From assembly GCA_963702375.1 (NCBI GenBank), contig CAVPCI010000005.1:134858-198857 (forward strand): a DNA stretch of 64,000 nt. Direction: 5' to 3'. A model generated the notes under the pieces. It ran no database searches and was not told where the DNA came from. It saw only the letters and a program-made list of their open reading frames with translations. This document shows positions 1-64,000 of the stretch, in pieces. A program made the translations under genes and the position numbers. This DNA comes from an uncultured Acidobacteriota bacterium. GTDB taxonomy: Bacteria > Acidobacteriota > Terriglobia > Acidiferrales > UBA7541. Numbering within the stretch: the stretch's first letter is position 1; each line of letters starts with the position of its first letter.

Positions 1-1
1 C

Positions 2-625
2 AACCTCCTTATCAATGGCGGCTTGATCACATCCCTGATTTGGTGGGCGTGGTTTCGGCCTGGTGCGAATAAGGTCCAAGACCGCGAATATCTTTCTTAC
101 GGAATCGGCGCCTGTTTTGTGGCTGTGCTTCTTGCGCGAGCGCTCGCTGACATCCTACCTTTTCGCGAGAGACCCTTTTTCAATCCTCAACTCCATTTTC
201 AAACGCCCTATTACCCCCTTGAAGAGAGGATGATCAACTGGAGTTCTTTTCCTAGCGATCACGCAGCCCTGTTTTTTGCGCTCGCAACCTGCATTTTTCT
301 CGTTTCGCGAGGCGCTGGAATTCTGGCTTTCTGCCATGCGTTTTTTGTTGTTTCTCTGCCACGAGTCTACGTGGGACTTCACTATCCAACGGACATCCTT
401 GCGGGTGCTGCGATTGGTGTAATGGTTGCTTCCCCGGCAGCAATCGTCACCGTCAGAACGTCCGTGACCCGCCCGGCCATGCGCTGGCTCGAGCGATATC
501 CGGGGACGTTCTATGCATCTCTGTTTCTTTTGACGTTTCTGATCGCGGTCGTCTTCGATCCTGTGCGTAAGATCGGTCTCATTTTCTTCAAAATCTTGGA
601 GGCCGCTCTTCGGCACTTGCACTAG
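2..625 (+). CDS. PAP2-family membrane phosphatase (undecaprenyl-diphosphatase-like); 5' end may lie outside the window
   Basis: ORF 23..625 (TTG start in the track), with the frame open back to base 2. PAP2 blocks FRERPF / PSDHAA / SLPRVYVGLHYPTDILAG. Multiple hydrophobic helices. Confidence 0.7.
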   Translation, partial: NLLINGGLITSLIWWAWFRPGANKVQDREYLSYGIGACFVAVLLARALADILPFRERPFFNPQLHFQTPYYPLEERMINWSSFPSDHAALFFALATCIFLVSRGAGILAFCHAFFVVSLPRVYVGLHYPTDILAGAAIGVMVASPAAIVTVRTSVTRPAMRWLERYPGTFYASLFLLTFLIAVVFDPVRKIGLIFFKILEAALRHLH

Positions 626-715
626 ATCTCAGGCATCGATTATTTTTCTCGCGCGCTTCCGCTCGGCTGCCCTGGCCGAAACCGTTTCGTCTCACCCGTC
701 GATGATACTGACTCT

Positions 716-1438
716 TTACGGTTCCTGGTGGAAGAAGAAGTAAAAATCGGCGAACGACGTTTCCTCAGCTCGATTGGGGTCGAAAGGAAAACGATTCGGT
801 AGGTAGCCAGCGGGTTTCCAGCCGGGAGCTCTTTTAGCAATCCAGTCAGTGAACTTGCGGTGTCGCACGTGGGGCGAGTCGGACAGAGCGTCATAATTGC
901 TCGAATAAATAACGACATGGTGTTTGGCCCGCGCAAATAGGGAGCGCATATAGGAATCGAACACACGGTCTTCGACTAGGTGAAAAATGACGTCCAGCGA
1001 AAGTGCCAAATCGAAGGCTCTGAGATCCCTTGGAAGAGCCTCTGCCAAATAGAAGCGTTTGGTGGAATCGTGCGCAAATCGCGTGGAACAGCGTTCGATT
1101 GAAATCGTCGCCACGTCAATGCCAACGTACTCGGGGTAGCTGGCCAGCTCCAGTTGAGCGCCATCACCACAGCCGAATTCTATGACGGTTCGAACACCCT
1201 TCGCGCGCACAAACCCGTTTAGTACCTCAGCCTTGAATTCCGCCAGCCGGCCATAAGAGCCAGCTCCGGAGGTGCCGCCATTGCGATACCGAAGTTGCCA
1301 ATATAAGGACGAGCCACGAAAAGCGAGGCTGCGTGCGCGCGTAACTACTGGGAGCCGCGCGAACTTTCTGGCGGTCGGTCCGATGACAGGAATTCTCTTG
1401 ATAAGACTCTTGAGATCATCAGCCTCGTGTGAGCACAT
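716..1438 (-). CDS. class I SAM-dependent methyltransferase
   Basis: 240-aa ORF with motif I VIEFGCGDGAQL followed by YVGIDV. Last gene of the minus-strand polysaccharide block. Confidence 0.75.
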   Translation of the reverse strand: MCSHEADDLKSLIKRIPVIGPTARKFARLPVVTRARSLAFRGSSLYWQLRYRNGGTSGAGSYGRLAEFKAEVLNGFVRAKGVRTVIEFGCGDGAQLELASYPEYVGIDVATISIERCSTRFAHDSTKRFYLAEALPRDLRAFDLALSLDVIFHLVEDRVFDSYMRSLFARAKHHVVIYSSNYDALSDSPHVRHRKFTDWIAKRAPGWKPAGYLPNRFPFDPNRAEETSFADFYFFFHQEP

Positions 1439-1469
1439 ACCTCTGTCTCCAGTGGTCTAGCGATGAGGG

Positions 1470-3547
1470 CTAGTACATATCCGGTACTGATGATGCGGCA
1501 ACTTCCATTTGCGGACCAACTACATGAGTTTTCTGAAGAGAGATAATCGCGCTTGAAAGCACAGGTGCCAACGACGCGGCGAAAGTGGATGTCATGTGAT
1601 TTCCGTCCCTGTAGACCACTATGCCGTTCAACATCGGAGAGCATTGACCGGCTCTGCAAAACCTGTCCGTCATGTCGAGGACTGACACATGATCAAAGGG
1701 CTGTGCCGCTGAAATCTCGGCCTCCCAAACCGAATTGGCGAGAGCTCGTTGTTCTGGGACGTGGCATGTGTTCGCGGGAAAGAGGAGTGGATGGGTACTC
1801 GCGCGAGAAAGACAAATCGGGACATCGATATCAGGTCGAGGCGTGTCGCGTAGAAGGACTGTCAATGCTGCTACGGAATTCAGGCTCCGCAGGGTTGAAC
1901 GAGTTCCATCCCGCCATTTCTGGATCGAGAGCTGGGCATACGGATCCTCAGAGGAGGGCAGCTTCACGTAGCCTGAGGAGTCGCTGACCAGTACGATGGA
2001 AGGCCTAATATTGTAAATGTAGGATAGGGCCTTTGTCCGCCAGGTGGAGCATTCATACTCTTCGCGTTCGAGTCTCGGATTATAGACGGGAACCGTTGCG
2101 CTCGGGCATGCGGCTTTTAGCAGAGTCACCACGTGCCAGCGACCCGGGTTGGCGACTTGTATGAGGGCAGGGAGCCACTGCTCCGCGTGAGAATCACCAA
2201 AGAGCACTAGTGTCGTCGCATCGCTCGGTCCGAACGAACAAACCTTTAGTTGGTCTATTACGAAACCCGGTGAGGCAATCATGTTCATTGCCGTCACTGT
2301 TTGCCGCTGCGTTGAGAAATTCAACCTCTCCTGGCGAGGTCGCAGACCGTTTGCCCAAAGTCATAGAGAGCGTGCCGGCCAGCAGTCCGCCGATTGTTAG
2401 GGCTGCCCCGAGTGCGAGTGACAATGTGGGCTTCGCGACCAGCATACGGTGGAATCGAACCGGATTTTCGATCAGTGAATGCGTGCTCCAAGCGATGGCA
2501 AGCCTGGTCAGCAAGAGAGGAATCGCAATAAGAGGACCTTGCCTTCCCGGCAGGAGGATACGACCGAATACTAAGACGGGGCCGATGGCGGAGATACCAG
2601 GAGTAAGACAGGCCACCCAGTTTTTGGAATACACGGGACCCAAGGAGAGCGAGGAACAGGCCCGTTTGGGACACACTAAATTTCCCGGCTATTAGAATCA
2701 GAGTCGTGCCGGCAACGGGTATGAGCGCAATCACACCAGGGAAGCCATGCGCCGGTTTGATGTAGAGTGCGGGCTATGACTCTCAGGGCTGCGCCGATCC
2801 ACGCGGTGGCGGTACGACGAAGGACTCCTAAGAAGTGCCTTTTCTGAAGAAGCGTTGCAAGGCCTCCCACCGAGAACTCCCACGCCCGAGCGGGGGTACC
2901 GAAAAATGCCAGTGGGGGGATAACACGGGTGAGCCACACACTTGCAGCCAAAGACAAAATCGTAACGCCAGCGAATACTCCAACGATTGTCTTGCGAGGC
3001 CGGTTTCGCTTCATGCAGAACAATACAAGCAACGGCCACACAAGATAAAACTGTTCCTCAACGGCGAGGGACCACATATGTAGCAGCGGACTCGCTTCTA
3101 CGCTTGCGCTGAAGTAATCAGTGGATTGCAGCATAAACCAGAGGTTGCTCGCATAAGTTGCCGTGGCGATCGCACTTCTCGATAGGCGTATTACTTCGAT
3201 CGGCGAGAGCATAGCGAAACCCGCGAAAAGCACACAGAAGAGCATCAGTAACGCTGCAGGCAGCAGCCTTCTGATGCGCCGGGCATAAAAGCGCGGAAAA
3301 TCTATCTTTCCCAGGTGCGTTCGACCTCAGCCACTAATAAGTCAGTGATGAGATAACCAGAAAGAACGAAAAAGACATCAACGCCAACGAATCCACCATG
3401 AAGCCACGGTATGCCCGCATGAAAAGACACGACCAAGAGGATCGCAACAGCCCTAAGTCCTTCGATGTCTCGCCAAAAGCTTGACTGCCGAGCCGGTGAG
3501 ACGCCGTCAAGCGTAGTAGGTAGCACGGATAAGACTGTAGCTTTCAA
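1470..3547 (-). pseudogene. OafA/YrhL-type acyltransferase-3 fused to an SGNH domain, interrupted by at least 4 frameshifts
   Basis: Five collinear fragments in different frames together give ~692 aa. They are 3302..3547 (AILLVVSFHAG...VDVFFVLSGYLI), ~2735..3320 (GKIDFPRFYARRIRRLLP, WSLAVEEQFYLVWP), ~2590..2734 (LSYSWYLRHRP), ~2325..2600 (PVLVFGRILLPG...IENPVRF) and 1470..2324 (LVLFGDSHAEQW, the SGNH GDS block). Junctions lie near 3310, 2740 and 2580, and within 2194-2324. Confidence 0.8.
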
Positions 3548-3672
3548 AGCCTGTCACCCGAGCAGTATTCAGCAGTTCGGTCGAGCACCAACACTTCAGA
3601 CCAGGAGAGTTCTGCAGAACTCAACGATTCAACGGAACAGCGGAACCAGAAGAAAAGCCTTATGCGCCCGAC

Positions 3673-4973
3673 TCAGTGTTTCCTGCTGGCGGTCAGGAGA
3701 ATCGGCTCGCTCCCCACTGGGACCGTGTTACCAGCAATCGGATTTACGATGCCGTTTTCGAGGGTACGGTAAGTCGTGAAGGCTGAGTTTACAGCCTTCG
3801 AACTTGTCGTATTCGAGTTCCAAACAATCTGTGCGGCGTCCCCATTCGGGAGTGTGAGCGCGCAGTACCAGGTCGCATCGGGAGATTGCGTGCAAGGCGC
3901 CTGTGAACTTACCGAGCCGACGAGCCAATTTTCGAGCAGGCCGTAGGCATTGCCCGCGGCATTCATACCACTGAAGGAGTTCCACAAGGGGCCCCATTGG
4001 GGACCGCCATCCCAGGAATACCAATAGAACCGGGCGACGTTTTTCGACCACAAGATGATGTATTCCTGGGCGAGTACGCTGCCTGTTGGGAGGATGTGAG
4101 ACCAGTGACTCCCCAGCTTCCCTCCGTGACCCATAGCGGCTGGTTACCGATCCCGTATTGCGTCATCAAAGCTCGCGTGTTATCTACGATTAAGGGCAAC
4201 TGATCGAGGTGAGGACCCACATAAGCGTGGAAAGCGACTATGTCCTGATACGCTGCGCCCCCCGCGGCGTAATAGGCTTGCAGCCACTTAACTACATTTA
4301 GCCCGTGCGGGCTTGGGCCAAGTACGAGGGCATCTTTATCCAGACTGTGGATGATATCGTAGGCATCTCGCGCCATAGTTACGAGTTGCGCGTCCGTTCC
4401 CGTCCATGTGCAGCGTTTCGTACAGTCCGGTTCGTTCCAGATCTCATAATATTTGATGTGTGCGGTCGGCGATGAGAGCGAATGCTGCACCAGAGCGTTC
4501 ACGAATGTTTTCCAGATGTTGTCGCCGGACTCGACGTCTGATGGCGGGGAGGCACAACCCATTCCATACCCACAGGGCTCGCTTGGTCTAAGCGAGGCCC
4601 AGGTCGGGGTCCTCCCGAACGCATAGAGAACATCCGTATGGCTTGCATCTGCAGCCGCGAGCCACTTATCCAAATTGTTCCAGTTGTACCTGCCGCTGGC
4701 TTTTTCAATGTCCTGCCATGAAACGTAATTGTCCCATAGTCGAATGCCTCCAAAAGGCACGGAAGGCCACGTCGCAGAAGGAATAAAATGGTTCCAATTC
4801 ATCGAAAAGAAAGTACCTGGGAGTGGTGAGGATGATTTAGCAACTACAGCGGTCGAGATGCCTGAGCGACGATTTGTGTCTTGGCTCTCACCCACAGTTG
4901 CGATGGTTACGAGCAGCAAAGCTAAGATGGGCACCCGTGGCCAAGAGACGATCCTCCAGTTCTTGCGACCCAT
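3673..4973 (-). pseudogene. secreted clan GH-A glycoside hydrolase (PslG/GH39-like), one frameshift
   Basis: ORF 3963..4973 has a signal-peptide-like N-terminus, YYEIWNEPD (acid/base region) and LWVTEGSW (nucleophile region). It continues in another frame as 3673..4134 (AQEYIILWS...). The junction is near 4080 and the combined length is ~433 aa. Confidence 0.6.
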
Positions 4974-5069
4974 CAGCCCAACGCTCGGTGAGAAGATGTT
5001 TTTCCCAAAAGTTCCGAAGTGCCGTTCTTAATTGTCATGTGTCAGCAGGCTCACCACGCGTGCTAGGGA

Positions 5070-6287
5070 CTAGACTGCTCGCGACTCCACGAACGTAAAC
5101 CTACTCTTCAGCCGCAACCACGGAGTCTCTAAATACTTATAGGAAAGGGCTGCTAAAGCTATCGTCAGTGCGAGCGCCACAACCCGATCGGCAACGAACA
5201 GGGATAACGCAATCGTCGAGTGGTTTGAACCAAAATGCTCAAAATACTTTCTCGCAAAAGAAGTGGCCGCTAATGCGATTCCGTGGAACACATATAGTCC
5301 ATAGGAAATTTTCCCGAGATAAACCACGTATGGAGGTATGCCTTTGACAGACGCGCCGAGCAGTGAAAGAAAAATGCAAAGGCAGCCAATGGCGACGAGT
5401 TCGTAACCAATCATCATGCTCGAGGGAGTGTGGTGGGGGAGTGGATCCTTAATCAGGCAAGCTCCGCTGGCTGTGACCCAGCACACAGCGCCCGCCATGA
5501 AGATCGTGACGCGCGCTGACGTCGAAAAGGACGGGACTTTCCCAGAAAGGTAGATTGCCAGGAGCGCCCCTAAGGAGAAGAACTGAAATTGCACTATGCT
5601 ATTGAGCCAAACCGTTACTTCAAGGTGCTGCTGATACTTGCTCACGAGTGCGATCGCAATCAGCGACAGCGGCATGCAGACAAACGACACGATTGCGATA
5701 GACGTCACTCCGCCTAGCTTAGCGATCGTCGGCCAGACAATATAGAATTGCTCCTCTACTGAAATGCTCCACAGCCAACCTAGCGCGCTCGGGCCAACAG
5801 GATTTGCGACAATGTACCAATTGCCGACGAATAGCGCGTACGCGATCAGTTGCCTTACTTCCATATGAAAGAATGGAACTAACGAGCCGGCTACCGCCGC
5901 TGCCAGTAGAACTGCGAAATACAGCGGCCAGATCCGCAAACTTCGCCGGACGTAAAATGCTTTTAGATGGACTGTGTTCGTTTGAAGGTATTCTCGCCGG
6001 AGCAGTTCGGTAATCAAATACGAACTGAGCATAAAAAACAGGCAGACCCCGAAGTTACCCGCCTCTCTTGTGGCTTGTAAAAGCCGCCACAAAAATCCGG
6101 CGGCGCCATGAAAACTCTGCGGCATATGAAACGGCAAACCATGGCAGAAAAAAACACTAAGGAAAGCCACAAACCGAAGTACATCCAACTCCGGATGATA
6201 GAACTTAGGCGCCTTAGGTTTTGCGGCTGGCGCAGGCCGCACCGCTACTGCGACAGGTGAATCTGTGGTTAGTCCGATCGCTCCCAT
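5070..6287 (-). CDS. acyltransferase family 3 (membrane O-acyltransferase), intact
   Basis: 405-aa polytopic ORF with LDVLRFVAFLSVFFCH, FYVRRSLRIWPLYF and WSISVEEQFYIVWP. Confidence 0.8.
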   Translation of the reverse strand: MGAIGLTTDSPVAVAVRPAPAAKPKAPKFYHPELDVLRFVAFLSVFFCHGLPFHMPQSFHGAAGFLWRLLQATREAGNFGVCLFFMLSSYLITELLRREYLQTNTVHLKAFYVRRSLRIWPLYFAVLLAAAVAGSLVPFFHMEVRQLIAYALFVGNWYIVANPVGPSALGWLWSISVEEQFYIVWPTIAKLGGVTSIAIVSFVCMPLSLIAIALVSKYQQHLEVTVWLNSIVQFQFFSLGALLAIYLSGKVPSFSTSARVTIFMAGAVCWVTASGACLIKDPLPHHTPSSMMIGYELVAIGCLCIFLSLLGASVKGIPPYVVYLGKISYGLYVFHGIALAATSFARKYFEHFGSNHSTIALSLFVADRVVALALTIALAALSYKYLETPWLRLKSRFTFVESRAV

Positions 6288-6360
6288 TAGCGTTCCGGAG
6301 CCGCCAAATCTAACTCAAGATCGAATCATTACTAATTGAAAGGCCAAGTAGAGGCTCACT

Positions 6361-7701
6361 TCATTGTAAAACGACTTCGGAGGAAGGGGTGCCAAGTTTC
6401 AGAATTTGAGATTTCAGCTCACCTAGCTTGATTGTGCCGGTTAGATCCATACAGACTTGATCGGCTCTTAAGTTTTGCAGAATGTGGCGCTCCCGGTCGT
6501 TCATTTTCTTCAGCACGACGATAACTCGCGCTTCTTGAACCATCGTCTCAAGGTTATTGGTCAATAATTTCCAGATGTGAGGGATATTTCGCTCGATGAA
6601 AGAAAGATTGGTCCCGTGGATCGTCTCCCGCGAGATAGCCGGCTCGTAGATTGTTACATCCAGTCCTTTTCCGATAAGCCTCTCGGCAAACTCAACGGCG
6701 GGACTCTCCCGCAGATCATCAGTACCCTCTTTGAACGTGAGGCCGAAAAGGCCAATCACCTTTTCGCCAATGTTCAAGACGTGGTCGATGCAGCTCTCCA
6801 AATGGGCTTTGTTACTGGGGAGAATACTTTGAATGATTGGTAACGGAAGTCCTCGGTGCCGCGATTCGGCGACCACCGCTCTCAGGTCTTTTGGCAAACA
6901 TGATCCACCGAAGGCGAAGCCGGGCTTCATGTACATCGGAGAAATGTTGAGCTTGGTGTCCATGCATACGATTTCCATCACGCGCCGGCCGTCTACGTTG
7001 AGAGATTCACTCAGGTGTCCTATCTCATTCGCGAACGAAACTTTCAATGCATGAAAGGCGTTGCAAGCATATTTGACGAGGCATGCGGTTCCGATGTCGG
7101 TAAAAACAATTGGCGCGCTAACCTTGCTGTAGAGTTGTGCGACCGTCTGAGCAGCCCAGCTTCCATTGTGGCCAACTACCACCATGGGCGCTTCATAGAA
7201 ATCGCGGATCGCCGTCCCCTCACGCAGAAACTCAGGGTTGTAGCAAAACTGGAGCTGATCGCCGAGTTTTTTCCCGGCTACCTGTTCAAGAAGGGGAATT
7301 AGTTGGCCTTCCACGACGTTCGGCATCACAGTGCTTCGCAAGATCACGACGAAAGGAGCCTTCCTATCGCGAAGGGCAATTCCGATAGAGGTCAAAACGG
7401 CGCGCAATGCATCGAGTTTAATTTCGCCTGTGCGCTCCGAGGGCGTGCCCACGCAGACCAAAGCCATATCTGTCGTGCCAATTGCTTCCGCTTCGTTCGT
7501 AGTCGCGGTCAAGGTCGCACACCTCCTCGCCTCGCGCAAAAGCTCCTCGAGCCCAGGTTCAAAGAACGGGGCGTGGCCATCAGCAACGGCGGAGACTTTC
7601 CGCGCATCAACATCCACGCCGACCACCGTGTGGCCGTCTTGCGCCAAACAAGCGGCCGAAACACATCCGACGTATCCCAATCCGAAGACGCTAATCTTCA
7701 T
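6361..7701 (-). CDS. nucleotide-sugar 6-dehydrogenase, closest by eye to GDP-mannose 6-dehydrogenase (AlgD type)
   Basis: 446 aa. MKISVFGLGYVGCVSAACLAQDGH Rossmann start, NPEFLREGTAIRDF, catalytic FGGSCLPKDL and FKEGTDDLRESP. Collinear with Pseudomonas AlgD as I remember it. Confidence 0.7.
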   Translation of the reverse strand: MKISVFGLGYVGCVSAACLAQDGHTVVGVDVDARKVSAVADGHAPFFEPGLEELLREARRCATLTATTNEAEAIGTTDMALVCVGTPSERTGEIKLDALRAVLTSIGIALRDRKAPFVVILRSTVMPNVVEGQLIPLLEQVAGKKLGDQLQFCYNPEFLREGTAIRDFYEAPMVVVGHNGSWAAQTVAQLYSKVSAPIVFTDIGTACLVKYACNAFHALKVSFANEIGHLSESLNVDGRRVMEIVCMDTKLNISPMYMKPGFAFGGSCLPKDLRAVVAESRHRGLPLPIIQSILPSNKAHLESCIDHVLNIGEKVIGLFGLTFKEGTDDLRESPAVEFAERLIGKGLDVTIYEPAISRETIHGTNLSFIERNIPHIWKLLTNNLETMVQEARVIVVLKKMNDRERHILQNLRADQVCMDLTGTIKLGELKSQILKLGTPSSEVVLQ

Positions 7702-7778
7702 GGCCTATCCTTTCTCGCTGCTTCCTCTTAAATGGTGGCAATCGGATGCACAACCTGTGAGAAGTTACGTGTTGCGGT

Positions 7779-8972
7779 CTATCTCTGAAGGGACGTCCCA
7801 GCCTCGGGATCTGCCAATTTCGGCAAGCCTACGTGCGCGGAAGCGCCATAACGCGCCAAACATTCCTTAATTCCTGCTCTAAAATTTTCTACCATGACTT
7901 CCATCGTGTACTGAGAGCCCGACTGTCGAGCTCCCGTGCGGAGCTTTGCCATCCAAGCCGGGTTCGAGAGAACTTCCAGAACGGCGTCCGCAAATCTTTC
8001 TGCATCGTGCGGAGCCAAGCGTCCATTTTCGCCGTCAACCACGTAGCTGATCTCGGGCGGATGCGTTGCGAGACGAGTGGCTAGCAGAGGCAACCCGGCA
8101 GCAAAGCTATCAACTACCGCCAAGCCGGCCGTCCCAGCCAGCAGGAATACGTCAGACATTTTGTAGTACAAAGCGCTTTCTCGCCCGTACTTCGATCCCA
8201 GATAGTGAATCCAAGGTTGATTCTCAATGGCGTTCTCCAGCCATACACGATCGGGACCATTCCCGATCAGAACGAGATGAAACCTGGGGCACTTTCGCTT
8301 CACCAACATAGCTGTTTCGAGCAAAAGGGGGAGCGCCTTGATCTCGCCGACCAACCCGCAGTACAGACCGATCAAACTATCACGCTTGCCGGTCAACAGT
8401 TCTTTCGCCGCCGCGACATCCTCGTCCGGGACTTCATTCATAAGCCTTCGCAGCTCCGCCGTGTCAGAAGCATTTTGTACATTGGTGATCCTGTCTGCCG
8501 GCATCCCTTTCTTTTCCAAATATTCCGCGATGGATGCGGTATAGGCAAACCACCAATCGACCTTGGTGAAAAAGCGCTCTTTGAACCATTCCGCTAGCCT
8601 CGAACGATCCGGGTGCCTGTTTGGACCAAGCCCCCAGAAGGCAACCGTCTTAAGGCGTAACGCTGACAGGATCAGAAGAATGGGATTGATCAAGTATTTG
8701 ATTTCGGGACCCACAATCACGACGTCCGCCACGAGAATCTCTCTCCACAAAGCCTGATATATCAAGCGGTTACCGAACCAGTATGCCTTGACCTTATAGC
8801 CGAACTCGTCGGGGAGCTCGGCGCCGTCGTTGCGCGCGGCGTGCGCGGAATTTGGGTCGCTATAGGCGACGACCAGGTTGATGCCGTCGTTCATCAGCGC
8901 GCGGTGCAGCTGAGTGAAAAAGGGCTTCCGATAATGCTTCATTACCGCCTGTATGATCAGGACTCGGGGCAT
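7779..8972 (-). CDS. glycosyltransferase family 4 (GT-B)
   Basis: ORF 7779..9044. I prefer the ATG at 8972 (MPRVLIIQ). The C-terminal half has the GT4-type pattern (LVLIGNGPD, SDVFLLAGTAGLAVVDSFAAGLPLL). Confidence 0.75.
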   Translation of the reverse strand: MPRVLIIQAVMKHYRKPFFTQLHRALMNDGINLVVAYSDPNSAHAARNDGAELPDEFGYKVKAYWFGNRLIYQALWREILVADVVIVGPEIKYLINPILLILSALRLKTVAFWGLGPNRHPDRSRLAEWFKERFFTKVDWWFAYTASIAEYLEKKGMPADRITNVQNASDTAELRRLMNEVPDEDVAAAKELLTGKRDSLIGLYCGLVGEIKALPLLLETAMLVKRKCPRFHLVLIGNGPDRVWLENAIENQPWIHYLGSKYGRESALYYKMSDVFLLAGTAGLAVVDSFAAGLPLLATRLATHPPEISYVVDGENGRLAPHDAERFADAVLEVLSNPAWMAKLRTGARQSGSQYTMEVMVENFRAGIKECLARYGASAHVGLPKLADPEAGTSLQR

Positions 8973-9945
8973 ATGGATGACATTTAATGCGTCGAGTTTG
9001 AAGGATCTTTTGCGACAAACTCGAAACAAGAGCGTCGACATCACTGGGCGTGTATGTGTTCTCGATTTGAATGTCGTTCTGGCCCAGGCCGACGTTCGAT
9101 AGACACAATGCCGTGTCCTGCGTCTCGGGTAATGTTGGGAAATTGAGCGGATGGCTTTCGACCTGTTTTATCATGAACCGCGCTCGGACTGCGTTGACGT
9201 GTAGCCATACGTCGTCCGCCGTTGGACACTGCTGTTCGAATCCTCTGCCAGCGCTCTTCAGTGCTTGCAAAAAGGCCGGTGGATAGAGGCGGCCCGAACT
9301 ACCCACAGCAAAATTAAGAAAGCCGGGCTTTGCCGATTTGCAGGGTCCCCAGGTGCGATACGGAGCAATCGCGCCATCGACAATTGTAATTTGATGAGCC
9401 CGGCAACAGTGAATTACCGTGCGGTTTCCATCAAAGCTCTTTACTAGACTTCTCAGCCAGCCAGTAGGATACAGAACATCATCGTCGGCCGTAACCAAAG
9501 GTGTTTCAAATGCATCGGTTGACTCAACGAAGGGATAATATTTCTTGTGAGGGCCGTAGTTCGGGGTAAGTTTTATTTCCAGGCCTCTTTCTTGGAGCCT
9601 GCGAAGTGAGCGGGGCGGATTCTTAAAGGCCTCCAAGTTATCCAGCCATAAGATAATCCGTGACGGCAGCAGAGATCCGCTTGCGATGGACTCGAGAGTC
9701 AGATGCACCGTCTCTATTCGTTTGCCATACGTGGTGAGAGAAACTATGGGGCCACCGGGCGCAACCATCGGTTTTCTCGTCGTCTGGTTCCGGCGAGCCA
9801 ACCATTTCGCATTGATTCGCGCGAATTTAGCGTCCTGCCTTAGTAATAGAAGCCACAGCCGCCGCAATGATTCAGCAGGCGATTGCATGTTTGGAGCACT
9901 AGAATTGAAGAAATCAGTTTGCACTGGAAGATGGGCCACCGACAC
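8860..9945 (-). CDS. putative GT-A type glycosyltransferase (DDD motif); family uncertain
   Basis: 361-aa ORF with SLTTYGKRIETVHLTLESI...IILWLD...GPHKKY...TADDDVLYP. The 3' end overlaps the next gene by ~110 nt, so the C-terminus is suspect. Confidence 0.45.
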   Translation of the reverse strand: MSVAHLPVQTDFFNSSAPNMQSPAESLRRLWLLLLRQDAKFARINAKWLARRNQTTRKPMVAPGGPIVSLTTYGKRIETVHLTLESIASGSLLPSRIILWLDNLEAFKNPPRSLRRLQERGLEIKLTPNYGPHKKYYPFVESTDAFETPLVTADDDVLYPTGWLRSLVKSFDGNRTVIHCCRAHQITIVDGAIAPYRTWGPCKSAKPGFLNFAVGSSGRLYPPAFLQALKSAGRGFEQQCPTADDVWLHVNAVRARFMIKQVESHPLNFPTLPETQDTALCLSNVGLGQNDIQIENTYTPSDVDALVSSLSQKILQTRRIKCHPYAPSPDHTGGNEALSEALFHSAAPRADERRHQPGRRL

Positions 9946-10079
9946 TATCCGTTAAGCTTTGCTCAAAACAGTTACTCGTGAAGACGTTTCTATCGTCTTG
10001 AACCCCAGATCCGCGAGTCCTGACATGAGGGTCTGAACTTTCTCTTCTCCAATCACGTGGGGATGAACCTCCATGATAA

Positions 10080-10956
10080 TCAGCTCCGCAGCGCGAGCGC
10101 GTCCGCCTCTCGCATGACCAATTCATATTCCTGACCTTCGATGTCGCAGATCAGAGCGAACTTGTCAAATCGCTCCTCTTGCAAGATTTGGCGGAGCTCA
10201 GTCGTTTGCACGGTCACCGGCGGTTGGTGGGCTCCTTCGTGATGCAGCGAATTATTCCAAAAGTCGAGCCAAGGGCTAAATGTAACGGTATTCGCGTTAT
10301 ACGCCAGCGCTCGATTGACGATCTTGAATGAGCAGTGGTTGGCATCTCGATTTGATTTCAGATGTGGAATCGCGAGGGGGTTTGCCTCCAACACTACGTG
10401 CGCTGCGGGGGTTTGGAGCAGTTTATTTGTAACGCAAGCGACGACGCCAATACAGCCTCCCAACTCGACCACCGCCCACTCCCTCCGAATATACCGTCGA
10501 GCGGCACTCCTCTCGCGGTGCTCGTAGGCGCCGGTAAGAACTCGACTTCATCCGAGTATTAGGAATCTTGTATAAATCGAATTGGCAACCGTCAAGCGAA
10601 ATGACCTTATCACGTCCCCGAACATAGATGCTGACCTTTACCTTAACGGCTCTGAAAACACTATTAGTGAACGCGGCCAGCCCTTTATTCCTCAACATCC
10701 GATAGGCGGCAGATACCTTTCGTGTCGCGGTGCCGATCTTTACCTTGTATTGCGATGCTGCGGATAGGCGTTTCACAATTGCGACCTTAGACGATTCCTG
10801 GTCAGACGGACTGCCCAGGTTGCCGCAAGGGAGAAGGATGATTTGCAAATTTTTGTAAATTCCGATTGAGATTTCTCCCGGCCCTCCGGAACCGGCGCAT
10901 TGCTCTACGGGCAAAAACCCAGCGGCTACATCCAAGAGGGGCCTGTGCGGATTCAC
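10080..10956 (-). pseudogene. FkbM-family methyltransferase, one frameshift
   Basis: 10080..10472 carries VELGGCIGVVA and CDIEGQEYELV (FkbM blocks). In its own frame the upstream sequence reads SRVLTGAYEHRERSAARRYI directly after a stop. The N-terminal part sits in the frame of 10423..10956. Junction ~10545-10550, total ~292 aa. Confidence 0.65.
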
Positions 10957-10958
10957 TT

Positions 10959-11865
10959 TCAGCGCGACGGCTTTATCGGTCTTAGACTCGGCTGCAGACC
11001 ACGTATTCCATTCGCCTCGTACGCAATCAGGTCTGATGTGGAAATATGTTTAAGCTGCGGGCGGAATTTTCTTTTCTGCAGATGGATCAGGAGTTTTTCC
11101 TCGCTCACGAATCCTTGACCCGGGAGCCATCTATCTAGGGTGAGCTTTCCTGTTGCCTGATCCTGAGTAATCATTTGCGGAACGAATCGGTCTGTATGCG
11201 TCAATCGAAGATCATAGTAACGGTGATCTATGTCTGCGATAACTGACTCATTGTAAATTGGTATCCTTCGGTCCAGGAGAATCTTATATATTCCCAACCA
11301 CTCATCAAAACGGCAGCTTCTATTGGTAGCCACAACGCTTCGCCAGTCTGCATCCGAGACTACATGGCGAAACAGTGAATTAATGCAGTCAGTGTTTCTG
11401 TACAAAGAAAAATTTCCCCTTACCAGCAGCTTGTCGAAATCCACCAAAGCCCGTGCCGGCAAGACCTCTCGAATTCGCCAAACACAACGTCGAAGTCACA
11501 ATGACCCCAGAAATCAAAACCAGCTAACTCTTCAGAGAAGATCTCTCCAAACATGGGTCGGTAATCACAAAGCTTGTACGGAATCTCCAGGTCGACAGGC
11601 CGGCCCAGGACACTGAGAATCGTTCGCGCAGTCCTCCAAGACTTGCCTGAATTCTCTTTACGTTAGACGGAGCGTCGATCGGAAAGTCATGGTCGGAGAA
11701 TATCACCCAGTTAACAGATGGATTCCATCCACATGACCTCAGAAATAGCCATATGTTATCCGGCCACGGCCCGATCTGGATGCCGATGACGGCGACTGAA
11801 CTATCGTTACGGCCCCGAGACTGTCCCAGGAGCGGACTGAGAGAGGATTGTTGGCCCTGGTGCAT
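10959..11865 (-). pseudogene. capsule-locus protein resembling the DUF6625 family (putative glycosyltransferase), two frameshifts
   Basis: Three fragments lie in three frames. They are 11524..11865 (VAVIGIQIGPWPDNIWLFLRSCGWNPSVNWVIFSD), an unlisted middle piece I translated by hand (YKLCDYRPMFGEIFSEELAGFDFWGHCDFDVVFG) and 10959..11462 (LPARALVDFDKLLVRGNFSLYRN). Total ~302 aa. Confidence 0.5.
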
Positions 11866-11904
11866 AAATACCTGCTTTCGCCTCCCGGAGGATTACACAG
11901 GCTG

Positions 11905-13190
11905 TTACAACTGTTCCTGACCTAACGGCAACAATTGTACTGGTGTAAGAGATTCGCTAGGGCTCTTGAATGGTTGTTGATCGGTGCCGGTTGCGTTTGT
12001 AACCGAAAAGCACGTCGCGACGAATAGGGGCCAGTAAATTGTATTACCTGCGACCAGACTGCCCTCGGTGAATTGGTATAAAATAAAGAAGCCGAATAGA
12101 TCAGCGGCCACATGGCTTCCCGTTCCACGCCCTGCTGCAAGCAATCGATCGCCCGCCGCCCAGCAACGAGATAGGTGGCAATGAGTAAGGCAAGCCCCGC
12201 CAGGCCCGTTTCCAGAGTCAAGTCGATGTAGCCATTGTGCGCGTGGGGCGTGTTCCAGTTTCACTTCTTCTCGTATTCCTGTTGCCGCCTGGGAATCTGC
12301 TTCCCAGAAGGCGCTGTATCCGTATCCGTGGATGGATTCTTCGCAATGCTTGATATCGCAATTGCCAAATTCCTACCCGTCCGGTAAGACTAGCGTTCCG
12401 GCCGAGAGGGCGGTTACTTTCCAAGTTCTGAAGAAACCAGGTAGATAGCCGGTAAAACCATTAGCGCGCTCTGCCAGGCGGCTACAGCCGACAGCTTGGG
12501 TTTCCACCGCAGCGCACCAGAGATTTGAGGAGCGTCAGCAGGCGACGAGGATGACCAATGCGCCCACGAATGGGCCAACGCTATCAAGCCGAAAGCACCT
12601 ACTATCACGCAGCCAAGAAGCAGGAAGTCTCGGAGCGAGCGTCGCGATCGGCTCAAGGCTACAACCGTAAAAAGAACCACCGTTCGCGCCAAACTCGTTC
12701 TTAGCACCCCAGACTCCATGCCATGCCGCTGAATCGAAGTCCGCATTGGGATTAGCGTGGGAAAAATAACTGCGCTACGATGCCTAGCAGCAGGGCAAAA
12801 CCAAGGACGAGATAAAGGAGGCGCAACTGGTCTCGCACCGAATAGCGACCGGCAAAATCGATACCAATCAGCGTGGTTCCTATTAGCGCGACACCCTTCC
12901 GCAAGGTGAGACCAGGATCTTGGGACCACATGCGGAACAAATAGCCAGCACGACGAGCAGCAAGAGGCACTTGTTGGCACGGAACAGCGTTGCAATCTTG
13001 CGGAGATGTGGAATCAGGCAAATCACAACGGCTCCATATCAGCAAACCAGAGTATACGCAGCACTGGCGAGCCATCGGTGGCGGCCCGCGGATCCTTGGG
13101 ATCCACGATGAACGTCTGGAATGCACCCGTCGCCAAAAGCAGAACAACGAGAGTTAAAGCATCGTCGAGAAGTTTGCGACTGATCTTCAT
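11905..13190 (-). pseudogene. O-antigen ligase/Wzy-family polymerase, at least 6 frameshifts
   Basis: Collinear fragments run from the ATG at 13190 (MKISRKLLDDALTLVVLLLATG). They continue through 12752..13147, 12414..12995 and 12218..12424 (NASLTGRVGIWQ), a hand-translated piece (GYGYSAFWEAD...), then NTPHAHNGYIDLTLETGLAGL (11922..12221) and LFGFFILYQFTEGSL (11905..12264). Total ~428 aa. Confidence 0.65.
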
Positions 13191-13295
13191 ACTTGCGCCG
13201 GTTAAGAGCTTGAGTGAACCGCCCAAGCATTACGCCCCAATAACTGGGTCGATGGTTGTGCTAGCGCAATGGGTGTCGCCGGAGAGCTCTTTCGA

Positions 13296-14643
13296 TCAAA
13301 CGAACGCATCGGCATTTGCATTCAGGACGACAGCTCGCGACCTGCGGCAAAGAACGAATACGGAGGCACCGACCCCTAAAGCCAGCAAAGCGTCTGACGC
13401 AATGCTGGACCAGGCGGCGCCGCGCCATGAATACAGTGGAATAATCCATAGATTGATCGCGACGTTGAACACCGCAACCACTAATTGAACGAAGGTGCGC
13501 AATCCCTGATGCCCAGCACCAGTAAGAACGTTGGAAAAGAAATAGTGCAAAACCTTCAGGAAAGGCAGTACGGATAGCCAGCGGAGCGCCTCGACTGTCC
13601 GTGAATACTCCGGCCCCAGAATGTAAGGCACCGCTCCCGCAGAGACCAATAAGGATCGCGCAAATGAGCACGGAATACGCGATCGAGCGCAGCAAAAGCG
13701 GCTTCGCATATTTTAAGCAGGACGTAATACCCTCAGCACCCGACCGGAAAAATTGGGCATAAGAGGCCATTAATAGCGATGAAACCGGTGCAAAGCTAAC
13801 ATCGATAAGACGATAAGCCGCGCCATAGATTCCCGTCGCATCCAGAGATCCCAGCCGGGCCAGCATTGTTTTGTCGATATCGTTGTAAATGGTTTGAGCG
13901 CTCAGACTGGCGGAGAAATAACAACCCTCGCGTATTTCGGCGATCGAGCGCCTCCAATTGAGGGTGGGAGGCCCAAGCTTCGACCATACCAGCAGACATG
14001 AAATGGCGGTTACAACTGCGGTGCTGGCGAAATAGACGTATCCCCACTGCAGTGCAGAAGGGTGGCGCGTGAATCCAATGAGAACGGTCGCTCCAATCAG
14101 GCGGCTCGCACTGATGAGAACATTGAGAGTTGCCGTCCAGTTAAGGCGCTCAACAGCCAGGAATGCCTGCGCGCAGGTCGTAATGGTGCTGAGGCCTAAA
14201 ATGTCCGAGAGTGCTATCAGGATGACCAACCGGATCGGTATATTCGCTGGTAAAACAAAGTGCGAGACAACGAGAACTAGTGCCAAGAGGAACGAACCAA
14301 AGCACGCCGTGGTGACCAACGCCCGGCCCCAGTACGCCGCAAAATGGGTCCTGTCGCGCGAGACGTTCTTAACCAGCAGGTTCCCGCTGCCGAGATCAGC
14401 AAACGGATAAGCAACCCCGACTAGCGCAACAACTCCGATGAAGGCTCCGTACTTGCTTGCCCCTAATGACCTGGCAATCTCGATAAAGTACAACGCCTGG
14501 ATGACCAACCGCAGCCCGCTGCCGAGAAACACATAACCCGTATTCCGGGCCAAAACACTTCTGAGTCCGAGTTTTCTGAAAATATCACCCAAGGATTGTT
14601 TGCCTAGATCGGAATCGTGTTTTCGTCGGATGCGAACGCTCAC
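13296..14643 (-). pseudogene. Wzx-type flippase (MOP/polysaccharide biosynthesis protein), one frameshift
   Basis: ORF 13261..14643 is polytopic for ~335 aa, then turns Arg/Cys-rich. The true C-terminus continues in the frame of 13296..13709 (AGAVPYILGPEYSRTVEALRWLSVLPF...). Junction ~13625-13640. Confidence 0.7.
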
Positions 14644-14694
14644 CCGCCGTCGAAGAAATCGCCGACTTGAGATTCCTATTTTCGAGTCGTTCCG

Positions 14695-15510
14695 TTATCC
14701 AAAGAGCTGTTCACCGATAGGCGACACTCCGTCTGTTGGAAATCGCAACAGCCTAGATGCCTGCATCGTTACGAGAAACAAATATGCCGGATTCAGGTAG
14801 AGGTACCTGCGCCAAAGCCTTCGGGGTTCGCTGGTCAAGCGGAACAACCATTCAAGACCGCGATTCTGCATCCAAACGGGCGCCTGCGGGATCAGGCCCG
14901 CCAAAAACGGAAACGCAGCACCGACTGCCAAGATCGGCATCGAAAGAGCTTCGCGGAACTCATAAGCGAAGGTTTCTTGCCGGGGACAACCCAACCCGAC
15001 CAAGGTGATCGAAGCCCCCGAAGAAACAATTCGATCCGTCAATGCAGCCTTTTCCGCGGGCGTTAGCCGACGGAACTTCGACGGCTCCGCGCCTGCGATC
15101 CTGATCCCCGGAAATTTCTGCTCCAGAGAGTGCTTCAAGGCCGACAGAATTTCGGGATTACCTCCGTAGAGATAGATAGATTGGCCCTCTGCCGCGGCCC
15201 GCGCGCAAACCTTAAGAGTCAGGTTCGGTCCGTAGACACGATCGAGCAGGTTGGCACCATGGAGCCAGTTCAACACCCAGCGCACGGGTTGGCCATCCGG
15301 AACCAGAAGGTCAAAATGGTTTAAACGGAACTTGTGTTCGCGATCCAGCACGCCGGTCATGACTCCGTGAACTGCAAGAGCCGAAACCGCCACTCCGCGC
15401 CTCTCGCGAGCAGCCCGAAAAATAAATCCAAGCGCTCCCTCGTAATCCACCACATCCATTAGGATGCCAACGACATTCCTCTTGCCGGAGTTGAGCATTC
15501 TCCTCTCCAT
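14695..15510 (-). CDS. WecB/TagA/CpsF-family glycosyltransferase (GT26)
   Basis: 271 aa with [19 protein letters not shown] and [19 protein letters not shown]. Confidence 0.85.
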
Positions 15511-16565
15511 CGTTCGACATTTAACTCGAATATCTCGCGCAGAATTCCTGGGACGTCATACTGCGGTCTCCAATGAGGATAGTGCTCTTGAAAATGCGAA
15601 AGATCGGAGATCCACCAGATGTGATCTCCGCGGCGATTCTCGTCCACGTATTTGTGCTGGAAAGGCTTGCCCGTAATCTGTTCGCAGGTCGATATGGCCT
15701 CAAGCATCGAACAATTGCTGAACCGACCTCCGCCCATGTTATAAACCTCACCGCAACGGGGCTTCTTCAAGAACTCGTGGAAGGCGCGAATGAGGTCAGC
15801 GCTGTGGATGTTGTCCCTTACCTGCTTCTTCTTGTAGCCAAAGATGGTGTACGGGGTCTCAGTGACGGCGCACTTCATCAAATAGGCAAGAAATCCATGG
15901 AGCTGCGTTCCTGAGTGATTTGGGCCGGTTAGGCAGCCTCCGCGAAAACACGCCGTCTTCATACCGAAGTAGCGTCCATACTCCTGCACCAGGACATCCG
16001 CCGCCACTTTGGAAACGCCGAACAGACTGTGCATCGTCTGGTCAATCGGCATCGTTTCCGGTATGCCTTTGGCCGCATACGCATGTTCCGGACTTAACTC
16101 CCAGCGTGTCTCAAGCTCGACCAGCGGCAGGAAGTTCGGGCGATCGCCGTATACCTTGTTCGTTGAGGTGAAGATGAAGGCCGCATCTTTCGCAAATAAC
16201 CTGGTTGCCTCGAGCAAAACAGAGGTCCCATTCGCGTTCACTGTGAAATCAACTTGGGGATTGCTCGCGGCCCAGTCATGGGATGGTTGAGCAGCAGTAT
16301 GAATGACAAGTGCGATGTTTGACCCATACCGAGAGAAGATGCCAGAAACCGCTCCGAAATCGCGAATATCGACTTCGTAGTGACGATAACGTGGAACTTC
16401 AGCACGAAGGCGGTCTCGTACCCAGCGGGTGGAAGCGTCTTCCCCAAAGAAAGCGGAGCGCATGCCATTGTCGATCCCGACTACGTCCATTCCTAGGGAG
16501 GCGAAATAGGCAACGGCCTCAGAACCAACCAGCCCGGCGGAACCAGTCACGATGGCGATGCTCAC
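15459..16565 (-). CDS. NAD-dependent sugar epimerase/dehydratase (SDR; CDP-paratose-2-epimerase-like)
   Basis: 368 aa with [14 protein letters not shown], the YGVSKVAAD catalytic YxxxK, and the C-terminal [20 protein letters not shown]. Confidence 0.7.
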
Positions 16566-16625
16566 TTGTCTTCTCCCAAAGTTGTTTTTATTGCCCGTAT
16601 CTCAGCGACTTAGGCTTGACACGGC

Positions 16626-17813
16626 TCAATTTCGCGCTTGTACATCCAACGTTTCTCGGTATATCTGCATGAGCCTCTCGTAGTTGTGCTCGGCCGTATA
16701 GAAGTTCTCATACGTGCGCCGTGCCTCTTTCCCCATTCCAGCGATTCGTGCAGCGTTATGCCACGCCCACTCAACCTTTTCGGCGACGTCCATCGCGTCC
16801 CCTGGGACAAAATGCATGCCCGTGTGATTGTCAGTGACAATTTCCTGCATTCCTCCAAGACGGGAGCACAGAACTGGCGTACCGCATGCGAAAGCTTCGC
16901 AAATAGTCATTGGGAAACACTCATACCAGAGGCTAGGCACCATCAGGAACGCAGCTCTTTTGATCACGTCACGAGTCTCTGCACCGGTCAGCCGACCAGT
17001 GAACTTGACCGTCGAAAGATTCTTTTCGCTGCACTCTCTTTCTAGCTGCGTCCGCAACGGTCCGTCCCCAACGATTACGAGCGGGATCGAGGTTGCCAGC
17101 ATTTCCCAAGCCGCAAGCAGGGTTGCTACACCTTTCTCGGGAGAGAGTCTTCCCACGTAGAGTGCATACTCGCCAGCGCAGTCACTTTCACCGGGGTCAG
17201 GGTAGACAAAGTTCGGCTTGACTTGAAGCTTGCCCGGAGGCAATCCGCCGTCGATAAACTTCTGGCGGGCAAACTCGCTGAGTGCCACGTAGCTGTCAAC
17301 CGAGTCGTTCCATGTATTCGCCAGGCGATGCACTTGAAGCATTAGGGCCACGCCGGCAGTGGTGGCCCGGGAATTGTGATAACAACCGTGCCATACAGAA
17401 CGCCACAGTCCGCTCGTTGGGCATTCCTCACACAAATGTCCATCGCGAAACAGGCTCCAGGCTGGACATAAGAGGCGGAAATTGTGAAGGGTTTGAATGA
17501 CCGGCACATGCATTTCTTGGCAGACTTCGTAGACGGAAGGGGAAACCATCATGAATGTGTTATGCGCGTGAACGAGATCGGGACGCTCCGCACGCAGAAG
17601 GTCGCGGATATCCTGCCTGCTGCCCTTGGCGGAAACCATGTTCTTTGCGGCTACGAGTCGCTCAAAACTCGACATCCGCTCAAGTTCACGGTTGCTGCGC
17701 TCATACGTAACGACCTGGTGCCCGTACCTTTGCAACAGCTGGCACTCTTGAGCGAACACGACATCCTCGCCGCCCGGCTGTTGATAGCTATTGTGTATGA
17801 CGAGGACTTTCAT
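16626..17813 (-). CDS. glycosyltransferase family 4
   Basis: 395 aa with MKVLVIHNSYQQPGGED at the N-terminus and a GT-B C-terminal EX7E-type region (PSLWYECFPMTICEAFACGTPVL). Confidence 0.8.
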   Translation of the reverse strand: MKVLVIHNSYQQPGGEDVVFAQECQLLQRYGHQVVTYERSNRELERMSSFERLVAAKNMVSAKGSRQDIRDLLRAERPDLVHAHNTFMMVSPSVYEVCQEMHVPVIQTLHNFRLLCPAWSLFRDGHLCEECPTSGLWRSVWHGCYHNSRATTAGVALMLQVHRLANTWNDSVDSYVALSEFARQKFIDGGLPPGKLQVKPNFVYPDPGESDCAGEYALYVGRLSPEKGVATLLAAWEMLATSIPLVIVGDGPLRTQLERECSEKNLSTVKFTGRLTGAETRDVIKRAAFLMVPSLWYECFPMTICEAFACGTPVLCSRLGGMQEIVTDNHTGMHFVPGDAMDVAEKVEWAWHNAARIAGMGKEARRTYENFYTAEHNYERLMQIYRETLDVQARN

Positions 17814-17864
17814 GGCCGATTCAAATGCAGCTCGGGTGAGCCTCGGTGAGAGAACGGTAAGAAA

Positions 17865-19413
17865 TCACAGTAACGGTGCTTGGCGAGTTGGCAAGAGTTT
17901 AGGGCCATCGCTCAGCAAGGCCATGTGCTTCGGAAGCGATATCACAACAGGAATTCCCAGAGTCTTGATTACTTCCCCAGGGTTGCGGAACGAAGAGTCG
18001 AGAAAGTCGACCGTGTATCCTAGGCCTAAACTAATCGCGATTGCCGCCATGAAACCGATCATGGCGATCCGGATTGGACTGGTTGCTGGTAACGCTGGAA
18101 TTACGGGTGGTACGGCTATTGCGACGTTGGCAATCCTTTTTTTGTCTAGGGCGTCAGCCGTGCGTTCCTGTTCCCTCTTTGAAACGTATAGTAAGTAGTT
18201 GTCTTCATTTTCCTTTGTTTCTCGCAGCAAGTCCGCCTGTTTTAGCGCTTCCTGATCCAGACCTACCATTTTAAGTTGCATATTTTGAATGCTGCTTTTC
18301 CAAGCGACGACACTTGCGTGCTGAGCGGCCAAATCCGCTTGGGCCTTGGCTGCATCCTCCCTCAACAGCTCGAAGGTAGGATCCCGGTCTGTCGTTTGAT
18401 TGACGTATTGAGTTTTTTGAGCTTCAGCGATCGCGGCCTGTGTATCAGCGATCTCCCGATCAGCTTCTTGTACGAGTGGGTAGCTTGGCTGAAACTTCAC
18501 CAGAAGTTGAGTCCTTTTGAGTTGCGCAGCCAGGAGACTACTTTGCAATGTCTGAAGAAGAGTGCTTGCGTCGTTCGAAACTTGTTGAGTAGGCGAACGT
18601 TCCGGTATTTTCCTCATTTGATCATTATCGTCCCGCGCGCGGCTTTCATCAGCGGCGGCGGCTTGCTCGGCTTGGTGGAGCGACCCGACAGAGTTCGCAA
18701 GAACTAAGGCTATGTCAGTTCGCTGGACATCGGGTGCAACCACACCTTGTTCCTTGCCGAAATTTGCCAACCGAGCTTCGGAATCCTCCAAAGCGCTCCG
18801 GTATTTGTCTGCTTCTTTTGCGAAGAACTCATAGGAGCCGCTCGGGCGGTGCACCGCAACGTGCTTTTCCAGATAGAGTGTCGCCAATGTGCTCAGCACC
18901 CCGTAGGCCGTCTGGGGGTTCGCAGAGGCATAATTGACACTGATGAGGTTCGTCTTTGGGGGAGTATTGATCTCCAGTCTCTTGCCGAGATGTTTGACGG
19001 CCAGAGAAATACATTCTGCCTGATCTCTCTGCGGTAAGTGCATCCAAGAGGGTCGTCGTTCCTTCTTTTCAAGTCCGTTCGCGAGGACCACTTTCTCTAA
19101 GACGTCCTGGCTCCGAAGCAGTTCCGCTTCGGAATTAATTTCCTCTTCGGTGACGGCGGACGGCTGAGTTACCACTTGGTTGGTAGCTTCCGTGCGTGAC
19201 CAAGGGGTCAGATCGTTCACGGTTCACTAGGATTTCCATATTCGATTCATATTTATGCGATGCCCCAACCGCTGCCAGAACTGAAACTAATATCAGGAGC
19301 GCAAAAGTAACAACGATCAACTGCTTACGCCGAAAGAGGGGCGTAAGCATATCTCGAAGAGTAATGTCTTCCCTGAATTGACTAACCGCCGCTCGCAGTT
19401 TCAGGTCACTCAT
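17865..19413 (-). pseudogene. polysaccharide chain-length determinant (GumC/Wzz, PEP-CTERM-locus type), one frameshift
   Basis: The N-terminal TM segment from the ATG at 19413 (preceded by GGAGGAGG) reads MSDLKLR...LIVVTFALLILVSV...ILVNRERSDPLV. The periplasmic coiled-coil part and the C-terminal TM are in the frame of 17865..19220 (TEATNQVVTQ...). Junction ~19191-19200, total ~516 aa. Confidence 0.7.
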
Positions 19414-19481
19414 TTGCTGCCTCCTCCTTCTCTTTTTTTTGCAACCTAATTGGAGGCTCCGGCCTTTATCCCTCGAAAATG

Positions 19482-20921
19482 CTACGCGGCACCGGATCCC
19501 TTCAGTACCGCAGGAATCGTCCGTGCCAGAATCTTTATATCGAGCCAGAGCGACCATTCATCCATGTACTGGAGATCGAGTTTCATCCATTGCTCAAAGG
19601 GAAGTGAACTGCGGCCGTTCACCTGCCAGAGGCACGTGATCCCCGGTCGCACACTAAAACGCCGGCGCTGCCAGTCCTCACTGAACCCCTTATAGTCCCG
19701 AACAGGAAGCGGCCGAGGGCCGACAAGGCTCATATCACCTTTCAAAACGTTGAAAAGCTGTGTCAGCTCGTCAATACTGGTCCTTCGCAGAATCCTGCCA
19801 ATGGGCGTGATTCGAGGGTCGTTCTTGATCTTGAAAACGGGACCAGATACTTCATTTTGGTGCTCCAGATCCGCGATCATTTGCTCTGCGTTTCGAACCA
19901 TGGTTCGGAATTTGAAAATCGAGAATTTGCGTTTGTTGAGACCGAGCCGTTCCTGGCGAAAAACGATCGGGCCCTCCGAGGAAAGCTTGATTAACAGCGC
20001 TACGACGACAAGGAAAGGGGCCAGAAGAACCAGCAAAACGAGGGACAAAACAATGTCCAGGAGCCGCTTGATCATTAACGACTGCCAATCGCCGGCTCCC
20101 GTATGGGCGGAAATGTGATGATCCCCGTCAAATTCCTCAGAACTAGAACGAGCCGTTTTCAGCCCGAAAATGTCGCCGTCGAATCTCATAGTGATCCCGT
20201 GCTGCTCGCATAGAGCAGCAACCTCAAACGAGCGTTGGTAGGAGGAGCGCAATGGGAGATACATTGCCAGCTCGTCGACGATGTTACGGCGCAGAAACTC
20301 CGGGATGCCAGCATAACCGCAGACCAGCGGAAATCCGGTCTGTCTAAACTCATCCAATCCCTGCCATTCGTCATCTACAAATCCCAGGAGCCGATACCCC
20401 AGTTCCGGCTTCGTGACGATCTTTTGCGCGAACTCAATGGCACGTCGGTTTGTCCCCACAAGTAGCATGTAGCGTAAATTGTGGCCATGACGTCGTACGC
20501 TTCCCAGCAAGACTCGAAGAACCGTTCGGCATGCAATCATAAGAACAGAGCTGATGCCCCAGAAGAGTATGAGAAAGGCGTGCGTAACCATCGTGATCGG
20601 GAACAACACAGCGATCAGTCCAAGGGACAAAGCAGCCACTGTGGTGGCCTTGACGATCTGAACGATTTCCTCATGCCTTGCCGAAAGCCGCCGTGACTCG
20701 TACAAACCGCAGAGAGAAAAGATCACGTGCCAGGTCAGCAAGATTGATCCGAAAATGATGCAGTTCGAGAGTTTCACCCGCATCGAGAGGAATTGCCTGA
20801 GATTTGCAGTTTGGTTCGAGTGCACAACCAATACGGTCGCCAATCCGAAGGCGATGATAACCACTCCTATATCGAATAGCTTAAAACCGCTCAAAACCAA
20901 ACGGCGTCTCGCTTCGTTCAT
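19482..20921 (-). CDS. large polyprenyl-phosphate glycosyl-1-phosphate transferase (WbaP/EpsB type)
   Basis: 479 aa: N-terminal TM bundle, a central Rossmann-like region, and the C-terminal sugar-transferase domain (KRLLDIVLSLV...PIVFRQERLGLN...KFRTM...DELTQLFNVLKGDMSLVGPRP). Confidence 0.85.
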   Translation of the reverse strand: MNEARRRLVLSGFKLFDIGVVIIAFGLATVLVVHSNQTANLRQFLSMRVKLSNCIIFGSILLTWHVIFSLCGLYESRRLSARHEEIVQIVKATTVAALSLGLIAVLFPITMVTHAFLILFWGISSVLMIACRTVLRVLLGSVRRHGHNLRYMLLVGTNRRAIEFAQKIVTKPELGYRLLGFVDDEWQGLDEFRQTGFPLVCGYAGIPEFLRRNIVDELAMYLPLRSSYQRSFEVAALCEQHGITMRFDGDIFGLKTARSSSEEFDGDHHISAHTGAGDWQSLMIKRLLDIVLSLVLLVLLAPFLVVVALLIKLSSEGPIVFRQERLGLNKRKFSIFKFRTMVRNAEQMIADLEHQNEVSGPVFKIKNDPRITPIGRILRRTSIDELTQLFNVLKGDMSLVGPRPLPVRDYKGFSEDWQRRRFSVRPGITCLWQVNGRSSLPFEQWMKLDLQYMDEWSLWLDIKILARTIPAVLKGSGAA

Positions 20922-20978
20922 CGAGAATGTCTCTTCAAGCTAGCGGTCATCCTGCGGATTCGTTCTACTGGCCGTAAC

Positions 20979-20992
20979 GGTAGGTGGTAGGT
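20979..20992. repeat. tandem heptamer GGTAGGT x2 in the leader between the NusG paralog and the transferase
   Basis: Read directly as ggtaggtggtaggt. It lies ~60-70 nt upstream of the transferase start at 20921. Function unknown. Confidence 0.5.
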
Positions 20993-21099
20993 CGCAGATA
21001 ATGCTTCGAGCCATCTCGATTAGAAAGGCAGATCGGTATCACCGATTGTGCCTTCTGCGTTACCGCTGTCGGGACGCTTTTCGGATATCCAATACTCGA

Positions 21100-21681
21100 T
21101 CAGGCCGGCTCGACGGTATAGCCAGCGACTCGAATGGAAAGGGAACGCTGAATGAAATGGACGGAAATTATCAAACTTAGATCGTCGTGCTTCGCTAACA
21201 GAATCCCCTGAACCCCATCTAGGCTTCCTCCACGAATACGAACGCGCTGGCCAATATTCAGATATGGGTGCGGATAAAAGGGAATGCCCTCGGTGACAAT
21301 TGTGCGGACGGCGTCAATTTGAGTATCGGGAATCGGAGTTCCCCTCCCGCCTGCTCCGACAAAGCTTTTGACGCCATCTGTGCCCAGCACCGAGATGCGC
21401 CCATTCGCTGTCTCCATCTCCTTAAGCCGGACGAAGACGTAGCTCGGAAACAATGGCGAGTGGACCACGCGGGTCCGATCGCTCCACTGATGCTTCGAGG
21501 AAAAGAGCGGAAGAAATACGTCAATGTCTTTACGCTGAAGTTCAGCCGAAACCTTCTTTTCATATCTCGGCCAAGTCTGAATTGCGAACCACGACAAGTC
21601 GGATTGAGCCACACCAGCACTTACCAAGCTCGATTCCGTCGGCATTTGAAGATTGGACATAGCTTCGCTAAGTTGAGTCAC
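21100..21681 (-). CDS. NusG-family specialised paralog (RfaH/UpxY-like antiterminator)
   Basis: 193 aa. NGN domain start WFAIQTWPRYEKKVSAEL...VFLPL and KOW motif GQRVRIRGGSLDGVQGILL. Confidence 0.75.
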   Translation of the reverse strand: MTQLSEAMSNLQMPTESSLVSAGVAQSDLSWFAIQTWPRYEKKVSAELQRKDIDVFLPLFSSKHQWSDRTRVVHSPLFPSYVFVRLKEMETANGRISVLGTDGVKSFVGAGGRGTPIPDTQIDAVRTIVTEGIPFYPHPYLNIGQRVRIRGGSLDGVQGILLAKHDDLSLIISVHFIQRSLSIRVAGYTVEPA

Positions 21682-21761
21682 ATGAACAGGTGACCCTACT
21701 GTCGTCGTTTGCTCCGACCTGCCCCCGCTAGCTCCTCAAGGGCACTTCCGCCGGACTATGC

Positions 21762-21780
21762 GTTCTCGGCAAGCGAGAAC
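21762..21780 (-). other. 7-bp stem / 5-nt loop hairpin between the kinase-like gene and the NusG paralog
   Basis: gttctcg gcaag cgagaac, read directly. No U-tract follows on the minus strand, so it is not a classical intrinsic terminator. Confidence 0.25.
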
Positions 21781-21791
21781 TCGTTCGGCGC

Positions 21792-22565
21792 CTAGAGCTT
21801 GCGATACAGCGATTCCGGAATCGGAAACGTACGCTTGTTGAGCACTGCGCCCAGGACCTGGACGTGTGAAGCACGCAAGCTCTCTGAGACTTTAATAGCC
21901 GCGTCCCGCCGAGTGGAACCCGCTTCCAGGACTAACACCAAGCCGTCGCTCAGCTGCCCGAGCGTCAAGGCGTCTGCATATGGAGTGAGCGGTGGAGCAT
22001 CCATGAGCACAAACTCAAACTCTTTGCGCAGTTCTGCGAGTCGGATTTTGAGGTGTCCTGAACTAAGGAGATTGAGAGAGTCACCCGCTAGTGATCCACA
22101 CGAGAGTAACCACAGGCGCTCACCCCAAACCGGCTTTGCGAAAGACCGAATGGGCCCTGCGTTCAGCAGGGAATCAGTAAGTCCGTGATGGTTCGTGGTG
22201 CCAAACGATGTCGAAAGCGCGGGCGATCGCAGATTCGTTTCAACCAAGCAGACCGGTCCGTGAACGCTATTTGCAAGGATCTGTGCGGCCCGAGCACAAA
22301 TTTCCGTGCAGCCGTTGCCGTGGTCTACACCCGCAAACACGACCACGCGGGGAGGCCTTTGCGTTTGCAATAAAAAAATCTGTTGCACCAGTCTCAGGAC
22401 CTCGGCGCCAGTCACCTCATTGAGGTCGAGGGCAGTCACCCCCCGTGGGGCACTCCTTTCATGGGCGTCGTTGTTCCCGATGGGCAGTGTCACCTCGGCA
22501 ACAACGCCCGCACGAAATACGCTGTCTTTGCCAGCCTTCTGCATCAATTCGAAGTTTTTACTCAT
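21792..22565 (-). CDS. BY-kinase-like P-loop protein (CpsD/CapB, PEP-CTERM-locus type) with degenerate Walker A and A'
   Basis: The ATG at 22565 forms an ATGA overlap with the upstream stop. Walker-A position reads GVDHGNGCT (no Lys). A'-like reads LVETNLRSP (canonical DxD absent). Walker B FVLMDAPP is kept. The C-terminus has one Tyr only. Confidence 0.65.
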   Translation of the reverse strand: MSKNFELMQKAGKDSVFRAGVVAEVTLPIGNNDAHERSAPRGVTALDLNEVTGAEVLRLVQQIFLLQTQRPPRVVVFAGVDHGNGCTEICARAAQILANSVHGPVCLVETNLRSPALSTSFGTTNHHGLTDSLLNAGPIRSFAKPVWGERLWLLSCGSLAGDSLNLLSSGHLKIRLAELRKEFEFVLMDAPPLTPYADALTLGQLSDGLVLVLEAGSTRRDAAIKVSESLRASHVQVLGAVLNKRTFPIPESLYRKL

Positions 22566-23851
22566 TGTTCCCCGGGTCCCGCGGCTGAAGCACTGGAACG
22601 TTGGACTTCTCCCGGGCTCGTTGTTAGGGTGGTTGCTTGAGTCTGGCCAAAGCGAATACGGTTGGAATGCTCGAACCAAGAGCGAAGACTTCGCAGTTCC
22701 CCCATCAGTTCAGGACCATGAGGGACGAGTTTCGCAATGCTCGCGCGAGAGAGACGCTGATTGAGTGTTAGGCGCGGTGAATCGCTTGCCTTTCCGCTAG
22801 GGGCGCTCCCGACCGCAGTAGGCGAGGCCACCGCAATGTCCGCCGATAGCTCCGCAGGTTTTAATCTGCTCCGATTGGCGTGGATTATGGCTAAGCTCGA
22901 TGCAACCAGGAGCGCACCCGTGACGGCAATCTTTAAGGCTGAGCGACCGAAATTAGATTGGTTCTTGCCAATCGAGAGAGTCGCTGGCGGCGCACTTGTT
23001 TGGTTTTCAGCCGGCTTCTCCGGGGTAACAGGTTTTTCCCTCAACGGTTCGAGATCCAGGTCCGCAATAACGTTCACGATTATGGAACGGTCGATAGTCT
23101 CGCGGCTTAGGGCGCATCCAAGTGACAGAGCGTTGAAACAGAGATTATTGATGTTGCGAGGGATGCCTTCGCTATGCTGAGCGATCAACTTCCGCGACGC
23201 AGGAGTAAACAGAGACGGATTATTGCAACCCGCGACCCACAACCGACGATCGATGTAAGCATTCACCTCCTCTTCAGTAAACGGATCGATCCGGATAACC
23301 ATAGAAACACGCTGCCGAAGCTGAGCCATTGACGGACTAGCCAGCCGATCGGCGAGTTGGGGCTGTCCGGCAAGGACAATTTGCATCAACTTCATCCAGG
23401 GAGTTTCAAAATTCGAAAGTAATCGGACGGACTCAAGGACTTTTTCTTCCATATTCTGCGCCTCGTCAACTACCAAAACGAAACGCCGCCCCGCGTTCAT
23501 CTCCTCCGTCAGAATCCTGTTCAGCTTATCGTGCATCCCCGGCAGATCCATCGCTGCAACATCAATGCCGAGATCAAGAAGAATGTGGCGGATGAACTCT
23601 CGCGAGTCGCAGTCAGTCCGAAATACATAAGCCGTGCGAGCCTTGTCCCGCAGGTAATCAAGATAATGATAGAGCAAGGAAGTTTTTCCCATCCCCGGCT
23701 TCGCAATAAGAGCTAAGAACCCCCGATCGGTTTCCGTGCCATAAACGAGCGACGCCAGCGCCTCCTGGTGCTTACTTCCCAGGTAGAGAAACCGCGAGTC
23801 GGGAGTGACCCCGAAGGGCTGCTCTGAAAGCTTGTAGTAATCTAAGAACAT
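22562..23851 (-). CDS. ExeA/GspA-like AAA ATPase (PEP-CTERM-locus secretion ATPase type) with a C-terminal TM segment and extension
   Basis: 429 aa with MFLDYYKLSEQPFGVTPDSRFLY, Walker A KPGMGKTSL and Walker B VLVVDEAQN, then a TM helix (ALKIAVTGALLVASSLAII). Confidence 0.8.
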   Translation of the reverse strand: MFLDYYKLSEQPFGVTPDSRFLYLGSKHQEALASLVYGTETDRGFLALIAKPGMGKTSLLYHYLDYLRDKARTAYVFRTDCDSREFIRHILLDLGIDVAAMDLPGMHDKLNRILTEEMNAGRRFVLVVDEAQNMEEKVLESVRLLSNFETPWMKLMQIVLAGQPQLADRLASPSMAQLRQRVSMVIRIDPFTEEEVNAYIDRRLWVAGCNNPSLFTPASRKLIAQHSEGIPRNINNLCFNALSLGCALSRETIDRSIIVNVIADLDLEPLREKPVTPEKPAENQTSAPPATLSIGKNQSNFGRSALKIAVTGALLVASSLAIIHANRSRLKPAELSADIAVASPTAVGSAPSGKASDSPRLTLNQRLSRASIAKLVPHGPELMGELRSLRSWFEHSNRIRFGQTQATTLTTSPGEVQRSSASAAGPGEQ

Positions 23852-23907
23852 TTGTGATCGAGTTCTCCGCCAAAACGCAAAATCGCGACGATAGACACAG
23901 TTCGGGA

Positions 23908-24645
23908 CTACGGGGTTATGTACGATCCAGCGTTGCCTCCGATCGAATATGGAACATACTTACGAAAATTCGTTATGAACTTTTCGGGCACAAATATCAT
24001 ATCTCCCGGCAACAGCTGCGCGTCCTCGTTTGCCTTCTTTCCGTGCAAGATGTCCTTGAGGCTAAGTTTCTTGACCTCAACCCAGTCAGACGACACGCGG
24101 TGAAACAGAAAGACCTGCGTTTTGGCCGTGGGCGCAAATCCACCGGCGATTGCAATTGCTTCCGAGACCGTGGTGTCATGTCGCAAATCATATTGCCCAG
24201 GCTTACCTACTTGGCCCGAGACTATGAAAAACGGCTTCTGAAAATCAACCAAAGTGACATTGATTATCGGGTCGTGAAGTATGCCTGAGTAGGCTTTCTT
24301 CATGGCCTGGACAATTTCTGGGACAGTCATTCCCTGAACGTGCAAGCTGCCAGCACCCTCAAGATCGATGTAACCGTCTGGCTGCACAACAACGGAGCAA
24401 CTGGTCGTCGTCGTGCAGCCGGACGGTTGGTTGAATTCCGGAGAGAGAGGAAACGAGATTAAAAGGCCGTCGTCAGGCTGAACTTTGTATCGGGGATTTC
24501 GCGGCTCTAGCGCAGGGTCGACAGAACCAGACTTGCTCGAAACTTGGGCAGGAGTTGAAGTGTTTGGCGCCTGACAAAGAGCGGCCGGCACGACAACTAG
24601 AGCAATGATTACAACGAATGGTCCTAACGATTTTGCTCGATACAT
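23908..24645 (-). CDS. small Wza-family polysaccharide export protein (Poly_export + one SLBB)
   Basis: 245 aa: signal peptide, YKVQPDDGLLISF, VVVQPDGYIDLEGAGSLHVQGMT and IFVPEK. Confidence 0.8.
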   Translation of the reverse strand: MYRAKSLGPFVVIIALVVVPAALCQAPNTSTPAQVSSKSGSVDPALEPRNPRYKVQPDDGLLISFPLSPEFNQPSGCTTTTSCSVVVQPDGYIDLEGAGSLHVQGMTVPEIVQAMKKAYSGILHDPIINVTLVDFQKPFFIVSGQVGKPGQYDLRHDTTVSEAIAIAGGFAPTAKTQVFLFHRVSSDWVEVKKLSLKDILHGKKANEDAQLLPGDMIFVPEKFITNFRKYVPYSIGGNAGSYITP

Positions 24646-24692
24646 TGGCCCTACCCCTGGTCGCCAGTTTGGTAGCTTTTCATACTGACATG

Positions 24693-25082
24693 CTATTGCA
24701 GCCTCCTGGGATTCACGACCGTCGGTCCGCTGGCAGATTCCGTCCGAAATGCGACTGCAGCGGCAAACCCCTTCGGGATTCCATGTTCTCGATCGACTCG
24801 TAACACGGTCCCTTCGCCATGCAGTTGCACGGAACCTCTGCCCCGTTCCAAAGAGGGTAAGTAAACTTCCAACTCAAGGTGAACTCCCGGCTGCGGCGCG
24901 ACGTCTCCGGTTACGAAGACCCCAGCCGCGCTTATGTCTCGAATCGTTCCTTTTCCTTCTTGTAGCAACCCATCCGGTCGCTCCCACAAGAAAGAAACAG
25001 GCGCTCGAAGTCGATAACGCGTCGACATTCTAAGTTCCACCGCCACACCGGAAGGACATGACAAGCTCAAACTTTCCCTCAA
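24693..25082 (-). CDS. PilZ-domain protein (probable c-di-GMP receptor), first gene of locus I
   Basis: RYRLR (RxxxR) and DISAAG (DxSxxG) at canonical spacing. It lies 47 nt upstream of the exporter gene. The start is either 25082 or the internal ATG at 25028. Confidence 0.75.
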   Translation of the reverse strand: MRESLSLSCPSGVAVELRMSTRYRLRAPVSFLWERPDGLLQEGKGTIRDISAAGVFVTGDVAPQPGVHLELEVYLPSLERGRGSVQLHGEGTVLRVDREHGIPKGFAAAVAFRTESASGPTVVNPRRLQ

Positions 25083-25416
25083 AGGGAGCTCATTTGCGGA
25101 CGCGTATGCGACGCCCTCAGACTAGGTGTGAACCAAAACAGCTACAAGAGTCAGAACGTTTGGATGCTTGAGTTCTCTGGTTCTCACGTATTGCGAGCAA
25201 GGCGGCCCCGGAGACTTGCAGACCCTTAAGCGGAAAACGCACAAACTTTAGTTGGAGATGACCATGATCCGCCGGGGTCGGCCTAGATACAAAAGACTAG
25301 GAGAAGAACCACTCTATGCCCCACGGTTTCGGCTGGATGCCGCCAGTCCCCAGCGTAAATGTGTCTAAAGATAAAACAATGACTTAGAATCAATAGGAAT
25401 CATCCAAAATCGCGAA

Positions 25417-25446
25417 TTGACAAGAAAGTCTATCGGAACGTAGGAT
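25417..25446 (+). promoter_or_regulatory. sigma70-like promoter candidate for the LuxR-type regulator
   Basis: TTGACA, 18-nt spacer, TAGGAT, read directly. It lies ~70 nt upstream of the 25518 start. Confidence 0.35.
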
Positions 25447-25517
25447 CGTTACTGTTTAGCTTCAGACCCTGTTGTTGAAAAAGCAAGTCCAGCCCTTGCA
25501 GACCGGCGTGGTGACAT

Positions 25518-26261
25518 GTGAGAACAACGTGCAGCTCGGGCGGAATCCCTATCAGTGTAACTATAGCAGATGTTAATTTGATGGCTGCTCGTCTGCTGAG
25601 TGATCAATTCAAGCGTCATTCTGATTTTACGGTGGTTTCCTGCGCCGTCGATAGAGATTCGTTGCTAAGGTCAGCGCGGGAAACTAAGGCAGACGTCGCC
25701 ATCATCAGCGCTGACCTACAAGACGGGCTGTTGGGCGGTCTCGCTGCGCTTCGAGAAATTCGTCAGATAAATCCTGATCTGCGGCCTATTCTCCTACTCG
25801 ACCGATCTGAGCCGCACCTGGTGGTCGAGGCCATGCGTGCGGGCGCGCGAGGAGTTTTTTCGCGAAGCGACTTCGCTTTTGTCTCATTACGTAAGTGTAT
25901 CCGTCGAGTTTTTGAGGGGCAAATCTGGATAGGGAACACAGAGCTGCAATACCTGATCGACGCTCTAACCCAGTCGCGACCGTTGCGCGTCGTAAATGCG
26001 GACGGGTTGAATCTCCTTAGCCGACGGGAGGAAGAAGTCATGCGCTTGGTTGCCGAGGGGTTGGGAAATCGCGACATTGCAGATCTGCTGAATCTGAGCG
26101 AGCACACGGTCAAGAACTATCTCTTCCACATCTTCGATAAATTGGGGATTTCAAACCGCGTAGAACTCGTCTTATATGCAGTCAGCAATCCGAAAACGGC
26201 CCTGCCCGCACCTTCTGAGCAAGAAAAGTCTCCGCTTAATACCGCCGACCTAAACGTGTAG
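25518..26261 (+). CDS. NarL/FixJ-type response regulator (receiver + LuxR HTH) with an atypical receiver
   Basis: The C-terminus reads LSRREEEVMRLVAEGLGNRDIADLLNLSEHTVKNYLFHIFDKLGISNRVEL. The receiver keeps the acceptor Asp (IISADL). It has AD for DD, LLLD where T/S is expected, and GVFSR where K is expected. Confidence 0.75.
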   Translation: MRTTCSSGGIPISVTIADVNLMAARLLSDQFKRHSDFTVVSCAVDRDSLLRSARETKADVAIISADLQDGLLGGLAALREIRQINPDLRPILLLDRSEPHLVVEAMRAGARGVFSRSDFAFVSLRKCIRRVFEGQIWIGNTELQYLIDALTQSRPLRVVNADGLNLLSRREEEVMRLVAEGLGNRDIADLLNLSEHTVKNYLFHIFDKLGISNRVELVLYAVSNPKTALPAPSEQEKSPLNTADLNV

Positions 26262-26702
26262 AGAGCGTCTGGTTGCGACATTTTATCCGCATCGAAAATG
26301 ACCCACCTCCCGAGCTTTTTTTTGCCTTTGCCAACTTGCAAAAAAGGGTTTTCAAAGAGCATGACACTTAGAACTTTTGTTCGCAGGGATGGTCCCAGCT
26401 TCGCAGTATGAAAAGAAGTGAGCTAGCATTTGGCGAGTTGGAGAGGCATCTGTACTGTATCGGTCACGCGCGCGCAGTAAAAAACCAAGAATTGCAGCAT
26501 GTCCGGGATCCCGCCTTAAGCGGGACGGCCAGGAGATTCGGGACCCAAGACCCAAGAGGGAACCCCGCGGATTTGCCGGCCCTAATGGAGCAACGTTGAG
26601 CAGGAGAAAGAATGCGAGAAATTGCTGAGATGTCGCCGTGAGGCGTTGTTGAGGGCTGCGAGCCGGCGTCCGAGGTCGAACCCTACATGCACTCCTTGCT
26701 CG

Positions 26703-28094
26703 TCAATACGCATTTCTCCCAACGAGGACAGACAAAATTGTCAGGGCAATGATTCGTAGATCCAAGCCGAAAGTCCAATTCTGAAGATAGTACAGATCAT
26801 ACTGGACGCGCTTTTCGATCGAGGTGTCTCCGCGCCATCCGTTCACCTGTGCCCAACCGGTCATTCCAACCTTCATGCAGTGGCGACGGTTGTATCGCCC
26901 GATCTCCAGTAGGAACTGCGCCACGAAGTGGGGACGTTCCGGGCGTGGCCCCACGACACTCATATCTCCCTTGAAGACGTTTATAAATTGAGGCAACTCA
27001 TCCAGGCTTGTCTTCCGCAAGAATGTTCCGAGCGGAGTTCGTCGGGGATCTTCTTCCGTCGTCCAGCGGGTGTCGCTATCAAGAGATGAGTCTATTTTCA
27101 TAGTACGAAACTTGTACATCCGAAACGGCTGGCCATTTAGGCCGATCCGCTCTTGCGTGAAGAAGATCGGGCCCGGTGAGGTTAGCCGGATCACCAGGGC
27201 GATCAAACCCATGAGCGGGGCGGTGATAATAAGAGCGGCGGCCGAAAAGCAGATATCAAAAGCCCGCTTCAGCAAAACGTAGTCAGGAAGATCGGCAGGA
27301 GTCGCGGTGAGGTCAAGCATCTGCATCCGCCCCAGCTGAAATAAGCGCTCCCGCACGACGATCCCCTCGCCCAAATCCACAATGGCGCGTATGGGCACCG
27401 ATAGCTTCTCCAGTGACTTAATAATCGTGGGAATCTGCGAAAACTGAGCAGGATGAACGGCCATCACCGCTTCATCCACTCCGGCGCCGGAGTACAGTTG
27501 GCTTACATGTTCCAGTTCGAAAGTGGGAATATCCCCTGCAACGATTTCCTGGCCCGGCAGCCGCACGTAGGCAACGACTTGACAGTGTGCGAAGGAAAGC
27601 CTTGTAAGCCGTGAGGCTGCAGAGTGAGCGAAGGCGTCGGCTCCGACGATCAAAATTCGCGTGGGACGCCCCACACTCAATTTTTGACGGTACACGGAGC
27701 GAAAAATCGCGTGCAACAAGAGGGTAAGGACGAGCATGGCAATGATGCAGGAAACGAACAGACCGCGCGGGAAAACGTCGTTCCGACCGAAATAGAGCGC
27801 GCCGACGAGCAGGACAGCGGTGGCCAAGTTGGCCGACCAGGCGGCTCTAGCGCCGGTTCGTTCCCTAAAGAGCTCGTCGACATTGGTGACCTTGTAATGC
27901 TCCGCCATGAAGGCCCAGACGAATGTACCAATAAAAACAGGGCTGAAGTGACCGCTAAGGCCGTACATGACCGGGCGTCCGACCAGAACCATGGAGGCGG
28001 CCCAAATATGCCAGCCAACCTCAAAGGCGAGCAAAGGGAGCAGGTAGACCGCCCCTTTCAGAATCAGCCGATAAATCTTTAAGCGGAGCAGCAT
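26703..28094 (-). CDS. second large polyprenyl-phosphate glycosyl-1-phosphate transferase (WbaP/WcaJ type)
   Basis: 463 aa with KRAFDICFSAAALI...PIFFTQERIGLNG...KFRTM...DELPQFINVFKGDMSVVGPRP. Last gene of locus II. Confidence 0.85.
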   Translation of the reverse strand: MLLRLKIYRLILKGAVYLLPLLAFEVGWHIWAASMVLVGRPVMYGLSGHFSPVFIGTFVWAFMAEHYKVTNVDELFRERTGARAAWSANLATAVLLVGALYFGRNDVFPRGLFVSCIIAMLVLTLLLHAIFRSVYRQKLSVGRPTRILIVGADAFAHSAASRLTRLSFAHCQVVAYVRLPGQEIVAGDIPTFELEHVSQLYSGAGVDEAVMAVHPAQFSQIPTIIKSLEKLSVPIRAIVDLGEGIVVRERLFQLGRMQMLDLTATPADLPDYVLLKRAFDICFSAAALIITAPLMGLIALVIRLTSPGPIFFTQERIGLNGQPFRMYKFRTMKIDSSLDSDTRWTTEEDPRRTPLGTFLRKTSLDELPQFINVFKGDMSVVGPRPERPHFVAQFLLEIGRYNRRHCMKVGMTGWAQVNGWRGDTSIEKRVQYDLYYLQNWTFGLDLRIIALTILSVLVGRNAY

Positions 28095-28258
28095 TGGGAG
28101 GACTCCTTTCCGCCTATGAGTTCGTCACGAAAACAGCCACCGCCTCACAGTAACGTGTGATGCAGGAGCGCGGTAGAAAGACTGCCACCTACCTAAGTCC
28201 TTTAAAACGCTAACACGAATAACCAATCACCCGCGAAAAAAATAGAATATGGAGCCTA

Positions 28259-29161
28259 CTAATCATCAAAGAGATGATTCTGGCTCAGCCTCCTTTTCAG
28301 GGCAAGCGGCAGAAACCGCTCGCGACGACCCAACTCGATGGCCACATACTTCCCGATCGCTTCAAGAACGGACGCCCCCTCCCCGGCCGTTCTCCGGCGA
28401 TCAAATTTTCGGCGCAACATCTGCCATCCATCACGTCGAAGGGATTGACGGGATCGATGACTCCAGATTCCCAACCGTTGGTAGACGACGCCGATGTCAA
28501 AATAGCGCCTGAAGAGCGCTCCGGATGCGAAATCGTGCGAGTGATACACGGCAGCGCGGGGCTCATAGACGATGCTCCAGCCTGACTGAAGAATTCTGGT
28601 TGCGATTCCGACGTCCTCAAAGACCTTGAGGTCATCCGGGAACTGGTTGGCCTTCCATACGCTTCTGCGGATAGCCGCATTCACGCTTGAAAAGTGATAG
28701 TGCTTATACCCGAGTTTCGCTTCGTCTCCCGGGCGCTTCAGCAAACGTGCCTCACCATAGAGGTTAGCAAAAACCTGCTCACGCTCCGACCCGGCGCCTG
28801 GTTTTGCCAACTGCCGGCCGTAAACCGCACCGACCGATGAATCCTGGAAATTATCCAACAAGGCAGCAAGCCACGCGGGGGAAGAAGGAATGGCGTCCTG
28901 GGACAAGAACACCAGAAATTCGCCGCTCGCAAGACCGGCGGCAAAATTTCGTGTCCGAGCATGGTGAAATGTCGCGGGAGGAATTTGTTCGATCCGGACT
29001 GGATAACTCCGGACGATCTCGAGCGTGGCATCCGTTGAACCCGAGTCCACGACAACGACCTCGATCGAACCCACGTCTTTCTGGGAAAAGACGGCTTCTA
29101 GGCAGGCCGGAAGATCACCCGCTCCGTTCTTCGTAGGAATGAGAATAGATGCCTCAATCAA
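28259..29161 (-). CDS. glycosyltransferase family 2
   Basis: 300 aa with ASILIPTKNGAGDLPACLEAV...VVVDSGSTD...LSQDA. Confidence 0.8.
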   Translation of the reverse strand: MIEASILIPTKNGAGDLPACLEAVFSQKDVGSIEVVVVDSGSTDATLEIVRSYPVRIEQIPPATFHHARTRNFAAGLASGEFLVFLSQDAIPSSPAWLAALLDNFQDSSVGAVYGRQLAKPGAGSEREQVFANLYGEARLLKRPGDEAKLGYKHYHFSSVNAAIRRSVWKANQFPDDLKVFEDVGIATRILQSGWSIVYEPRAAVYHSHDFASGALFRRYFDIGVVYQRLGIWSHRSRQSLRRDGWQMLRRKFDRRRTAGEGASVLEAIGKYVAIELGRRERFLPLALKRRLSQNHLFDD

Positions 29162-29617
29162 GCGATCACGACCGAAATTGCCCGTCGAAAGGTGGCCTGG
29201 GATTTACAGAACCCTCGTGCTGAAGGTCCTTGCGGCTGTTGCAGGGCGGCACTGTTTACCGTAGCACGAAAATAGCAACATTCCAATGATGCCCAGATGC
29301 GCCCATCCGATACTACCCGATTCGATCCTCACCTGTCAGCAGAGGGACACTCCCCTTTATTCGATTGGCGCCATCGTCCGGTGGATCGCGCCGATTTTTA
29401 TGCTTTAAACTTCCGCGATATATAATTCCGCTTTCTCAGCAACTAGAAATGCGAACATTTCGTGGATGAAACGACAATGCATGCCTGGGAGCAACCATCA
29501 ATGATCGTCAAATCAGGATTGCCGGAGCTGCTTCACCGGGGTCGGATTGGGGCAGGGCAGAGAGGCCTGGCTTGCCTGTACCGCGGAAAATGGGGATTGG
29601 ACACCCCTGCGAGAGTT

Positions 29618-31096
29618 ATGACCACCGTGCTGTTGCTGTCTTCTTTTCTGACGTTAGCAAAAGCCCAGGCTGCTCATCCCCTGGACAGCAGGGCGCCCAG
29701 GCAATCGACTAAGAATGAGGATCCGGGTTTCAACGGCCGCCAATCGCGAACGGATATTCCTACTGGGCAGATACGGTGCAAGAATCTTGAAAAGATTCGG
29801 TGCGTTGACGGTGGGGCATCCGGATATCCCACCCTACAAGCTGCGCTCTCCGGGCTGGACCACGGGACGATCCTGATCAGCGACGGGTTCAGGGAAACCA
29901 TCACGGACCCAATCCTACTTCGAAACGTGCGCGTGATGGTTATGCCTGACGCCGCGCTTACAATTGGGACCGGCGGTAGCATTACGCTCTCGAATGAGGC
30001 TTTCTGGGACGGGCCTGGATCAACGCTGCGCGTCAAGAAAACATCCGGAGACGCGGTTATTGTCGTCGGGGGCTGGATAACCCTGAACCTTGAAAGGCTC
30101 GTTGGACCGCGAAGCGGAACCGGCAACGGCCTGGTATTCAGGGGCGGCGAGTTCAGCAGAGCCACCATAAACGAAATATCGGGATTCTCTGGGGGTGACG
30201 GCGTTCTGTTCACAGGCATTGGCGCCGCGCAGAACACAGTGGAGAATGTGGTGTACGTGGAGGGTAACGTCTCCAATTCGATCGGAGTTTTCTGGCAAGG
30301 CGAAGCAAGGAGGGGAGATTTCCCGTGCGAGGACAATCGCTACTACGGCGGCCTGGTGATTGGCAATACGACGGCGCAAGTTCGGTTTGGGGATTCCAAT
30401 GCATACGGCGGCTATGAGCCTCAATTCAATAAATTTTACGGAGTCGCGCATTCCACAACTGCCGTAACCGCCGTCGTCTTTGAAAATACGACATTGAACT
30501 GGTTTGAAGGCTCTGCGCTCCTAACTTCCGGAAGTTCCCCATCCATTCGTTTTTCTAACGCCCCAAACAATTTTGTCAATGCGCAACCGGCACAGACGGG
30601 CATTTCGGGCCTACCAAATTCGCTGGTATTTTTCGAGGGTGGCGGTTCGAGGGGTGTGAGTCTCTTTGGAATGAACATCGACAACGAAGGCGGAGACTTC
30701 CTGGTTCGAGACGGTACCACCGACGCGGACTATTGGTGGGAGCGGTTCACACCGAGAGGAAATGTGCAATTCTTCGGCGGCGCAGGCGCTCCCGCAAATC
30801 CGTCGCTCAATGTAAACGGTATATTGAACGCGCGCACCGCGCCGGGAATTTATACGGCGTCCGGCAAGGAACAGAGCGGCGCGCATATTGTTAGCGATCG
30901 TGCAACTCTTTCCGGCCGGACGGTGACGGTGCACTTTTCCAGCGGCGCAATTTTTACCAGTTCGACAAGCTACAGTTGCACGGCGAACGACGACACCAAG
31001 CCGACTCCTATCGAGGTTGTTCAAGATTCCGGATCGAGCGTGACCTTTGCGGGAACCTCAGGGGACTCGTTTCAGTACATTTGCGCGGGCACTTGA
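29618..31096 (+). CDS. secreted hypothetical protein, probably a right-handed beta-helix (pectate-lyase-fold) enzyme
   Basis: I prefer the ATG at 29618 (MTTVLLLSSFLTLAKAQA signal peptide) over the track start at 29462. The sequence is G/N/T/V-rich and repetitive, with an N-terminal YPTLQAALSGLDHGTILISDG block. No catalytic motif recognised. Confidence 0.4.
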   Translation: MTTVLLLSSFLTLAKAQAAHPLDSRAPRQSTKNEDPGFNGRQSRTDIPTGQIRCKNLEKIRCVDGGASGYPTLQAALSGLDHGTILISDGFRETITDPILLRNVRVMVMPDAALTIGTGGSITLSNEAFWDGPGSTLRVKKTSGDAVIVVGGWITLNLERLVGPRSGTGNGLVFRGGEFSRATINEISGFSGGDGVLFTGIGAAQNTVENVVYVEGNVSNSIGVFWQGEARRGDFPCEDNRYYGGLVIGNTTAQVRFGDSNAYGGYEPQFNKFYGVAHSTTAVTAVVFENTTLNWFEGSALLTSGSSPSIRFSNAPNNFVNAQPAQTGISGLPNSLVFFEGGGSRGVSLFGMNIDNEGGDFLVRDGTTDADYWWERFTPRGNVQFFGGAGAPANPSLNVNGILNARTAPGIYTASGKEQSGAHIVSDRATLSGRTVTVHFSSGAIFTSSTSYSCTANDDTKPTPIEVVQDSGSSVTFAGTSGDSFQYICAGT

Positions 31097-31122
31097 TTGG
31101 CGACCGGAGCTTTAATGCGGAG

Positions 31123-32148
31123 TCAGGGACCCGATTTGGAGTTTCGCGGAGAAATTTTGGCTGGACCGAGCCAGGCCGCCGAAAACCGCTTTGCTTTCAG
31201 AGTCAGCCAGTTGCCCTGCATAATCGAGCGGAGGTCCCTGTCGGGAAGGATTTTTCTTTTCCGAAGCGTCTTACGCTTGCGGAGGAGCGATGGGAGGCGG
31301 CGAATAACTTCGAACTTTGCTTTAAGAAACGCTCCCCCGACGCCCATCTTTAGAAAATAAATAGCCCCCCCGACCTCATACAGAATTTTTTGAGGTAGGG
31401 AACGCAACATCAAGCCGAGCGGCATGTTCTTCAGATAGACAAATTCGATATTTCGTTGAGAGAAGAAAACCTGATCCGCGGGATATTTCCCTCTCGTTGC
31501 GCTGAAGCGGTGATAGACAATGGCATGCGGTACGAAGACACATGTGTAACCCTGAAGACAGGCGCGAAAGCTGAAGTCGACGTCCTCGTAGCCCAAAAAA
31601 AAATCGGGGTCCAGGAAACCGATGCGCTCAATCATGGCTCGACGATACGCGGCGGCTCCTCCACAAGCGCCAAAGACGGCGCGAGGGGTTGCCCACGCGG
31701 GTCCGTCCAATTCATTGCGGCCGAGATCCACTGTCATTCCCGCAGACGTGACCCCGAACCCGCAGTTCTCGATTCGCTGCCGATCATCGAAATACAGCAT
31801 CTTGCTGGCGAAGCTTCCTGCCTTGGGGAAGTCCCGGGCGGATTCATGAATTTGTTCCAGCCAATTCGCGTCTGCCTCGGTGTCATTATTTAAAAGGACG
31901 ATGATCTCGCCGCATGACTGTTCAAATCCGGCTATGTTCCCTCCCGCGAAGCCTCGATTTTCGCCCAACGGAATCACCTTCACCTCGGGAAACTGAGCGC
32001 GCACATAGTCCGTAGACTTGTCCCGTGAACCGTTATCTACCAGAATGGTTTCAAAGCTACGAAACGTCTGTCGGCGAAGAGAATCGAGGCAAGTGTCCAA
32101 GAAATGCCTGCCGTTCCAGTTCACGATGATGACGCTCATTTCCGGCAT
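31123..32148 (-). CDS. glycosyltransferase family 2
   Basis: 341 aa with MSVIIVNWNGRHFLDTCLDSL...ILVDNGSRD...LNNDT. Confidence 0.85.
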   Translation of the reverse strand: MPEMSVIIVNWNGRHFLDTCLDSLRRQTFRSFETILVDNGSRDKSTDYVRAQFPEVKVIPLGENRGFAGGNIAGFEQSCGEIIVLLNNDTEADANWLEQIHESARDFPKAGSFASKMLYFDDRQRIENCGFGVTSAGMTVDLGRNELDGPAWATPRAVFGACGGAAAYRRAMIERIGFLDPDFFLGYEDVDFSFRACLQGYTCVFVPHAIVYHRFSATRGKYPADQVFFSQRNIEFVYLKNMPLGLMLRSLPQKILYEVGGAIYFLKMGVGGAFLKAKFEVIRRLPSLLRKRKTLRKRKILPDRDLRSIMQGNWLTLKAKRFSAAWLGPAKISPRNSKSGP

Positions 32149-32176
32149 GGTGGACCGCTTCGGCCCGACGCATTCA

Positions 32177-33544
32177 TCAGCGACTCAGGGCAGGAATATT
32201 CAACCTGCCGGTCTCATCCGATGTGCTGTCTTCGGGCCCCAAAAGATATTTACTGAAGCCTTTCAAGAAAATGATCTGGGCAATGATCGGCAGGTACAAC
32301 CATAAGTTCACAAAGAAAGAAAAGAGCGCACAGAAAAACAGGACCGCATATTTTGTAATTGCATAGAACGATCTCCCTTCGTTGGCTTCCCGATAGGACC
32401 ACCCGCTCCACCAAACAACTACCCCAGTGAACAGCACACAGCCCAAGAATCCTACGTCAGCATAAATCGGCGCGACAAAGGATAGGACATTGAAAGCTTC
32501 CACCTCCGGCAGGTCATCGTAATATGAGATCTTAGGCCGGAACGTGGAGGGCACCAAGCCCAGGACCGAGGAGCCGTTATAAACAGGCACCTGAGGATTC
32601 GATACGAGGTTATCAAGGTTCAGGACATTGAAGTAGCCATACGCGTATACCCACACCGCGGCATCGGGCAGATTCTTATACTCGTCCGTGACGCCCGCGA
32701 TCGTTTTGATATCACCGCTCCTCAGATTGCCTACCACTCCGAAGAGGACCAGAACAACCGCGGTCGCAATCGCGAGATTCCGCAGCCGCACGCGGCCCCG
32801 GACAAAACAATAAACTACAAAACTCTCGACGAGCATCGAAACAATGTTCTGTCGAGTGACAAAGATCACGAAGACTGTGAGGATCAAGCTCCAAATCCAT
32901 AAGTATCCATTTCTCCGGGTTTTGAGATAAAGATAAATGGAAAGAACGCCCAGCGCGTTTGCGAAAGCGTTGTAGAAACCATAGATTCCATGAATTCCAA
33001 AATCCGAATACCCAGTGTCCCCGGTCTGTATTCCCCGGATAATCGGCACATAGCCAGCCGTCGCCACGTTAAAGATCGTGAGTGCAACGTAGGAGATCAC
33101 TAACGCTCGATATCCTCTGGACTTGACGACCCAGGTTTGTTGGCTGCGCCTCCAATGCTTCTCGGAGACCGCGCTGAGGTAGTAAGCGATAACGGCGGAA
33201 ATCTCCACCGCCAAGAGAAGTGAATACGTCTTCTCGCTTACGGGCCGCGCGTACTTGCTAATTTCCAGCGTGCCAAAAAGCGTGATCCCAATCCAAGGCA
33301 GCAGGAGGGCCAGCATAGGATTTAAATAATCGAACTTCAGAACGATGACTGCAATTGGCAGCAAGAGAATGGACCAGGCCCAGAGGAGTGCACTGGATTG
33401 GACTAAACTATGAAGAAGCAGAGCTGTAACCAACAACGTAGGGACGAAAGCCCACATGGCTACAGCGGTAAAGTCTTGTAGCCGAATCGCCTGGCGCTCA
33501 TCCCTCATTCTGAGGTTCCTACAGGTCCGCGGGCAGCGGACCAA
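32177..33544 (-). CDS. Wzy-type oligosaccharide repeat-unit polymerase (polytopic membrane protein)
   Basis: 455 aa with ~10-12 hydrophobic helices and no enzymatic soluble domain. Position in a Wzx-containing locus supports the call, which is made by context and topology only. Confidence 0.55.
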   Translation of the reverse strand: MVRCPRTCRNLRMRDERQAIRLQDFTAVAMWAFVPTLLVTALLLHSLVQSSALLWAWSILLLPIAVIVLKFDYLNPMLALLLPWIGITLFGTLEISKYARPVSEKTYSLLLAVEISAVIAYYLSAVSEKHWRRSQQTWVVKSRGYRALVISYVALTIFNVATAGYVPIIRGIQTGDTGYSDFGIHGIYGFYNAFANALGVLSIYLYLKTRRNGYLWIWSLILTVFVIFVTRQNIVSMLVESFVVYCFVRGRVRLRNLAIATAVVLVLFGVVGNLRSGDIKTIAGVTDEYKNLPDAAVWVYAYGYFNVLNLDNLVSNPQVPVYNGSSVLGLVPSTFRPKISYYDDLPEVEAFNVLSFVAPIYADVGFLGCVLFTGVVVWWSGWSYREANEGRSFYAITKYAVLFFCALFSFFVNLWLYLPIIAQIIFLKGFSKYLLGPEDSTSDETGRLNIPALSR

Positions 33545-33633
33545 CCGAGTTTAACTGTCGGCATGCACGTCACCCTACGCACACTGTGCGACGCCAGTCT
33601 GCCCGTTGTCGTCGTTACGCATCTGGTCAAACT

Positions 33634-34887
33634 TTAGATCAAGGCGAAGTAAGGAAGAGGGACGATAAACCTCCCGCCATTCAGTAAGTAGTTCTTTTCG
33701 CGCTCCCGAAACTCATCGAGAAAATGCCATGGCAGCACAAGGAAATACTCCGGCTTGGCGGTCCGCGCATCTGCCTCCGAAATGATTGGGATACGGGTAC
33801 CAACCGTCACTTTGCCCCACTTATCGGTGTTGCGTTCAGATGCGGCCCCTATCAACTGATGGTCGAGGCCAAAGTACTGGAGCATCGTGTTTCCCTTTGT
33901 CGACGCACCGTAGACGAAAACCTTCTTGCCCTGGCGTACCTGGTCGCTGATGAATGTCGATACGTCACGCTTGATTCGTTCCAACCAGGCGCTAAACTCC
34001 CGATACGTGGCGCTCTCCCCTAGGCCCAGTTTTACTTCCTGTTGACGAAGCGCTTCCACTCTCTCGGCGGCCTGCGCCTGGAGCGTCTTGTCATCCCAAG
34101 GGGCGCCGCTGGCTCCGCGATTGCGAATATAAGCTCGGAGGCTGCCCCCGTTTATGTCATTGAGTTCCACATCGACAATCCCGAAATCATGGAGCGCCAG
34201 CAGATACTCCAATGACTGCAACGAATAGTATTCCAAGTGCTCATGGCAAATGTTGCCAATGTCGCGCTGCTTGAGCATCGCGGGCAGATAGCTCATTTGC
34301 ACGACCCAAAGCCCGCTCGGATCCATAATTTCCTTAATATCCGAGACGAACTTATTCGGATCTTCCAGATCATAAAACATAGCGATGGAAGTCACGATCT
34401 TGGGTCGGCGGTTCTTAAGGTCAGGGTCGCGATGGAACGCGTCCGATTCGAAGAAATCGTTGACGACCTTGTCCGCCACCTTTCGGGAGAAAACAGCCAA
34501 GTTCTCGGCCGGGTCAAAGCCGATTTTGAAAATCCCCTGAGTTTTGTAGGAAGCGAGTAAAGTTCCGTCATTGCAGCCGATGTCCAGCACCGCCTCTCCT
34601 GCCCGGAGACTCATCAGCCGCTCAGCGGTACCGGAAATATCAGCTAGAGCACTCCGCATGGTCTGATTGGTGCCCGAGCGATACCAGTAACTCTGGTACA
34701 TCATTTCTCCCGAAACGGTGTGCTTCAGCTGCAGAAGCTTACAGCGATTGCATAGTACGAGTTCCAATGGCGCCTTGGGTCCATCGGGCTGCTGAGGAGA
34801 CACGAAGTTCGAGATGTATTGCTCTCCCAGGGAGAACACGCACTCAAGCGATCCTTCGCAAACTCGGCAAGTAGTTCTGGTTATCAC
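33634..34887 (-). CDS. NDP-hexose C-methyltransferase (TylCIII type: zinc ribbon + SAM MTase + C-methyltransferase C-terminal domain)
   Basis: 417 aa with CRVCEGSL...LVLCNRCKLLQL (Cys4 ribbon), VLDIGCNDGTLL, then a C-terminal Rossmann-like part (KVFVYGASTKGNT). Confidence 0.7.
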   Translation of the reverse strand: MITRTTCRVCEGSLECVFSLGEQYISNFVSPQQPDGPKAPLELVLCNRCKLLQLKHTVSGEMMYQSYWYRSGTNQTMRSALADISGTAERLMSLRAGEAVLDIGCNDGTLLASYKTQGIFKIGFDPAENLAVFSRKVADKVVNDFFESDAFHRDPDLKNRRPKIVTSIAMFYDLEDPNKFVSDIKEIMDPSGLWVVQMSYLPAMLKQRDIGNICHEHLEYYSLQSLEYLLALHDFGIVDVELNDINGGSLRAYIRNRGASGAPWDDKTLQAQAAERVEALRQQEVKLGLGESATYREFSAWLERIKRDVSTFISDQVRQGKKVFVYGASTKGNTMLQYFGLDHQLIGAASERNTDKWGKVTVGTRIPIISEADARTAKPEYFLVLPWHFLDEFREREKNYLLNGGRFIVPLPYFALI

Positions 34888-34944
34888 GCGTTCTCCCTTT
34901 TCCTTCCTGAGAGGTCCTATGGGCCAGGTCGGCGCTGGACTCGG

Positions 34945-35928
34945 TTAGCCAACTTTTGCCTGATGCTGCCGGCTATCAAGAATCGCTTTCATGTCCGCGT
35001 CGACCATCAGTCGCACCAAATCTCGGAATGTGACCTTGGGCTTCCAGCCGAGGACGCGGTGCGCCTTTGTCGGATTACCGACCAGCACTACGCTCTCCTC
35101 CGGCCGGCAATTGGCAACGTCCTCGATCACAAACTTCCTATAGTCCAGGCCCACGTGCGCGAATGCCGCTTCGCAGAAATCGCGCACAGATTGGGTCTGC
35201 CCGGTCGCAATGACGTAGTCATCAGGCTGTGGCTGCTGCAGCATCAGCCACAAAGCCTGCACATAGTCGCCCGCGAACCCCCAGTCGCGCCGCGCATCGA
35301 GGCTGCCGAGACGAAGCTCCTTCGCCTCGCCAAGGCTTATTTTTGCCACCGTATGGCTGATCTTGCGGCTCACAAATTCGAGTCCCCGCCGGGGGCTCTC
35401 GTGATTATATAAAATGCCCGAACAGGCGAAGAGTCCCTGCTGCTCCCGGTAAACAGCGCTCATCCAATGGCCGTAGGCCTTCGCGACGCCGTATGGATTG
35501 CGGGGGTGAAAGGCTGTCGCTTCGGTCTGCGGCGCTTCCATCGTATTCCCAAACATCTCGCTGCTGGAAGCCTGGACAAATCGTATCTCGGAATCGATCT
35601 TGCGAATGCCGTCAAGTATGCGCGCCACCGTGAGTGCAGTTAGCTCTCCGGTCAACGCGGGTTGTGTCCATAATTCGCTGCTTGAGGCATACGCGGCCAA
35701 GTTGTACACCTCATCCGGCTTGTACTGGCTCAGGATATCCTCGACCAATGCTTGATTCAGCAGGTCAGTCTCAACGACTTCGAGCTCTTGGCGAATGTGG
35801 AGGATGCGGTCCTGATCCGCGTTCAAATTCGGCGTGGTACCAGCCACACGGTATCCCTTCAGTAAGAGGAACTCCGCCAAATACGACCCATCTTGGCCAT
35901 TCACTCCAGTAATTAGGGCAGTGGGCAT
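34945..35928 (-). CDS. gmd: GDP-mannose 4,6-dehydratase, short (Pseudomonas-type) form
   Basis: 327 aa with [44 protein letters not shown] and RDWGFAGDYVQALWLMLQQ. Collinear with P. aeruginosa Gmd as I remember it. Confidence 0.8.
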   Translation of the reverse strand: MPTALITGVNGQDGSYLAEFLLLKGYRVAGTTPNLNADQDRILHIRQELEVVETDLLNQALVEDILSQYKPDEVYNLAAYASSSELWTQPALTGELTALTVARILDGIRKIDSEIRFVQASSSEMFGNTMEAPQTEATAFHPRNPYGVAKAYGHWMSAVYREQQGLFACSGILYNHESPRRGLEFVSRKISHTVAKISLGEAKELRLGSLDARRDWGFAGDYVQALWLMLQQPQPDDYVIATGQTQSVRDFCEAAFAHVGLDYRKFVIEDVANCRPEESVVLVGNPTKAHRVLGWKPKVTFRDLVRLMVDADMKAILDSRQHQAKVG

Positions 35929-35977
35929 AGTGAAAGGAGAGATCCTGACTCTCGTCCTAGGGGGAAAGAAACGGCGG

Positions 35978-37051
35978 TCATTCGATTGAATCCCCAGAAT
36001 ACTTCACGGCGGGATGGCCCTCGGCTTGTGGGCGCTGCTTAGCTGATTTAAAAACATAATATCGACTATTAGATAAATCTAGAAGGCGCATACGCCGATC
36101 AGACCGCCGACAAATGATCGACCAGTAGACAATTCCTAGAAGGTTGGCAATACGACCCGGAAGGTACGCGATCCCTATGGTGATGGCGTACGTCCAGCCG
36201 GATTTCGGACGCGGCTCCAGCCACTCGCGGTACTCTTCTATCGAGTAGGTGCCTTGTGCCCTATTTTGCAAAAGGGATTTGGCCTTCCGCCACGGTTCTC
36301 TGGTACAAACTTGGAGTTTAACCGAGTCCGGGTAGCCGGTAAACGACCAGATTAGCTCCGGCCACTTGAACATCCACATTTCAAAGCATTTGCTAAACCA
36401 CATGGCATTGCCATATCGGATCGAGACCAAGGGTTTAGCAATTATGAGAGTATCGTCCGGGAGCGGACTTTGGAATATCACCCCGACATGTACAAAGAAC
36501 GAACCGAAGTACTTCTTCTTTTCCCTTGCGTCCCACAACTGACGTCGAATGATTACGCATCCGATGAAAGTCAGATAGTGCGCCACGTCCGCCAAAAGAA
36601 GGCTGCCTTCGCTTGGTCTATAGACTCGATCCTTGACTAGCGGGAGCCTTTGAGGCTGCAGCAACTTGGATAAATCCGCATTCCGCACCTCGGCGTTCGG
36701 GATAATCAGTCCGTACCCGCCCTTGATTGCATCGAGGACCGCTTGTATTGCGCCAGGTTTCAAGAGGTCATCATCGCTGAACAGCCAGCAATATTCGCTT
36801 TCCGCTAGACCAACCGCATTCGCGAAGTCGTTGTCGATGCCCATATTCGTGTCTTGCCGAAAGTAGTGCAGCCGCGGGAACGACTCCTGGTATCGACGAA
36901 CGACCTCGCCGGTGTTGTCTGTGGAAGCTCCATCCAGTACTACGATTTCGACTTGTTCAGTTGCCTGGCAAATGATGCTTTCCAGGGTGGCGCCAATGAG
37001 TCCGGCGCGGTTGCGCGTTGCTATGCAGATCGACAGCCTCGTGTTACTCAT
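35978..37051 (-). CDS. glycosyltransferase family 2
   Basis: The ATG at 37051 forms an ATGA overlap with the upstream stop. RLSICIATRNRAGLIGATLESI...VVLDGASTDNT...FSDDD. Confidence 0.8.
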   Translation of the reverse strand: MSNTRLSICIATRNRAGLIGATLESIICQATEQVEIVVLDGASTDNTGEVVRRYQESFPRLHYFRQDTNMGIDNDFANAVGLAESEYCWLFSDDDLLKPGAIQAVLDAIKGGYGLIIPNAEVRNADLSKLLQPQRLPLVKDRVYRPSEGSLLLADVAHYLTFIGCVIIRRQLWDAREKKKYFGSFFVHVGVIFQSPLPDDTLIIAKPLVSIRYGNAMWFSKCFEMWMFKWPELIWSFTGYPDSVKLQVCTREPWRKAKSLLQNRAQGTYSIEEYREWLEPRPKSGWTYAITIGIAYLPGRIANLLGIVYWSIICRRSDRRMRLLDLSNSRYYVFKSAKQRPQAEGHPAVKYSGDSIE

Positions 37052-38148
37052 CGGGTTGATAGTTTTCCGATTACGCGAGGATAAAACGCCATATGCGCGG
37101 AGGCAATCGATTCCCAATCAGAAGGCTGTACCTCAATGTTCCCATTACCCTTGCTACGAATATACGTTCGCAGCGAATCGCGCATTCCAGCGATGTCGTC
37201 GCATCTTGCGAAGTAGATGTTTCCCGCTGAATCATAACCAGCGCGCTCGCGTGTAGTTGTCAATACGAATGTCCCCTGAATTGCAGCGGCGTGGATGGAC
37301 GTATTCCATTTTCCGCCGCCATCCCGAAACGGCAATACCACTGCATCGGCGGCGGCCAATAAGCGGCCCACTTCTTCGGCGGGTAGAAATCCCGTCACCG
37401 TCACCTTGTCAGCCCAGCGCTCATCGTTTATCCGATCCAGGATCATCTTGTGGTATGCGTCCCCTGGGCTCAGGTCGCAGATTAATACAAGATGGTCCTT
37501 TAGAGGATCGGCGATCTCGAAGAGCAACTCAACACGCTTGGCCGGATACGCGAATCCAAAATAGACTACTAAATTGGCTGACGTAGGAACGTAACGCGAA
37601 CGCACGATAGCTTTCTGGTCTTCGCTTAAGCGGAGTTGTGGAATCGCAGAAGCGTTGGGTATGAATTGAAACTCTTTGTGCCTAATAAGCCATCGATACC
37701 ATGGCGACATAAAGTCTTTGTAGTTTGGTCTCACTGTAACTAGACCGCCAGCTAAAACGACGTTGAGTATGTTGCGCCTGTGTCCTTCCAGGTGATACTC
37801 GTGCCAAGTTTGGACAACCGGCACATTCACCAACCGAAACAGGCTCGGCAAAAGCCAGGGCAGAAACCTGCGCCCATATCCCTGGGTAGGGTATTGGATA
37901 TGCACGACGTCAGGACGCCAACGGCGCACGACCGTCACGATCGGGAAGACATCGAGCATTCTCCAGCCGCGAGCAATGGGAAAAACCTCGAACTCCCAGC
38001 TGCAAGGTGCTGAGGTGGCCGCTCCGTCGGTTAGAACCGCGACGGACGTGTTCGTCCACCTCGCTAACGCTCGGGCAAGATTCGCAGTATAGTCACCGAC
38101 ACCACATTTCATCGGCGGCAGCGAACCAGAAATAAACAGAATTCTCAC
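37048..38148 (-). CDS. glycosyltransferase family 4
   Basis: 366 aa with MRILFISGSLPPMKCGVGDYT and a GT-B C-terminal half. Confidence 0.8.
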   Translation of the reverse strand: MRILFISGSLPPMKCGVGDYTANLARALARWTNTSVAVLTDGAATSAPCSWEFEVFPIARGWRMLDVFPIVTVVRRWRPDVVHIQYPTQGYGRRFLPWLLPSLFRLVNVPVVQTWHEYHLEGHRRNILNVVLAGGLVTVRPNYKDFMSPWYRWLIRHKEFQFIPNASAIPQLRLSEDQKAIVRSRYVPTSANLVVYFGFAYPAKRVELLFEIADPLKDHLVLICDLSPGDAYHKMILDRINDERWADKVTVTGFLPAEEVGRLLAAADAVVLPFRDGGGKWNTSIHAAAIQGTFVLTTTRERAGYDSAGNIYFARCDDIAGMRDSLRTYIRSKGNGNIEVQPSDWESIASAHMAFYPRVIGKLSTR

Positions 38149-38175
38149 AAATATCAGTGACCAAGAAAAATCGAG

Positions 38176-38910
38176 TTATGTTTGCACCCTAGCGTTGTTA
38201 GGAGTTTTCTGGAGGGCCAGCCAGGCAAACGTATAATCCTTTTGCGCGCAATTGATGGGCCTATCTTGTCCAGCTAGGTGGACATTGCCATGGGGAGAGA
38301 GCCCATACTCCGCTGCCTCATCAAGAAATGCGCGGACCTCATGCTCAGAAAATATCCGCCAGTCCATTCCGAAAAACGTCACGCCGCGCGTATCAATCTT
38401 GTCCGGCCAATAATCAAACGAAGCAATAAAATATCCGCCCGGACGAAGTAGCCGGGAGACTTCCGCAAGGAGCAGCTTGCTGTTAAATCCATGCTCGATC
38501 ACGGAGATGGCGCTAATAGCTTGAAATGATTCGTTCTTAAAGGGCGTATGCATAAAATCTGAGACTTTGTAATGTATAGCGTCAGCGTATGCCATTTCCC
38601 TGACACGCGGATTCAGGTCAATGCCGGTTAGATTTAGGTAGCGCAGATGATGCAAGATATGCAGAAGCTCCGAAGCGAATGCGCCGATATCCAGAATCGG
38701 GTCCGTTTTTGATAGGTTCTTTTCGACGAAATCCACTGTTTTGAGGATATCCCAGCTTTTTAGCTCGTCGCCGACACTAATGGCACTCGAAAGGCGGAGC
38801 TTGCTTGCGAGACGGCGCCACCAAGGGCTAGCAAAGGATATCCTCCTCTCCCGGAGTTGATTCCGTGCCTGATCAATTTCTGCTTGTGATTGCAGTATTT
38901 CGACGCTCAT
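38176..38910 (-). CDS. class I SAM-dependent methyltransferase
   Basis: 244 aa with ILDIGAFASE (motif I-like), LTGIDL and LLRPGGYFI. Confidence 0.7.
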   Translation of the reverse strand: MSVEILQSQAEIDQARNQLRERRISFASPWWRRLASKLRLSSAISVGDELKSWDILKTVDFVEKNLSKTDPILDIGAFASELLHILHHLRYLNLTGIDLNPRVREMAYADAIHYKVSDFMHTPFKNESFQAISAISVIEHGFNSKLLLAEVSRLLRPGGYFIASFDYWPDKIDTRGVTFFGMDWRIFSEHEVRAFLDEAAEYGLSPHGNVHLAGQDRPINCAQKDYTFAWLALQKTPNNARVQT

Positions 38911-38949
38911 CGCTTTTTGCTATGGCCCGACGTTTCGACAAGGCAGGGG

Positions 38950-39816
38950 CTATGCATCCGAAGTCACGATATAGTTTATACTTCCCAACTGGGAGCGTCC
39001 TGCCTTAACCCATTGGGCTACGTCGTCCGGAAGGATCAAGCGGTTCTGCCGGTCCGCGGTCCTGACTTCGTAACCTTGATTCCAAAATAGTTCGAAGGTG
39101 GCAGCGTAATCCGGATTGACACCCGCTGGATGAAACTCGTTCAAGCAAATTTCAATCATCCAAGTGGGCCTAGGCAATCTCCTGATGGTCTTTTCCGCTC
39201 CCTTCAATACGTTGTATTCGGCCCCCTCGACATCGATCTTGATCAAAAGCTGCTTCCCGCTAAAGCGGTCACCGAGAAGGGTGTCGAGCGTTGTTACGGC
39301 AACTGTCTGCCGGGAGCGTCTGGAATACGCCGCCCAACCAGCGAGGAGTGAAGCGCTGGGGCCTGAGGCACCATACAAAATGGCAAGCCCGTAACTAGCC
39401 GCCAGGCCTAACGGATACACTTCGGTGTCCATCCAGCCGTTTAGCGACAAACTCGCATAGAGGCATTCAAGATTTCGAAGTTGGGGCTCGATTGCAATAG
39501 CATACTTGCCCTCCGAACGGGCCAAACAGGTGTACAAGCCGATGTTTGCACCGACGTCCACAAACACTTCCGCGGTGCTCAAGTTGCATCGAATGATTTC
39601 CGTTTCCTCTGCCTCGAACGTTCCCGATTGCATCGCACGGTTCGCGGCATAGTTACTCGCTACCAACTTAAACCCGAGCGGTGTAAGAACAGATCCCTTC
39701 CGCTGGGGAAAATAGGTGTTCCACCAATCCGATAGAATACCCGGGTTGAGAGACCTGCGAAGGGCCACAAGAGATGGAAAGCGCTTCAAACGACGTTTCA
39801 GGGCTCTAAGGGTCAA
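38950..39816 (-). CDS. FkbM-family methyltransferase
   Basis: FVDVGANIGLYT and IDVEGAEYNVLKGA. I prefer the in-frame TTG at 39816, which forms a TTGA overlap with the flippase stop. The track ORF extends to 40023. Confidence 0.75.
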   Translation of the reverse strand: MTLRALKRRLKRFPSLVALRRSLNPGILSDWWNTYFPQRKGSVLTPLGFKLVASNYAANRAMQSGTFEAEETEIIRCNLSTAEVFVDVGANIGLYTCLARSEGKYAIAIEPQLRNLECLYASLSLNGWMDTEVYPLGLAASYGLAILYGASGPSASLLAGWAAYSRRSRQTVAVTTLDTLLGDRFSGKQLLIKIDVEGAEYNVLKGAEKTIRRLPRPTWMIEICLNEFHPAGVNPDYAATFELFWNQGYEVRTADRQNRLILPDDVAQWVKAGRSQLGSINYIVTSDA

Positions 39817-41327
39817 GTCTTTGCTCTCAATACCTGCGTCATTACCCACGGCCGAATTAAGGGTGAAGCTAGCGCAGCAACACCCAGGGTACAAAAGAAC
39901 AGAAGCATTAACGCGCAAACTGCGGCAGGAATCGACATAGATGCGGGAGCTAGTCTCCGATAAGCAACGACGATGAGCACAACGGGCAGCAGCGGCAAGG
40001 CAATATCGCCGAACCACCGCCACGTTTCACCTTTAAGTAATCGGCGATGGGTGAGCGGAACGCCAACTGCCATGTAGGCGCCGTTTAAAATGAACCATAC
40101 AGAGGCAGCACCCACCGGTCCGTACGCTCTGGCCATAACCACGACGGCGGGAACAACAACGATGGTCATCACTATGGTGATTTTTAGACCGATACTCGTC
40201 CAGCCATAGGCCAATTGCAAGGCGTAAGGTAACATCATCAGGCCATTCAGTGCCGTTCCGATCACGAGAAAGGTTGCGATTGGCCCGCCGTGATGCGCGA
40301 CCTCGGGATTCCTGGTCCACACTCGCAGAATGTCAACGGAGAACAGTGCCAGAATGGCCCCTAGCGGTAAGATAATGACCGCCATCATTTGCGTGCAACG
40401 ATGGTAAAGGTTCCGAAGACCTTCTTCATTGCCGGCTGCCACCAGAGACGAAAAACGGGGATAGATCGTATTAAACACCGCGGCGATTATCAGGGACAAG
40501 CCCGCTCCGAGCATCCCTGCAACAGTGTAGTAGCCAAACACTCTCAAGCTAAATAGCTTACTAACGATGACCTTATCTGCTTGGGTCAGGATCAAGGCAA
40601 AGGCCGTGATGCCGCTCATCCCCGCGGCAAATCTCCAAATATTTCTGACTAATTTTACGTTGAATCGGGGAGCGCGATCTGCGGGAGGCAAGCTCTTCCA
40701 AAAAAAAACGGCCACCAGAAAAGCCTGCACCGCGCTTACGGCCGCCTGCCATAAGAAGAATGCCCGGATGGTGGGCGAGACAAGCCACAAAATCAAAACA
40801 GCCCCGCCGTAGGCGAGAGTGCTCTGCGAAATCTTGAGTGTATTGAACAGAACTTGCCGGCCCAAGCCCATCAAGCCACCTTGATAGAAACTGAGCGGCC
40901 ATTGAAAGAACGCCAGAATGCCCATGATCATTACCGCTTGCCGGACACTCCGGATCGGAAAAGTGCCAGCTTTGATCCAGTGGGTAGCTATGAAGGGTGC
41001 CGCAATGAAGACCGTTGCTCCGATTGCAATCCCCACCATCCAGTAGCCTGCTTCAAGGGTACGCACCAAGTCCCGGGCTTCGGCCGCTTTCTCTGGCTGG
41101 ACTGAGTAGCGCGCCATCTCCCGGTTTACAGTCGGGCTCAGCCCAAAATCCAGCACCTGAAAGAGGGATTGCAAGACAAGATAAAAACCAACCAAACCAA
41201 ATGCCTCAATCCCCAGAAATTTAATATAGATAGGGATACACACGATTTGCGCGAGGGCTGACCACCCCACTCCAGAAATGTTCGCAAGCAGATCCAACCT
41301 GAAGCTGGATATCGATTTGATTTTCAA
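39813..41327 (-). CDS. Wzx-type flippase (MOP superfamily), intact
   Basis: 504-aa ORF with ~12-14 hydrophobic helices and an uninterrupted frame. Confidence 0.75.
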   Translation of the reverse strand: MKIKSISSFRLDLLANISGVGWSALAQIVCIPIYIKFLGIEAFGLVGFYLVLQSLFQVLDFGLSPTVNREMARYSVQPEKAAEARDLVRTLEAGYWMVGIAIGATVFIAAPFIATHWIKAGTFPIRSVRQAVMIMGILAFFQWPLSFYQGGLMGLGRQVLFNTLKISQSTLAYGGAVLILWLVSPTIRAFFLWQAAVSAVQAFLVAVFFWKSLPPADRAPRFNVKLVRNIWRFAAGMSGITAFALILTQADKVIVSKLFSLRVFGYYTVAGMLGAGLSLIIAAVFNTIYPRFSSLVAAGNEEGLRNLYHRCTQMMAVIILPLGAILALFSVDILRVWTRNPEVAHHGGPIATFLVIGTALNGLMMLPYALQLAYGWTSIGLKITIVMTIVVVPAVVVMARAYGPVGAASVWFILNGAYMAVGVPLTHRRLLKGETWRWFGDIALPLLPVVLIVVAYRRLAPASMSIPAAVCALMLLFFCTLGVAALASPLIRPWVMTQVLRAKT

Positions 41328-41343
41328 TTGAGTTTAACGAATC

Positions 41344-42486
41344 CTACTCTTGCCCTCGAGCTGACATCTCGCGAACCAATCGACCACCCAATTGATCGCT
41401 GAGCAGCTTTACATCCGCCTCGACCATAATTCTTACCAATTCCTCGAATCTTACCTTAGGCCTCCATCCGAGGACGTGCGCAGCCTTACTGGCGTCGCCT
41501 TGGAGAAGGTCGACTTCGGTGGGGCGAAAATACCTCGGATCAATCACGACATGCTTTTCCCAATCAAGGCCGGCGTGCGTAAACGCGCGCTCGAGGAATT
41601 CGCGCACCGTGTGGGTTTCACCGGTGGCGATCACAAAATCATCCGGCGCATCGAGCTGCATCATTCGCCACATCGCTTCCACATATTCCGGCGTATAACC
41701 CCAGTCGCGCTTGGCCTCGAGGTTTCCCATATAGAGGGTATCTTGCAAGCCCGCACGAATCCGCGCAACTGCGCGGGTGATCTTGCGGCTCACAAAAGTT
41801 TCTCCACGGCGCGGGGATTCGTGATTAAAAAGAATCCCGTTGCAAGCAAAAAGGCCATAGCTCTCCCTGTAGTTCACAGTCATCCAGTGGGCGTAGACCT
41901 TGGAGCAGGCATAGGGACTACTGGGCCGGAATGGCGTCGTCTCGCGCTGCGGGACTTCCGGCGTTCTTCCGAACATTTCGCTGCTCGACGCCTGGTAAAA
42001 CTTAGCCTTAATTCCCGTTTCTCGAACGGCTTCCAATAAGCGGACCGTCCCAAGCGCGGTAACATCGCCCGTATATTCGGGTATCTCGAAGCTCACTTTC
42101 ACGTGGCTCTGAGCACCCAAGTGATATATTTCATCGGGCTGAAGCCGATAGAGCAATTTGATCAGGCTGGTAGAATCGGAAAGGTCGGCAAAATGCAGCA
42201 ACAAACGAGCGGCACCCTCGTGCCAGTCCGGAAGGATGCTGTCAATTCGAGACGTATTAAAGCTGCTCGAGCGGCGTTTGATGCCGTGTACTTCGTAGCC
42301 CTTGGAAAGGAGCAACTCGGCAAGGTAGGATCCATCCTGGCCCGTGACGCCAGTGATAAGCGCCTTTTTTGTCAGGTGAATAATCTCCTTTCTTTTCTCC
42401 GCGTTGCACGGACGATTAGGCGTCCGCCGCACCGCTTGGTTTGTTTTCCTTGCGACTCGCAGTGTTACTCCCGTCGCCGGATCCAT
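41344..42486 (-). CDS. gmd: GDP-mannose 4,6-dehydratase, long (E. coli-type) form; start uncertain
   Basis: [53 protein letters not shown] and [17 protein letters not shown] lies 9 nt before a CTG at 42375. The ATG at 42486 would overlap the upstream gene by 70 nt. Confidence 0.85.
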
Positions 42487-43807
42487 TTGACGAGAGCCCT
42501 GGGAGGCTCGCCTTTACAGTGGCGAGCACCTCTTGCGCGAATGCTTTCCCGGGGTCATCCGAGGCTATACTTTTCCACTCGGCCCTGCCAAACACGAACG
42601 CCACTCCGACGGCAAATGCCAGCGCAGCTCCCAGCGTCATGATCAGCAGCCTCGGAGGAAACGACCTCTTCTCCGGAATTTCCGCTGGATCGAGTACCTT
42701 GACACTCGGAGTCTCCTTCGCTTCCTCCACTTTGGCGAGTTCGTATTGCTGCGTCAGACTCTCGAACACCGCTTCCTCAACTTTTGTTCCCCGGTACAAA
42801 TCCGCATACGTCACACCGAGAACCGGAAGTTGCCGAATCGCCGGATAGGTAGACTCCAAGTCGCCACCATTCGGGGCAGACTCGCCACCCGGCTTGCCGC
42901 CAATCTTTCCCAGTTGCCGTCGAAGCTCATCCACTCGCGCTTGAGACTGGCGAACCCTGACGTTACTATCTGTGTAGACTTGTTTCAAAGACTCGACCTC
43001 GCTTTGAGCGGCCATCAATTTCCCCTCAAGGTCAGCAGCAGCTCCTATCATGGCCCTAGTTTGATCGGGAATGTTGACGGCGGTGTTTTTGCTAGCAAAG
43101 TCGCTGAAAGCCTTCTCAGCCGATTCAAGGTCCTTTTTGACCTCCGCCAGCCGGCCCTCTAAAAAAACTCTTTCACGGTGAGCTGAGGAAGTATTCAGGT
43201 TGGTAACAACATTGTCCAATTCCGCCGTGTATTCCTGGGCCAGTGCCGCAGCACGCCGCGGACTTCGGTCGGTTACTTGAATGGTGATGATGCCACTCTT
43301 GCGGTTGCTCGTTACATCGGTGCGCTTCGCTAGAATCTTGCGCGCGGCTTCCCAAGACCGAGTACCGTATACCCTTCGAAGGTCGAACTTTCGAATTAGA
43401 TCGTCCTGAACTGTTCGGCTTCCCAAGACGCCAACGAAAAGATCTCCGGAGGTCTTCAATCCAAACAGATCCTCGGTCAAGCCCGCCATTCCCTCTCCGC
43501 CTTTGCTGCTAAGGAGAGCTGCAAGCGCTCCCATATTTCCCGACTGGTCGGGCGGCATCAACTGTGTCGTCGATTGATAGCGCGCCGGAATTAGAAGGGC
43601 TATCAGCAGGGAGGCAATGAATCCGACCGCGGTCACTTTGAACAGCAACCGTCTATGTTCCCAAAGCAGGCGCAATGCCGCTAGTGACTGTCCACGGCGC
43701 CTCCGGTAACCGATCTCCTCAGGGAGAATAATTTCATCGCGGCGAATGAGGCCGACCTCCTGGCTCGGCAAATCCCCAATCATCGGGCGATGAGGGTCTC
43801 GCGGCAT
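42416..43807 (-). CDS. polysaccharide co-polymerase (Wzz/GumC-type) without a kinase domain
   Basis: 463 aa: TM1 ([18 protein letters not shown]) followed by [13 protein letters not shown], a long coiled-coil region, [20 protein letters not shown] and TM2. A short Ser/Gly tail follows and there is no P-loop. Confidence 0.75.
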
Positions 43808-43839
43808 AGCTTCCTGTTTTTTAACCGTCCTTCCTACGC

Positions 43840-46413
43840 CTAGTTGTTTGGCTTATCCGCCATTCCATGGCCGGACCACGGCCAAAACGTCAACCCAATC
43901 GAGGTGGTCAAATCTGTTTGTCTCGTTTGTGAAATAACCGGAAAGCTCCACCTCTCGTATTGCACTGAAGCCGTCACGCTCAAAGTAGAGTGCAGCCAAA
44001 ATGATGCGCTTGCTCCCGCGTCTGTGATGGTGCCACCGTGAGGAATCAATTGCTCGCTCACCTTCTCGTGCCGGAAATTGAACTGAAGGTTGTCCTTAGG
44101 AGTGAACCAATATGTGGTCCATGCACTCGCGCCTTGGCCTTCGCGTCCGATCCAACTCCCTATCAGATTGCCGTCGTTTGTGTAGCCGCTGAGGAAACGG
44201 TCGTTTATGTAAAAGAAGCCGTGCTGCAAGGAAGGCTGAATGGCAGGTGGATCGGTGTAAATTCCCTCCGCGCGAAAATCCAGTTTCGGAATTTTCGGAA
44301 GTCGGGGCATGTAGATTCCGCTTATAACGGCAGCCTTGTTCCAATTGCGCCACGGGCTGATCTCGTCGTCCGTGAAAGCATCCCCATAAAGGGTCAGCCA
44401 ATTCCGCAGCTTTGGAAAACGATAGGTGAAATCGAAACCACCCCGCCGATCACCTGGATCACTCGGGGTTCCCGGCAAAGCGTTGCTTGCGATTGGGAGA
44501 ATGGACTGGCCGAACTTGTGGAGCGTCATGGGGACGCCTGCACCCGCAAGAATTGTGGTGACGCCCATCCCCATTTCAAAATTCGGCGTCGGCTTGATGC
44601 TTATTTTCCCGCCGTCGATGAAGGGTTGGTCGTCCAATGGCTGTGTCCACGAACCCGTGATCCCTGTCAGAGCGCTGCTGACCCAGTTTTGCCCCGTCAG
44701 CCGGCCGAGGAAAAATTGGACTCGCACCGGACCCAAATAACGAAAGACACTCGGCAGAGTGAACGGAGTCACTCGATTGATTTGGACCATCTCAATCGGG
44801 GCCGCATTACTACTGAACAACATCGGTCCGCTTTTGTCGGGGCCCCACCATTGCTCCTGCTTGCCAAAGGTGATGGCCCAGTCCTCGAACTGCATACCCA
44901 CATACCCGTCGAGCAAGTCCGCCTGGCCGATCGCCGGTGTCGGATTGCCCGGAGGAATTGCGGGCAGCACGTCCTGAACACCTGCGATTACCTCTCGTGC
45001 CAAAAGCGGCAGTGCGGGAGCGGAAGGCGCGTACTGATATTCGGCGCGCACGTAGCCCACCAGCGGGCCGGCGGTTGCCCATCCAGATGCCCCGGCAATC
45101 GCGTTCGTTCCCTCTTCGTAGGGCCGACCGTAGTCGTTCACAATCGTCTGGCCGTAGTCATATTTGGCGCCCCCGCTGAGCGGCTGGCCGCTGATTCCGG
45201 TCACACGCACGTAAATGGATTCTATCCGCGCATTGCGATTCGTACCTCCGCCCAGCAAATTCAACTCGCGGGCAAATTCATCGTTCAAGTCTTCCAGAAT
45301 CCGGCTCGCTTCCGCCGGACTCGCGGAGTCTCCGGTGACCTCATCGCTAGCGTCACTGATCAGTCGCGCGCATTCCATGCGCGTCCATGGCCTCTGGCCC
45401 AAAAAACCTTCGGGCACATCACCAAGCGCCTCCAGGCGGTCGAGCGCCGGATAAATCCAACTGTCGAGCGGAACATATGGCGATCCCATATCTTTTCGAT
45501 GATAGGGATGGTCGCCGAGTAGCATTTCTGACGTGCTGTTCCATTCGCCTCCACCTAACTCCGGATCGTGATGCTGGCTATAGACGAATTCCCCGGTTAG
45601 CCACCCAATTGCGCTGCCGACCAGCACGTCCGATGTGAAGTGCTGTTTGCCCTCGACACGCGCTGCGGTGATCGCGGCTGCCGCTCCGTAGGCGAGAAGC
45701 TTCGGCAAGGGCCCTGGATACTCGTGGCTCAAAACGCTGGCAACTGACCAGGCAGCAGCGGCATGTTCGGACGGAAAGGAATCGCCGCCGCTCCAAAATT
45801 CTCCGTTATGGTTGCCTTGAAACGGCCGGTTCCGGCCCGCGGCGTATTTCACTGCCTCGGTGATCGCCAGACTGTCCACTGCCGCCTCTCCGGCCAGCAA
45901 GCCCGCCTCCCGTGCGTGATCGTTATCCGTAAAGTGGCCCCACAGGTAGAGCGCTCCGGTGCCGCCGGCAAGAGCGGCGATTCCATAATTCGACAAACTC
46001 ACGTATCGGTTCTGGGTATGCAGGCTATTCGATATGTGCAGGCTCGTGTCGCGATCTGTTGCAATCATCCCGGCAGTTATTCCACCCAAGGGCACAAGCC
46101 AAATGCTGTCCTGCACCCGCAGTCGAGCTGGCGCCGTCCAGAGCCCTTTCTGATCTTGTGCAATGTGCTTCAGAAGCGAAACTCCCAACGAATTCTCGTA
46201 ATCCTCCGAACTATCGGTGGAGTCCGAAGGTGCGGTCCCAGGCTGCAGGTGCCCATTCGACCGCTCACGGGCACTAGCCGCGGCCGCCTGGCTCGGTCCA
46301 CTTGAAGCCTTTGCTGTCGTTTGGCAATAACTCGTTCTGGTTGTAACAGTAAAGCTAATTACAGAGCAAGCCAACACAAGTTTCGCCCAATGTTCTACCC
46401 TTGCGCCGACCAT
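43840..46413 (-). CDS. fusion protein: N-terminal PAP2 phosphatase domain + C-terminal Wzi-like capsule-assembly beta-barrel
   Basis: The ATG at 46413 shares one base with the upstream TGA (TGATG). Signal-like WAKLVLACSVISFTV. PAP2 blocks KYAAGRNRP / PSEH / ARVEGKQHFTSD fall at ~45580-46180. Wzi-like YVPLDSWIYPALDRLEALG and a ~550-aa beta-rich C-terminus fall at ~43840-45490. Confidence 0.7.
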   Translation of the reverse strand: MVGARVEHWAKLVLACSVISFTVTTRTSYCQTTAKASSGPSQAAAASARERSNGHLQPGTAPSDSTDSSEDYENSLGVSLLKHIAQDQKGLWTAPARLRVQDSIWLVPLGGITAGMIATDRDTSLHISNSLHTQNRYVSLSNYGIAALAGGTGALYLWGHFTDNDHAREAGLLAGEAAVDSLAITEAVKYAAGRNRPFQGNHNGEFWSGGDSFPSEHAAAAWSVASVLSHEYPGPLPKLLAYGAAAAITAARVEGKQHFTSDVLVGSAIGWLTGEFVYSQHHDPELGGGEWNSTSEMLLGDHPYHRKDMGSPYVPLDSWIYPALDRLEALGDVPEGFLGQRPWTRMECARLISDASDEVTGDSASPAEASRILEDLNDEFARELNLLGGGTNRNARIESIYVRVTGISGQPLSGGAKYDYGQTIVNDYGRPYEEGTNAIAGASGWATAGPLVGYVRAEYQYAPSAPALPLLAREVIAGVQDVLPAIPPGNPTPAIGQADLLDGYVGMQFEDWAITFGKQEQWWGPDKSGPMLFSSNAAPIEMVQINRVTPFTLPSVFRYLGPVRVQFFLGRLTGQNWVSSALTGITGSWTQPLDDQPFIDGGKISIKPTPNFEMGMGVTTILAGAGVPMTLHKFGQSILPIASNALPGTPSDPGDRRGGFDFTYRFPKLRNWLTLYGDAFTDDEISPWRNWNKAAVISGIYMPRLPKIPKLDFRAEGIYTDPPAIQPSLQHGFFYINDRFLSGYTNDGNLIGSWIGREGQGASAWTTYWFTPKDNLQFNFRHEKVSEQLIPHGGTITDAGASASFWLHSTLSVTASVQYERWSFPVISQTRQTDLTTSIGLTFWPWSGHGMADKPNN

Positions 46414-49400
46414 CAGTAGTGCGTGGCGATGAACACCGTGCTCACGATAGAGGAAGCAACCGATGCCGCCGTAAACAAGTTGGCCCACTGCACGCCGGGG
46501 CCGATCGCCTTCTCCGGTACCACCACTGTGTCCCCGGCTTGCAGCACCGATCCAAGAGAGCTTCCAATCCACAACCCTTCCCTTCGCCCAATTATCGAGC
46601 CATCCGCGCGAATCACGAAGATCGACTTCCGATTCGCCGTAGTTGTTACTCCACCAGCCTGTTCCAGATACCACTTCACGCTCTTGCCAGGCCGGTATGC
46701 AACCGCCGTGGGATTGAAGACCTGTCCAGTGACCATCACGTAGTCGGGACGCTTGGGGATGATGAGCGTGTCCCCGGCTCTCGCTTCGAAATCGGCCGCT
46801 TTGTTTTTCCAGCGATCTATGTGGGATGAAATGCGAATCGCGATACGCCCCACGGGCGCGTTCGTCGTTAGCTGCATCAACGTGGTCTCATATTGGCCGA
46901 GAGCCATTTCCTTCGCTTGTTTCTGGGCCGGCGTGCTGTCCGGCATTGCCTCCAAGCTTCCCTCGGCGTCCTTCACGCGTAGCACGAGTTTGTTCTGCTC
47001 CTTCGTCTCCAGATCCCGCACCTGCACGCGCTCAAGGATGGCGCCATAGGGATAAGCGTCTGGCAAAAATCCGCCCGCCCGCTCCAAAATCGAACTCAAC
47101 CGCTCACCGGGCCGAATCCCATAAGTCCCGGGATGCTTCACTTCGCCCTTCAGCGTAATCGTGGCGCCCAAATCCTCCCAACCGGGAAGCTGACGAATAC
47201 TAACCACATCGCCGTTGTGAAGTTGCGCGTTACTTTTCGGATCGCCCGAGAGGGCGGCGGAAATGGCAATCGGCTCATGCTGTCCGGTCAACTGGCTCTG
47301 TCCGGCATATTCATACCGCGTCAGATCTCCATCCTCGGTGTCGGCGTCCGGCTTCAGGCCGCCTCCGACGCGGACCAGATCGGCCACCGTCATATTTGTG
47401 GTCAGAGGATAGCGGCCCGGGCTCCCGACTTCTCCTTCGATGTACACCACGGCAGGCTGCACGGCGTTCGTGCTCTTATGTATGAGCAGGCGGTCACGCG
47501 GCTCCAAAATAATATTCTGAGTCGAATCGCCGGCAAGGGCTTGATTCAATGACACGCTGAAAATCTCCGCTTTGCCATCGGGCATGTACCGGAACACTTG
47601 CGCGTCGTCGGTCTGCGCATCCGGCTCCATCCCTCCTGCCAAATGAACGGCGTCGGCCAAATGAATTTGTCCGGAAGTCCGATAGGTGCCCGGCGCTCTC
47701 ACATCACCCAGAACCGATACAGTCGGCGGATTTTCGAAATCGAAGCGGCTGAAAACTCGGACCGTATCCATTGCGTGAAGAACCGGCGCTTGCGCTGGAT
47801 TTGCAAGGGCATCTGCGAGGTTGAAACTCTGCACGCTGGGACGGAAATCGGGCGCGTTAAGACGAATGATTTCGGCATACTGCATCGAAGGTTCCGGCAG
47901 CAAATCCTTGAACGATGGAATCAAATCGGTCACCCGCATGTCGTCATGATAGGAATACCGGCCGGGACGAATCACATGCCCCTCTAGATACACCGCATCT
48001 TCATTACCCTGGCTTATTGGAAATACTCGAATGCGATCGCTGTCCTGTATCTGAAAGGAGTCCAGCTTTTTCGTTGATTCGGCATCGTCGTCCGAAGCGG
48101 GAATATTGAGGCTGAGCATGGTGTGCTTGTCGTGGGCAATGGTTCGCTGCACCTCAATATGCTGCAATGTAGCCGTTGGAAGCAGGCCTCCGGCTAGTTC
48201 CAGCACACCGGATAAGTCCTTCTCGTCTTTCAGTTCATAAATCGCGGGACGTCGCACCATCCCTTCAACAGTCACCTGTGGACCAATTGGGGGAACCAGA
48301 ACACTGTCGCCATTTTGCAAACGCTGGATGTCAGACTTCACCCCATGCAGGAGCAAATCGTATAAATCCACGTTTTGAACCAATTGGCCGCCGCGAAGAT
48401 GCTGCACAATCCGGAGCGATCCTCCCTGTGTGGGGCCACCCGCAATAAACAATGCATTCAGCGGAGTGGAGAGCGAACTCACGTCGTAGGCTCCCGGATT
48501 TGCGACATCGCCCACTACATAAATTCGAACCGTTCTCAAGCGCGAAAGCGAAACATCGGCCGAAATATTGCGAAATTGAGTGCGCAGAACCTGCTGCAGA
48601 TTCTGCTGAACCTCGGCAAGACTCTTCCCGCTTACCAGCAGCGGACCTACCTCGGGCAAGCTGATTCGGCCTTCGCGGTCGACACTTCTATATATCCGGC
48701 GCGACACGCCTCCCCACAGATCGATTGCCAAGCCATCCCCAGGTCCCACCACGTAATCCGGACCAGCCGGCAAGTCCATGGGAATCGCATAGGGGTTTTG
48801 CGAGTTGTTTTCGAAAACGTCCATGCCAAACCGCCTAGCAGCCGCAGGCTGCGGTGTCGCCTGTATGTACATGTCATAAAGCGAAGGAATGTCATTGTAC
48901 GGGTTTGGTTTGCGTACCATCGCCGCCGGTTGCAGGAGGGATTGGTTCGGATTCCTCAAAGGGCCGGGAAAGTAATAATTGGGGTAGTAATTGCGGTATC
49001 CCTGCGCATTCATCGCCGCCCCGCCCATTTGACCTGACTGCGTCATGTCAAACTGGTTCATGTCGAAAGGATTTATGTCCGTGCGATCGAATGAACCTCC
49101 GAGATCACCACCCCCCGCATACTGATCGAGCAAGTTGCCCGTCAATCCGGAACCGCCCGGAGAAACACCGGGCGATTCTCCGTCATTCTGGGACTGCAGC
49201 TGCTGCATAAGGGACGACGTCCCGCCTCCTCCGCCGAGCCCCTGTGACTCTAGCGAACCGGGCAGATTCCCGGATAGTGGCGGCGAGAGTTGATCATCCG
49301 ATTGGCCAGTTTGCATGAGCTGGGCTTGCTGCAGTGTATTGTTTCTGCCCGCTGGTGGTTGTATGAATGGACTCGGCTGACTCGGGCCGAACCACGGGGG

Positions 49401-50051
49401 CCCGCTTGGAAGCTGCTGTTCGGGCCCTAGCTCCTGCGGCAGTTGCCCCTGTTGCCCTTGTTGCGCAGCCCCTTCGCAGCTCCTGGAATCGCCTTGCAAG
49501 CACTTACGCGCCTTTTCATACCGGTCCCGCGTCTGCTGCAACACCTGCGCTCTCTGCTGCTCTTCTTCCTGAGCGATGAATTTTACGCGCTCTTGAATCA
49601 GCAGGTCTTGCTCTTTTCCAGCCTCTGACTCCGGATTCACCGTGGGCATCAAATAGCCGTAGCGCTGAAGCAGCTGAGTGACCACGGAACGAAATCGCAC
49701 ATCGTTCTGGAGGCGTTCGAAAATCGCGTCATCGGCCAGATCGCGCTCGGTGATGATTTGGCCCTGGTCGGTCGCATCCTTGGCCACCCAGCGCTTTACT
49801 TCGACCATAAGACCCGGATTCTTAGCCAAAACTACCTTGATATCCTCTGCTGATGCTCCTACCTGGGCCAGATTATGGCGGGCGAGTTCTGGGCCGGCGA
49901 CTGGGTTTTGCCGGGAGACCTGAGCACCGGCGACCGTTGAAAATAACAATAATGCCCACACGGAGTAGGAGAACCGGATTGCCTGCCCGCGACCTCTTTG
50001 AATCGCGCTGAGCCGCAGGTTAGTGGTCGCCATCACGGGGATGGTCTCCAT
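46413..50051 (-). CDS. giant Wza/KpsD-family outer-membrane polysaccharide export protein (Poly_export + multiple SLBB repeats) with a ~400-aa N-terminal extension
   Basis: 1212 aa. Signal peptide, a structured ~150 aa, then a Q/N/G/P-rich low-complexity stretch (~48927-49475). PAGPDYVVGPGDGLAIDLWG (Poly_export) follows, then repeated SLBB-like units (GDV..PG.Y, GD.V.VP). The C-terminus is a hydrophobic helix (FTAASVASSIVSTVFIA). Confidence 0.8.
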   Translation of the reverse strand: METIPVMATTNLRLSAIQRGRGQAIRFSYSVWALLLFSTVAGAQVSRQNPVAGPELARHNLAQVGASAEDIKVVLAKNPGLMVEVKRWVAKDATDQGQIITERDLADDAIFERLQNDVRFRSVVTQLLQRYGYLMPTVNPESEAGKEQDLLIQERVKFIAQEEEQQRAQVLQQTRDRYEKARKCLQGDSRSCEGAAQQGQQGQLPQELGPEQQLPSGPPWFGPSQPSPFIQPPAGRNNTLQQAQLMQTGQSDDQLSPPLSGNLPGSLESQGLGGGGGTSSLMQQLQSQNDGESPGVSPGGSGLTGNLLDQYAGGGDLGGSFDRTDINPFDMNQFDMTQSGQMGGAAMNAQGYRNYYPNYYFPGPLRNPNQSLLQPAAMVRKPNPYNDIPSLYDMYIQATPQPAAARRFGMDVFENNSQNPYAIPMDLPAGPDYVVGPGDGLAIDLWGGVSRRIYRSVDREGRISLPEVGPLLVSGKSLAEVQQNLQQVLRTQFRNISADVSLSRLRTVRIYVVGDVANPGAYDVSSLSTPLNALFIAGGPTQGGSLRIVQHLRGGQLVQNVDLYDLLLHGVKSDIQRLQNGDSVLVPPIGPQVTVEGMVRRPAIYELKDEKDLSGVLELAGGLLPTATLQHIEVQRTIAHDKHTMLSLNIPASDDDAESTKKLDSFQIQDSDRIRVFPISQGNEDAVYLEGHVIRPGRYSYHDDMRVTDLIPSFKDLLPEPSMQYAEIIRLNAPDFRPSVQSFNLADALANPAQAPVLHAMDTVRVFSRFDFENPPTVSVLGDVRAPGTYRTSGQIHLADAVHLAGGMEPDAQTDDAQVFRYMPDGKAEIFSVSLNQALAGDSTQNIILEPRDRLLIHKSTNAVQPAVVYIEGEVGSPGRYPLTTNMTVADLVRVGGGLKPDADTEDGDLTRYEYAGQSQLTGQHEPIAISAALSGDPKSNAQLHNGDVVSIRQLPGWEDLGATITLKGEVKHPGTYGIRPGERLSSILERAGGFLPDAYPYGAILERVQVRDLETKEQNKLVLRVKDAEGSLEAMPDSTPAQKQAKEMALGQYETTLMQLTTNAPVGRIAIRISSHIDRWKNKAADFEARAGDTLIIPKRPDYVMVTGQVFNPTAVAYRPGKSVKWYLEQAGGVTTTANRKSIFVIRADGSIIGRREGLWIGSSLGSVLQAGDTVVVPEKAIGPGVQWANLFTAASVASSIVSTVFIATHY

Positions 50052-50276
50052 GGTGCCTCCTCCATATCTGATCCGGACGACTCATTATGAAGCGAAGCAG
50101 TCGGCTAGGCAAAGGTTCAAATGAGCACCCATTGTAAATCATCCGCAACCGGTGGGAGTCGCGGATTCGAATTCCTTGCAACACAACGCCCCCCGATTGT
50201 CAGATGCGCGCGTCCCCTTAAGGTTTGCCGCGCACTCTCGTGTGCAGTCTCGGGGATATGGTAGAGTTTCGAGCCG

Positions 50277-51440
50277 ATGCGCATCTTCGTTCTGGGAGCG
50301 GGTGGCACGGGCTCCCTTCTAGCCGGGCTTCTCGCGCGCCAGGGGCACACCGTCTGGTGCGGAGATCGCGATGTCGATCGAGCCAACCGGTTTCTCGGTA
50401 AGAAATCCAACATCAAGGTGGTCGAGGCCAACGCTCGGAATTTGTGGTCGATCGTGCGGGCGGGACGGGGCGCGAATCTGGTCGTCAACGCTTCGCCCGC
50501 CGTTTACAACAAAATCATTTTGCGCGCTGCTCTCCGATTACGCGCTCATTACCTCGATCTGAATTCCCATCTCGTTCACCATCCCTTCCGGCCCGAACAG
50601 TTCCGCTTCCACAAGCGTTTCGTGGCCAAGAATCGCGCGGCGCTGATTTGCGCGGGCGCGGCTCCCGGCCTCACCAACTTGCTCGCCCAGCGCGGATCGG
50701 AGTTACTCGATTCGGTCGAAGCGATGCAAATTCGCCTGTTCGAAAGCACCGAGAGTAAGGATCCGATTTCCACGTGGTCGGCGGACGTGGCTTACGACGC
50801 GGCGATTTCGCGGCCTCGCGTGTATCGCAATGGCCGCTTTGGTCTGGCGAAACGATTCGACGGGCGTGAGAAATTCCGCTTTCCTCCTCCCATTGGCGAG
50901 ACACCCGTCTATCTCGCCGCGCAGGACGAAGTGTGCATGCTGCCTTACGTGATCCCCATGCGGGAACTGGATGCCAAAATCGGCGGAAATGATTTTGAGC
51001 GCTTGCGCCGTTGGTATCGTCAGGGGCGGCTGAATCGGTCGGCGGGAATCGTGCGCAAGCGATTTCCTGATACTTTGACGCCGCGTCGCGTCGCGAAACT
51101 GATTCGCGAGGGAGTTTTGGAGAATGCCCGGTTTGCGGCCGCTGTGCTGGTGCGAGGCGCAAAAGACGATCAGCCCTTGCTGATTCGCTGGGACGCGAGC
51201 TTTCCCACTCTTTACCAAATTCGCGGGCGCGGGCTGACGTCAACGCCTATTGCCTACGCCACGGCGCATCTCGCGGCGATTTTCGTCAAAAATTTCCCCC
51301 GCACCTTCGCCGGCGTGATCGATCCGGCAACCCTGCCGGCCCATACGCGCCGCGCGATCCTTGCGGAGGCGCGCGCCCGCGATTTCCGCATCACTCTGAA
51401 GATCAGGCGGATGAAGCCTCGCGAAGAAGACGACGCCTGA
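50277..51440 (+). CDS. saccharopine-dehydrogenase-family NAD(P)-binding protein
   Basis: 387 aa with MRIFVLGAGGTGSLLAGLLARQGH. The size and layout are typical of the Sacchrp_dh family. Substrate unknown. Confidence 0.55.
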   Translation: MRIFVLGAGGTGSLLAGLLARQGHTVWCGDRDVDRANRFLGKKSNIKVVEANARNLWSIVRAGRGANLVVNASPAVYNKIILRAALRLRAHYLDLNSHLVHHPFRPEQFRFHKRFVAKNRAALICAGAAPGLTNLLAQRGSELLDSVEAMQIRLFESTESKDPISTWSADVAYDAAISRPRVYRNGRFGLAKRFDGREKFRFPPPIGETPVYLAAQDEVCMLPYVIPMRELDAKIGGNDFERLRRWYRQGRLNRSAGIVRKRFPDTLTPRRVAKLIREGVLENARFAAAVLVRGAKDDQPLLIRWDASFPTLYQIRGRGLTSTPIAYATAHLAAIFVKNFPRTFAGVIDPATLPAHTRRAILAEARARDFRITLKIRRMKPREEDDA

Positions 51441-51455
51441 ACCCGAGGCGCTCGT

Positions 51456-51485
51456 TTGACCGCGCACCGACCCGGCCGCTATAAT
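51456..51485 (+). promoter_or_regulatory. sigma70-like promoter candidate for efp
   Basis: TTGACC, 18-nt spacer, TATAAT, read directly. It lies 55 nt upstream of the efp ATG. Confidence 0.45.
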
Positions 51486-51539
51486 TGCCTTTCTGAATAG
51501 CTTCCGCAGGAAAACTCCAGAGCGAACCCAGGAGCAGTC

Positions 51540-52100
51540 ATGATAAAGGCAACACTGTTGCGCCCGGGAATGATCATCAAGCACGAGGGCGATCTCCACG
51601 TAATCTACAGCGTGGATCACCGGACGCCGGGGAATAAGCGGGCTGCCATGGCCACTAAGATGCGCAATTTGCGTAATGGCTCGATGCTGGATCACCGGTT
51701 CCGCGCCGAGGAATTCCTCGACAAAGTGACAGTGGATGAAATCGAATTCGATTACCTCTACAGCGATGGCGAAGGCCATCACTTTATGAACAGCCAGAAT
51801 TACGAACAGCTTGCGCTACAGAACGACGTGGTCGGTGACAGCAAGGACTACCTCATTCCCAACATGCCCGTGAAGATCGAGTATTACGACGAGAAGCCCA
51901 TCGGCGTCCTCATCCCCGATACAGTTGATCTGGTCGTTGTGGAAACCGAGCCCAGCATTCAGAAGGCCACGGCCAGCTCGGTGATGAAGCCGGCGAAGCT
52001 CGAGACCGGCCTGGTGATCAACGTGCCGCCGTTCGTCGGCACGGGCGACAAAGTAAAAGTCGATACCACCGAAGGCCGCTACATCCAGCGCGTTCAGTAA
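51540..52100 (+). CDS. efp: translation elongation factor P
   Basis: 186 aa, collinear with EF-P (LRPGMIIKHEGDLHVI..., three-domain length). The loop reads TPGNKRAAM. Confidence 0.9.
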   Translation: MIKATLLRPGMIIKHEGDLHVIYSVDHRTPGNKRAAMATKMRNLRNGSMLDHRFRAEEFLDKVTVDEIEFDYLYSDGEGHHFMNSQNYEQLALQNDVVGDSKDYLIPNMPVKIEYYDEKPIGVLIPDTVDLVVVETEPSIQKATASSVMKPAKLETGLVINVPPFVGTGDKVKVDTTEGRYIQRVQ

Positions 52101-52153
52101 CTCAACTTCGTCAATCTTATATACCCTTGAAGAAATTTATCCGGTGAGCGGTG

Positions 52154-53473
52154 CTAGCGTGCGGCGGAGGATTTAGCGCCGAAGACGCGCGTGAAAATTG
52201 CGTCGACGGCTCGCAACTGCCGTTGCAAATCGAAGGTGTGCGCCAGAGCTTTTTCATCTAAATGTTTTCGGATGTTCTCGTCGGAGGCGATGCGATCGCG
52301 GAAGCTGGTTTCTGATTCCCAGGCCACCATCGCGTGCGACTGCACCCATTTGTAGGCGTCCTCGCGCGGCGCGCCATGCTCCACTAAATCCTGCAGCAGT
52401 TGTCCCGAGAAAACCAGGCCCTTGGTCGCGTCGAGATTGCGGAGCATTCTTTCCGGAAAAACTTTCATATTGGCCACGATTTCACTGGTTCGATGCAGCA
52501 TGTAATCCACCAGAATCGTGGAATCGGGCAAGATCACCCGCTCGACGGAACTGTGCGAAATGTCACGCTCGTGCCAGAGTGCGATATTTTCCATCGCGGC
52601 CAGGGAATTCGAGCGGACCACGCGGGCCAGGCCGCAAATTTGCTCGCTGGATACGGGGTTGCGTTTGTGAGGCATCGCGGAGCTGCCACGCTGTTCGCCG
52701 CCAAACGGCTCTTCCACTTCGCGAACTTCGGTTCGCTGGAGATGGCGGATTTCGAGCGCCACGCGCTCGAGCGATGCCGCGACGATTGCGAGTGTAGAAA
52801 GATACTGCGCGTGACGGTCGCGTTCGATCACTTGCGACGTAATCGGCGCCGTGCTCAGTCCCAGCCGCTGGCATATTTTCTGCTCGATCTCCGGGCCGAG
52901 GTGTGTGCAGGTGCCTACGGCGCCTGAAATCTTGCCCACCGCCATTTCGCGCGCCGCAGTTTCAAAGCGAGCCGCATCGCGCCGGTTTTCCGCGTACCAG
53001 TTCGCAATTTTCAGTCCGAAAGTAATCGGCTCGGCGTGTATGCCGTGAGTGCGGCCGATCTCGGGCGTGTCCTTGAATTCCCAAGCGCGCTTTTCGAGGA
53101 TTTCGCCGAAGCGCGCAATGCCTTTTTCGATCAGGTTCGATGCATCGCGAACCAGCAGAGCTTGCGCCGTGTCCACCACGTCGTTGGAAGTGAGTCCGTA
53201 GTGCAGCCAGCGCCCGGCTTCCGGATCGCCGACCGTTTCCTGCACGGCGATGGTGAAGGCGATCACATCGTGCCGGACCTTCGCTTCGATTTCGTTGATG
53301 CGCGCCACGTTGATGCGCGCCCGAGCGCGCAGTTTGGCGGCGGCTTCGCGGGGCACGATTCCAGCGTCGGCGAGCGTTTCCGAGGCGGCCAGCTGGACGT
53401 CGAGCCACCGCTGGAATTTGTTCTCGTCGCTCCAGACGCGGCCCATCTCCGAACGCGTGTAGCGCGCAATCAA
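52154..53473 (-). CDS. purB: adenylosuccinate lyase
   Basis: 439 aa with MIARYTRSEMGRVWSDENKFQRWLDV, GKISGAVGT, GSSAMPHKRNP and LWHERDISHSS. Collinear with Bacillus PurB as I remember it. Confidence 0.9.
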   Translation of the reverse strand: MIARYTRSEMGRVWSDENKFQRWLDVQLAASETLADAGIVPREAAAKLRARARINVARINEIEAKVRHDVIAFTIAVQETVGDPEAGRWLHYGLTSNDVVDTAQALLVRDASNLIEKGIARFGEILEKRAWEFKDTPEIGRTHGIHAEPITFGLKIANWYAENRRDAARFETAAREMAVGKISGAVGTCTHLGPEIEQKICQRLGLSTAPITSQVIERDRHAQYLSTLAIVAASLERVALEIRHLQRTEVREVEEPFGGEQRGSSAMPHKRNPVSSEQICGLARVVRSNSLAAMENIALWHERDISHSSVERVILPDSTILVDYMLHRTSEIVANMKVFPERMLRNLDATKGLVFSGQLLQDLVEHGAPREDAYKWVQSHAMVAWESETSFRDRIASDENIRKHLDEKALAHTFDLQRQLRAVDAIFTRVFGAKSSAAR

Positions 53474-53603
53474 ATCCGGCTCCTTGAATTCAGGTTCCTG
53501 GCAGGTGGACTTCCTGCCTCATGATACCCGAAACGGAGATAACTGAATCGGGCCATTCCAAGGCTGAGAAGCTTTGTGGAACGGAAATCTAGATGCCGGG
53601 AGT

Positions 53604-53681
53604 TTTGGCGATTAGGATTCGGCGGCGTCCTTTGTTTGGAACGAGTTGCGCGATATTCTACTCGCCGGCTTTGGCGATTAG
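53604..53681. repeat. exact 12-nt direct repeat TTTGGCGATTAG (53604-53615 and 53670-53681)
   Basis: Read directly. Both copies lie in the 536-bp non-coding gap upstream of purB and are followed by (G)ATT. Confidence 0.6.
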
Positions 53682-54009
53682 ATTTCCCCGGGTCCGCCTC
53701 GCAGACTCGCGAAGCCTCGGTGTGCAGGCTTGCGCGATTGGTGGCGTCCTGTGTGGCCGTACTGGCTGGAAGGGTCGTGCGCGTCCCTCGCAAGCTCAGT
53801 CGCTCGCCCTTAGTACTTCTCCTTGCCCTCATTCGATCTGCACGCCTTTCAGCTTTCCATTGTGATTGCTACTCCACTTTCAAGGCTGCCATTGTGCGAG
53901 GACGGGCGCAAGGGGTTGTTGGTGTAAAGAATTTAGCCAAGGAATGGTCACCGCCACTTCTGCTGAAGGACGCGCGTCTGAAATGCGAACCGATGCACCC
54001 GGTGCAGTT

Positions 54010-54351
54010 TCAGGCGGAGCAGCGATCCTCGGGGAGCTGCACTCCCCAGAAGTTGCGAGCGGGATGGAGAATTTCGATGCCCAGCTCGAAAGAGCCGGGT
54101 ACCTTCGGACTCTTGACTGAGATCACGCGAAACTCGCGAACCTCCTGAGACCTGGCGTGAAGAAGCTCAATGCGCGAGCCCACTGGAGGCAGGAACGGAA
54201 CTCGAAGCAGCGCTCCATAGCGGCTGATTGAAATAGCTTCGGCGGGAGTGTTATTCGACTGATTCGCTTCGCTGCGCACGACGCTTAATGGAATGGAAAT
54301 ACAAACTCGGGATGAACGGCGACGCTCCAGCATCGCGCGGGCTGTGGCCAT
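54010..54351 (-). CDS. PilZ-like domain protein (variant second motif)
   Basis: 113 aa with RRSSR (RxxxR) and SISRYG in place of D/NxSxxG. Confidence 0.55.
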   Translation of the reverse strand: MATARAMLERRRSSRVCISIPLSVVRSEANQSNNTPAEAISISRYGALLRVPFLPPVGSRIELLHARSQEVREFRVISVKSPKVPGSFELGIEILHPARNFWGVQLPEDRCSA

Positions 54352-54503
54352 GATGAGTTCTCCTCTGTTACCCCGCGACCGCTTGCAGACACTCTACAGA
54401 GATGGACACGCCCGAGTCAATGGACGTCACAAAGTTTCGGCGAGAAAGAGAGCGTAATTACCACCTAAGAGCCAGAGTAGGAGGGAGTACGCGGATTGAA
54501 TGA

Positions 54504-54974
54504 TCAATGGTAGTCGCGCCGTGTCGCGGGGGTAGTTCGCCCGGAAACGCTACCGGGGCACGAAGGCCCGGGAGCGGATAACGAGGGTGGATCAGCGTCT
54601 TCCCCTTCTCCCTTGGTGAAGCTCTCAATGGCGTCGAAAAGGCTCTGCCAATTGGGTTTGCAGATAACCTGGGTGATCCCGAATTTGCCGGCCTCTTGCT
54701 CCAACGCCGGAATGGTGTGAAGCGTATAGAGGAAAATAGGAACGGAGGCGAACACGTTGGCGATCTCCCGAGCCGCTTCGAGGCCATCCATCACCGGCAT
54801 GGACAAGTCCAGGACGACGACGTCTGGCCTCAAGTCGATTGTCTTCGAGACCGCCTGTTGGCCATTCTCGGCCTCGGCACAGATCACCCAGCCGTCATGA
54901 GCTGAGGTCAACAGGCGAGCCAGGCGGGTTCTAAGTTTTGGGTTATCGTCGGCAAGAAGGATTCGGAGTGCCAT
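54504..54974 (-). CDS. stand-alone receiver-domain response regulator
   Basis: I prefer the ATG at 54974 (MALRILLADDNPKL). DVVVLDLSMPVMDG and a conserved Lys region. No output domain. Confidence 0.8.
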   Translation of the reverse strand: MALRILLADDNPKLRTRLARLLTSAHDGWVICAEAENGQQAVSKTIDLRPDVVVLDLSMPVMDGLEAAREIANVFASVPIFLYTLHTIPALEQEAGKFGITQVICKPNWQSLFDAIESFTKGEGEDADPPSLSAPGPSCPGSVSGRTTPATRRDYH

Positions 54975-55199
54975 GTCAGCCTTATCACTGTTTGATACCC
55001 GACCCTCGATGTTTCCGACATACCAGAATTCATGTAAAGACCCCGGCAGAGTCCCCGAGCGTTTCCTTAGCTCGCCCAAGGTGTTCTGGACCTTGAACAT
55101 CAGAATGAGGCATGGCGAGCGGATACGATCTTCAGGGGGAGCAGCGATTTTACTTTGGATCTTTCGCCGTGATAGCCTGTTTGGGCCGCGCAGGACAAT

Positions 55200-55286
55200 G
55201 CCCAAGTGGCGGAATTGGCAGACGCGCTAGCTTCAGGAGCTAGTTCTCGCAAGGGAGTGGAGGTTCGAGTCCTCTCTTGGGCACCA
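55200..55286 (+). tRNA. tRNA-Leu (anticodon CAG), type II with long variable arm, encoded CCA
   Basis: Folded by hand. Acceptor GCCCAAG/CTTGGGC, anticodon stem CTAGC/GCTAG with loop TTCAGGA, long variable arm, T-arm GGAGG-TTCGAGT-CCTCT, and 3' ACCA. Confidence 0.9.
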
Positions 55287-55322
55287 TGAATCCGTTCATT
55301 GCGAAGGGACTGGCGATAGCGA

Positions 55323-55610
55323 TCAGGAATGCGCTCGTTTTGTCCCTGCGCCCTCTTGCCGACCGCCCGGTCTAATCGTGTGCTTGGCTCCGCTGTTGCG
55401 ATCCCAGATGATGTAATCGGTGGGCGAAGCCGACGCCAATTCTTGAACTCGCTTATTGGCATCCTCAAAGGTTGAGGCCGCTCCACGCCAGACCACGCCC
55501 TCGGCTTCCACCTGAAAGACATCAAAGGGGGAACCCACAAATTCAGGAATCCCACTATGGCCGCGCTTCGGTGCTTGCATTTTCGCTCCTTGCATTTTCG
55601 CTCCGCCCAT
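55323..55610 (-). CDS. hypothetical small protein (N-terminus encoded by a 15-bp tandem repeat)
   Basis: 95-aa ORF with no recognisable family. The start is uncertain (several Met within GAKMQGAKMQ). Confidence 0.3.
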   Translation of the reverse strand: MGGAKMQGAKMQAPKRGHSGIPEFVGSPFDVFQVEAEGVVWRGAASTFEDANKRVQELASASPTDYIIWDRNSGAKHTIRPGGRQEGAGTKRAHS

Positions 55611-55619
55611 TTTCGATCC
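55575..55619. repeat. 15-bp tandem repeat TTGCATTTTCGCTCC, two exact copies plus a 12/15 third copy
   Basis: Read directly. On the minus strand it encodes GAKMQ-GAKMQ. Confidence 0.8.
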
Positions 55620-55923
55620 TTCGATTCAGAGTCTGCCGTTTCTTCGGCTGTTTGTTTTCATTTGATTGGACTTCTTCGACCTTCTTCAAAACGACTGCCA
55701 AGGGGACCTGCTCGAAATGTATTCTTGGTCGCGACACTTTCGGTTCACTCCTTTCAACGACCCAAACCTAGCAGAGGAGAATTCATACGGGTCAGATCTT
55801 TAAAAGATCGACGTTTCAATTAGCGAGAGGGGAATCGTCTTTTTAGGGAAACAAACGGATTGAATGCGAATTCCATAGCGTAGCCAGCAACCGGGCGGGA
55901 CTTTACGTTCAGTACTTTTTATC

Positions 55924-55952
55924 TTGACACTCATTTTACGTTTGGATACGAT
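55924..55952 (+). promoter_or_regulatory. sigma70-like promoter candidate for the 94-aa ORF
   Basis: TTGACA, 17-nt spacer, TACGAT. GGGAGGA lies 6 nt before the ATG at 55995. Confidence 0.4.
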
Positions 55953-55994
55953 AGCGACTCGTTAGTTTAACGATCTTCAATCTGGGAGGACGGT

Positions 55995-56279
55995 ATGGCA
56001 AGCACTCGGGCGCGAATCACGCCGGCGCACTTCAAAACAATGGTGCAAGCGGACGTCCCACAGGGCCGGAACGGAAAGCACAAGCTGATCGTTTCCACGA
56101 TCCTCAAGGATCTTGACCAATTGAAGGCCGGTTCGGCGATCAAAGTGCCTCTTGCTGAATTGGCCGCAACGAAAGAGAAAATACGTTCGGCGCTGAATCG
56201 TGCGACGCGAAAACGCGGGATGCATGTTGCGACCGCCACGGATGCCGATTTCTTGTACGTATGGAATGTGAGTGAGTAG
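55995..56279 (+). CDS. hypothetical small protein
   Basis: 94-aa ORF with a good SD and a promoter-like element. No family recognised. Confidence 0.4.
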   Translation: MASTRARITPAHFKTMVQADVPQGRNGKHKLIVSTILKDLDQLKAGSAIKVPLAELAATKEKIRSALNRATRKRGMHVATATDADFLYVWNVSE

Positions 56280-56321
56280 CAGATTGAGCTCCGGTTCGCG
56301 AAACGTCCAGGCCGAGGGCGC

Positions 56322-57035
56322 TCAGCTCATATTGCGCGCGGCGAGCAGAGCTTCGGCGTGGAGCGCGCCTTCGGGCGTGTCTTCGTGTTTGAAGTATACA
56401 AACACGTCGCCTTGGCTGACGGCCTCGTCCATTTGGAGCGACAAGGCTTTGTTTGCGGCGGCTGAATAGTCTTCCTTGCGCAACCGAAAATAGCGGTAAT
56501 CAGCGGTGCCCACGTGGGGAGTCTCAATCTTGTCGCTTTCAGCCTGGCAGAGCGCCACATTCACGCGCCGAAGGCGCTCATAGACATCATCGCAAAACCA
56601 AGAGACGTGACGGAATTCCATCGCGGCGCGCGTGCGGCGCGGCAGTTGAGCGAGAAAGTTTTCCAGCAGCGTGAGATCACATTTGAGGAACGGCGGCAAC
56701 TGAAACAGCACCGGGCCAAGTTTACCGGCCTCGCGCAAGGGATCGAGCGAGGCGAGGAAACTCAATGTCGACTCAGCGGACCCGCGCAGGCGCGTGACGT
56801 GCGTGATGTTCTGGTGGGCTTTGACGGCGAATTTGAAGTCCGGCGGCGTGGCGGAAATCCATCCTTCCAGAAGCTTTTCAGTGACGCGGCGGCGAAACGT
56901 GTAGTTCAGCTCGACTGAATTGAGGCGCGTGGCGTAGTAGCCGAGAAACTTCGCCGACGCCAGCTTGGGCGGATAGAAGCTGGGCTTCCAACTCGCATAG
57001 GCCCAGCCCGAAGTTCCCGCATAGATTTTCCCCAC
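56322..57035 (-). CDS. DUF72 (YecE/UPF0759) family protein
   Basis: 237 aa with IYAGTSGWAYASWKPSFYP...YYATRLNSVELNYTF. Confidence 0.8.
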   Translation of the reverse strand: MGKIYAGTSGWAYASWKPSFYPPKLASAKFLGYYATRLNSVELNYTFRRRVTEKLLEGWISATPPDFKFAVKAHQNITHVTRLRGSAESTLSFLASLDPLREAGKLGPVLFQLPPFLKCDLTLLENFLAQLPRRTRAAMEFRHVSWFCDDVYERLRRVNVALCQAESDKIETPHVGTADYRYFRLRKEDYSAAANKALSLQMDEAVSQGDVFVYFKHEDTPEGALHAEALLAARNMS

Positions 57036-57186
57036 TGTTTTTCTCCATATGGAAGTCTGCTAGAAGCGGCACGGCATGCCCTTCCGCCAAGCCGAGAGTC
57101 TACAACACTCGCTTGCCGCTTTTGCGATAGTATGCGTGCGTCTGCGCGAGCATGCGGTCGCGCGACGATGATCCGGGAGGTGTTTC

Positions 57187-57966
57187 ATGTGGGCTTCATC
57201 CTTCGCGCTCGCTCTTCATGCTGTGACGCCGCAGATCAGTTTTCCGCAGGGCGCGGCGAACGAAGAAATCGCGCTGCGCTGGCTGCACTTTGTTTCGGGA
57301 ATCATCTGGATCGGCCTGCTCTATTTTTTCAATCTGGTGGGAACGCCTACGTTGAAGACGCTGGAAGCGCCGGTGCGTGTGAAGGTTTTTCCGGCACTGA
57401 TGTCGCGAGCGATGTGGTGGTTCCGGTGGTCGGCGCTGGTGACGGTGATCGCCGGGATGCGTTATTTCTGGCTGATTCTGGCGGCGGATGCGCGGAACGC
57501 CGGGAATCCGTGGCTAGCGTGGCAGTGGATGGGATGGTGGTTGCTGGTTTGGTTCGTTGCGTTCGCGCTGATTTATCCGTTTCAGTTGCCACACACCGGA
57601 ATCCTGGATAGCCCGTGGGTACGGATCACCGTGATCGTGGTGATTGCCGTGGCCGCATGCTGGGTGGTGCTGGTATTGAACGCCAGCCCGGAATCGTCGA
57701 ACGCGCATTTATCAATCAGCATCGGCGGCGGAATGGGATTGTTGATGCTGTTGAATGCCTGGGGAATTATCTGGCGAGTGCAGAAAAGATTGATCGCGTG
57801 GACACGCGCAAATGCCGAGCAAGGCACGCCGATGCCTCCCGAAGCGGCGCGGCTGGCGCGCTGGGCGTTTCTGGCTTCGCGGACCGGATTCTGGATGTCT
57901 CTCCCGATGCTTTTCTTCATGGGCGCCGCCGAGCACTACCCGTTCCTGGGCGCCATTGCGAAATAA
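57187..57966 (+). CDS. membrane protein resembling the N-terminal domain of urate hydroxylase PuuD (no cytochrome c part)
   Basis: 259 aa and polytopic, with LRWLHFVSGIIWIGLLYFFNLV. Confidence 0.4.
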   Translation: MWASSFALALHAVTPQISFPQGAANEEIALRWLHFVSGIIWIGLLYFFNLVGTPTLKTLEAPVRVKVFPALMSRAMWWFRWSALVTVIAGMRYFWLILAADARNAGNPWLAWQWMGWWLLVWFVAFALIYPFQLPHTGILDSPWVRITVIVVIAVAACWVVLVLNASPESSNAHLSISIGGGMGLLMLLNAWGIIWRVQKRLIAWTRANAEQGTPMPPEAARLARWAFLASRTGFWMSLPMLFFMGAAEHYPFLGAIAK

Positions 57967-57972
57967 GGAAGC

Positions 57973-59091
57973 TTAGGACCGCCAGCGCAGGGTGACGGGC
58001 TCCGCGAGGGGGTGCCGCAGCGGTTGGCCCGTGCGCTGCGATTCCAGGTGCGCCGCTTTCAGTTCGAAATACCAACGAGCCTGGCGATCGGCGTCGTCCA
58101 CCAGCATCATGCGGTCCTCGTATTGCAAGCCCAGCGACTGCTTCTCAATCACTTCGGTATCCTGGCGGATGAAACGCGGCCCAAGCACGTGAATGATGAA
58201 CGAGACGATGGGGAACCACGGCAGAATGTTCCATGCGGCCACAAAATCGAGACGGCACAAATCGCGGCGCACCGGCGTGACCGTGGTGCGGCTCGAAAGC
58301 CAATAGCGGCCGGCGCGAATTTGTTCGAAGCGCTGATTGGGCAGAACGAAATCGATCATCGTGGTGGCTGGCTCGCCGGTGATGAGCTTTAGGATTTTGT
58401 ACGGCGCGCTGTTGGCGGAAGGCGCGTGCGGGCTCATGCGAAATCCGTTGGGGATCGGCTCGAACTGCTTGGCCTTGTCGCGAATGCTGCGTCGGCTGCG
58501 CCACCACCACGCTTGGTGTACGAACGGCCCGTGCGCGGGATCCATCAGGCCGATGATGCCGTGGTCCACGCTACACGGAAGGTCGGCCCAGAGGTGCGCG
58601 ATTTTGTAGCGCGGACTAAAGGTCGGCAGCTCGGGCACAGGCGGAATCGGCTTAGCGGCATTCGCATCCGTAGCTGCTGGCGCGCGGCCTTCGGGATTCG
58701 TGATGTATGCCCAGATATAGCCGTCGCGCTCCTCGCAGGGAAAACTTCCGGCGAAGATCCGTTCGCACTTCAGCTTCGAATCCGCAGTAAGGGACGGAAT
58801 GTGGCGGCACTGGCCGGTATGCGCGTCAAATTGCCAGCCGTGGTAGGCGCATTCAACAGACGAGCCGTCGAAGCGGCCAAACGAAAGAGGGAACGCGCGG
58901 TGCGGGCAGACGTCGCGCAATGCAAAAGGCTTTCCAGCGGCGTCGCGCCCGATTACCAGCGGAACTTCGAGCAGCATGGCGCGCTGGAGCTTATGCGCGA
59001 GCAATTGGTCGCTGCGCAGCGCGGGGTACCAGAAGCCCCAAAGCATGTCGCCAGCGGGATTGCTCGGATTCGAAGGGGTGGAGTCGCTCAT
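57973..59091 (-). CDS. Rieske [2Fe-2S] non-heme-iron oxygenase (VanA/PaO-like)
   Basis: I prefer the ATG at 59091 (MSDSTPS). Rieske motif CPHRAFPLS...CAYHGWQF. Confidence 0.75.
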   Translation of the reverse strand: MSDSTPSNPSNPAGDMLWGFWYPALRSDQLLAHKLQRAMLLEVPLVIGRDAAGKPFALRDVCPHRAFPLSFGRFDGSSVECAYHGWQFDAHTGQCRHIPSLTADSKLKCERIFAGSFPCEERDGYIWAYITNPEGRAPAATDANAAKPIPPVPELPTFSPRYKIAHLWADLPCSVDHGIIGLMDPAHGPFVHQAWWWRSRRSIRDKAKQFEPIPNGFRMSPHAPSANSAPYKILKLITGEPATTMIDFVLPNQRFEQIRAGRYWLSSRTTVTPVRRDLCRLDFVAAWNILPWFPIVSFIIHVLGPRFIRQDTEVIEKQSLGLQYEDRMMLVDDADRQARWYFELKAAHLESQRTGQPLRHPLAEPVTLRWRS

Positions 59092-59534
59092 CAGCGGCGC
59101 TAATCGTAGTATATCCGCTGCCTTAGCCGCAAAGGCCCGGCAAGCCAAAGCCGGTCGGACTCAGATTAGGCGCACCAAACCTGTCCCACAACACCGAATC
59201 CCGTGTTTCCCTTCGCGGGACGTGAAGGACCCTCCAAATGGCAATTGGCGACTGCCTACTTCCGGTGAGCTGTCGAACTGCTTAACCTCGGCCAGCCGAA
59301 TGGCCTGGAGGCCGCTCTCCAAATTCCTTTCCCAAATTGGGACCGTGCCAAAGGCTCCCCACGCTGAGAACCAATCATCCAAAGCGTCAAACCGCCAAAC
59401 CCTAGGGTTGGCGGTTTGACGTTTTGACGTTTTGGCCAACTGCTCTGTGTAGCATCGCGCCCGGCATTGTGACACGGCAAGCAGCGCTGCCAGGGACGAC
59501 CGCTCAGCCTTTCGCCAAGCGGCATCGGGTTGGG

Positions 59535-60602
59535 TCACCGGGCGCTGGAAGCTTGCGCCGTGGCGGCCGGGATGTGAAAGATGCGCTCGGCATTACCGTG
59601 GTAGAGCTTTTCCCTTTCGGCCTGCGAAACCGGCGCGGAATCCATGAACTGAACGGCCGGCGCGGACGGCTGATACGGGTAGTCAATTGCCCATAGGACG
59701 TTGTCGATGCCCAGCGCTTTGATCGAGAAATCGAGCGCCAGGTGCGACTCCTGCCCGCTCGTGGTGATCACGAAATTGCGCTTGAAGTATTCGCTGGGCG
59801 TGAGCTGCGTCTTTGGCGCGCTGCCGCGATTCTGGGCGTTCTTGTTCATGTAATCGAGACGCCAGAGCCAGAAATGCACGGCTTCTCCCATGTGACCGAT
59901 GCAGATTTTGAGTTTGGGGAAGCGGTCGAACACTCCGCTCACCATCATGCGCACGGCGTGCGTGGAAACTTCAATGCCGTAGGCCCACTGCGCGCTATCG
60001 AGGCCATAATCACGAAAAGGCGCCGCCATGCCGTCCGATGGCGCACGCGGGTGGATATAAATGCAGCCGTCGAGCGCCTCAGCCGCTTCCAGGATGGGGA
60101 AAAACTTTGGATCGTCGAAGTAATCGTTATTGGTGTGCGAGTTCACGATGAAACCATTCAGCTTGAGCGTCTTGATGGCCCGTTCCATTTCTTTCGCCGC
60201 GCGCTTGGGTGAGTGCGGAGCGAACGTTGCGAGCCCGGCAAAACGCGTGGGATGTTTTTGGACGACCGCAGCGAGACGGTCGTTGGCGAGCGCGGCCAAT
60301 TCCGTGGCGGTGTCGGCGTCAAACATTTGGACGCCTGGCGCGGTGAGGGAGAGCAAGTGCATCGCGACGCCGTTCTGGTCCATGTCGCGCAGGCGCTCTT
60401 CCTCCAGATCGAGCAGGCGAGGAAGAAGAGCCGCCATTTGCGGGTGGTCGTCCTTCGGCGCATCGTAGATTCTCTTCACTAGCGTAAGATCCAAACTATT
60501 TCCGGGAGCGCGGGCAACGCCGCGCAGAGCCGCCGCCACCTCGGGAATCGAAAAAGCTTCTTCCGTGGCAATGCGGCGTGGAGACTTCAAATCAGCAGCC
60601 AT
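59535..60602 (-). CDS. amidohydrolase_2 family protein (ACMSD/LigW-type decarboxylase or hydratase)
   Basis: I prefer the ATG at 60602 with AAAGGA upstream. RIATEEAF, HPRAP, IGHMGE and IDYPY. Confidence 0.6.
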   Translation of the reverse strand: MAADLKSPRRIATEEAFSIPEVAAALRGVARAPGNSLDLTLVKRIYDAPKDDHPQMAALLPRLLDLEEERLRDMDQNGVAMHLLSLTAPGVQMFDADTATELAALANDRLAAVVQKHPTRFAGLATFAPHSPKRAAKEMERAIKTLKLNGFIVNSHTNNDYFDDPKFFPILEAAEALDGCIYIHPRAPSDGMAAPFRDYGLDSAQWAYGIEVSTHAVRMMVSGVFDRFPKLKICIGHMGEAVHFWLWRLDYMNKNAQNRGSAPKTQLTPSEYFKRNFVITTSGQESHLALDFSIKALGIDNVLWAIDYPYQPSAPAVQFMDSAPVSQAEREKLYHGNAERIFHIPAATAQASSAR

Positions 60603-60787
60603 GAGGGTTTTTCCTTTCTGCGAAACTATGTTTGCTGTGTCGCGGGTTGGTAGCTTGGCGCGTCCCTTGCGAAAATGCAAGCGCGAGCTGGCGGGTTTAC
60701 GGCAACAGAGCTAGCGAAAAATGCGGAAACAGGTTACAACGTCCCGGGTGGCATGGGTTCCTGATGAATCGGAGAAGGAGGGACATC

Positions 60788-61414
60788 ATGAATTGGCAAT
60801 GGGGTGTCAAGAGAGTAGGCGCGCTTGCCGCAGTGGCGGTTGTAGTTGTAGCCATCGGGGGAACGACTGGCAGCGCATTTGGCCAGGCCAAAAACGCGGA
60901 GTCGGCGGCCATGCGCATGCAGCAGATTGAGGACCGTCAAGCGATCGAGCAGCTACTGATGGGCGACTATCCGAGGGCGCTTGACTCGGCGAATTGGAAG
61001 GCTTACAGCGCGCTCTTCGCGCAGGACGGCACGCTCATCATGCAAGGCGGAGCCATCAAGCGCACCGGGCCTGCCGCAATCGAGGAATTTTTCACCAAGA
61101 TGCCCGCATTCGGAGGCCAAGCCGCGTCGACGACTCCGTCGCCGTGTCCGGTTCCACCTGGAACGCCGAGGACCATGCATGTGGTGACGAATTTGAGCGT
61201 CCACATCGATGGCGACACAGCGACGGATCAGGCTTACTGGCAAACGATCGCGACCCGGGATTGCAAGTCCGTCGTCGCCGGCTCCGGGCATTACGAGGAC
61301 ACGTTGAAGCGCGAGGACGGCAAATGGAAATTCGCCACTCGCGAAATTTTCGACGACCTGCCGCCCAAAACCACTTCTGCTGCGGCTGGGACAGCGGCCG
61401 CGCCAAAGCCCTAG
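60788..61414 (+). CDS. secreted SnoaL/NTF2-like fold protein
   Basis: I prefer the ATG at 60788 with GGAGAAGGAGG upstream. Signal peptide, then IEDRQAIEQLLMGDYPRALDSANWKAYSALFAQDG. Confidence 0.5.
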   Translation: MNWQWGVKRVGALAAVAVVVVAIGGTTGSAFGQAKNAESAAMRMQQIEDRQAIEQLLMGDYPRALDSANWKAYSALFAQDGTLIMQGGAIKRTGPAAIEEFFTKMPAFGGQAASTTPSPCPVPPGTPRTMHVVTNLSVHIDGDTATDQAYWQTIATRDCKSVVAGSGHYEDTLKREDGKWKFATREIFDDLPPKTTSAAAGTAAAPKP

Positions 61415-61423
61415 CGCATTCGG

Positions 61424-62242
61424 ATGCCTGACATCCAGATCAACGGTTACGTCACCCACTACGAGGACGACGATTTCACCGATCCGTGGAGACCGCGGCA
61501 AACAATCGTCATCCAGCACGGCTTCGGGCGCAACTCGCAGTTCTGGCGGCGCTGGGTGCCGATGGTGGCGGGCGACTATCGGGTGATTCGTCGCGATTTG
61601 CGTGGCCACGGCGGATCGGGCGATCCGGGGCCCAGCTATCCGTGGTCGTTTGATGGGCTCGTGCGCGACCTCGGCAGCTTCTGCGACGCCCTGCAGCTTG
61701 AGGATGTCCATCTGCTCGGCGAATCAACGGGCGGGATGCTGGCCGTGGGATTCGCGGCGACGCATCCGGCACGGCTCCGCTCGCTGACGCTCTGCGCTAC
61801 GCCTAAGACGATTGGTCCCGCGGCGCAAAAGTTATTCTCGTTCGGCCGCGAATCGTGGCAGAAAGCGTTGCTGGAAATGGGATCGGAGGGCTGGGCGCGA
61901 GAGCTGCTGTCGCGTCCCGGAACATTCCCAAGCTCCGATCCCGCGCAAATCGAGTGGGCCATCCATCAATTCGGTAGAGCGTCCGCGACTTCACTTGCCG
62001 GCTACAGCACCGTGATTTCGACAACGAATATCACGCCACTGCTCCCACAGGTAAAAGTCCCCGCACTGATTCTCGCGCCGACTCGAAGCGCCGCAACCTC
62101 GATCGACGAACAGGAAAGCATCGCTGCGGCCCTGCCTCAATCGGAACTCGTGCAAATCGATGGCGCAGGCCACGAAATCTACATCGATCGCGCGAACGAG
62201 TGCGTCGCGGCATTGCGAGGCTTCCTGGCAGGATTGCGGTAA
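61424..62242 (+). CDS. alpha/beta-fold hydrolase
   Basis: 272 aa with VIQHGFGRNS and nucleophile elbow GESTGG. The C-terminal GHEIYID holds the His. Confidence 0.75.
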   Translation: MPDIQINGYVTHYEDDDFTDPWRPRQTIVIQHGFGRNSQFWRRWVPMVAGDYRVIRRDLRGHGGSGDPGPSYPWSFDGLVRDLGSFCDALQLEDVHLLGESTGGMLAVGFAATHPARLRSLTLCATPKTIGPAAQKLFSFGRESWQKALLEMGSEGWARELLSRPGTFPSSDPAQIEWAIHQFGRASATSLAGYSTVISTTNITPLLPQVKVPALILAPTRSAATSIDEQESIAAALPQSELVQIDGAGHEIYIDRANECVAALRGFLAGLR

Positions 62243-62325
62243 AGCGCTGGCGAACAAGAACAACGGCCGAATCGCCTCGCAGCAAGGGAATCCTGTTGGT
62301 TTCATCGGGAACTGATTCCCACTCG

Positions 62326-63156
62326 TCACGTCATGTGGAAATTCACTCGCACCTCCAACTGCACGGCGGTGGGCTGGCCATCGAGAATCGTCGGCGCGTA
62401 TTTTCGCTCCGCTACGGCCTTCATCGCTGCTTCTAATAGCAGGGCCGGGCCGCTAATCGCGTGAACCTGAACGACGTCGCCGCGCGCGTCTATGATTGCC
62501 TCTATTAAAACTGTGCCGGACACATGGGCCTGCCACGCAATTTGGGGGTAAACGGCCGGGGGCCCGTAAAGCAACTGTGGCTGTTTCATGTCGCCGCTGA
62601 TGCGAATGGGTCCCTTGGGCTTCTCAGCGACAGGCGCGGGAGGCGGGGGCGCGGGGCCAGTGAGGGAACCACCCAGAACATCACCTGTGCCGCCCGGCAC
62701 GCCGCCGGTCATTCCGGCGAGCGTCGGAGCCACGGGAGCATCCGGGCTCGTGACGGCAATTTTTCGCGGAATCACCATGGGCGCGGAGATCTGCGCGTGG
62801 ATAACGGGCTGTCGTGGTATCGTCTGCGCGACGTGCGCCGCAGGCGGAGGCGGAGCAGCGGGCGGTGGGGGCGCTACGAGAAGTGTTTTGTCGAAGCTCG
62901 CGAGGTCGATGCCCTGCGAAAAGAACAGCGGCACAAGGAGGAGCGCAACTACGATCGCGGCTTGGGCGGCGAGCGCCGCTCCGGTATGCAGCGCGCGCTT
63001 GCTGCGATCGCGGGAGCCAGCCTCGAGAATAGCGTTCGCGAAGACCGGGCCTCGTCGGGAGATAGCCGGCGGTGAAGGCTCGTACGCCCGCTGCGCCCTT
63101 GCGCCGGTATGAAAATTCTGCTGTTGAAGAGCACTGCTGCCGTCGGTGAGTGACAT
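62326..63156 (-). CDS. TonB-family energy transducer
   Basis: 276 aa: TM anchor, Pro-rich PPPPAAPPPPAA spacer, and a C-terminal TonB domain (YPQIAWQAHVSGTVLIEAIIDARGDV). Confidence 0.8.
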   Translation of the reverse strand: MSLTDGSSALQQQNFHTGARAQRAYEPSPPAISRRGPVFANAILEAGSRDRSKRALHTGAALAAQAAIVVALLLVPLFFSQGIDLASFDKTLLVAPPPPAAPPPPAAHVAQTIPRQPVIHAQISAPMVIPRKIAVTSPDAPVAPTLAGMTGGVPGGTGDVLGGSLTGPAPPPPAPVAEKPKGPIRISGDMKQPQLLYGPPAVYPQIAWQAHVSGTVLIEAIIDARGDVVQVHAISGPALLLEAAMKAVAERKYAPTILDGQPTAVQLEVRVNFHMT

Positions 63157-63572
63157 TGGTCATCTCCTTTTTTCTCCGCCGGAACGCGGCGGGCCACGGG
63201 GCATCCGCAGGATTCTCTTGCGAAATCCGGCGTCCGCCCACACTACGACCGCTGCAAGACAGCGGTGGAAAATCCCGTCTCCACGTGGAAAAGCAGATGA
63301 AGCTAGCCAGCTACACCAGGAACTCTCAAACAGTTTGAAGATTCAACGTGGAAAACACAAACTCAAATATCGGATGGAAACAATTGAAGATGATGATTTC
63401 GTTTGGCACGCCTGCGGGAATCGGCTGGCCTATGGTCTCGCCGACGACGAACGGAATCCCGAATAGGCTTTTCAGTGCGCTGGTGCTGCATTGCTTTCCA
63501 TGCGGCCGACGTGCGCCAACCGCTTGGAATCCATCGCGCGGGTTTTGCTAACATAGGGCACGGCTGTACCGG

Positions 63573-64000
63573 ATGAAGGGTAAAATTAAACTCGGAGTGG
63601 TGATACTTATCGCGGTGGTCGTGATTGCGGCTGCCGGTGTGACCTGGGGTGTGCTGCATCGTATCAACAAACCCATATCACTGATGGGCTCCATCGTTAA
63701 GGAAGATACCGATCCTCGCAAACAATCTCCAATAACGGATGTGAAGGTGAGCGTGGCGGGCAATCTGGCGCTTGCCAGCGTCCGATCGGACTTTTCGGGC
63801 TACTTCAAACTGGAACTGCGCCCTCGGCTCAAACGCGGCCAGCCAATCACCCTTCAATTTCGTCATAAGGATTACAAACCGCTGGATCTCCAGACCACGC
63901 TAGACCATAAGCTCTATGTGATTCGCATGGTCGCGCTCCACCAGGAATCCGCCGCGCCTTCCAATCGCCCGCTCATTCCTCTCTCCAACGTGTTCGTTCG
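63573..64000 (+). CDS. hypothetical membrane-anchored protein, 3' end outside the window
   Basis: Hand-translated from the ATG at 63573: MKGKIKLGVVILIAVVVIAAAGV...VKVSVAGNLALASVRSDFSGYFKLEL. The frame is open to the window end. It is absent from the track because no stop is reached. Confidence 0.45.
   Translation, partial: MKGKIKLGVVILIAVVVIAAAGVTWGVLHRINKPISLMGSIVKEDTDPRKQSPITDVKVSVAGNLALASVRSDFSGYFKLELRPRLKRGQPITLQFRHKDYKPLDLQTTLDHKLYVIRMVALHQESAAPSNRPLIPLSNVFV

Follow-up and report, generated by a model that had tools for sequence, protein, structure and literature searches.

A conserved export trio with a PAP2::Wzi fusion heads a Wzx/Wzy-dependent polysaccharide operon in Acidobacteriota

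Three adjacent genes encoding a giant OPX protein, a PAP2::Wzi fusion and a kinase-less co-polymerase (PCP) form the head of a Wzx/Wzy-dependent polysaccharide operon in an uncultured Acidobacteriota bacterium. Neither the fusion nor the trio, a module conserved across soil Acidobacteriota, has been described. The trio is best regarded as a clade-specific form of OPX/PCP export, dependent on Wzx/Wzy and carrying a new domain fusion, and not as new machinery. The first-pass annotation of the window (the whole 64,000-nucleotide stretch analyzed) had proposed a non-canonical, undescribed system. This holds for the fusion and the trio: a literature search found no paper describing either. For the individual parts it is too strong, as multi-SLBB OPX proteins, OPX-adjacent Wzi proteins, kinase-less PCPs with an OPX partner and PAP2 genes beside wzi were already known. 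The features are listed in Table 1.

Table 1. Features of the export trio and its operon (positions are those of the window; aa, residues of the encoded protein).
Feature	Position	Strand	Basis or remarks
Initiating phosphoglycosyl transferase (Bac_transf)	26703..28094	-	Likely distal end of locus II
Wzy-type repeat-unit polymerase	32177..33544	-	TIGR04370 65 bits, cut-off 40
Wzx-type flippase	39813..41327	-	Pfam Polysacc_synt, MatE; same operon
PCP gene, kinase-less Wzz/GNVR, 463 aa	42416..43807	-	Two TM helices, ~310-aa periplasmic domain, 58-aa cytoplasmic tail
PAP2::Wzi fusion gene, 857 aa	43840..46413	-	ATG 46413..46411; N-terminal Sec signal peptide
Fusion aa 394-845, Wzi-family outer-membrane beta-barrel	43879..45234	-	Pfam 1.3e-103 and Foldseek
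Fusion aa 314-389, periplasmic helical SLH-like domain	45247..45474	-	Invariant W-T-R-M-E-C motif
Fusion aa 78-282, PAP2 phosphatase domain	45568..46182	-	Pfam 4.2e-18, catalytic motifs
TGATG overlap, OPX stop/PAP2::Wzi start	46411..46415	-	One base common to both
OPX gene, 1212 aa	46413..50051	-	Sec signal peptide, Poly_export and seven SLBB repeats
OPX aa 1187-1212, conserved hydrophobic C-terminal helix VQWANLFTAASVASSIVSTVFIATHY	46416..46493	-	Directly after last SLBB repeat
OPX aa 512-1180, seven SLBB beta-grasp repeats	46512..48518	-	Repeat motif scan, Pfam, AF2 secondary structure
OPX aa 428-502, Poly_export (D1) domain	48546..48770	-	Pfam
OPX aa 193-380, linker	48912..49475	-	Low-complexity, Q/G/P-rich, poorly conserved
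OPX aa 44-192, conserved N-terminal domain	49476..49922	-	Invariant C184, C192 (homologue alignment)
Promoter-like site TTGCCT-17-CATAAT	50084..50112	-	33 nt upstream of OPX ATG; weak consensus match only

All three ORFs lie where the first-pass annotation had placed them. Its description of a tightly packed set was also borne out, both in the packing and in the retention of the trio in relatives. The OPX and fusion genes share a single base, as it had noted, which suggests translational coupling. Between the fusion stop and the PCP start codon there are 32 nt and not the 33 nt given earlier. A Shine-Dalgarno-like run, GGAGGAGG, lies immediately 5' of the OPX start codon. Unrelated housekeeping genes are located upstream, and since the neighboring one is divergent the OPX gene was taken as the first of the operon. 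Downstream of the trio are glycosyltransferases and sugar-nucleotide enzymes, including GDP-sugar enzymes. Domains were assigned with Pfam and NCBIfam, and those proposed earlier for the three proteins (Poly_export, SLBB, Wzz, GNVR, PAP2 and Caps_assemb_Wzi) were all confirmed by Pfam.

The OPX is 3.2 times the length of the 378-aa E. coli group-1 Wza, in line with the threefold difference reported in the first pass, and the Acidobacteriota have many OPX homologues of about 1200 aa. Its signal peptide has no lipobox. Pfam matches were found to Poly_export (4.7e-15), SLBB (8e-56, six stretches) and SLBB_2 (2.7e-40, four stretches), while residues 44-192 had no Pfam match and no PDB sequence match. 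The SLBB repeats start at residues 512, 595, 689, 780, 871, 967 and 1107, with a helical hairpin at approximately 1009-1063 between repeats 6 and 7. Foldseek matched the protein to Wza, GfcC and WzaB. The ring tyrosine position is kept (IYRS compared to QYRS in E. coli Wza) but the beta1-beta2 loop, which has 21 aa in E. coli Wza, is only about 10 aa long. The C-terminal helix is placed as the D4 helix of Wza; it is 24-26 aa long and, as in Wza, begins with an invariant Trp. W1189, F1193 and Y1212 are invariant in the alignment and the 19-residue Kyte-Doolittle average is 1.73. Pfam Wza_C did not match the OPX even at E<=10, whereas the E. coli Wza control matched at 1e-16. The amphipathicity of the helix was not beyond chance, and AF2 predicted the C-terminus as helical with a pLDDT of only ~30. 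For these three reasons the outer-membrane pore proposed for the OPX is regarded as putative.

The claim of a Wzi-like barrel carrying a phosphatase fold was upheld, with Pfam placing PAP2 at residues 181-282 and Caps_assemb_Wzi at residues 420-833 of the fusion. In the AF2 model, which is of moderate confidence (pLDDT 71.8), the top Foldseek match was Wzi 2YNK (E 8.7e-17, target-normalized TM 0.76), followed for the barrel by AlgE-type polysaccharide porins. The helical domain before the barrel aligned by hhalign to residues 34-93 of E. coli Wzi (E=0.004) and appears to be the equivalent of the Wzi helical bundle. It also matched the SLH domain of OmpM1 (8bz2) at 1.7e-04 by phmmer and 4.5e-09 by profile; Pfam SLH gave no match to it.

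All PAP2 motifs are present (K189-x6-R196-P197, P214-S-E-H217 and R252-x5-H258-x3-D262). R196, P197, P214, H217, R252, H258 and D262 were found in 98 of 98 homologues, and with this invariance of its catalytic residues the domain appears to be under selection. Its helices have a maximum 19-residue Kyte-Doolittle average of 1.2, compared to 2.4-2.5 for the TM helices of the PCP. This is too weakly hydrophobic for inner-membrane spans, so the domain is most likely periplasmic, hanging beneath the Wzi barrel, and not of the membrane type. The nearest PDB sequences were LpxE (9.5e-08) and class A acid phosphatases, and weak NCBIfam matches to undecaprenyl-diphosphate phosphatases were obtained. 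LpxE, a lipid A/lipid-phosphate phosphatase, as the nearest solved relative would point to a lipid and not a glycan substrate.

The PCP matched Pfam Wzz (4.3e-07) and GNVR (2.7e-09) only. Strong TM helices were predicted at residues 55-73 and 387-405, and no kinase domain was found by Pfam, in agreement with the first-pass description. Kinase-less PCPs that partner an OPX include GumC and M. xanthus EpsV, the latter with the pseudokinase EcpK, a topic treated in part in PMC12004946. Likewise, the reported lack of a protein-tyrosine phosphatase was reproduced: approximately 69 ORFs covering the window gave no match to LMWPc, PHP or other protein-tyrosine-phosphatase families. The only BY-kinase-like gene is in the other locus of the window (locus I, 21792..22679). 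It scored 69 bits against TIGR01007, below the 108-bit cut-off, and has GNGCT at the expected Walker A GK[ST], so the earlier remark that it looks catalytically dead seems reasonable.

Relatives of the fusion are encoded in 470 species-representative genomes. Eighty related loci were examined, nearly all from metagenome-assembled genomes of Acidobacteriota (Terriglobia). The order OPX, fusion, PCP on one strand was kept in 61 of these, so the synteny extends to relatives. A giant OPX gene lies directly upstream of the fusion in 67 loci, and in approximately 60 of the 67 the start codon falls -4 to +25 nt from the OPX stop. About 12 of the 80 have no adjacent OPX gene. Some fusion paralogues have none beside them. 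The extreme E-values together with the recurrence in 61 of 80 independent related loci place the arrangement beyond chance. Downstream glycan genes vary between loci, and GMD and Wzx are not conserved there. The export trio is thus kept in relatives while the downstream glycan genes are swapped. Some database entries show spurious N-terminal extensions of the fusion through the OPX 3' end, which shows only that start-codon calls are variable.

The trio probably forms the conserved front part, serving export and surface assembly, of a Terriglobia Wzx/Wzy-dependent capsule or exopolysaccharide operon, with the PAP2 domain in the periplasm beneath the barrel. The two-TM PCP would sit in the inner membrane beside Wzy and pass the growing polymer to an oligomeric periplasmic OPX channel of one Poly_export ring and seven SLBB rings. 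A channel of such length could cross the periplasm largely unaided. The polymer would exit via the OPX C-terminal helices, as in Wza, and the co-translated Wzi-family barrel would hold or organize it at the surface, as in group-1 capsules. The Sec-exported PAP2 domain, beside the SLH-like helical domain, may take phosphate off the phosphorylated end of the exported glycan, or off the lipid that carries or anchors it. Regulation through tyrosine phosphorylation would be missing from the module or provided in trans.

The barrel could instead be the exit channel itself. The OPX would then be functionally Class 3, without its own pore, the barrel would act as do WzpX/S/B or EpsX, and PAP2 would have an accessory role at the mouth of the channel. 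We consider such a composite translocon possible but rather unlikely. The missing Wza_C match and lipobox fit it, as does the gating loop at about half the E. coli Wza length, a short beta1-beta2 loop being a Class-3 trait (PMC12819527). The OPX and barrel genes are adjacent, apparently translationally coupled and conserved as such, a survey placed Wzi homologues near 32 + 8 Class-3 OPX genes (PMC9603273), and the structural matches to AlgE-type porins agree. However, in E. coli Wzi both ends are plugged and the protein is dispensable for export (PMC3791409, PMC9601211), and the fusion retains the periplasmic helical domain that is the plug in Wzi. The hydrophobic helix at the Wza D4 position and the ring tyrosine position retained by the OPX, and the fusion loci without an adjacent OPX, also argue against it.

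A role outside the export path is improbable, given the very tight coupling to the OPX gene and the fact that both genomic contexts of the fusion are polysaccharide loci with a kinase-less PCP. PAP2::Wzi would in that case dephosphorylate lipid A or phospholipids, or its SLH-like domain would tie the outer membrane to peptidoglycan, conditioning the surface indirectly. The profile match to LpxE, the weak undecaprenyl-diphosphate phosphatase matches, the similarity to the SLH domain of the outer-membrane tether OmpM1 and the paralogues with no neighboring OPX gene are consistent with this, but the Pfam SLH model did not match and the inner membrane is where LpxE/LpxF-type lipid A phosphatases work. 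The alternative of a misassembly, a frame error or a coincidental arrangement in one genome has next to no likelihood. No evidence supporting it was found, and it was rejected because hundreds of independent assemblies have PAP2 and Wzi domains together in one ORF of about 850 aa, in addition to the 470 species-representative loci and the order and strand kept among relatives.

Among known systems, M. xanthus has Class-3 OPX/barrel pairs, WzaX/S/B with WzpX/S/B and EpsY with EpsX (PMC9603273, PMC9601211, PMC12819527). These OPX proteins and that of the trio have no Pfam Wza_C and a short beta1-beta2 loop, and each is encoded beside an 18-strand outer-membrane barrel and partnered by a PCP. An active kinase domain is likewise not known from the M. 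xanthus PCPs. At about 200-250 aa and with one or two SLBB repeats, the M. xanthus OPX proteins are smaller than that of the trio (1212 aa, seven repeats), and they differ from it in that the trio OPX has a conserved hydrophobic C-terminal helix. Lipoproteins make up about half of the Class-3 OPX proteins, while that of the trio has no lipobox. The M. xanthus barrels belong to the PgaA/AlgE type and are open, without a helical plug, whereas that of the trio is of the Wzi family with a helical domain and a phosphatase.

An existing catalogue (PMC9603273) includes OPX proteins whose SLBB repeats number 1-14, as well as Wzi homologues encoded next to OPX genes of each of the three classes, and the occurrence of Wzi homologues in acidobacteria was pointed out in 2013 (PMC3791409). 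The trio OPX shares a long SLBB array and a C-terminal helix after the last repeat with multi-SLBB Class-1 proteins (Poly_export-SLBB(1-14)-Wza_C, PMC9603273), but its helix is unrecognized as Wza_C and it has an extra N-terminal domain and a linker of ~190 aa. Veillonella OmpM1 (OmpM/SlpA tethers, 8BYS/8BZ2) resembles the fusion in that one SLH-like domain, containing a T-R-x-E motif, lies N-terminal to an outer-membrane barrel. The fusion differs in having no long coiled-coil stalk, no Pfam SLH match and a Wzi-family barrel instead of a 16-strand porin, and in coming from a Gracilicutes-type phylum.

Group-1 capsule loci of Klebsiella and E. coli have the order galF, cpsACP/orf2 (PAP2), wzi, wza, wzb, wzc (PMC4616057, PMC6247091), and orf2 was among the capsule-associated genes in a Klebsiella transposon screen (PMC6247091). 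Both systems are Wzx/Wzy-dependent, with an OPX containing Poly_export and SLBB, a Wzi-family 18-strand barrel with a periplasmic helical domain, and conserved 5' export genes followed by a variable glycan cassette. The trio, with the order OPX, Wzi, PCP, departs from the textbook Wzi-Wza-Wzb-Wzc set in the four respects claimed in the first pass: there is no Wzb, the PCP has no kinase, the OPX is very long (with seven SLBB repeats, no lipobox and no recognizable Wza_C, unlike group-1 Wza) and Wzi is fused to a phosphatase. In group-1 loci a PAP2-superfamily gene physically adjoins wzi on its upstream side, as in E. coli 26561, whereas in the trio the two are fused. The enterobacterial PAP2 is a hydrophobic 209-aa inner-membrane protein and that of the trio is a soluble-type domain; similarity between them was marginal by hhalign (E 0.012, probability 3.5%). 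The enterobacterial PAP2 gene beside wzi thus appears to be a parallel to the fusion and not its orthologue.

The three genes at the head of locus II, the Wzx/Wzy-type polysaccharide operon, follow one another head to tail, all on the minus strand. [quoted passage not shown] This trio is a variant of OPX/PCP-based Wzx/Wzy export that is conserved throughout the lineage, and its domain fusion is new. The stop codon of the OPX gene overlaps the start codon of the fusion gene by one base (TGATG), as stated in the first-pass annotation. The PCP gene follows after 32 nt and not after the 33 nt given there. The length of the fusion was counted from the ATG within this overlap. The longest ORF begins at a GTG at 46674. 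This start lacks support, as alignments with homologues begin at the ATG, which is directly followed by a hydrophobic stretch resembling a signal peptide. The OPX gene is preceded by a 225-nt spacer in which a promoter-like match is weak and a Shine-Dalgarno-like run is strong. Divergent housekeeping genes (a saccharopine-dehydrogenase-like gene, EF-P and adenylosuccinate lyase) lie further upstream, and the OPX gene is therefore the first of its operon. A scan inside the trio found no terminators or promoters above the chance number.

Downstream of the trio, on the same strand, locus II encodes a Wzx flippase, a Wzy-type polymerase (TIGR04370, above cut-off), a Bac_transf initiating transferase and glycosyltransferases of the GT4 and GT2 families. 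It also encodes a GDP-mannose-4,6-dehydratase-type enzyme and a second dehydratase/epimerase, along with methyltransferases and a C-methyltransferase. Based on these genes locus II belongs to the Wzx/Wzy-dependent pathway. One ORF inside locus II had no family match and is on the strand opposite to all other genes of the locus. Locus I, the other polysaccharide locus, is of the XrtA/PEP-CTERM type and encodes a 245-aa OPX protein, the ATPase of the system, a pepcterm-type chain-length determinant, a NusG paralogue and a BY-kinase-like protein. Encoded between the two loci are a protein with a PilZ domain and a response regulator of the LuxR type. Together with the NusG paralogue these two may regulate the polysaccharide operons (antitermination, c-di-GMP). 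The C-terminal and N-terminal parts of DUF6625 were found on two adjoining ORFs, which look like a gene split by a frameshift or stop codon.

Coordinates of the features described, with strand and protein size
Feature	Coordinates	Strand	Size (aa)
Second PAP2 gene, far edge of locus I	2..625	+	
Locus I	~4..24.6 kb		
DUF6625, C-terminal part	10959..11462	-	
DUF6625, N-terminal part	11524..11865	-	
NusG paralogue, locus I	21100..21681	-	
BY-kinase-like protein, locus I	21792..22679	-	295
PilZ-domain protein	24693..25082	-	
LuxR-type response regulator	25518..26261	+	
ORF with no family match, locus II	29462..31096	+	544
PCP gene	42416..43807	-	463
PAP2::Wzi fusion gene	43840..46413	-	857
Fusion, helical region (aa 314-389)	45247..45474	-	
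ATG of the fusion gene	46413..46411		
TGATG overlap	46415..46411		
OPX gene	46413..50051	-	1212
OPX, linker (aa 193-380)	48912..49475		~190
OPX, N-terminal domain (aa 44-192)	49476..49922	-	

The domain calls made for the trio in the first-pass annotation were all confirmed with Pfam, which matched Poly_export, SLBB, PAP2, Caps_assemb_Wzi, Wzz and GNVR. In the OPX protein Poly_export (PF02563) matched aa 428-502 (4.7e-15), SLBB matched over six stretches (8e-56) and SLBB_2 over four (2.7e-40). The protein belongs to the OPX family, with Poly_export followed by at least one SLBB domain. A scan for the repeat motif hydrophobic-x-G-x-V-x-x-P-G-x-Y identified seven SLBB units starting at aa 512, 595, 689, 780, 871, 967, and 1107. 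An AlphaFold2 model covering aa 421-1212 (mean pLDDT 67, pTM 0.32) agreed with seven units in its secondary structure. The best fold matches of this model in Foldseek were Wza, GfcC and the Class-3 OPX protein WzaB, and Wza was also matched by phmmer. Ahead of Poly_export is an N-terminal domain which is conserved and has two invariant cysteines; a Q/G/P-rich linker joins it to Poly_export. Searches of the N-terminal domain against Pfam and PDB profiles gave chance-level matches only, with no relatives of known fold. The architecture is extreme in its seven SLBB rings, its additional N-terminal domain and its unrecognized C-terminal helix.

In the fusion the Pfam PAP2 domain covered aa 181-282 (4.2e-18, 65.8 bits against a cut-off of 27.2). 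The PAP2 superfamily motifs (KX6RP, PSGH, SRX5HX3D) were found as K189-x6-R196-P197, P214-S-E-H217 and A-R252-x5-H258-x3-D262, the last two reading PSxH and RX5HX3D. R196, P197, P214, H217, R252, H258, and D262 were invariant in all 98 homologues aligned, and K189 was present in 74 of the 98. This invariance of the catalytic residues argues that the PAP2 domain is not dead. The AlphaFold2 model shows a helical domain at aa 78-281. The highest 19-residue Kyte-Doolittle average in the PAP2 domain was 1.2, and the transmembrane (TM) helices of the PCP reached 2.4-2.5. The six TM helices of PgpB, LpxE and UppP-like phosphatases were not found in it. [quoted passage not shown] A sequence profile of the domain was searched against the PDB, since barrel matches swamped the Foldseek search of the full-length model. 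It matched LpxE (6EBU, 9.5e-08), an unnamed PAP2 protein (9HTZ) and class A periplasmic acid phosphatases. NCBIfam gave faint matches only, to undecaprenyl-diphosphate phosphatases. The second PAP2 gene of the window, which runs off its start, encodes a hydrophobic membrane type with the motifs RERPF, FPSDH and PRVYVGLHYPTD. Its similarity to the fusion PAP2 is limited to the surroundings of the C2 and C3 motifs (hhalign 4.9e-08).

The remainder of the fusion belongs to the Wzi family (TCDB 1.B.73), as evidenced by a profile match and a predicted barrel behind a helical region. Caps_assemb_Wzi (PF14052) matched aa 420-833 (1.3e-103, 347.5 bits against a cut-off of 30.1). The AlphaFold2 model, built on the 98-sequence alignment (mean pLDDT 71.8, pTM 0.67), has another helical region at aa 320-387, behind which a beta-barrel extends to aa 843. 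The best Foldseek match of the model in the PDB was Escherichia coli Wzi (2YNK, E 8.7e-17, TM-score 0.76 on target), followed by AlgE and general porins. The Wzi family is characterized by an 18-strand barrel with a periplasmic helical bundle in front, and by lectin activity for the cognate polymer, with a requirement for its cell association but not for its export. The helical region of the fusion matched the SLH domain of Veillonella OmpM1 (8BZ2) as a single sequence (1.7e-04) and more strongly as a 16-sequence profile of aa 305-395 (4.5e-09). With the profile Deinococcus SlpA was a weak match (0.18). SLH domains are defined by a profile match together with a conserved TRAE-type motif. A W-T-R-M-E-C motif is invariant in the region, and T344, R345, and E347 are invariant or nearly so. 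The SLH link comes from the PDB profile search only and the Pfam SLH model did not match the region. In a single hhalign comparison the region aligned weakly with the E. coli Wzi bundle, aa 34-93 (E 0.004). It is read as the Wzi helical bundle, for which an SLH ancestry is possible but unproven. The Wzi bundle itself may be a diverged SLH domain.

The third protein belongs to the PCP family, with a Wzz domain (4.3e-07), a GNVR region (2.7e-09) and two strongly hydrophobic flanking TM helices at aa 55-73 and 387-405. PCP-2a (Wzc-type) proteins are defined by a C-terminal BY-kinase domain with Walker motifs and a tyrosine cluster. The PCP is not of this type, as its tail after the second TM helix is 58 aa long with no kinase family match. 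Weak Wzc matches were confined to the periplasmic part. Among the ~69 ORFs of the 64-kb window scanned against Pfam no phosphotyrosine-phosphatase family was found, and with it no cognate Wzb, the low-molecular-weight tyrosine phosphatase of a group-1 (Wzi-Wza-Wzb-Wzc) system. The BY-kinase-like protein of locus I scored below the family cut-off. It reads GNGCT at the Walker A GK[ST] site, the lysine position, and has no C-terminal tyrosine cluster. It is likely a pseudokinase, comparable in kind to EcpK of M. xanthus. The first-pass annotation had recognized no protein-tyrosine phosphatase and had described a BY-kinase-like gene in the other locus as catalytically dead-looking, and for this window both statements hold.

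An exact-match lookup of the fusion protein found no identical entry. Thousands of relatives are present in databases. The best 120 were all ~850 aa with both Pfam domains and, where a source was given, were labelled Acidobacteriota (Candidatus Acidiferrales, Terriglobales, Acidoferrales). An exhaustive search of representatives at 50% identity returned 625 proteins at E<=1e-30. Among these were full-length fusions in dozens of clusters, with identity as low as 37%, as well as stand-alone Wzi-like proteins of ~560 aa which begin at the helical region. Three of the clusters of ten distant fusion representatives had a named member (a Terriglobales MAG, a Korobacteraceae MAG and a JGI entry with a function name only). 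No fusion from outside the Acidobacteriota was found among these named members.

When one genome per species was searched, 470 loci encoded fusion relatives. Eighty loci, nearly all from Acidobacteriota MAGs, were retained as a neighborhood sample. The order giant OPX, fusion, PCP on the same strand was found in 61/80 loci, bearing out the synteny of the three genes in relatives. The giant OPX gene was directly upstream of the fusion gene in 67/80 loci, and in ~60 of these 67 a start codon was -4 to +25 nt from the OPX stop. Genes after the PCP gene were not conserved, and few loci had GMD and Wzx there. The loci show the classic pattern in which the export head is conserved and the glycan cassette varies. 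An artifact or chance adjacency was ruled out by the single two-domain ORFs of ~850 aa in relatives, the 470 loci and the shared gene order. One locus with the full trio, L026 (DATNMX010000058.1), carries the label Candidatus Dormiibacterota, in contrast to the Acidobacteriota labels of all the others; a binning error or transfer may explain it. A second context was found in ~12 loci (L049, 8466..12565; L033, L040, L044, L047, L052, L061, L063, L065, L067, L068, and L070). In these a paralogous PAP2::Wzi is divergent from a 32%-identical kinase-less PCP gene, a radical-SAM (B12) enzyme gene and GT2 genes, and no OPX gene adjoins the fusion. The second context is still a polysaccharide locus.

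The OPX family bears on the current debate over whether OPX proteins cross the outer membrane themselves or need a barrel partner. The OPX protein may form its own pore as Wza does. A conserved hydrophobic helix of 24-26 residues lies directly after the last SLBB repeat in the position equivalent to Wza_C. This helix starts with an invariant Trp, like Wza D4, and there is an invariant Tyr at the C-terminus; the ring tyrosine position is also kept. However, Class-1 (Wza-like) proteins are defined by a C-terminal Wza_C (PF18412), an amphipathic helix spanning the outer membrane, and this was unmatched in Pfam at E<=10 while the E. coli Wza control scored 9.9e-17 in the same run. The hydrophobic moment of the helix was no greater than that of shuffled sequence (p = 0.38) and the confidence of the AF2 monomer was low there. 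The Class-1 lipoprotein signal was also not found, as the signal peptide ends in ...STVAGAQV with no lipobox Cys compared to LSGC in E. coli Wza. The beta1-beta2 loop is ~10 residues compared to 21 in E. coli Wza, and a short loop is a trait of Class-3 OPX proteins (PMC12819527). By definition, Class-3 proteins combine Poly_export-SLBB(1-7) with a truncated beta1-beta2 gating loop and lack both Wza_C and GfcC. The OPX protein matched this domain architecture in Pfam, with a possible divergent C-terminal membrane helix remaining.

The main rival to the working model starts from a Class-3-like OPX protein and would make the Wzi-family barrel its exit pore. The missing Wza_C match and the short loop are on its side and the Wza-like features of the C-terminal helix are against it; we consider it rather unlikely. 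The working model of a long OPX channel, a kinase-less PCP, a surface-organizing Wzi barrel and a tethered phosphatase is, as a whole, moderately well favored. The PCP would feed the long OPX channel and the co-translated barrel would organize the polymer at the surface. The periplasmic phosphatase tethered to the barrel would act on a phosphorylated glycan end or its lipid, and this substrate is the weakest link of the model.

A joint reading goes beyond the working model. The phosphatase under the outer-membrane lectin barrel would act on the reducing end of the exported polymer and strip off its phosphate (or pyrophosphate-lipid), the PAP2 gene cpsACP/orf2 next to wzi in Klebsiella and E. 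coli would supply this activity as a separate polypeptide, and the Wzi bundle would be a diverged SLH domain. All of this together is improbable. If true, the fusion would reveal a missing step of Wzy-dependent capsule assembly in which the phosphatase decides between chain release and retention on the cell, and the Wzi family would be linked by descent to the OmpM-type barrels which tether the outer membrane to peptidoglycan. 

The trio bears on how Wzy-made capsules of Gram-negatives leave undecaprenyl diphosphate and then stay on the cell, and on what the PAP2 gene next to wzi does in Klebsiella K-loci. Its PAP2 domain, whose active site is intact, is fused to Wzi and translationally coupled to an OPX gene, and this arrangement has been kept across a whole class of abundant soil bacteria. 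The conserved fusion and OPX coupling provide genomic evidence, of an independent kind, for a phosphatase step that goes with Wzi at the outer membrane, and the fusion offers a single polypeptide on which this idea can be tested. The polysaccharides of Acidobacteriota matter in soil aggregation.

The first-pass annotation had proposed the trio as a candidate undescribed variant system. A literature search (PAP2 and Wzi; Acidobacteria and Wzi, Wza or exopolysaccharide) found neither the fusion nor the trio described, so that part stands. The trio varies the known OPX/PCP-based Wzx/Wzy export and is not a new kind of system. Three classes of OPX proteins were recognized in a survey, in which Class 1 proteins have 1-14 SLBB repeats and Class 3 proteins 1-7, and Wzi homologues were recorded in the neighborhood of OPX genes from all three (PMC9603273). 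Acidobacterial sequences were placed in "group C" of the Wzi homologues by the Wzi structure paper (PMC3791409), and a 2025 review called Wzi homologues mainly proteobacterial (PMC12220298). Klebsiella K-loci start with galF-cpsACP-wzi-wza-wzb-wzc (PMC4616057), and the PAP2 gene orf2 was among the capsule-associated genes of a density-based transposon screen (PMC6247091). The PAP2 protein of the E. coli 26561 group-1 locus is a very hydrophobic membrane protein of 209 aa. Orthology of the fusion PAP2 with the enterobacterial cps PAP2 was rejected, as hhalign aligned the C3 motif alone (E 0.012, probability 3.5%). The two are therefore treated as a parallel association and not as a Rosetta-stone pair of orthologues. 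The association of PAP2 with Wzi in two distant lineages, in different forms, makes a functional link between them more likely.

What the first reader, a model, noticed from the sequence alone, without database searches (positions are those of the whole stretch)
43840..46413. PAP2 phosphatase domain fused to a Wzi-like capsule-anchoring beta-barrel
All three PAP2 catalytic blocks are present in order (K-x6-RP as KYAAGRNRP, PSEH, R-x5-H-x3-D as RVEGKQHFTSD). They are followed by the Wzi hallmark YVPLDSWIYPALDRLEALG and about 550 beta-rich residues.

Known Wzi proteins are lectin-like outer-membrane barrels with no enzymatic domain that I know of. PAP2 enzymes that act on undecaprenyl-PP or lipid A usually sit in the inner membrane or are soluble periplasmic acid phosphatases. 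A signal-peptide-bearing fusion therefore predicts phosphatase chemistry at the outer membrane. That could mean trimming a phosphate or lipid-phosphate anchor from the exported polymer, or remodelling the lipid it is tethered to.
Basis: partly seen in the sequence, partly recalled or inferred. Interest (0 to 1): 0.65.

Follow-up and report, generated by a model that had tools for sequence, protein, structure and literature searches.

The report
Phosphatase fused to capsule-anchoring outer-membrane barrel
One gene in a soil-bacterium (Acidobacteriota) sugar-coat export operon really does join an apparently active lipid-phosphatase domain to a Wzi-type outer-membrane barrel; the fusion is common in this phylum, no study of it was found, and it suggests unexplored phosphate chemistry at the outer membrane during capsule assembly.

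Summary
Window 46413..43840 (minus strand) is one uninterrupted 857-aa ORF. It has a PAP2 domain (Pfam E=4e-18) and a Wzi domain (E=1e-103).

The order of parts is: signal peptide, disordered linker, six-helix PAP2 core, SLH-like helical segment, then a Wzi-type beta-barrel (Foldseek to E. coli Wzi 2YNK, E=1e-16).

The fusion is not an assembly error. Both searches returned top-120 lists in which nearly every protein carries both Pfam domains. In 265 full-length relatives (40-97% identity in the PAP2 part) the catalytic Arg, His and Asp residues are at least 98.9% conserved.

All named hits are Acidobacteriota. The gene order OPX > PAP2-Wzi > PCP holds in 15 of 15 related loci that extend past the gene; the other two are cut there.

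The PAP2 fold is of the membrane type (LpxE/PgpB), but its helices are too polar to be held in the inner membrane. The same argument was published in 2025 for Porphyromonas gingivalis LpxE, a PAP2 fused to a predicted barrel.

My best reading is an outer-membrane-tethered lipid-phosphate phosphatase working with the polysaccharide export machine. The substrate is unknown. The automatic names seen here list one or both domains, but I found no paper that describes the fusion. I rate it a new variant of known kinds, of moderate to high interest.

The parts
43840..46413 (-). Whole PAP2-Wzi fusion gene (857 aa plus stop)
   Evidence: Continuous ORF. The ATG at 46413 overlaps the OPX stop as TGATG. 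Both Pfam domains lie in one protein. Homologues start at the same position.
46324..46413 (-). Predicted Sec signal peptide (residues ~1-30; positive n-region, h-region LVLACSVISFTV, likely cleavage before Q31)
   Evidence: Read from the sequence. Homologues show typical A-x-A / A-Q cleavage contexts. The Hessa-scale sum is +4.8, typical of a cleavable signal and not a membrane anchor. No signal-peptide predictor was available.
46204..46323 (-). Disordered Ser/Thr/Ala/Pro-rich linker (residues ~31-70)
   Evidence: AF2 pLDDT is below 50 for residues 1-70. The region is not conserved in the alignment.
45559..46191 (-). PAP2 phosphatase domain (residues ~75-285): an amphipathic helix 78-97 plus six core helices
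   Evidence: Pfam PAP2 E=4e-18. AF2 helices are 106-125, 131-161, 165-192, 216-231, 235-254 and 260-281. The best Foldseek matches are the membrane PAP2s B. subtilis PgpB 5jki and A. aeolicus LpxE 6ebu (TM 0.73).
45823..45849 (-). PAP2 motif C1, K-x6-RP (KYAAGRNRP, residues 189-197)
   Evidence: In 265 fusions: R196 263/265, P197 264/265, R194 265/265, K189 only 215/265.
45763..45774 (-). PAP2 motif C2, PS(G)H (PSEH, residues 214-217); the family signature is PS[E/D]H
   Evidence: S215 264/265 and H217 262/265. Position 216 is E or D in 215/265, where canonical PAP2 has Gly.
45628..45660 (-). PAP2 motif C3, R-x5-H-x3-D (RVEGKQHFTSD, residues 252-262)
   Evidence: R252 262/265, H258 265/265, D262 265/265.
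45244..45486 (-). [quoted passage not shown]
   Evidence: The family profile matches SLH domain 8bz2 at E=1.6e-7. AF2 helices are 320-329, 345-361, 367-388. This is the best-predicted part of the model (10-residue block pLDDT means 81-93), and many positions are invariant. It lies outside the Pfam Wzi match.
43879..45234 (-). Wzi-family beta-barrel (residues ~394-845)
   Evidence: Pfam Caps_assemb_Wzi E=1e-103 over residues 420-833. The profile matches Wzi 2ynk at E=2.7e-12. Foldseek matches 2ynk at E=1.1e-16, with TM 0.77 normalised to the target.
46413..50051 (-). Upstream partner: giant OPX (Wza-like) exporter of 1212 aa, translationally coupled to the fusion gene
   Evidence: Poly_export plus many SLBB/SLBB_2 repeats. 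The C-terminal hydrophobic helix LFTAASVASSIVSTVFIAT has a Hessa sum of +2.0. It is adjacent in all 17 related loci.
42416..43807 (-). Downstream partner: PCP/Wzz-type co-polymerase (Wzz + GNVR, no kinase domain)
   Evidence: It is adjacent in all 15 related loci that extend that far.

Best explanation
The gene encodes one secreted envelope protein with two working parts.

The C-terminal 18-strand-type Wzi barrel, with its SLH-like periplasmic helical segment, would be inserted in the outer membrane. There it plays the Wzi role, a polysaccharide-binding anchor next to the OPX export pore.

The N-terminal PAP2 domain is a catalytically competent histidine phosphatase of the lipid-phosphate (LpxE/PgpB) type. 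Its helices have been made too polar to be caught in the inner membrane, so the barrel carries the domain to the outer membrane.

There it would remove or transfer a phosphate on a lipid at the outer membrane. The most likely substrate is lipid A 1- or 4'-phosphate. An alternative is the phosphate or diphosphate-lipid end of the exported polymer. Either reaction would condition the surface on which the exopolysaccharide is retained.

If the six-helix bundle sits in the outer membrane with both ends in the periplasm, as the connection to the periplasmic helical segment requires, PAP2 topology puts the active site at the outer-leaflet headgroup level.

Shown here: the architecture, conservation of the active site, the membrane-type fold, the low hydrophobicity and the operon linkage. 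Inferred: the localisation, the orientation, the substrate and the link to capsule retention.
For: - One continuous ORF with both domains.
- Catalytic R196, P197, S215, H217, R252, H258 and D262 are at least 98.9% conserved in 265 fusions spanning 40-97% identity in the PAP2 part. The PAP2 part is as conserved as the barrel (median 57% against 50% identity).
- The PAP2 model (pLDDT 82, pTM 0.81) best matches the integral-membrane PAP2s PgpB 5jki and LpxE 6ebu (TM 0.73, rmsd 3.8). Soluble class A acid phosphatases score about 0.4-0.47. The best PAP2 sequence match in the PDB is LpxE.
- The PAP2 helices have a Kyte-Doolittle maximum of 1.2 and Hessa-scale sums of +5.6 to +12.3. Comparison values are +4.8 for the signal peptide, -1.9 for the PCP transmembrane helix and +1.0 to +2.6 for the Klebsiella inner-membrane PAP2.
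- Published precedent: P. gingivalis LpxE, which that paper treats as the lipid A 1-phosphatase, has a Sec signal, a PAP2 domain with low-hydrophobicity helices and a predicted C-terminal barrel, and is predicted to be in the outer membrane (PMC12704123). The rule that outer-membrane helices have positive insertion energy is in PMC11845990.
- The barrel is a Wzi homologue.
- The gene lies between OPX and PCP with a TGATG overlap. OPX sits directly upstream in 17/17 related loci; PCP follows in all 15 that extend past the gene.
- Independent recurrence of the pairing: Klebsiella and E. coli group 1 capsule loci carry galF-PAP2(cpsACP/orf2)-wzi-wza-wzb-wzc. orf2 is listed among the capsule hits in density-TraDISort (PMC4616057; PMC6247091; PMC6128206; L018).
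Against: - There is no experimental localisation, activity or phenotype for any member.
- The tools gave no model coordinates or PAE, so the position of PAP2 relative to the barrel and the membrane is untested.
- The helices are much more polar than even the P. gingivalis-type LpxE values reported (about +4). The domain could therefore be a soluble periplasmic module rather than embedded in the membrane. Variable helix positions are only about half hydrophobic.
- How a helical bundle would insert in the outer membrane is unknown.
- The C1 lysine is replaced in about 19% of members.
- The Klebsiella orf2 PAP2 is not a close relative (E=0.18) and is a hydrophobic inner-membrane type. That parallel is one of association, not orthology.
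- Stand-alone relatives of this PAP2 clade are not in polysaccharide loci.
Confidence: 0.5

Rival explanations
1. The PAP2 domain is a soluble (or only peripherally bound) periplasmic phosphatase tethered under the barrel. It acts on a periplasmic substrate at the export site, for example phosphate substituents or the reducing-end phosphate of the passing polymer, or a released polyprenyl diphosphate. It is not embedded in the outer membrane.
For: The helix hydrophobicity is very low (Hessa sums +5.6 to +12.3; Kyte-Doolittle maximum 1.2) and the helices are rich in Ala, Gly, Ser and Thr. Variable helix positions are only about 52% hydrophobic. Flexible linkers flank the domain (pLDDT below 50 at residues 1-70 and 293-298). 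Soluble PAP2 enzymes exist and are detected as weaker matches.
Against: The best fold and sequence matches are integral-membrane PAP2s, not the soluble class A enzymes. Polyprenyl diphosphate sits in the inner membrane, out of reach of a domain tethered to the outer membrane. Aromatic residues cluster at the helix ends (W105, Y156, W158, Y232, Y278 on one side; Y137, Y143, Y190 on the other), as in membrane proteins; this is read from the sequence and is an inference.
Confidence: 0.25
2. The barrel is not a lectin-like anchor. It is the outer-membrane conduit (porin) for the polymer, as the Wzp barrels are in Class-3 OPX systems, and the PAP2 domain is an accessory.
For: OPX proteins that lack an outer-membrane helix need a partner barrel, and plug-less Wzi-like barrels were proposed as such porins (bioRxiv 10.1101/2022.02.11.480155; PMC12819527). 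The barrel gene is translationally coupled to the OPX gene. AlgE-type exporters are among the Foldseek hits.
Against: This OPX ends in a hydrophobic or amphipathic helix after its last SLBB repeat, as Class 1/2 OPX proteins do. The barrel keeps the N-terminal helical segment that occludes Wzi. By far the best structural match is Wzi itself (E=1e-16 against about 1e-9 for AlgE).
Confidence: 0.12
3. The PAP2 domain is catalytically dead and serves only as a structural or ligand-binding module. Alternatively, the fusion is an assembly or gene-calling artefact.
For: The C1 lysine varies (215/265), and Gly in the PSGH motif is replaced by Glu or Asp. Some metagenomic gene calls split at the domain boundary: tails such as 'GLALCAAG' appear to be the MGSPYVPLD codons read out of frame, and L006 has a frameshift.
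Against: Seven catalytic or motif residues are at least 98.9% conserved across 265 sequences down to 40% identity. The ORF is continuous in this window and in all 17 genome loci except one with a single-base shift. Both searches returned top-120 lists in which nearly every protein carries both Pfam domains.
Confidence: 0.04

Closest known systems
E. coli / Klebsiella Wzi (PDB 2YNK; Pfam PF14052), the outer-membrane lectin of group 1 capsules
   Same: The barrel is homologous (Pfam E=1e-103; profile E=2.7e-12; Foldseek E=1e-16, TM 0.77). A helical segment precedes the barrel. The gene is encoded with Wza-like OPX and Wzc/Wzz-like PCP genes.
   Different: It carries an extra N-terminal region of about 280 aa that includes a PAP2 enzyme domain. 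The 2013 structure paper describes Wzi as a barrel with an N-terminal helical bundle and mentions no enzymatic domain (PMC3791409). The gene sits between OPX and PCP, not upstream of wza. The host is Acidobacteriota. Polysaccharide binding was not tested.
Porphyromonas gingivalis-type LpxE (lipid A 1-phosphatase with a C-terminal beta-barrel extension; PMC12704123)
   Same: Both have a Sec signal, a PAP2 domain of the LpxE fold with helices of reduced hydrophobicity, and a C-terminal beta-barrel, which implies an outer-membrane location.
   Different: There the barrel has about 200 aa and eight predicted strands, belongs to no known family and is linked to T9SS and OMV biology. Here it is a Wzi-family barrel of about 450 aa with an SLH-like segment, inside an EPS export operon. 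The sequence relationship between the two PAP2 domains was not tested.
Klebsiella / E. coli group 1 capsule locus gene cpsACP (orf2), a PAP2 protein encoded next to wzi
   Same: [quoted passage not shown] This is the same PAP2 + Wzi + OPX + PCP association, but as separate genes.
   Different: orf2 is a 209-aa hydrophobic inner-membrane-type protein. It has no clear C1 motif and has D-to-E in C3. It is only marginally similar to this domain (BLASTP E=0.18). Its function is also unknown.
Inner-membrane PAP2 lipid phosphatases (LpxE 6EBU, PgpB 5JKI/5JWY, BcrC/YbjG-type Und-PP phosphatases)
   Same: The same six-helix fold and the same C1/C2/C3 catalytic motifs. There are weak NCBIfam hits to Und-PP phosphatase models.
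   Different: Those enzymes are stand-alone, strongly hydrophobic and retained in the inner membrane. Here the NCBIfam scores are far below the cut-offs (14.6 against 229), so this is not a member of those equivalogs.

Membership tests
PAP2 superfamily (PF01569) | Pfam model score above the gathering threshold | tested here: met
   65.8 bits against 27.2, E=4e-18, residues 181-282.
PAP2 superfamily (PF01569) | Three catalytic motifs in order: KX6RP, PSGH, SRX5HX3D | tested here: met
   KYAAGRNRP, PSEH and (A)RVEGKQHFTSD are present. R, P, S, H, R, H and D are at least 98.9% conserved in 265 relatives. Deviations: K is 81% conserved, Gly is replaced by Glu or Asp, and the Ser before the C3 Arg is Ser or Ala.
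PAP2 superfamily (PF01569) | All-helical PAP2 fold | tested here: met
   The AF2 domain model has pTM 0.81. Foldseek matches LpxE 6ebu (TM 0.73, rmsd 3.8) and PgpB 5jki (E=2.7e-4).
PAP2 superfamily (PF01569) | Phosphatase or phosphotransferase activity | not testable with these tools
   This needs an enzyme assay.
Wzi capsule assembly family (PF14052) | Pfam model score above the gathering threshold | tested here: met
   347.5 bits against 30.1, E=1e-103, covering profile positions 17-389 of 392.
Wzi capsule assembly family (PF14052) | 18-stranded outer-membrane beta-barrel like 2YNK | tested here: inconclusive
   Foldseek matches 2ynk at E=1.1e-16, with TM 0.77 normalised to the target. DSSP lists about 20 strand segments, some split. 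The exact strand count could not be checked without coordinates.
Wzi capsule assembly family (PF14052) | N-terminal periplasmic helical bundle preceding the barrel | tested here: met
   Helices 320-329, 345-361 and 367-388 directly precede the first strand. By sequence the segment is SLH-like. Whether it occludes the barrel was not tested.
Wzi capsule assembly family (PF14052) | Encoded with a Wza-type OPX and a Wzc/Wzz-type PCP in a Wzx/Wzy-dependent locus | tested here: met
   OPX, PCP, a Wzx-like flippase, glycosyltransferases and Bac_transf all lie on the same strand. OPX is adjacent in 17/17 related loci and PCP in the 15 that extend far enough. No Wzy was identified by Pfam; the ORF at 32177-33544 has no hit.
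Wzi capsule assembly family (PF14052) | Lectin activity or a capsule-retention phenotype | not testable with these tools
   This needs binding assays and genetics.
P. gingivalis-type LpxE (PAP2 + C-terminal barrel) | Sec signal plus PAP2 helices of reduced hydrophobicity | tested here: met
   An N-terminal signal-like segment is present. Helix Hessa sums are +5.6 to +12.3, against +1.0 to +2.6 for an inner-membrane PAP2. The published criteria are in PMC12704123.
P. gingivalis-type LpxE (PAP2 + C-terminal barrel) | C-terminal extension of about 200 aa predicted as an 8-strand barrel | tested here: not met
   Here the extension is about 550 aa: an SLH-like segment plus a Wzi-family barrel. The design is analogous, but this is not the same family.
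P. gingivalis-type LpxE (PAP2 + C-terminal barrel) | Lipid A 1-phosphatase activity | not testable with these tools
   This needs lipid A mass spectrometry of mutants.
Und-PP phosphatase equivalogs (NCBIfam NF008813, NF047884) | Score above the curated cut-off | tested here: not met
   14.6 against 229 bits and 14.4 against 250 bits.
SLH domain | Significant match to SLH sequence models | tested here: inconclusive
   The family profile matches PDB 8bz2 at E=1.6e-7 and the single sequence at E=2e-4. The Pfam scan listed no SLH family, even with the E-value limit set to 10.

The most novel reading that the evidence does not exclude
The PAP2 domain is a true alpha-helical integral outer-membrane enzyme that rides on a BAM-inserted Wzi barrel, with its active site at the outer leaflet. 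It performs a so far unassigned step in the surface anchoring of Wzy-dependent polysaccharides. Candidate reactions are local dephosphorylation of lipid A, or processing or transfer of the phosphate-lipid terminus of the polymer. This would also explain why enterobacterial group 1 capsule loci keep a PAP2 gene (cpsACP/orf2) next to wzi.
Probability: 0.2. Interest if true: 0.85.

Novelty: new variant of a known kind. Interest (0 to 1): 0.6.

Why it matters
How Wzy-dependent capsules and exopolysaccharides are held on the cell surface is still unclear. So is whether any chemistry happens at the outer membrane. Wzi is the only dedicated factor described, and it is regarded as a non-enzymatic lectin.

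A large, conserved family in which Wzi is covalently joined to an apparently active lipid-phosphate phosphatase argues that phosphate or lipid remodelling belongs to the Wzi function, at least in Acidobacteriota, a major group of soil EPS producers. It also gives a testable hypothesis for the unexplained PAP2 gene next to wzi in Klebsiella.

It would add a second, independent example beside P. gingivalis LpxE of a helical PAP2 enzyme delivered to the outer membrane by a fused beta-barrel. That bears on how non-barrel proteins reach this membrane.

Tried and rejected
1. Hidden frameshift or separate genes: rejected. The ORF is continuous and the fusion is seen in both top-120 lists. The split calls in metagenomes look like out-of-frame readings.
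2. Soluble class A acid phosphatase type: not favoured. Foldseek and sequence matches prefer LpxE and PgpB.
3. Und-PP phosphatase equivalog: rejected. NCBIfam scores are far below the cut-offs.
4. Orthology with Klebsiella orf2/cpsACP: rejected. BLASTP gives E=0.18, and orf2 is a hydrophobic inner-membrane type that lacks C1. Only the gene association is shared.
5. The idea that the C-terminal tail of the stand-alone PAP2 relatives (...YGLALAWNF) is a remnant of the last barrel strands: rejected. An HMM of the fusion C-terminus gives no match.
6. Genomic context of the stand-alone relatives as a clue to function: uninformative. The neighbourhoods vary and are not polysaccharide loci.
7. Using variable helix positions to decide between lipid and water exposure: inconclusive.
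8. Literature search for a described PAP2-Wzi fusion: none found in the searchable library. The Lipocone paper mentions only a TonB-C fused to a Wzi-like barrel.
9. Acinetobacter wzi has no PAP2 neighbour, so the association is not universal.
10. Domain geometry from AF2 could not be read, because coordinates and PAE are not exposed.
Full report
**1. The observation**

The minus-strand ORF is open from 46674 to 43840. The ATG at 46413 overlaps the TGA stop of the upstream gene (…CAC TAC TGATG…) and aligns with the N-termini of homologues.

All four quoted sequence strings are present at the stated places. Pfam finds PAP2 (PF01569, residues 181-282, 65.8 bits against a cut-off of 27.2, E=4e-18). 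It also finds Caps_assemb_Wzi (PF14052, residues 420-833, 347.5 bits against 30.1, E=1e-103). Neither match can be due to chance, and the region 45500-45580 contains no stop or frameshift.

**2. Anatomy**

An AlphaFold2 model built on 98 homologues (mean pLDDT 73, pTM 0.69) gives the following layout:
- residues 1-70: an N-terminal signal-like helix followed by a disordered segment;
- residues 78-97: an amphipathic helix;
- residues 106-281: six long helices, the PAP2 core. Motif C1 lies at the end of helix 3, C2 at the start of helix 4, and C3 spans the helix 5/6 turn;
- residues 282-312: a linker of about 30 residues;
- residues 320-388: three or four helices;
- residues 394-843: a large beta-barrel.

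Foldseek places the whole model next to E. coli Wzi (2YNK) at E=1.1e-16, with TM 0.77 normalised to Wzi. Other 16- to 18-strand barrels such as AlgE, MOMP and OmpM score at about 1e-9 or weaker. The family profile also matches Wzi by sequence (E=2.7e-12).

By sequence it resembles an SLH domain (8bz2: profile E=1.6e-7). It probably corresponds to the periplasmic helical bundle of Wzi, but I could not check that residue by residue.

**3. The PAP2 domain looks active and is of the membrane type**

In 113 close relatives, and then in 265 full-length relatives (40-97% identity in the PAP2 part), I counted conservation of the motif residues:

| Residue | Conserved |
|---|---|
| R194 | 265/265 |
| R196 | 263/265 |
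| P197 | 264/265 |
| S215 | 264/265 |
| H217 | 262/265 |
| R252 | 262/265 |
| H258 | 265/265 |
| D262 | 265/265 |
| K189 (C1 lysine) | 215/265 |

The canonical Gly of the PSGH motif is Glu or Asp in 215/265, so the clade signature is PS[E/D]H. The PAP2 part is as conserved as the barrel (median identity to the query 57% against 50%). This argues for an enzyme under selection, not a decayed module.

A separate model of residues 70-300 (pLDDT 82, pTM 0.81) best matches integral-membrane PAP2 enzymes. These are B. subtilis PgpB 5jki (E=2.7e-4) and Aquifex LpxE 6ebu (TM 0.73, rmsd 3.8 Å). Soluble class A acid phosphatases reach only TM 0.40-0.47. LpxE is also the best PAP2 sequence match in the PDB. 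NCBIfam equivalogs for Und-PP phosphatases are far below their cut-offs, so no specific substrate family can be assigned.

**4. Topology argument**

None of the six PAP2 helices is hydrophobic enough to act as a stop-transfer sequence. The Kyte-Doolittle 19-residue maximum is 1.2. A position-independent Hessa-scale sum gives the following values:

| Segment | Hessa-scale sum |
|---|---|
| PAP2 helices | +5.6 to +12.3 |
| The protein's own signal peptide | +4.8 |
| C-terminal helix of the neighbouring OPX | +2.0 |
| Transmembrane helix of the neighbouring PCP | -1.9 |
| Helices of the Klebsiella inner-membrane PAP2 orf2 | +1.0 to +2.6 |

The whole polypeptide should therefore cross the inner membrane, and its C-terminal barrel should take it to the outer membrane.

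This is the same reasoning published for P. gingivalis LpxE. That protein is treated there as the lipid A 1-phosphatase, has a Sec signal, has PAP2 helices of raised insertion energy, and carries a predicted C-terminal barrel (PMC12704123). Known helical outer-membrane segments show the same property (PMC11845990).

In the six-helix PAP2 topology both termini lie on the side opposite the active site. This follows from established structures of PgpB and LpxE and from the order of helices and motifs. If the bundle is in the outer membrane and its C-terminus joins the periplasmic helical segment, the active site would face the outer leaflet, where the lipid A phosphates are. This step is inference. 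The tools do not expose coordinates or PAE, and the helices are polar enough that a soluble periplasmic domain remains a serious rival.

**5. Genomic context**

The gene lies in a same-strand Wzx/Wzy-type exopolysaccharide operon. The order is:
1. a 1212-aa OPX (Poly_export plus many SLBB repeats, ending in a hydrophobic helix);
2. the PAP2-Wzi fusion;
3. a PCP (Wzz + GNVR);
4. GDP-mannose 4,6-dehydratase;
5. a Wzx-like flippase;
6. methyltransferases and glycosyltransferases;
7. a Bac_transf initiating transferase.

The scan of reference genomes returned 17 loci, all from Acidobacteriota MAGs and sharing 55-87% identity with the query. OPX lies directly upstream in all 17. PCP follows in the 15 loci that extend far enough.

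**6. Distribution**

- A search with the full protein found at least 5993 proteins at E≤1e-5. Of the top 120 (53-92% identity), 119 carry both PF14052 and PF01569.
- A second search from a divergent member (41% identity in the PAP2 part) again gave 120 of 120 with both domains. It found 803 proteins at E≤1e-30.
- All named hits are Acidobacteriota: Acidobacteriaceae, Bryobacteraceae, Terriglobales and 'Candidatus Acidiferrales/Acidoferrales'.
- Source names include 'capsule assembly Wzi family protein' (NCBI) and 'membrane-associated phospholipid phosphatase' or 'Capsule assembly protein Wzi/PAP2 superfamily' (JGI).
- The PAP2 clade has 354 clusters at 50% identity with E≤1e-30. Of the best 150 representatives, 71 visibly carry the Wzi part. 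Most of the rest are fragments or out-of-frame calls.
- A genuine stand-alone sub-clade also exists. It has a signal, the same N-terminal helix, the PAP2 core and a tail of about 35 aa ending in an aromatic residue. It comes from Acidobacteriota such as Pyrinomonadaceae and lies in unrelated neighbourhoods.

**7. Comparison with what is known**

I found no paper that describes a PAP2-Wzi fusion. The 2013 structure paper describes Wzi as a barrel with a helical bundle that binds polysaccharide, and mentions no enzymatic domain (PMC3791409).

Two known systems are close in different ways:
- **P. gingivalis-type LpxE** has the same design principle, a PAP2 domain fused to a barrel, but with an unrelated small barrel and a different cellular context.
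- **Enterobacterial group 1 capsule loci** conserve a PAP2 gene directly upstream of wzi. The order galF-cpsACP-wzi-wza-wzb-wzc is the general arrangement across the 79 Klebsiella K types studied (PMC4616057). orf2 scored as a capsule gene in density-TraDISort (PMC6247091), and the same arrangement occurs in E. coli group 1 loci (PMC6128206). I confirmed it on a K. pneumoniae chromosome (L018).

The Klebsiella protein is a hydrophobic, divergent inner-membrane PAP2 that is barely alignable to this domain (E=0.18). The parallel is therefore a recurrent functional association (PAP2 with Wzi, OPX and PCP), not orthology. It is not universal: Acinetobacter wzi has no PAP2 neighbour.

**8. Verdict**

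The feature is real, conserved and very probably functional.

The most likely mechanism is an outer-membrane-tethered PAP2 lipid-phosphate phosphatase acting together with a Wzi-type anchor in a polysaccharide export machine. Lipid A phosphate is the leading candidate substrate, by analogy with LpxE and from the topology argument.

The substrate, the localisation and the link to polymer retention are all untested. A soluble periplasmic role is the main rival.

I rate it a new variant of known kinds (the Wzi family and barrel-tethered PAP2 enzymes). It is widespread in sequence databases but, as far as I could find, unstudied. Interest is 0.6.

Noticed in passing
window 45244-45486 (-), residues ~310-390: The conserved segment between the PAP2 domain and the barrel matches an SLH domain (PDB 8bz2) at profile E=1.6e-7. 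SLH-plus-barrel is the architecture of OmpM-type outer-membrane tethers. The N-terminal helices of Wzi may therefore be SLH relatives with a cell-wall-binding role.
   Followed up: partly
window 46413-50051 (-): The OPX is unusually large (1212 aa). It has an N-terminal region of about 420 aa that contains a long low-complexity stretch rich in Gln, Gly and Pro. This is followed by Poly_export, many SLBB/SLBB_2 repeats and a terminal hydrophobic helix (…WANLFTAASVASSIVSTVFIATHY). Its stop overlaps the start of the fusion gene (TGATG).
   Followed up: partly
window 13261-24645 (-): A second polysaccharide locus lies in the same window. It has a short 245-aa OPX (Poly_export plus one SLBB, like Class 3, at 23908-24645), an AAA_22 ATPase, a second Bac_transf (19482-20921), a WecG-type and a GT4 glycosyltransferase, and a second flippase (13261-14643). 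No Wzi or PAP2 gene is associated with it.
   Followed up: partly
proteins P0317, P0339, P0341, P0345, P0348, P0354, P0356, P0358, P0359, P0361-P0364 (loci L021-L023): A stand-alone clade of the same PAP2 subfamily (40-47% identity). Each member has a signal peptide, the same N-terminal helix and a tail of about 35 aa ending in a beta-strand-like motif with a terminal aromatic residue (…YGLALAWNF), which recalls an OMP beta-signal. The tail is not homologous to the barrel C-terminus, and the neighbourhoods are not polysaccharide loci.
   Followed up: partly
window 45763-45774 (-), residue 216: The canonical Gly of the PSGH motif is Glu or Asp in 215 of 265 family members (PS[E/D]H). An acidic residue beside the catalytic His may reflect an unusual substrate, for example one that carries an amine, or a metal.
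   Followed up: no
proteins P0226, P0236, P0263, P0319, P0320, P0357; locus L006 8558-8560: Several metagenomic gene calls end in '…G(L/V)A(L/I)C(A/S)AG'. By my hand reading of likely codons (not checked on the DNA), this is the MGSPYVPLD segment read out of frame. These calls appear to have frameshifts, probably sequencing errors, in the inter-domain linker. L006 has a single-base shift inside the PAP2 part.
   Followed up: partly
window 42416-43807 (-): The PCP has Wzz and GNVR domains but no cytoplasmic tyrosine-kinase domain. No separate kinase or Wzb phosphatase was found among the ORFs scanned.
   Followed up: no
L018 2212-2841 (K. pneumoniae cpsACP/orf2): The Klebsiella PAP2 next to wzi lacks a recognisable KX6RP motif and has Glu in place of the C3 Asp (…SRLVIHAHSVSEV). 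About 2 kb separates it from wzi. Its catalytic competence is doubtful.
   Followed up: partly
window 44038-45522 (+): A 494-aa ORF lies antisense to the fusion gene. It is most likely a shadow ORF in GC-rich coding sequence.
   Followed up: no
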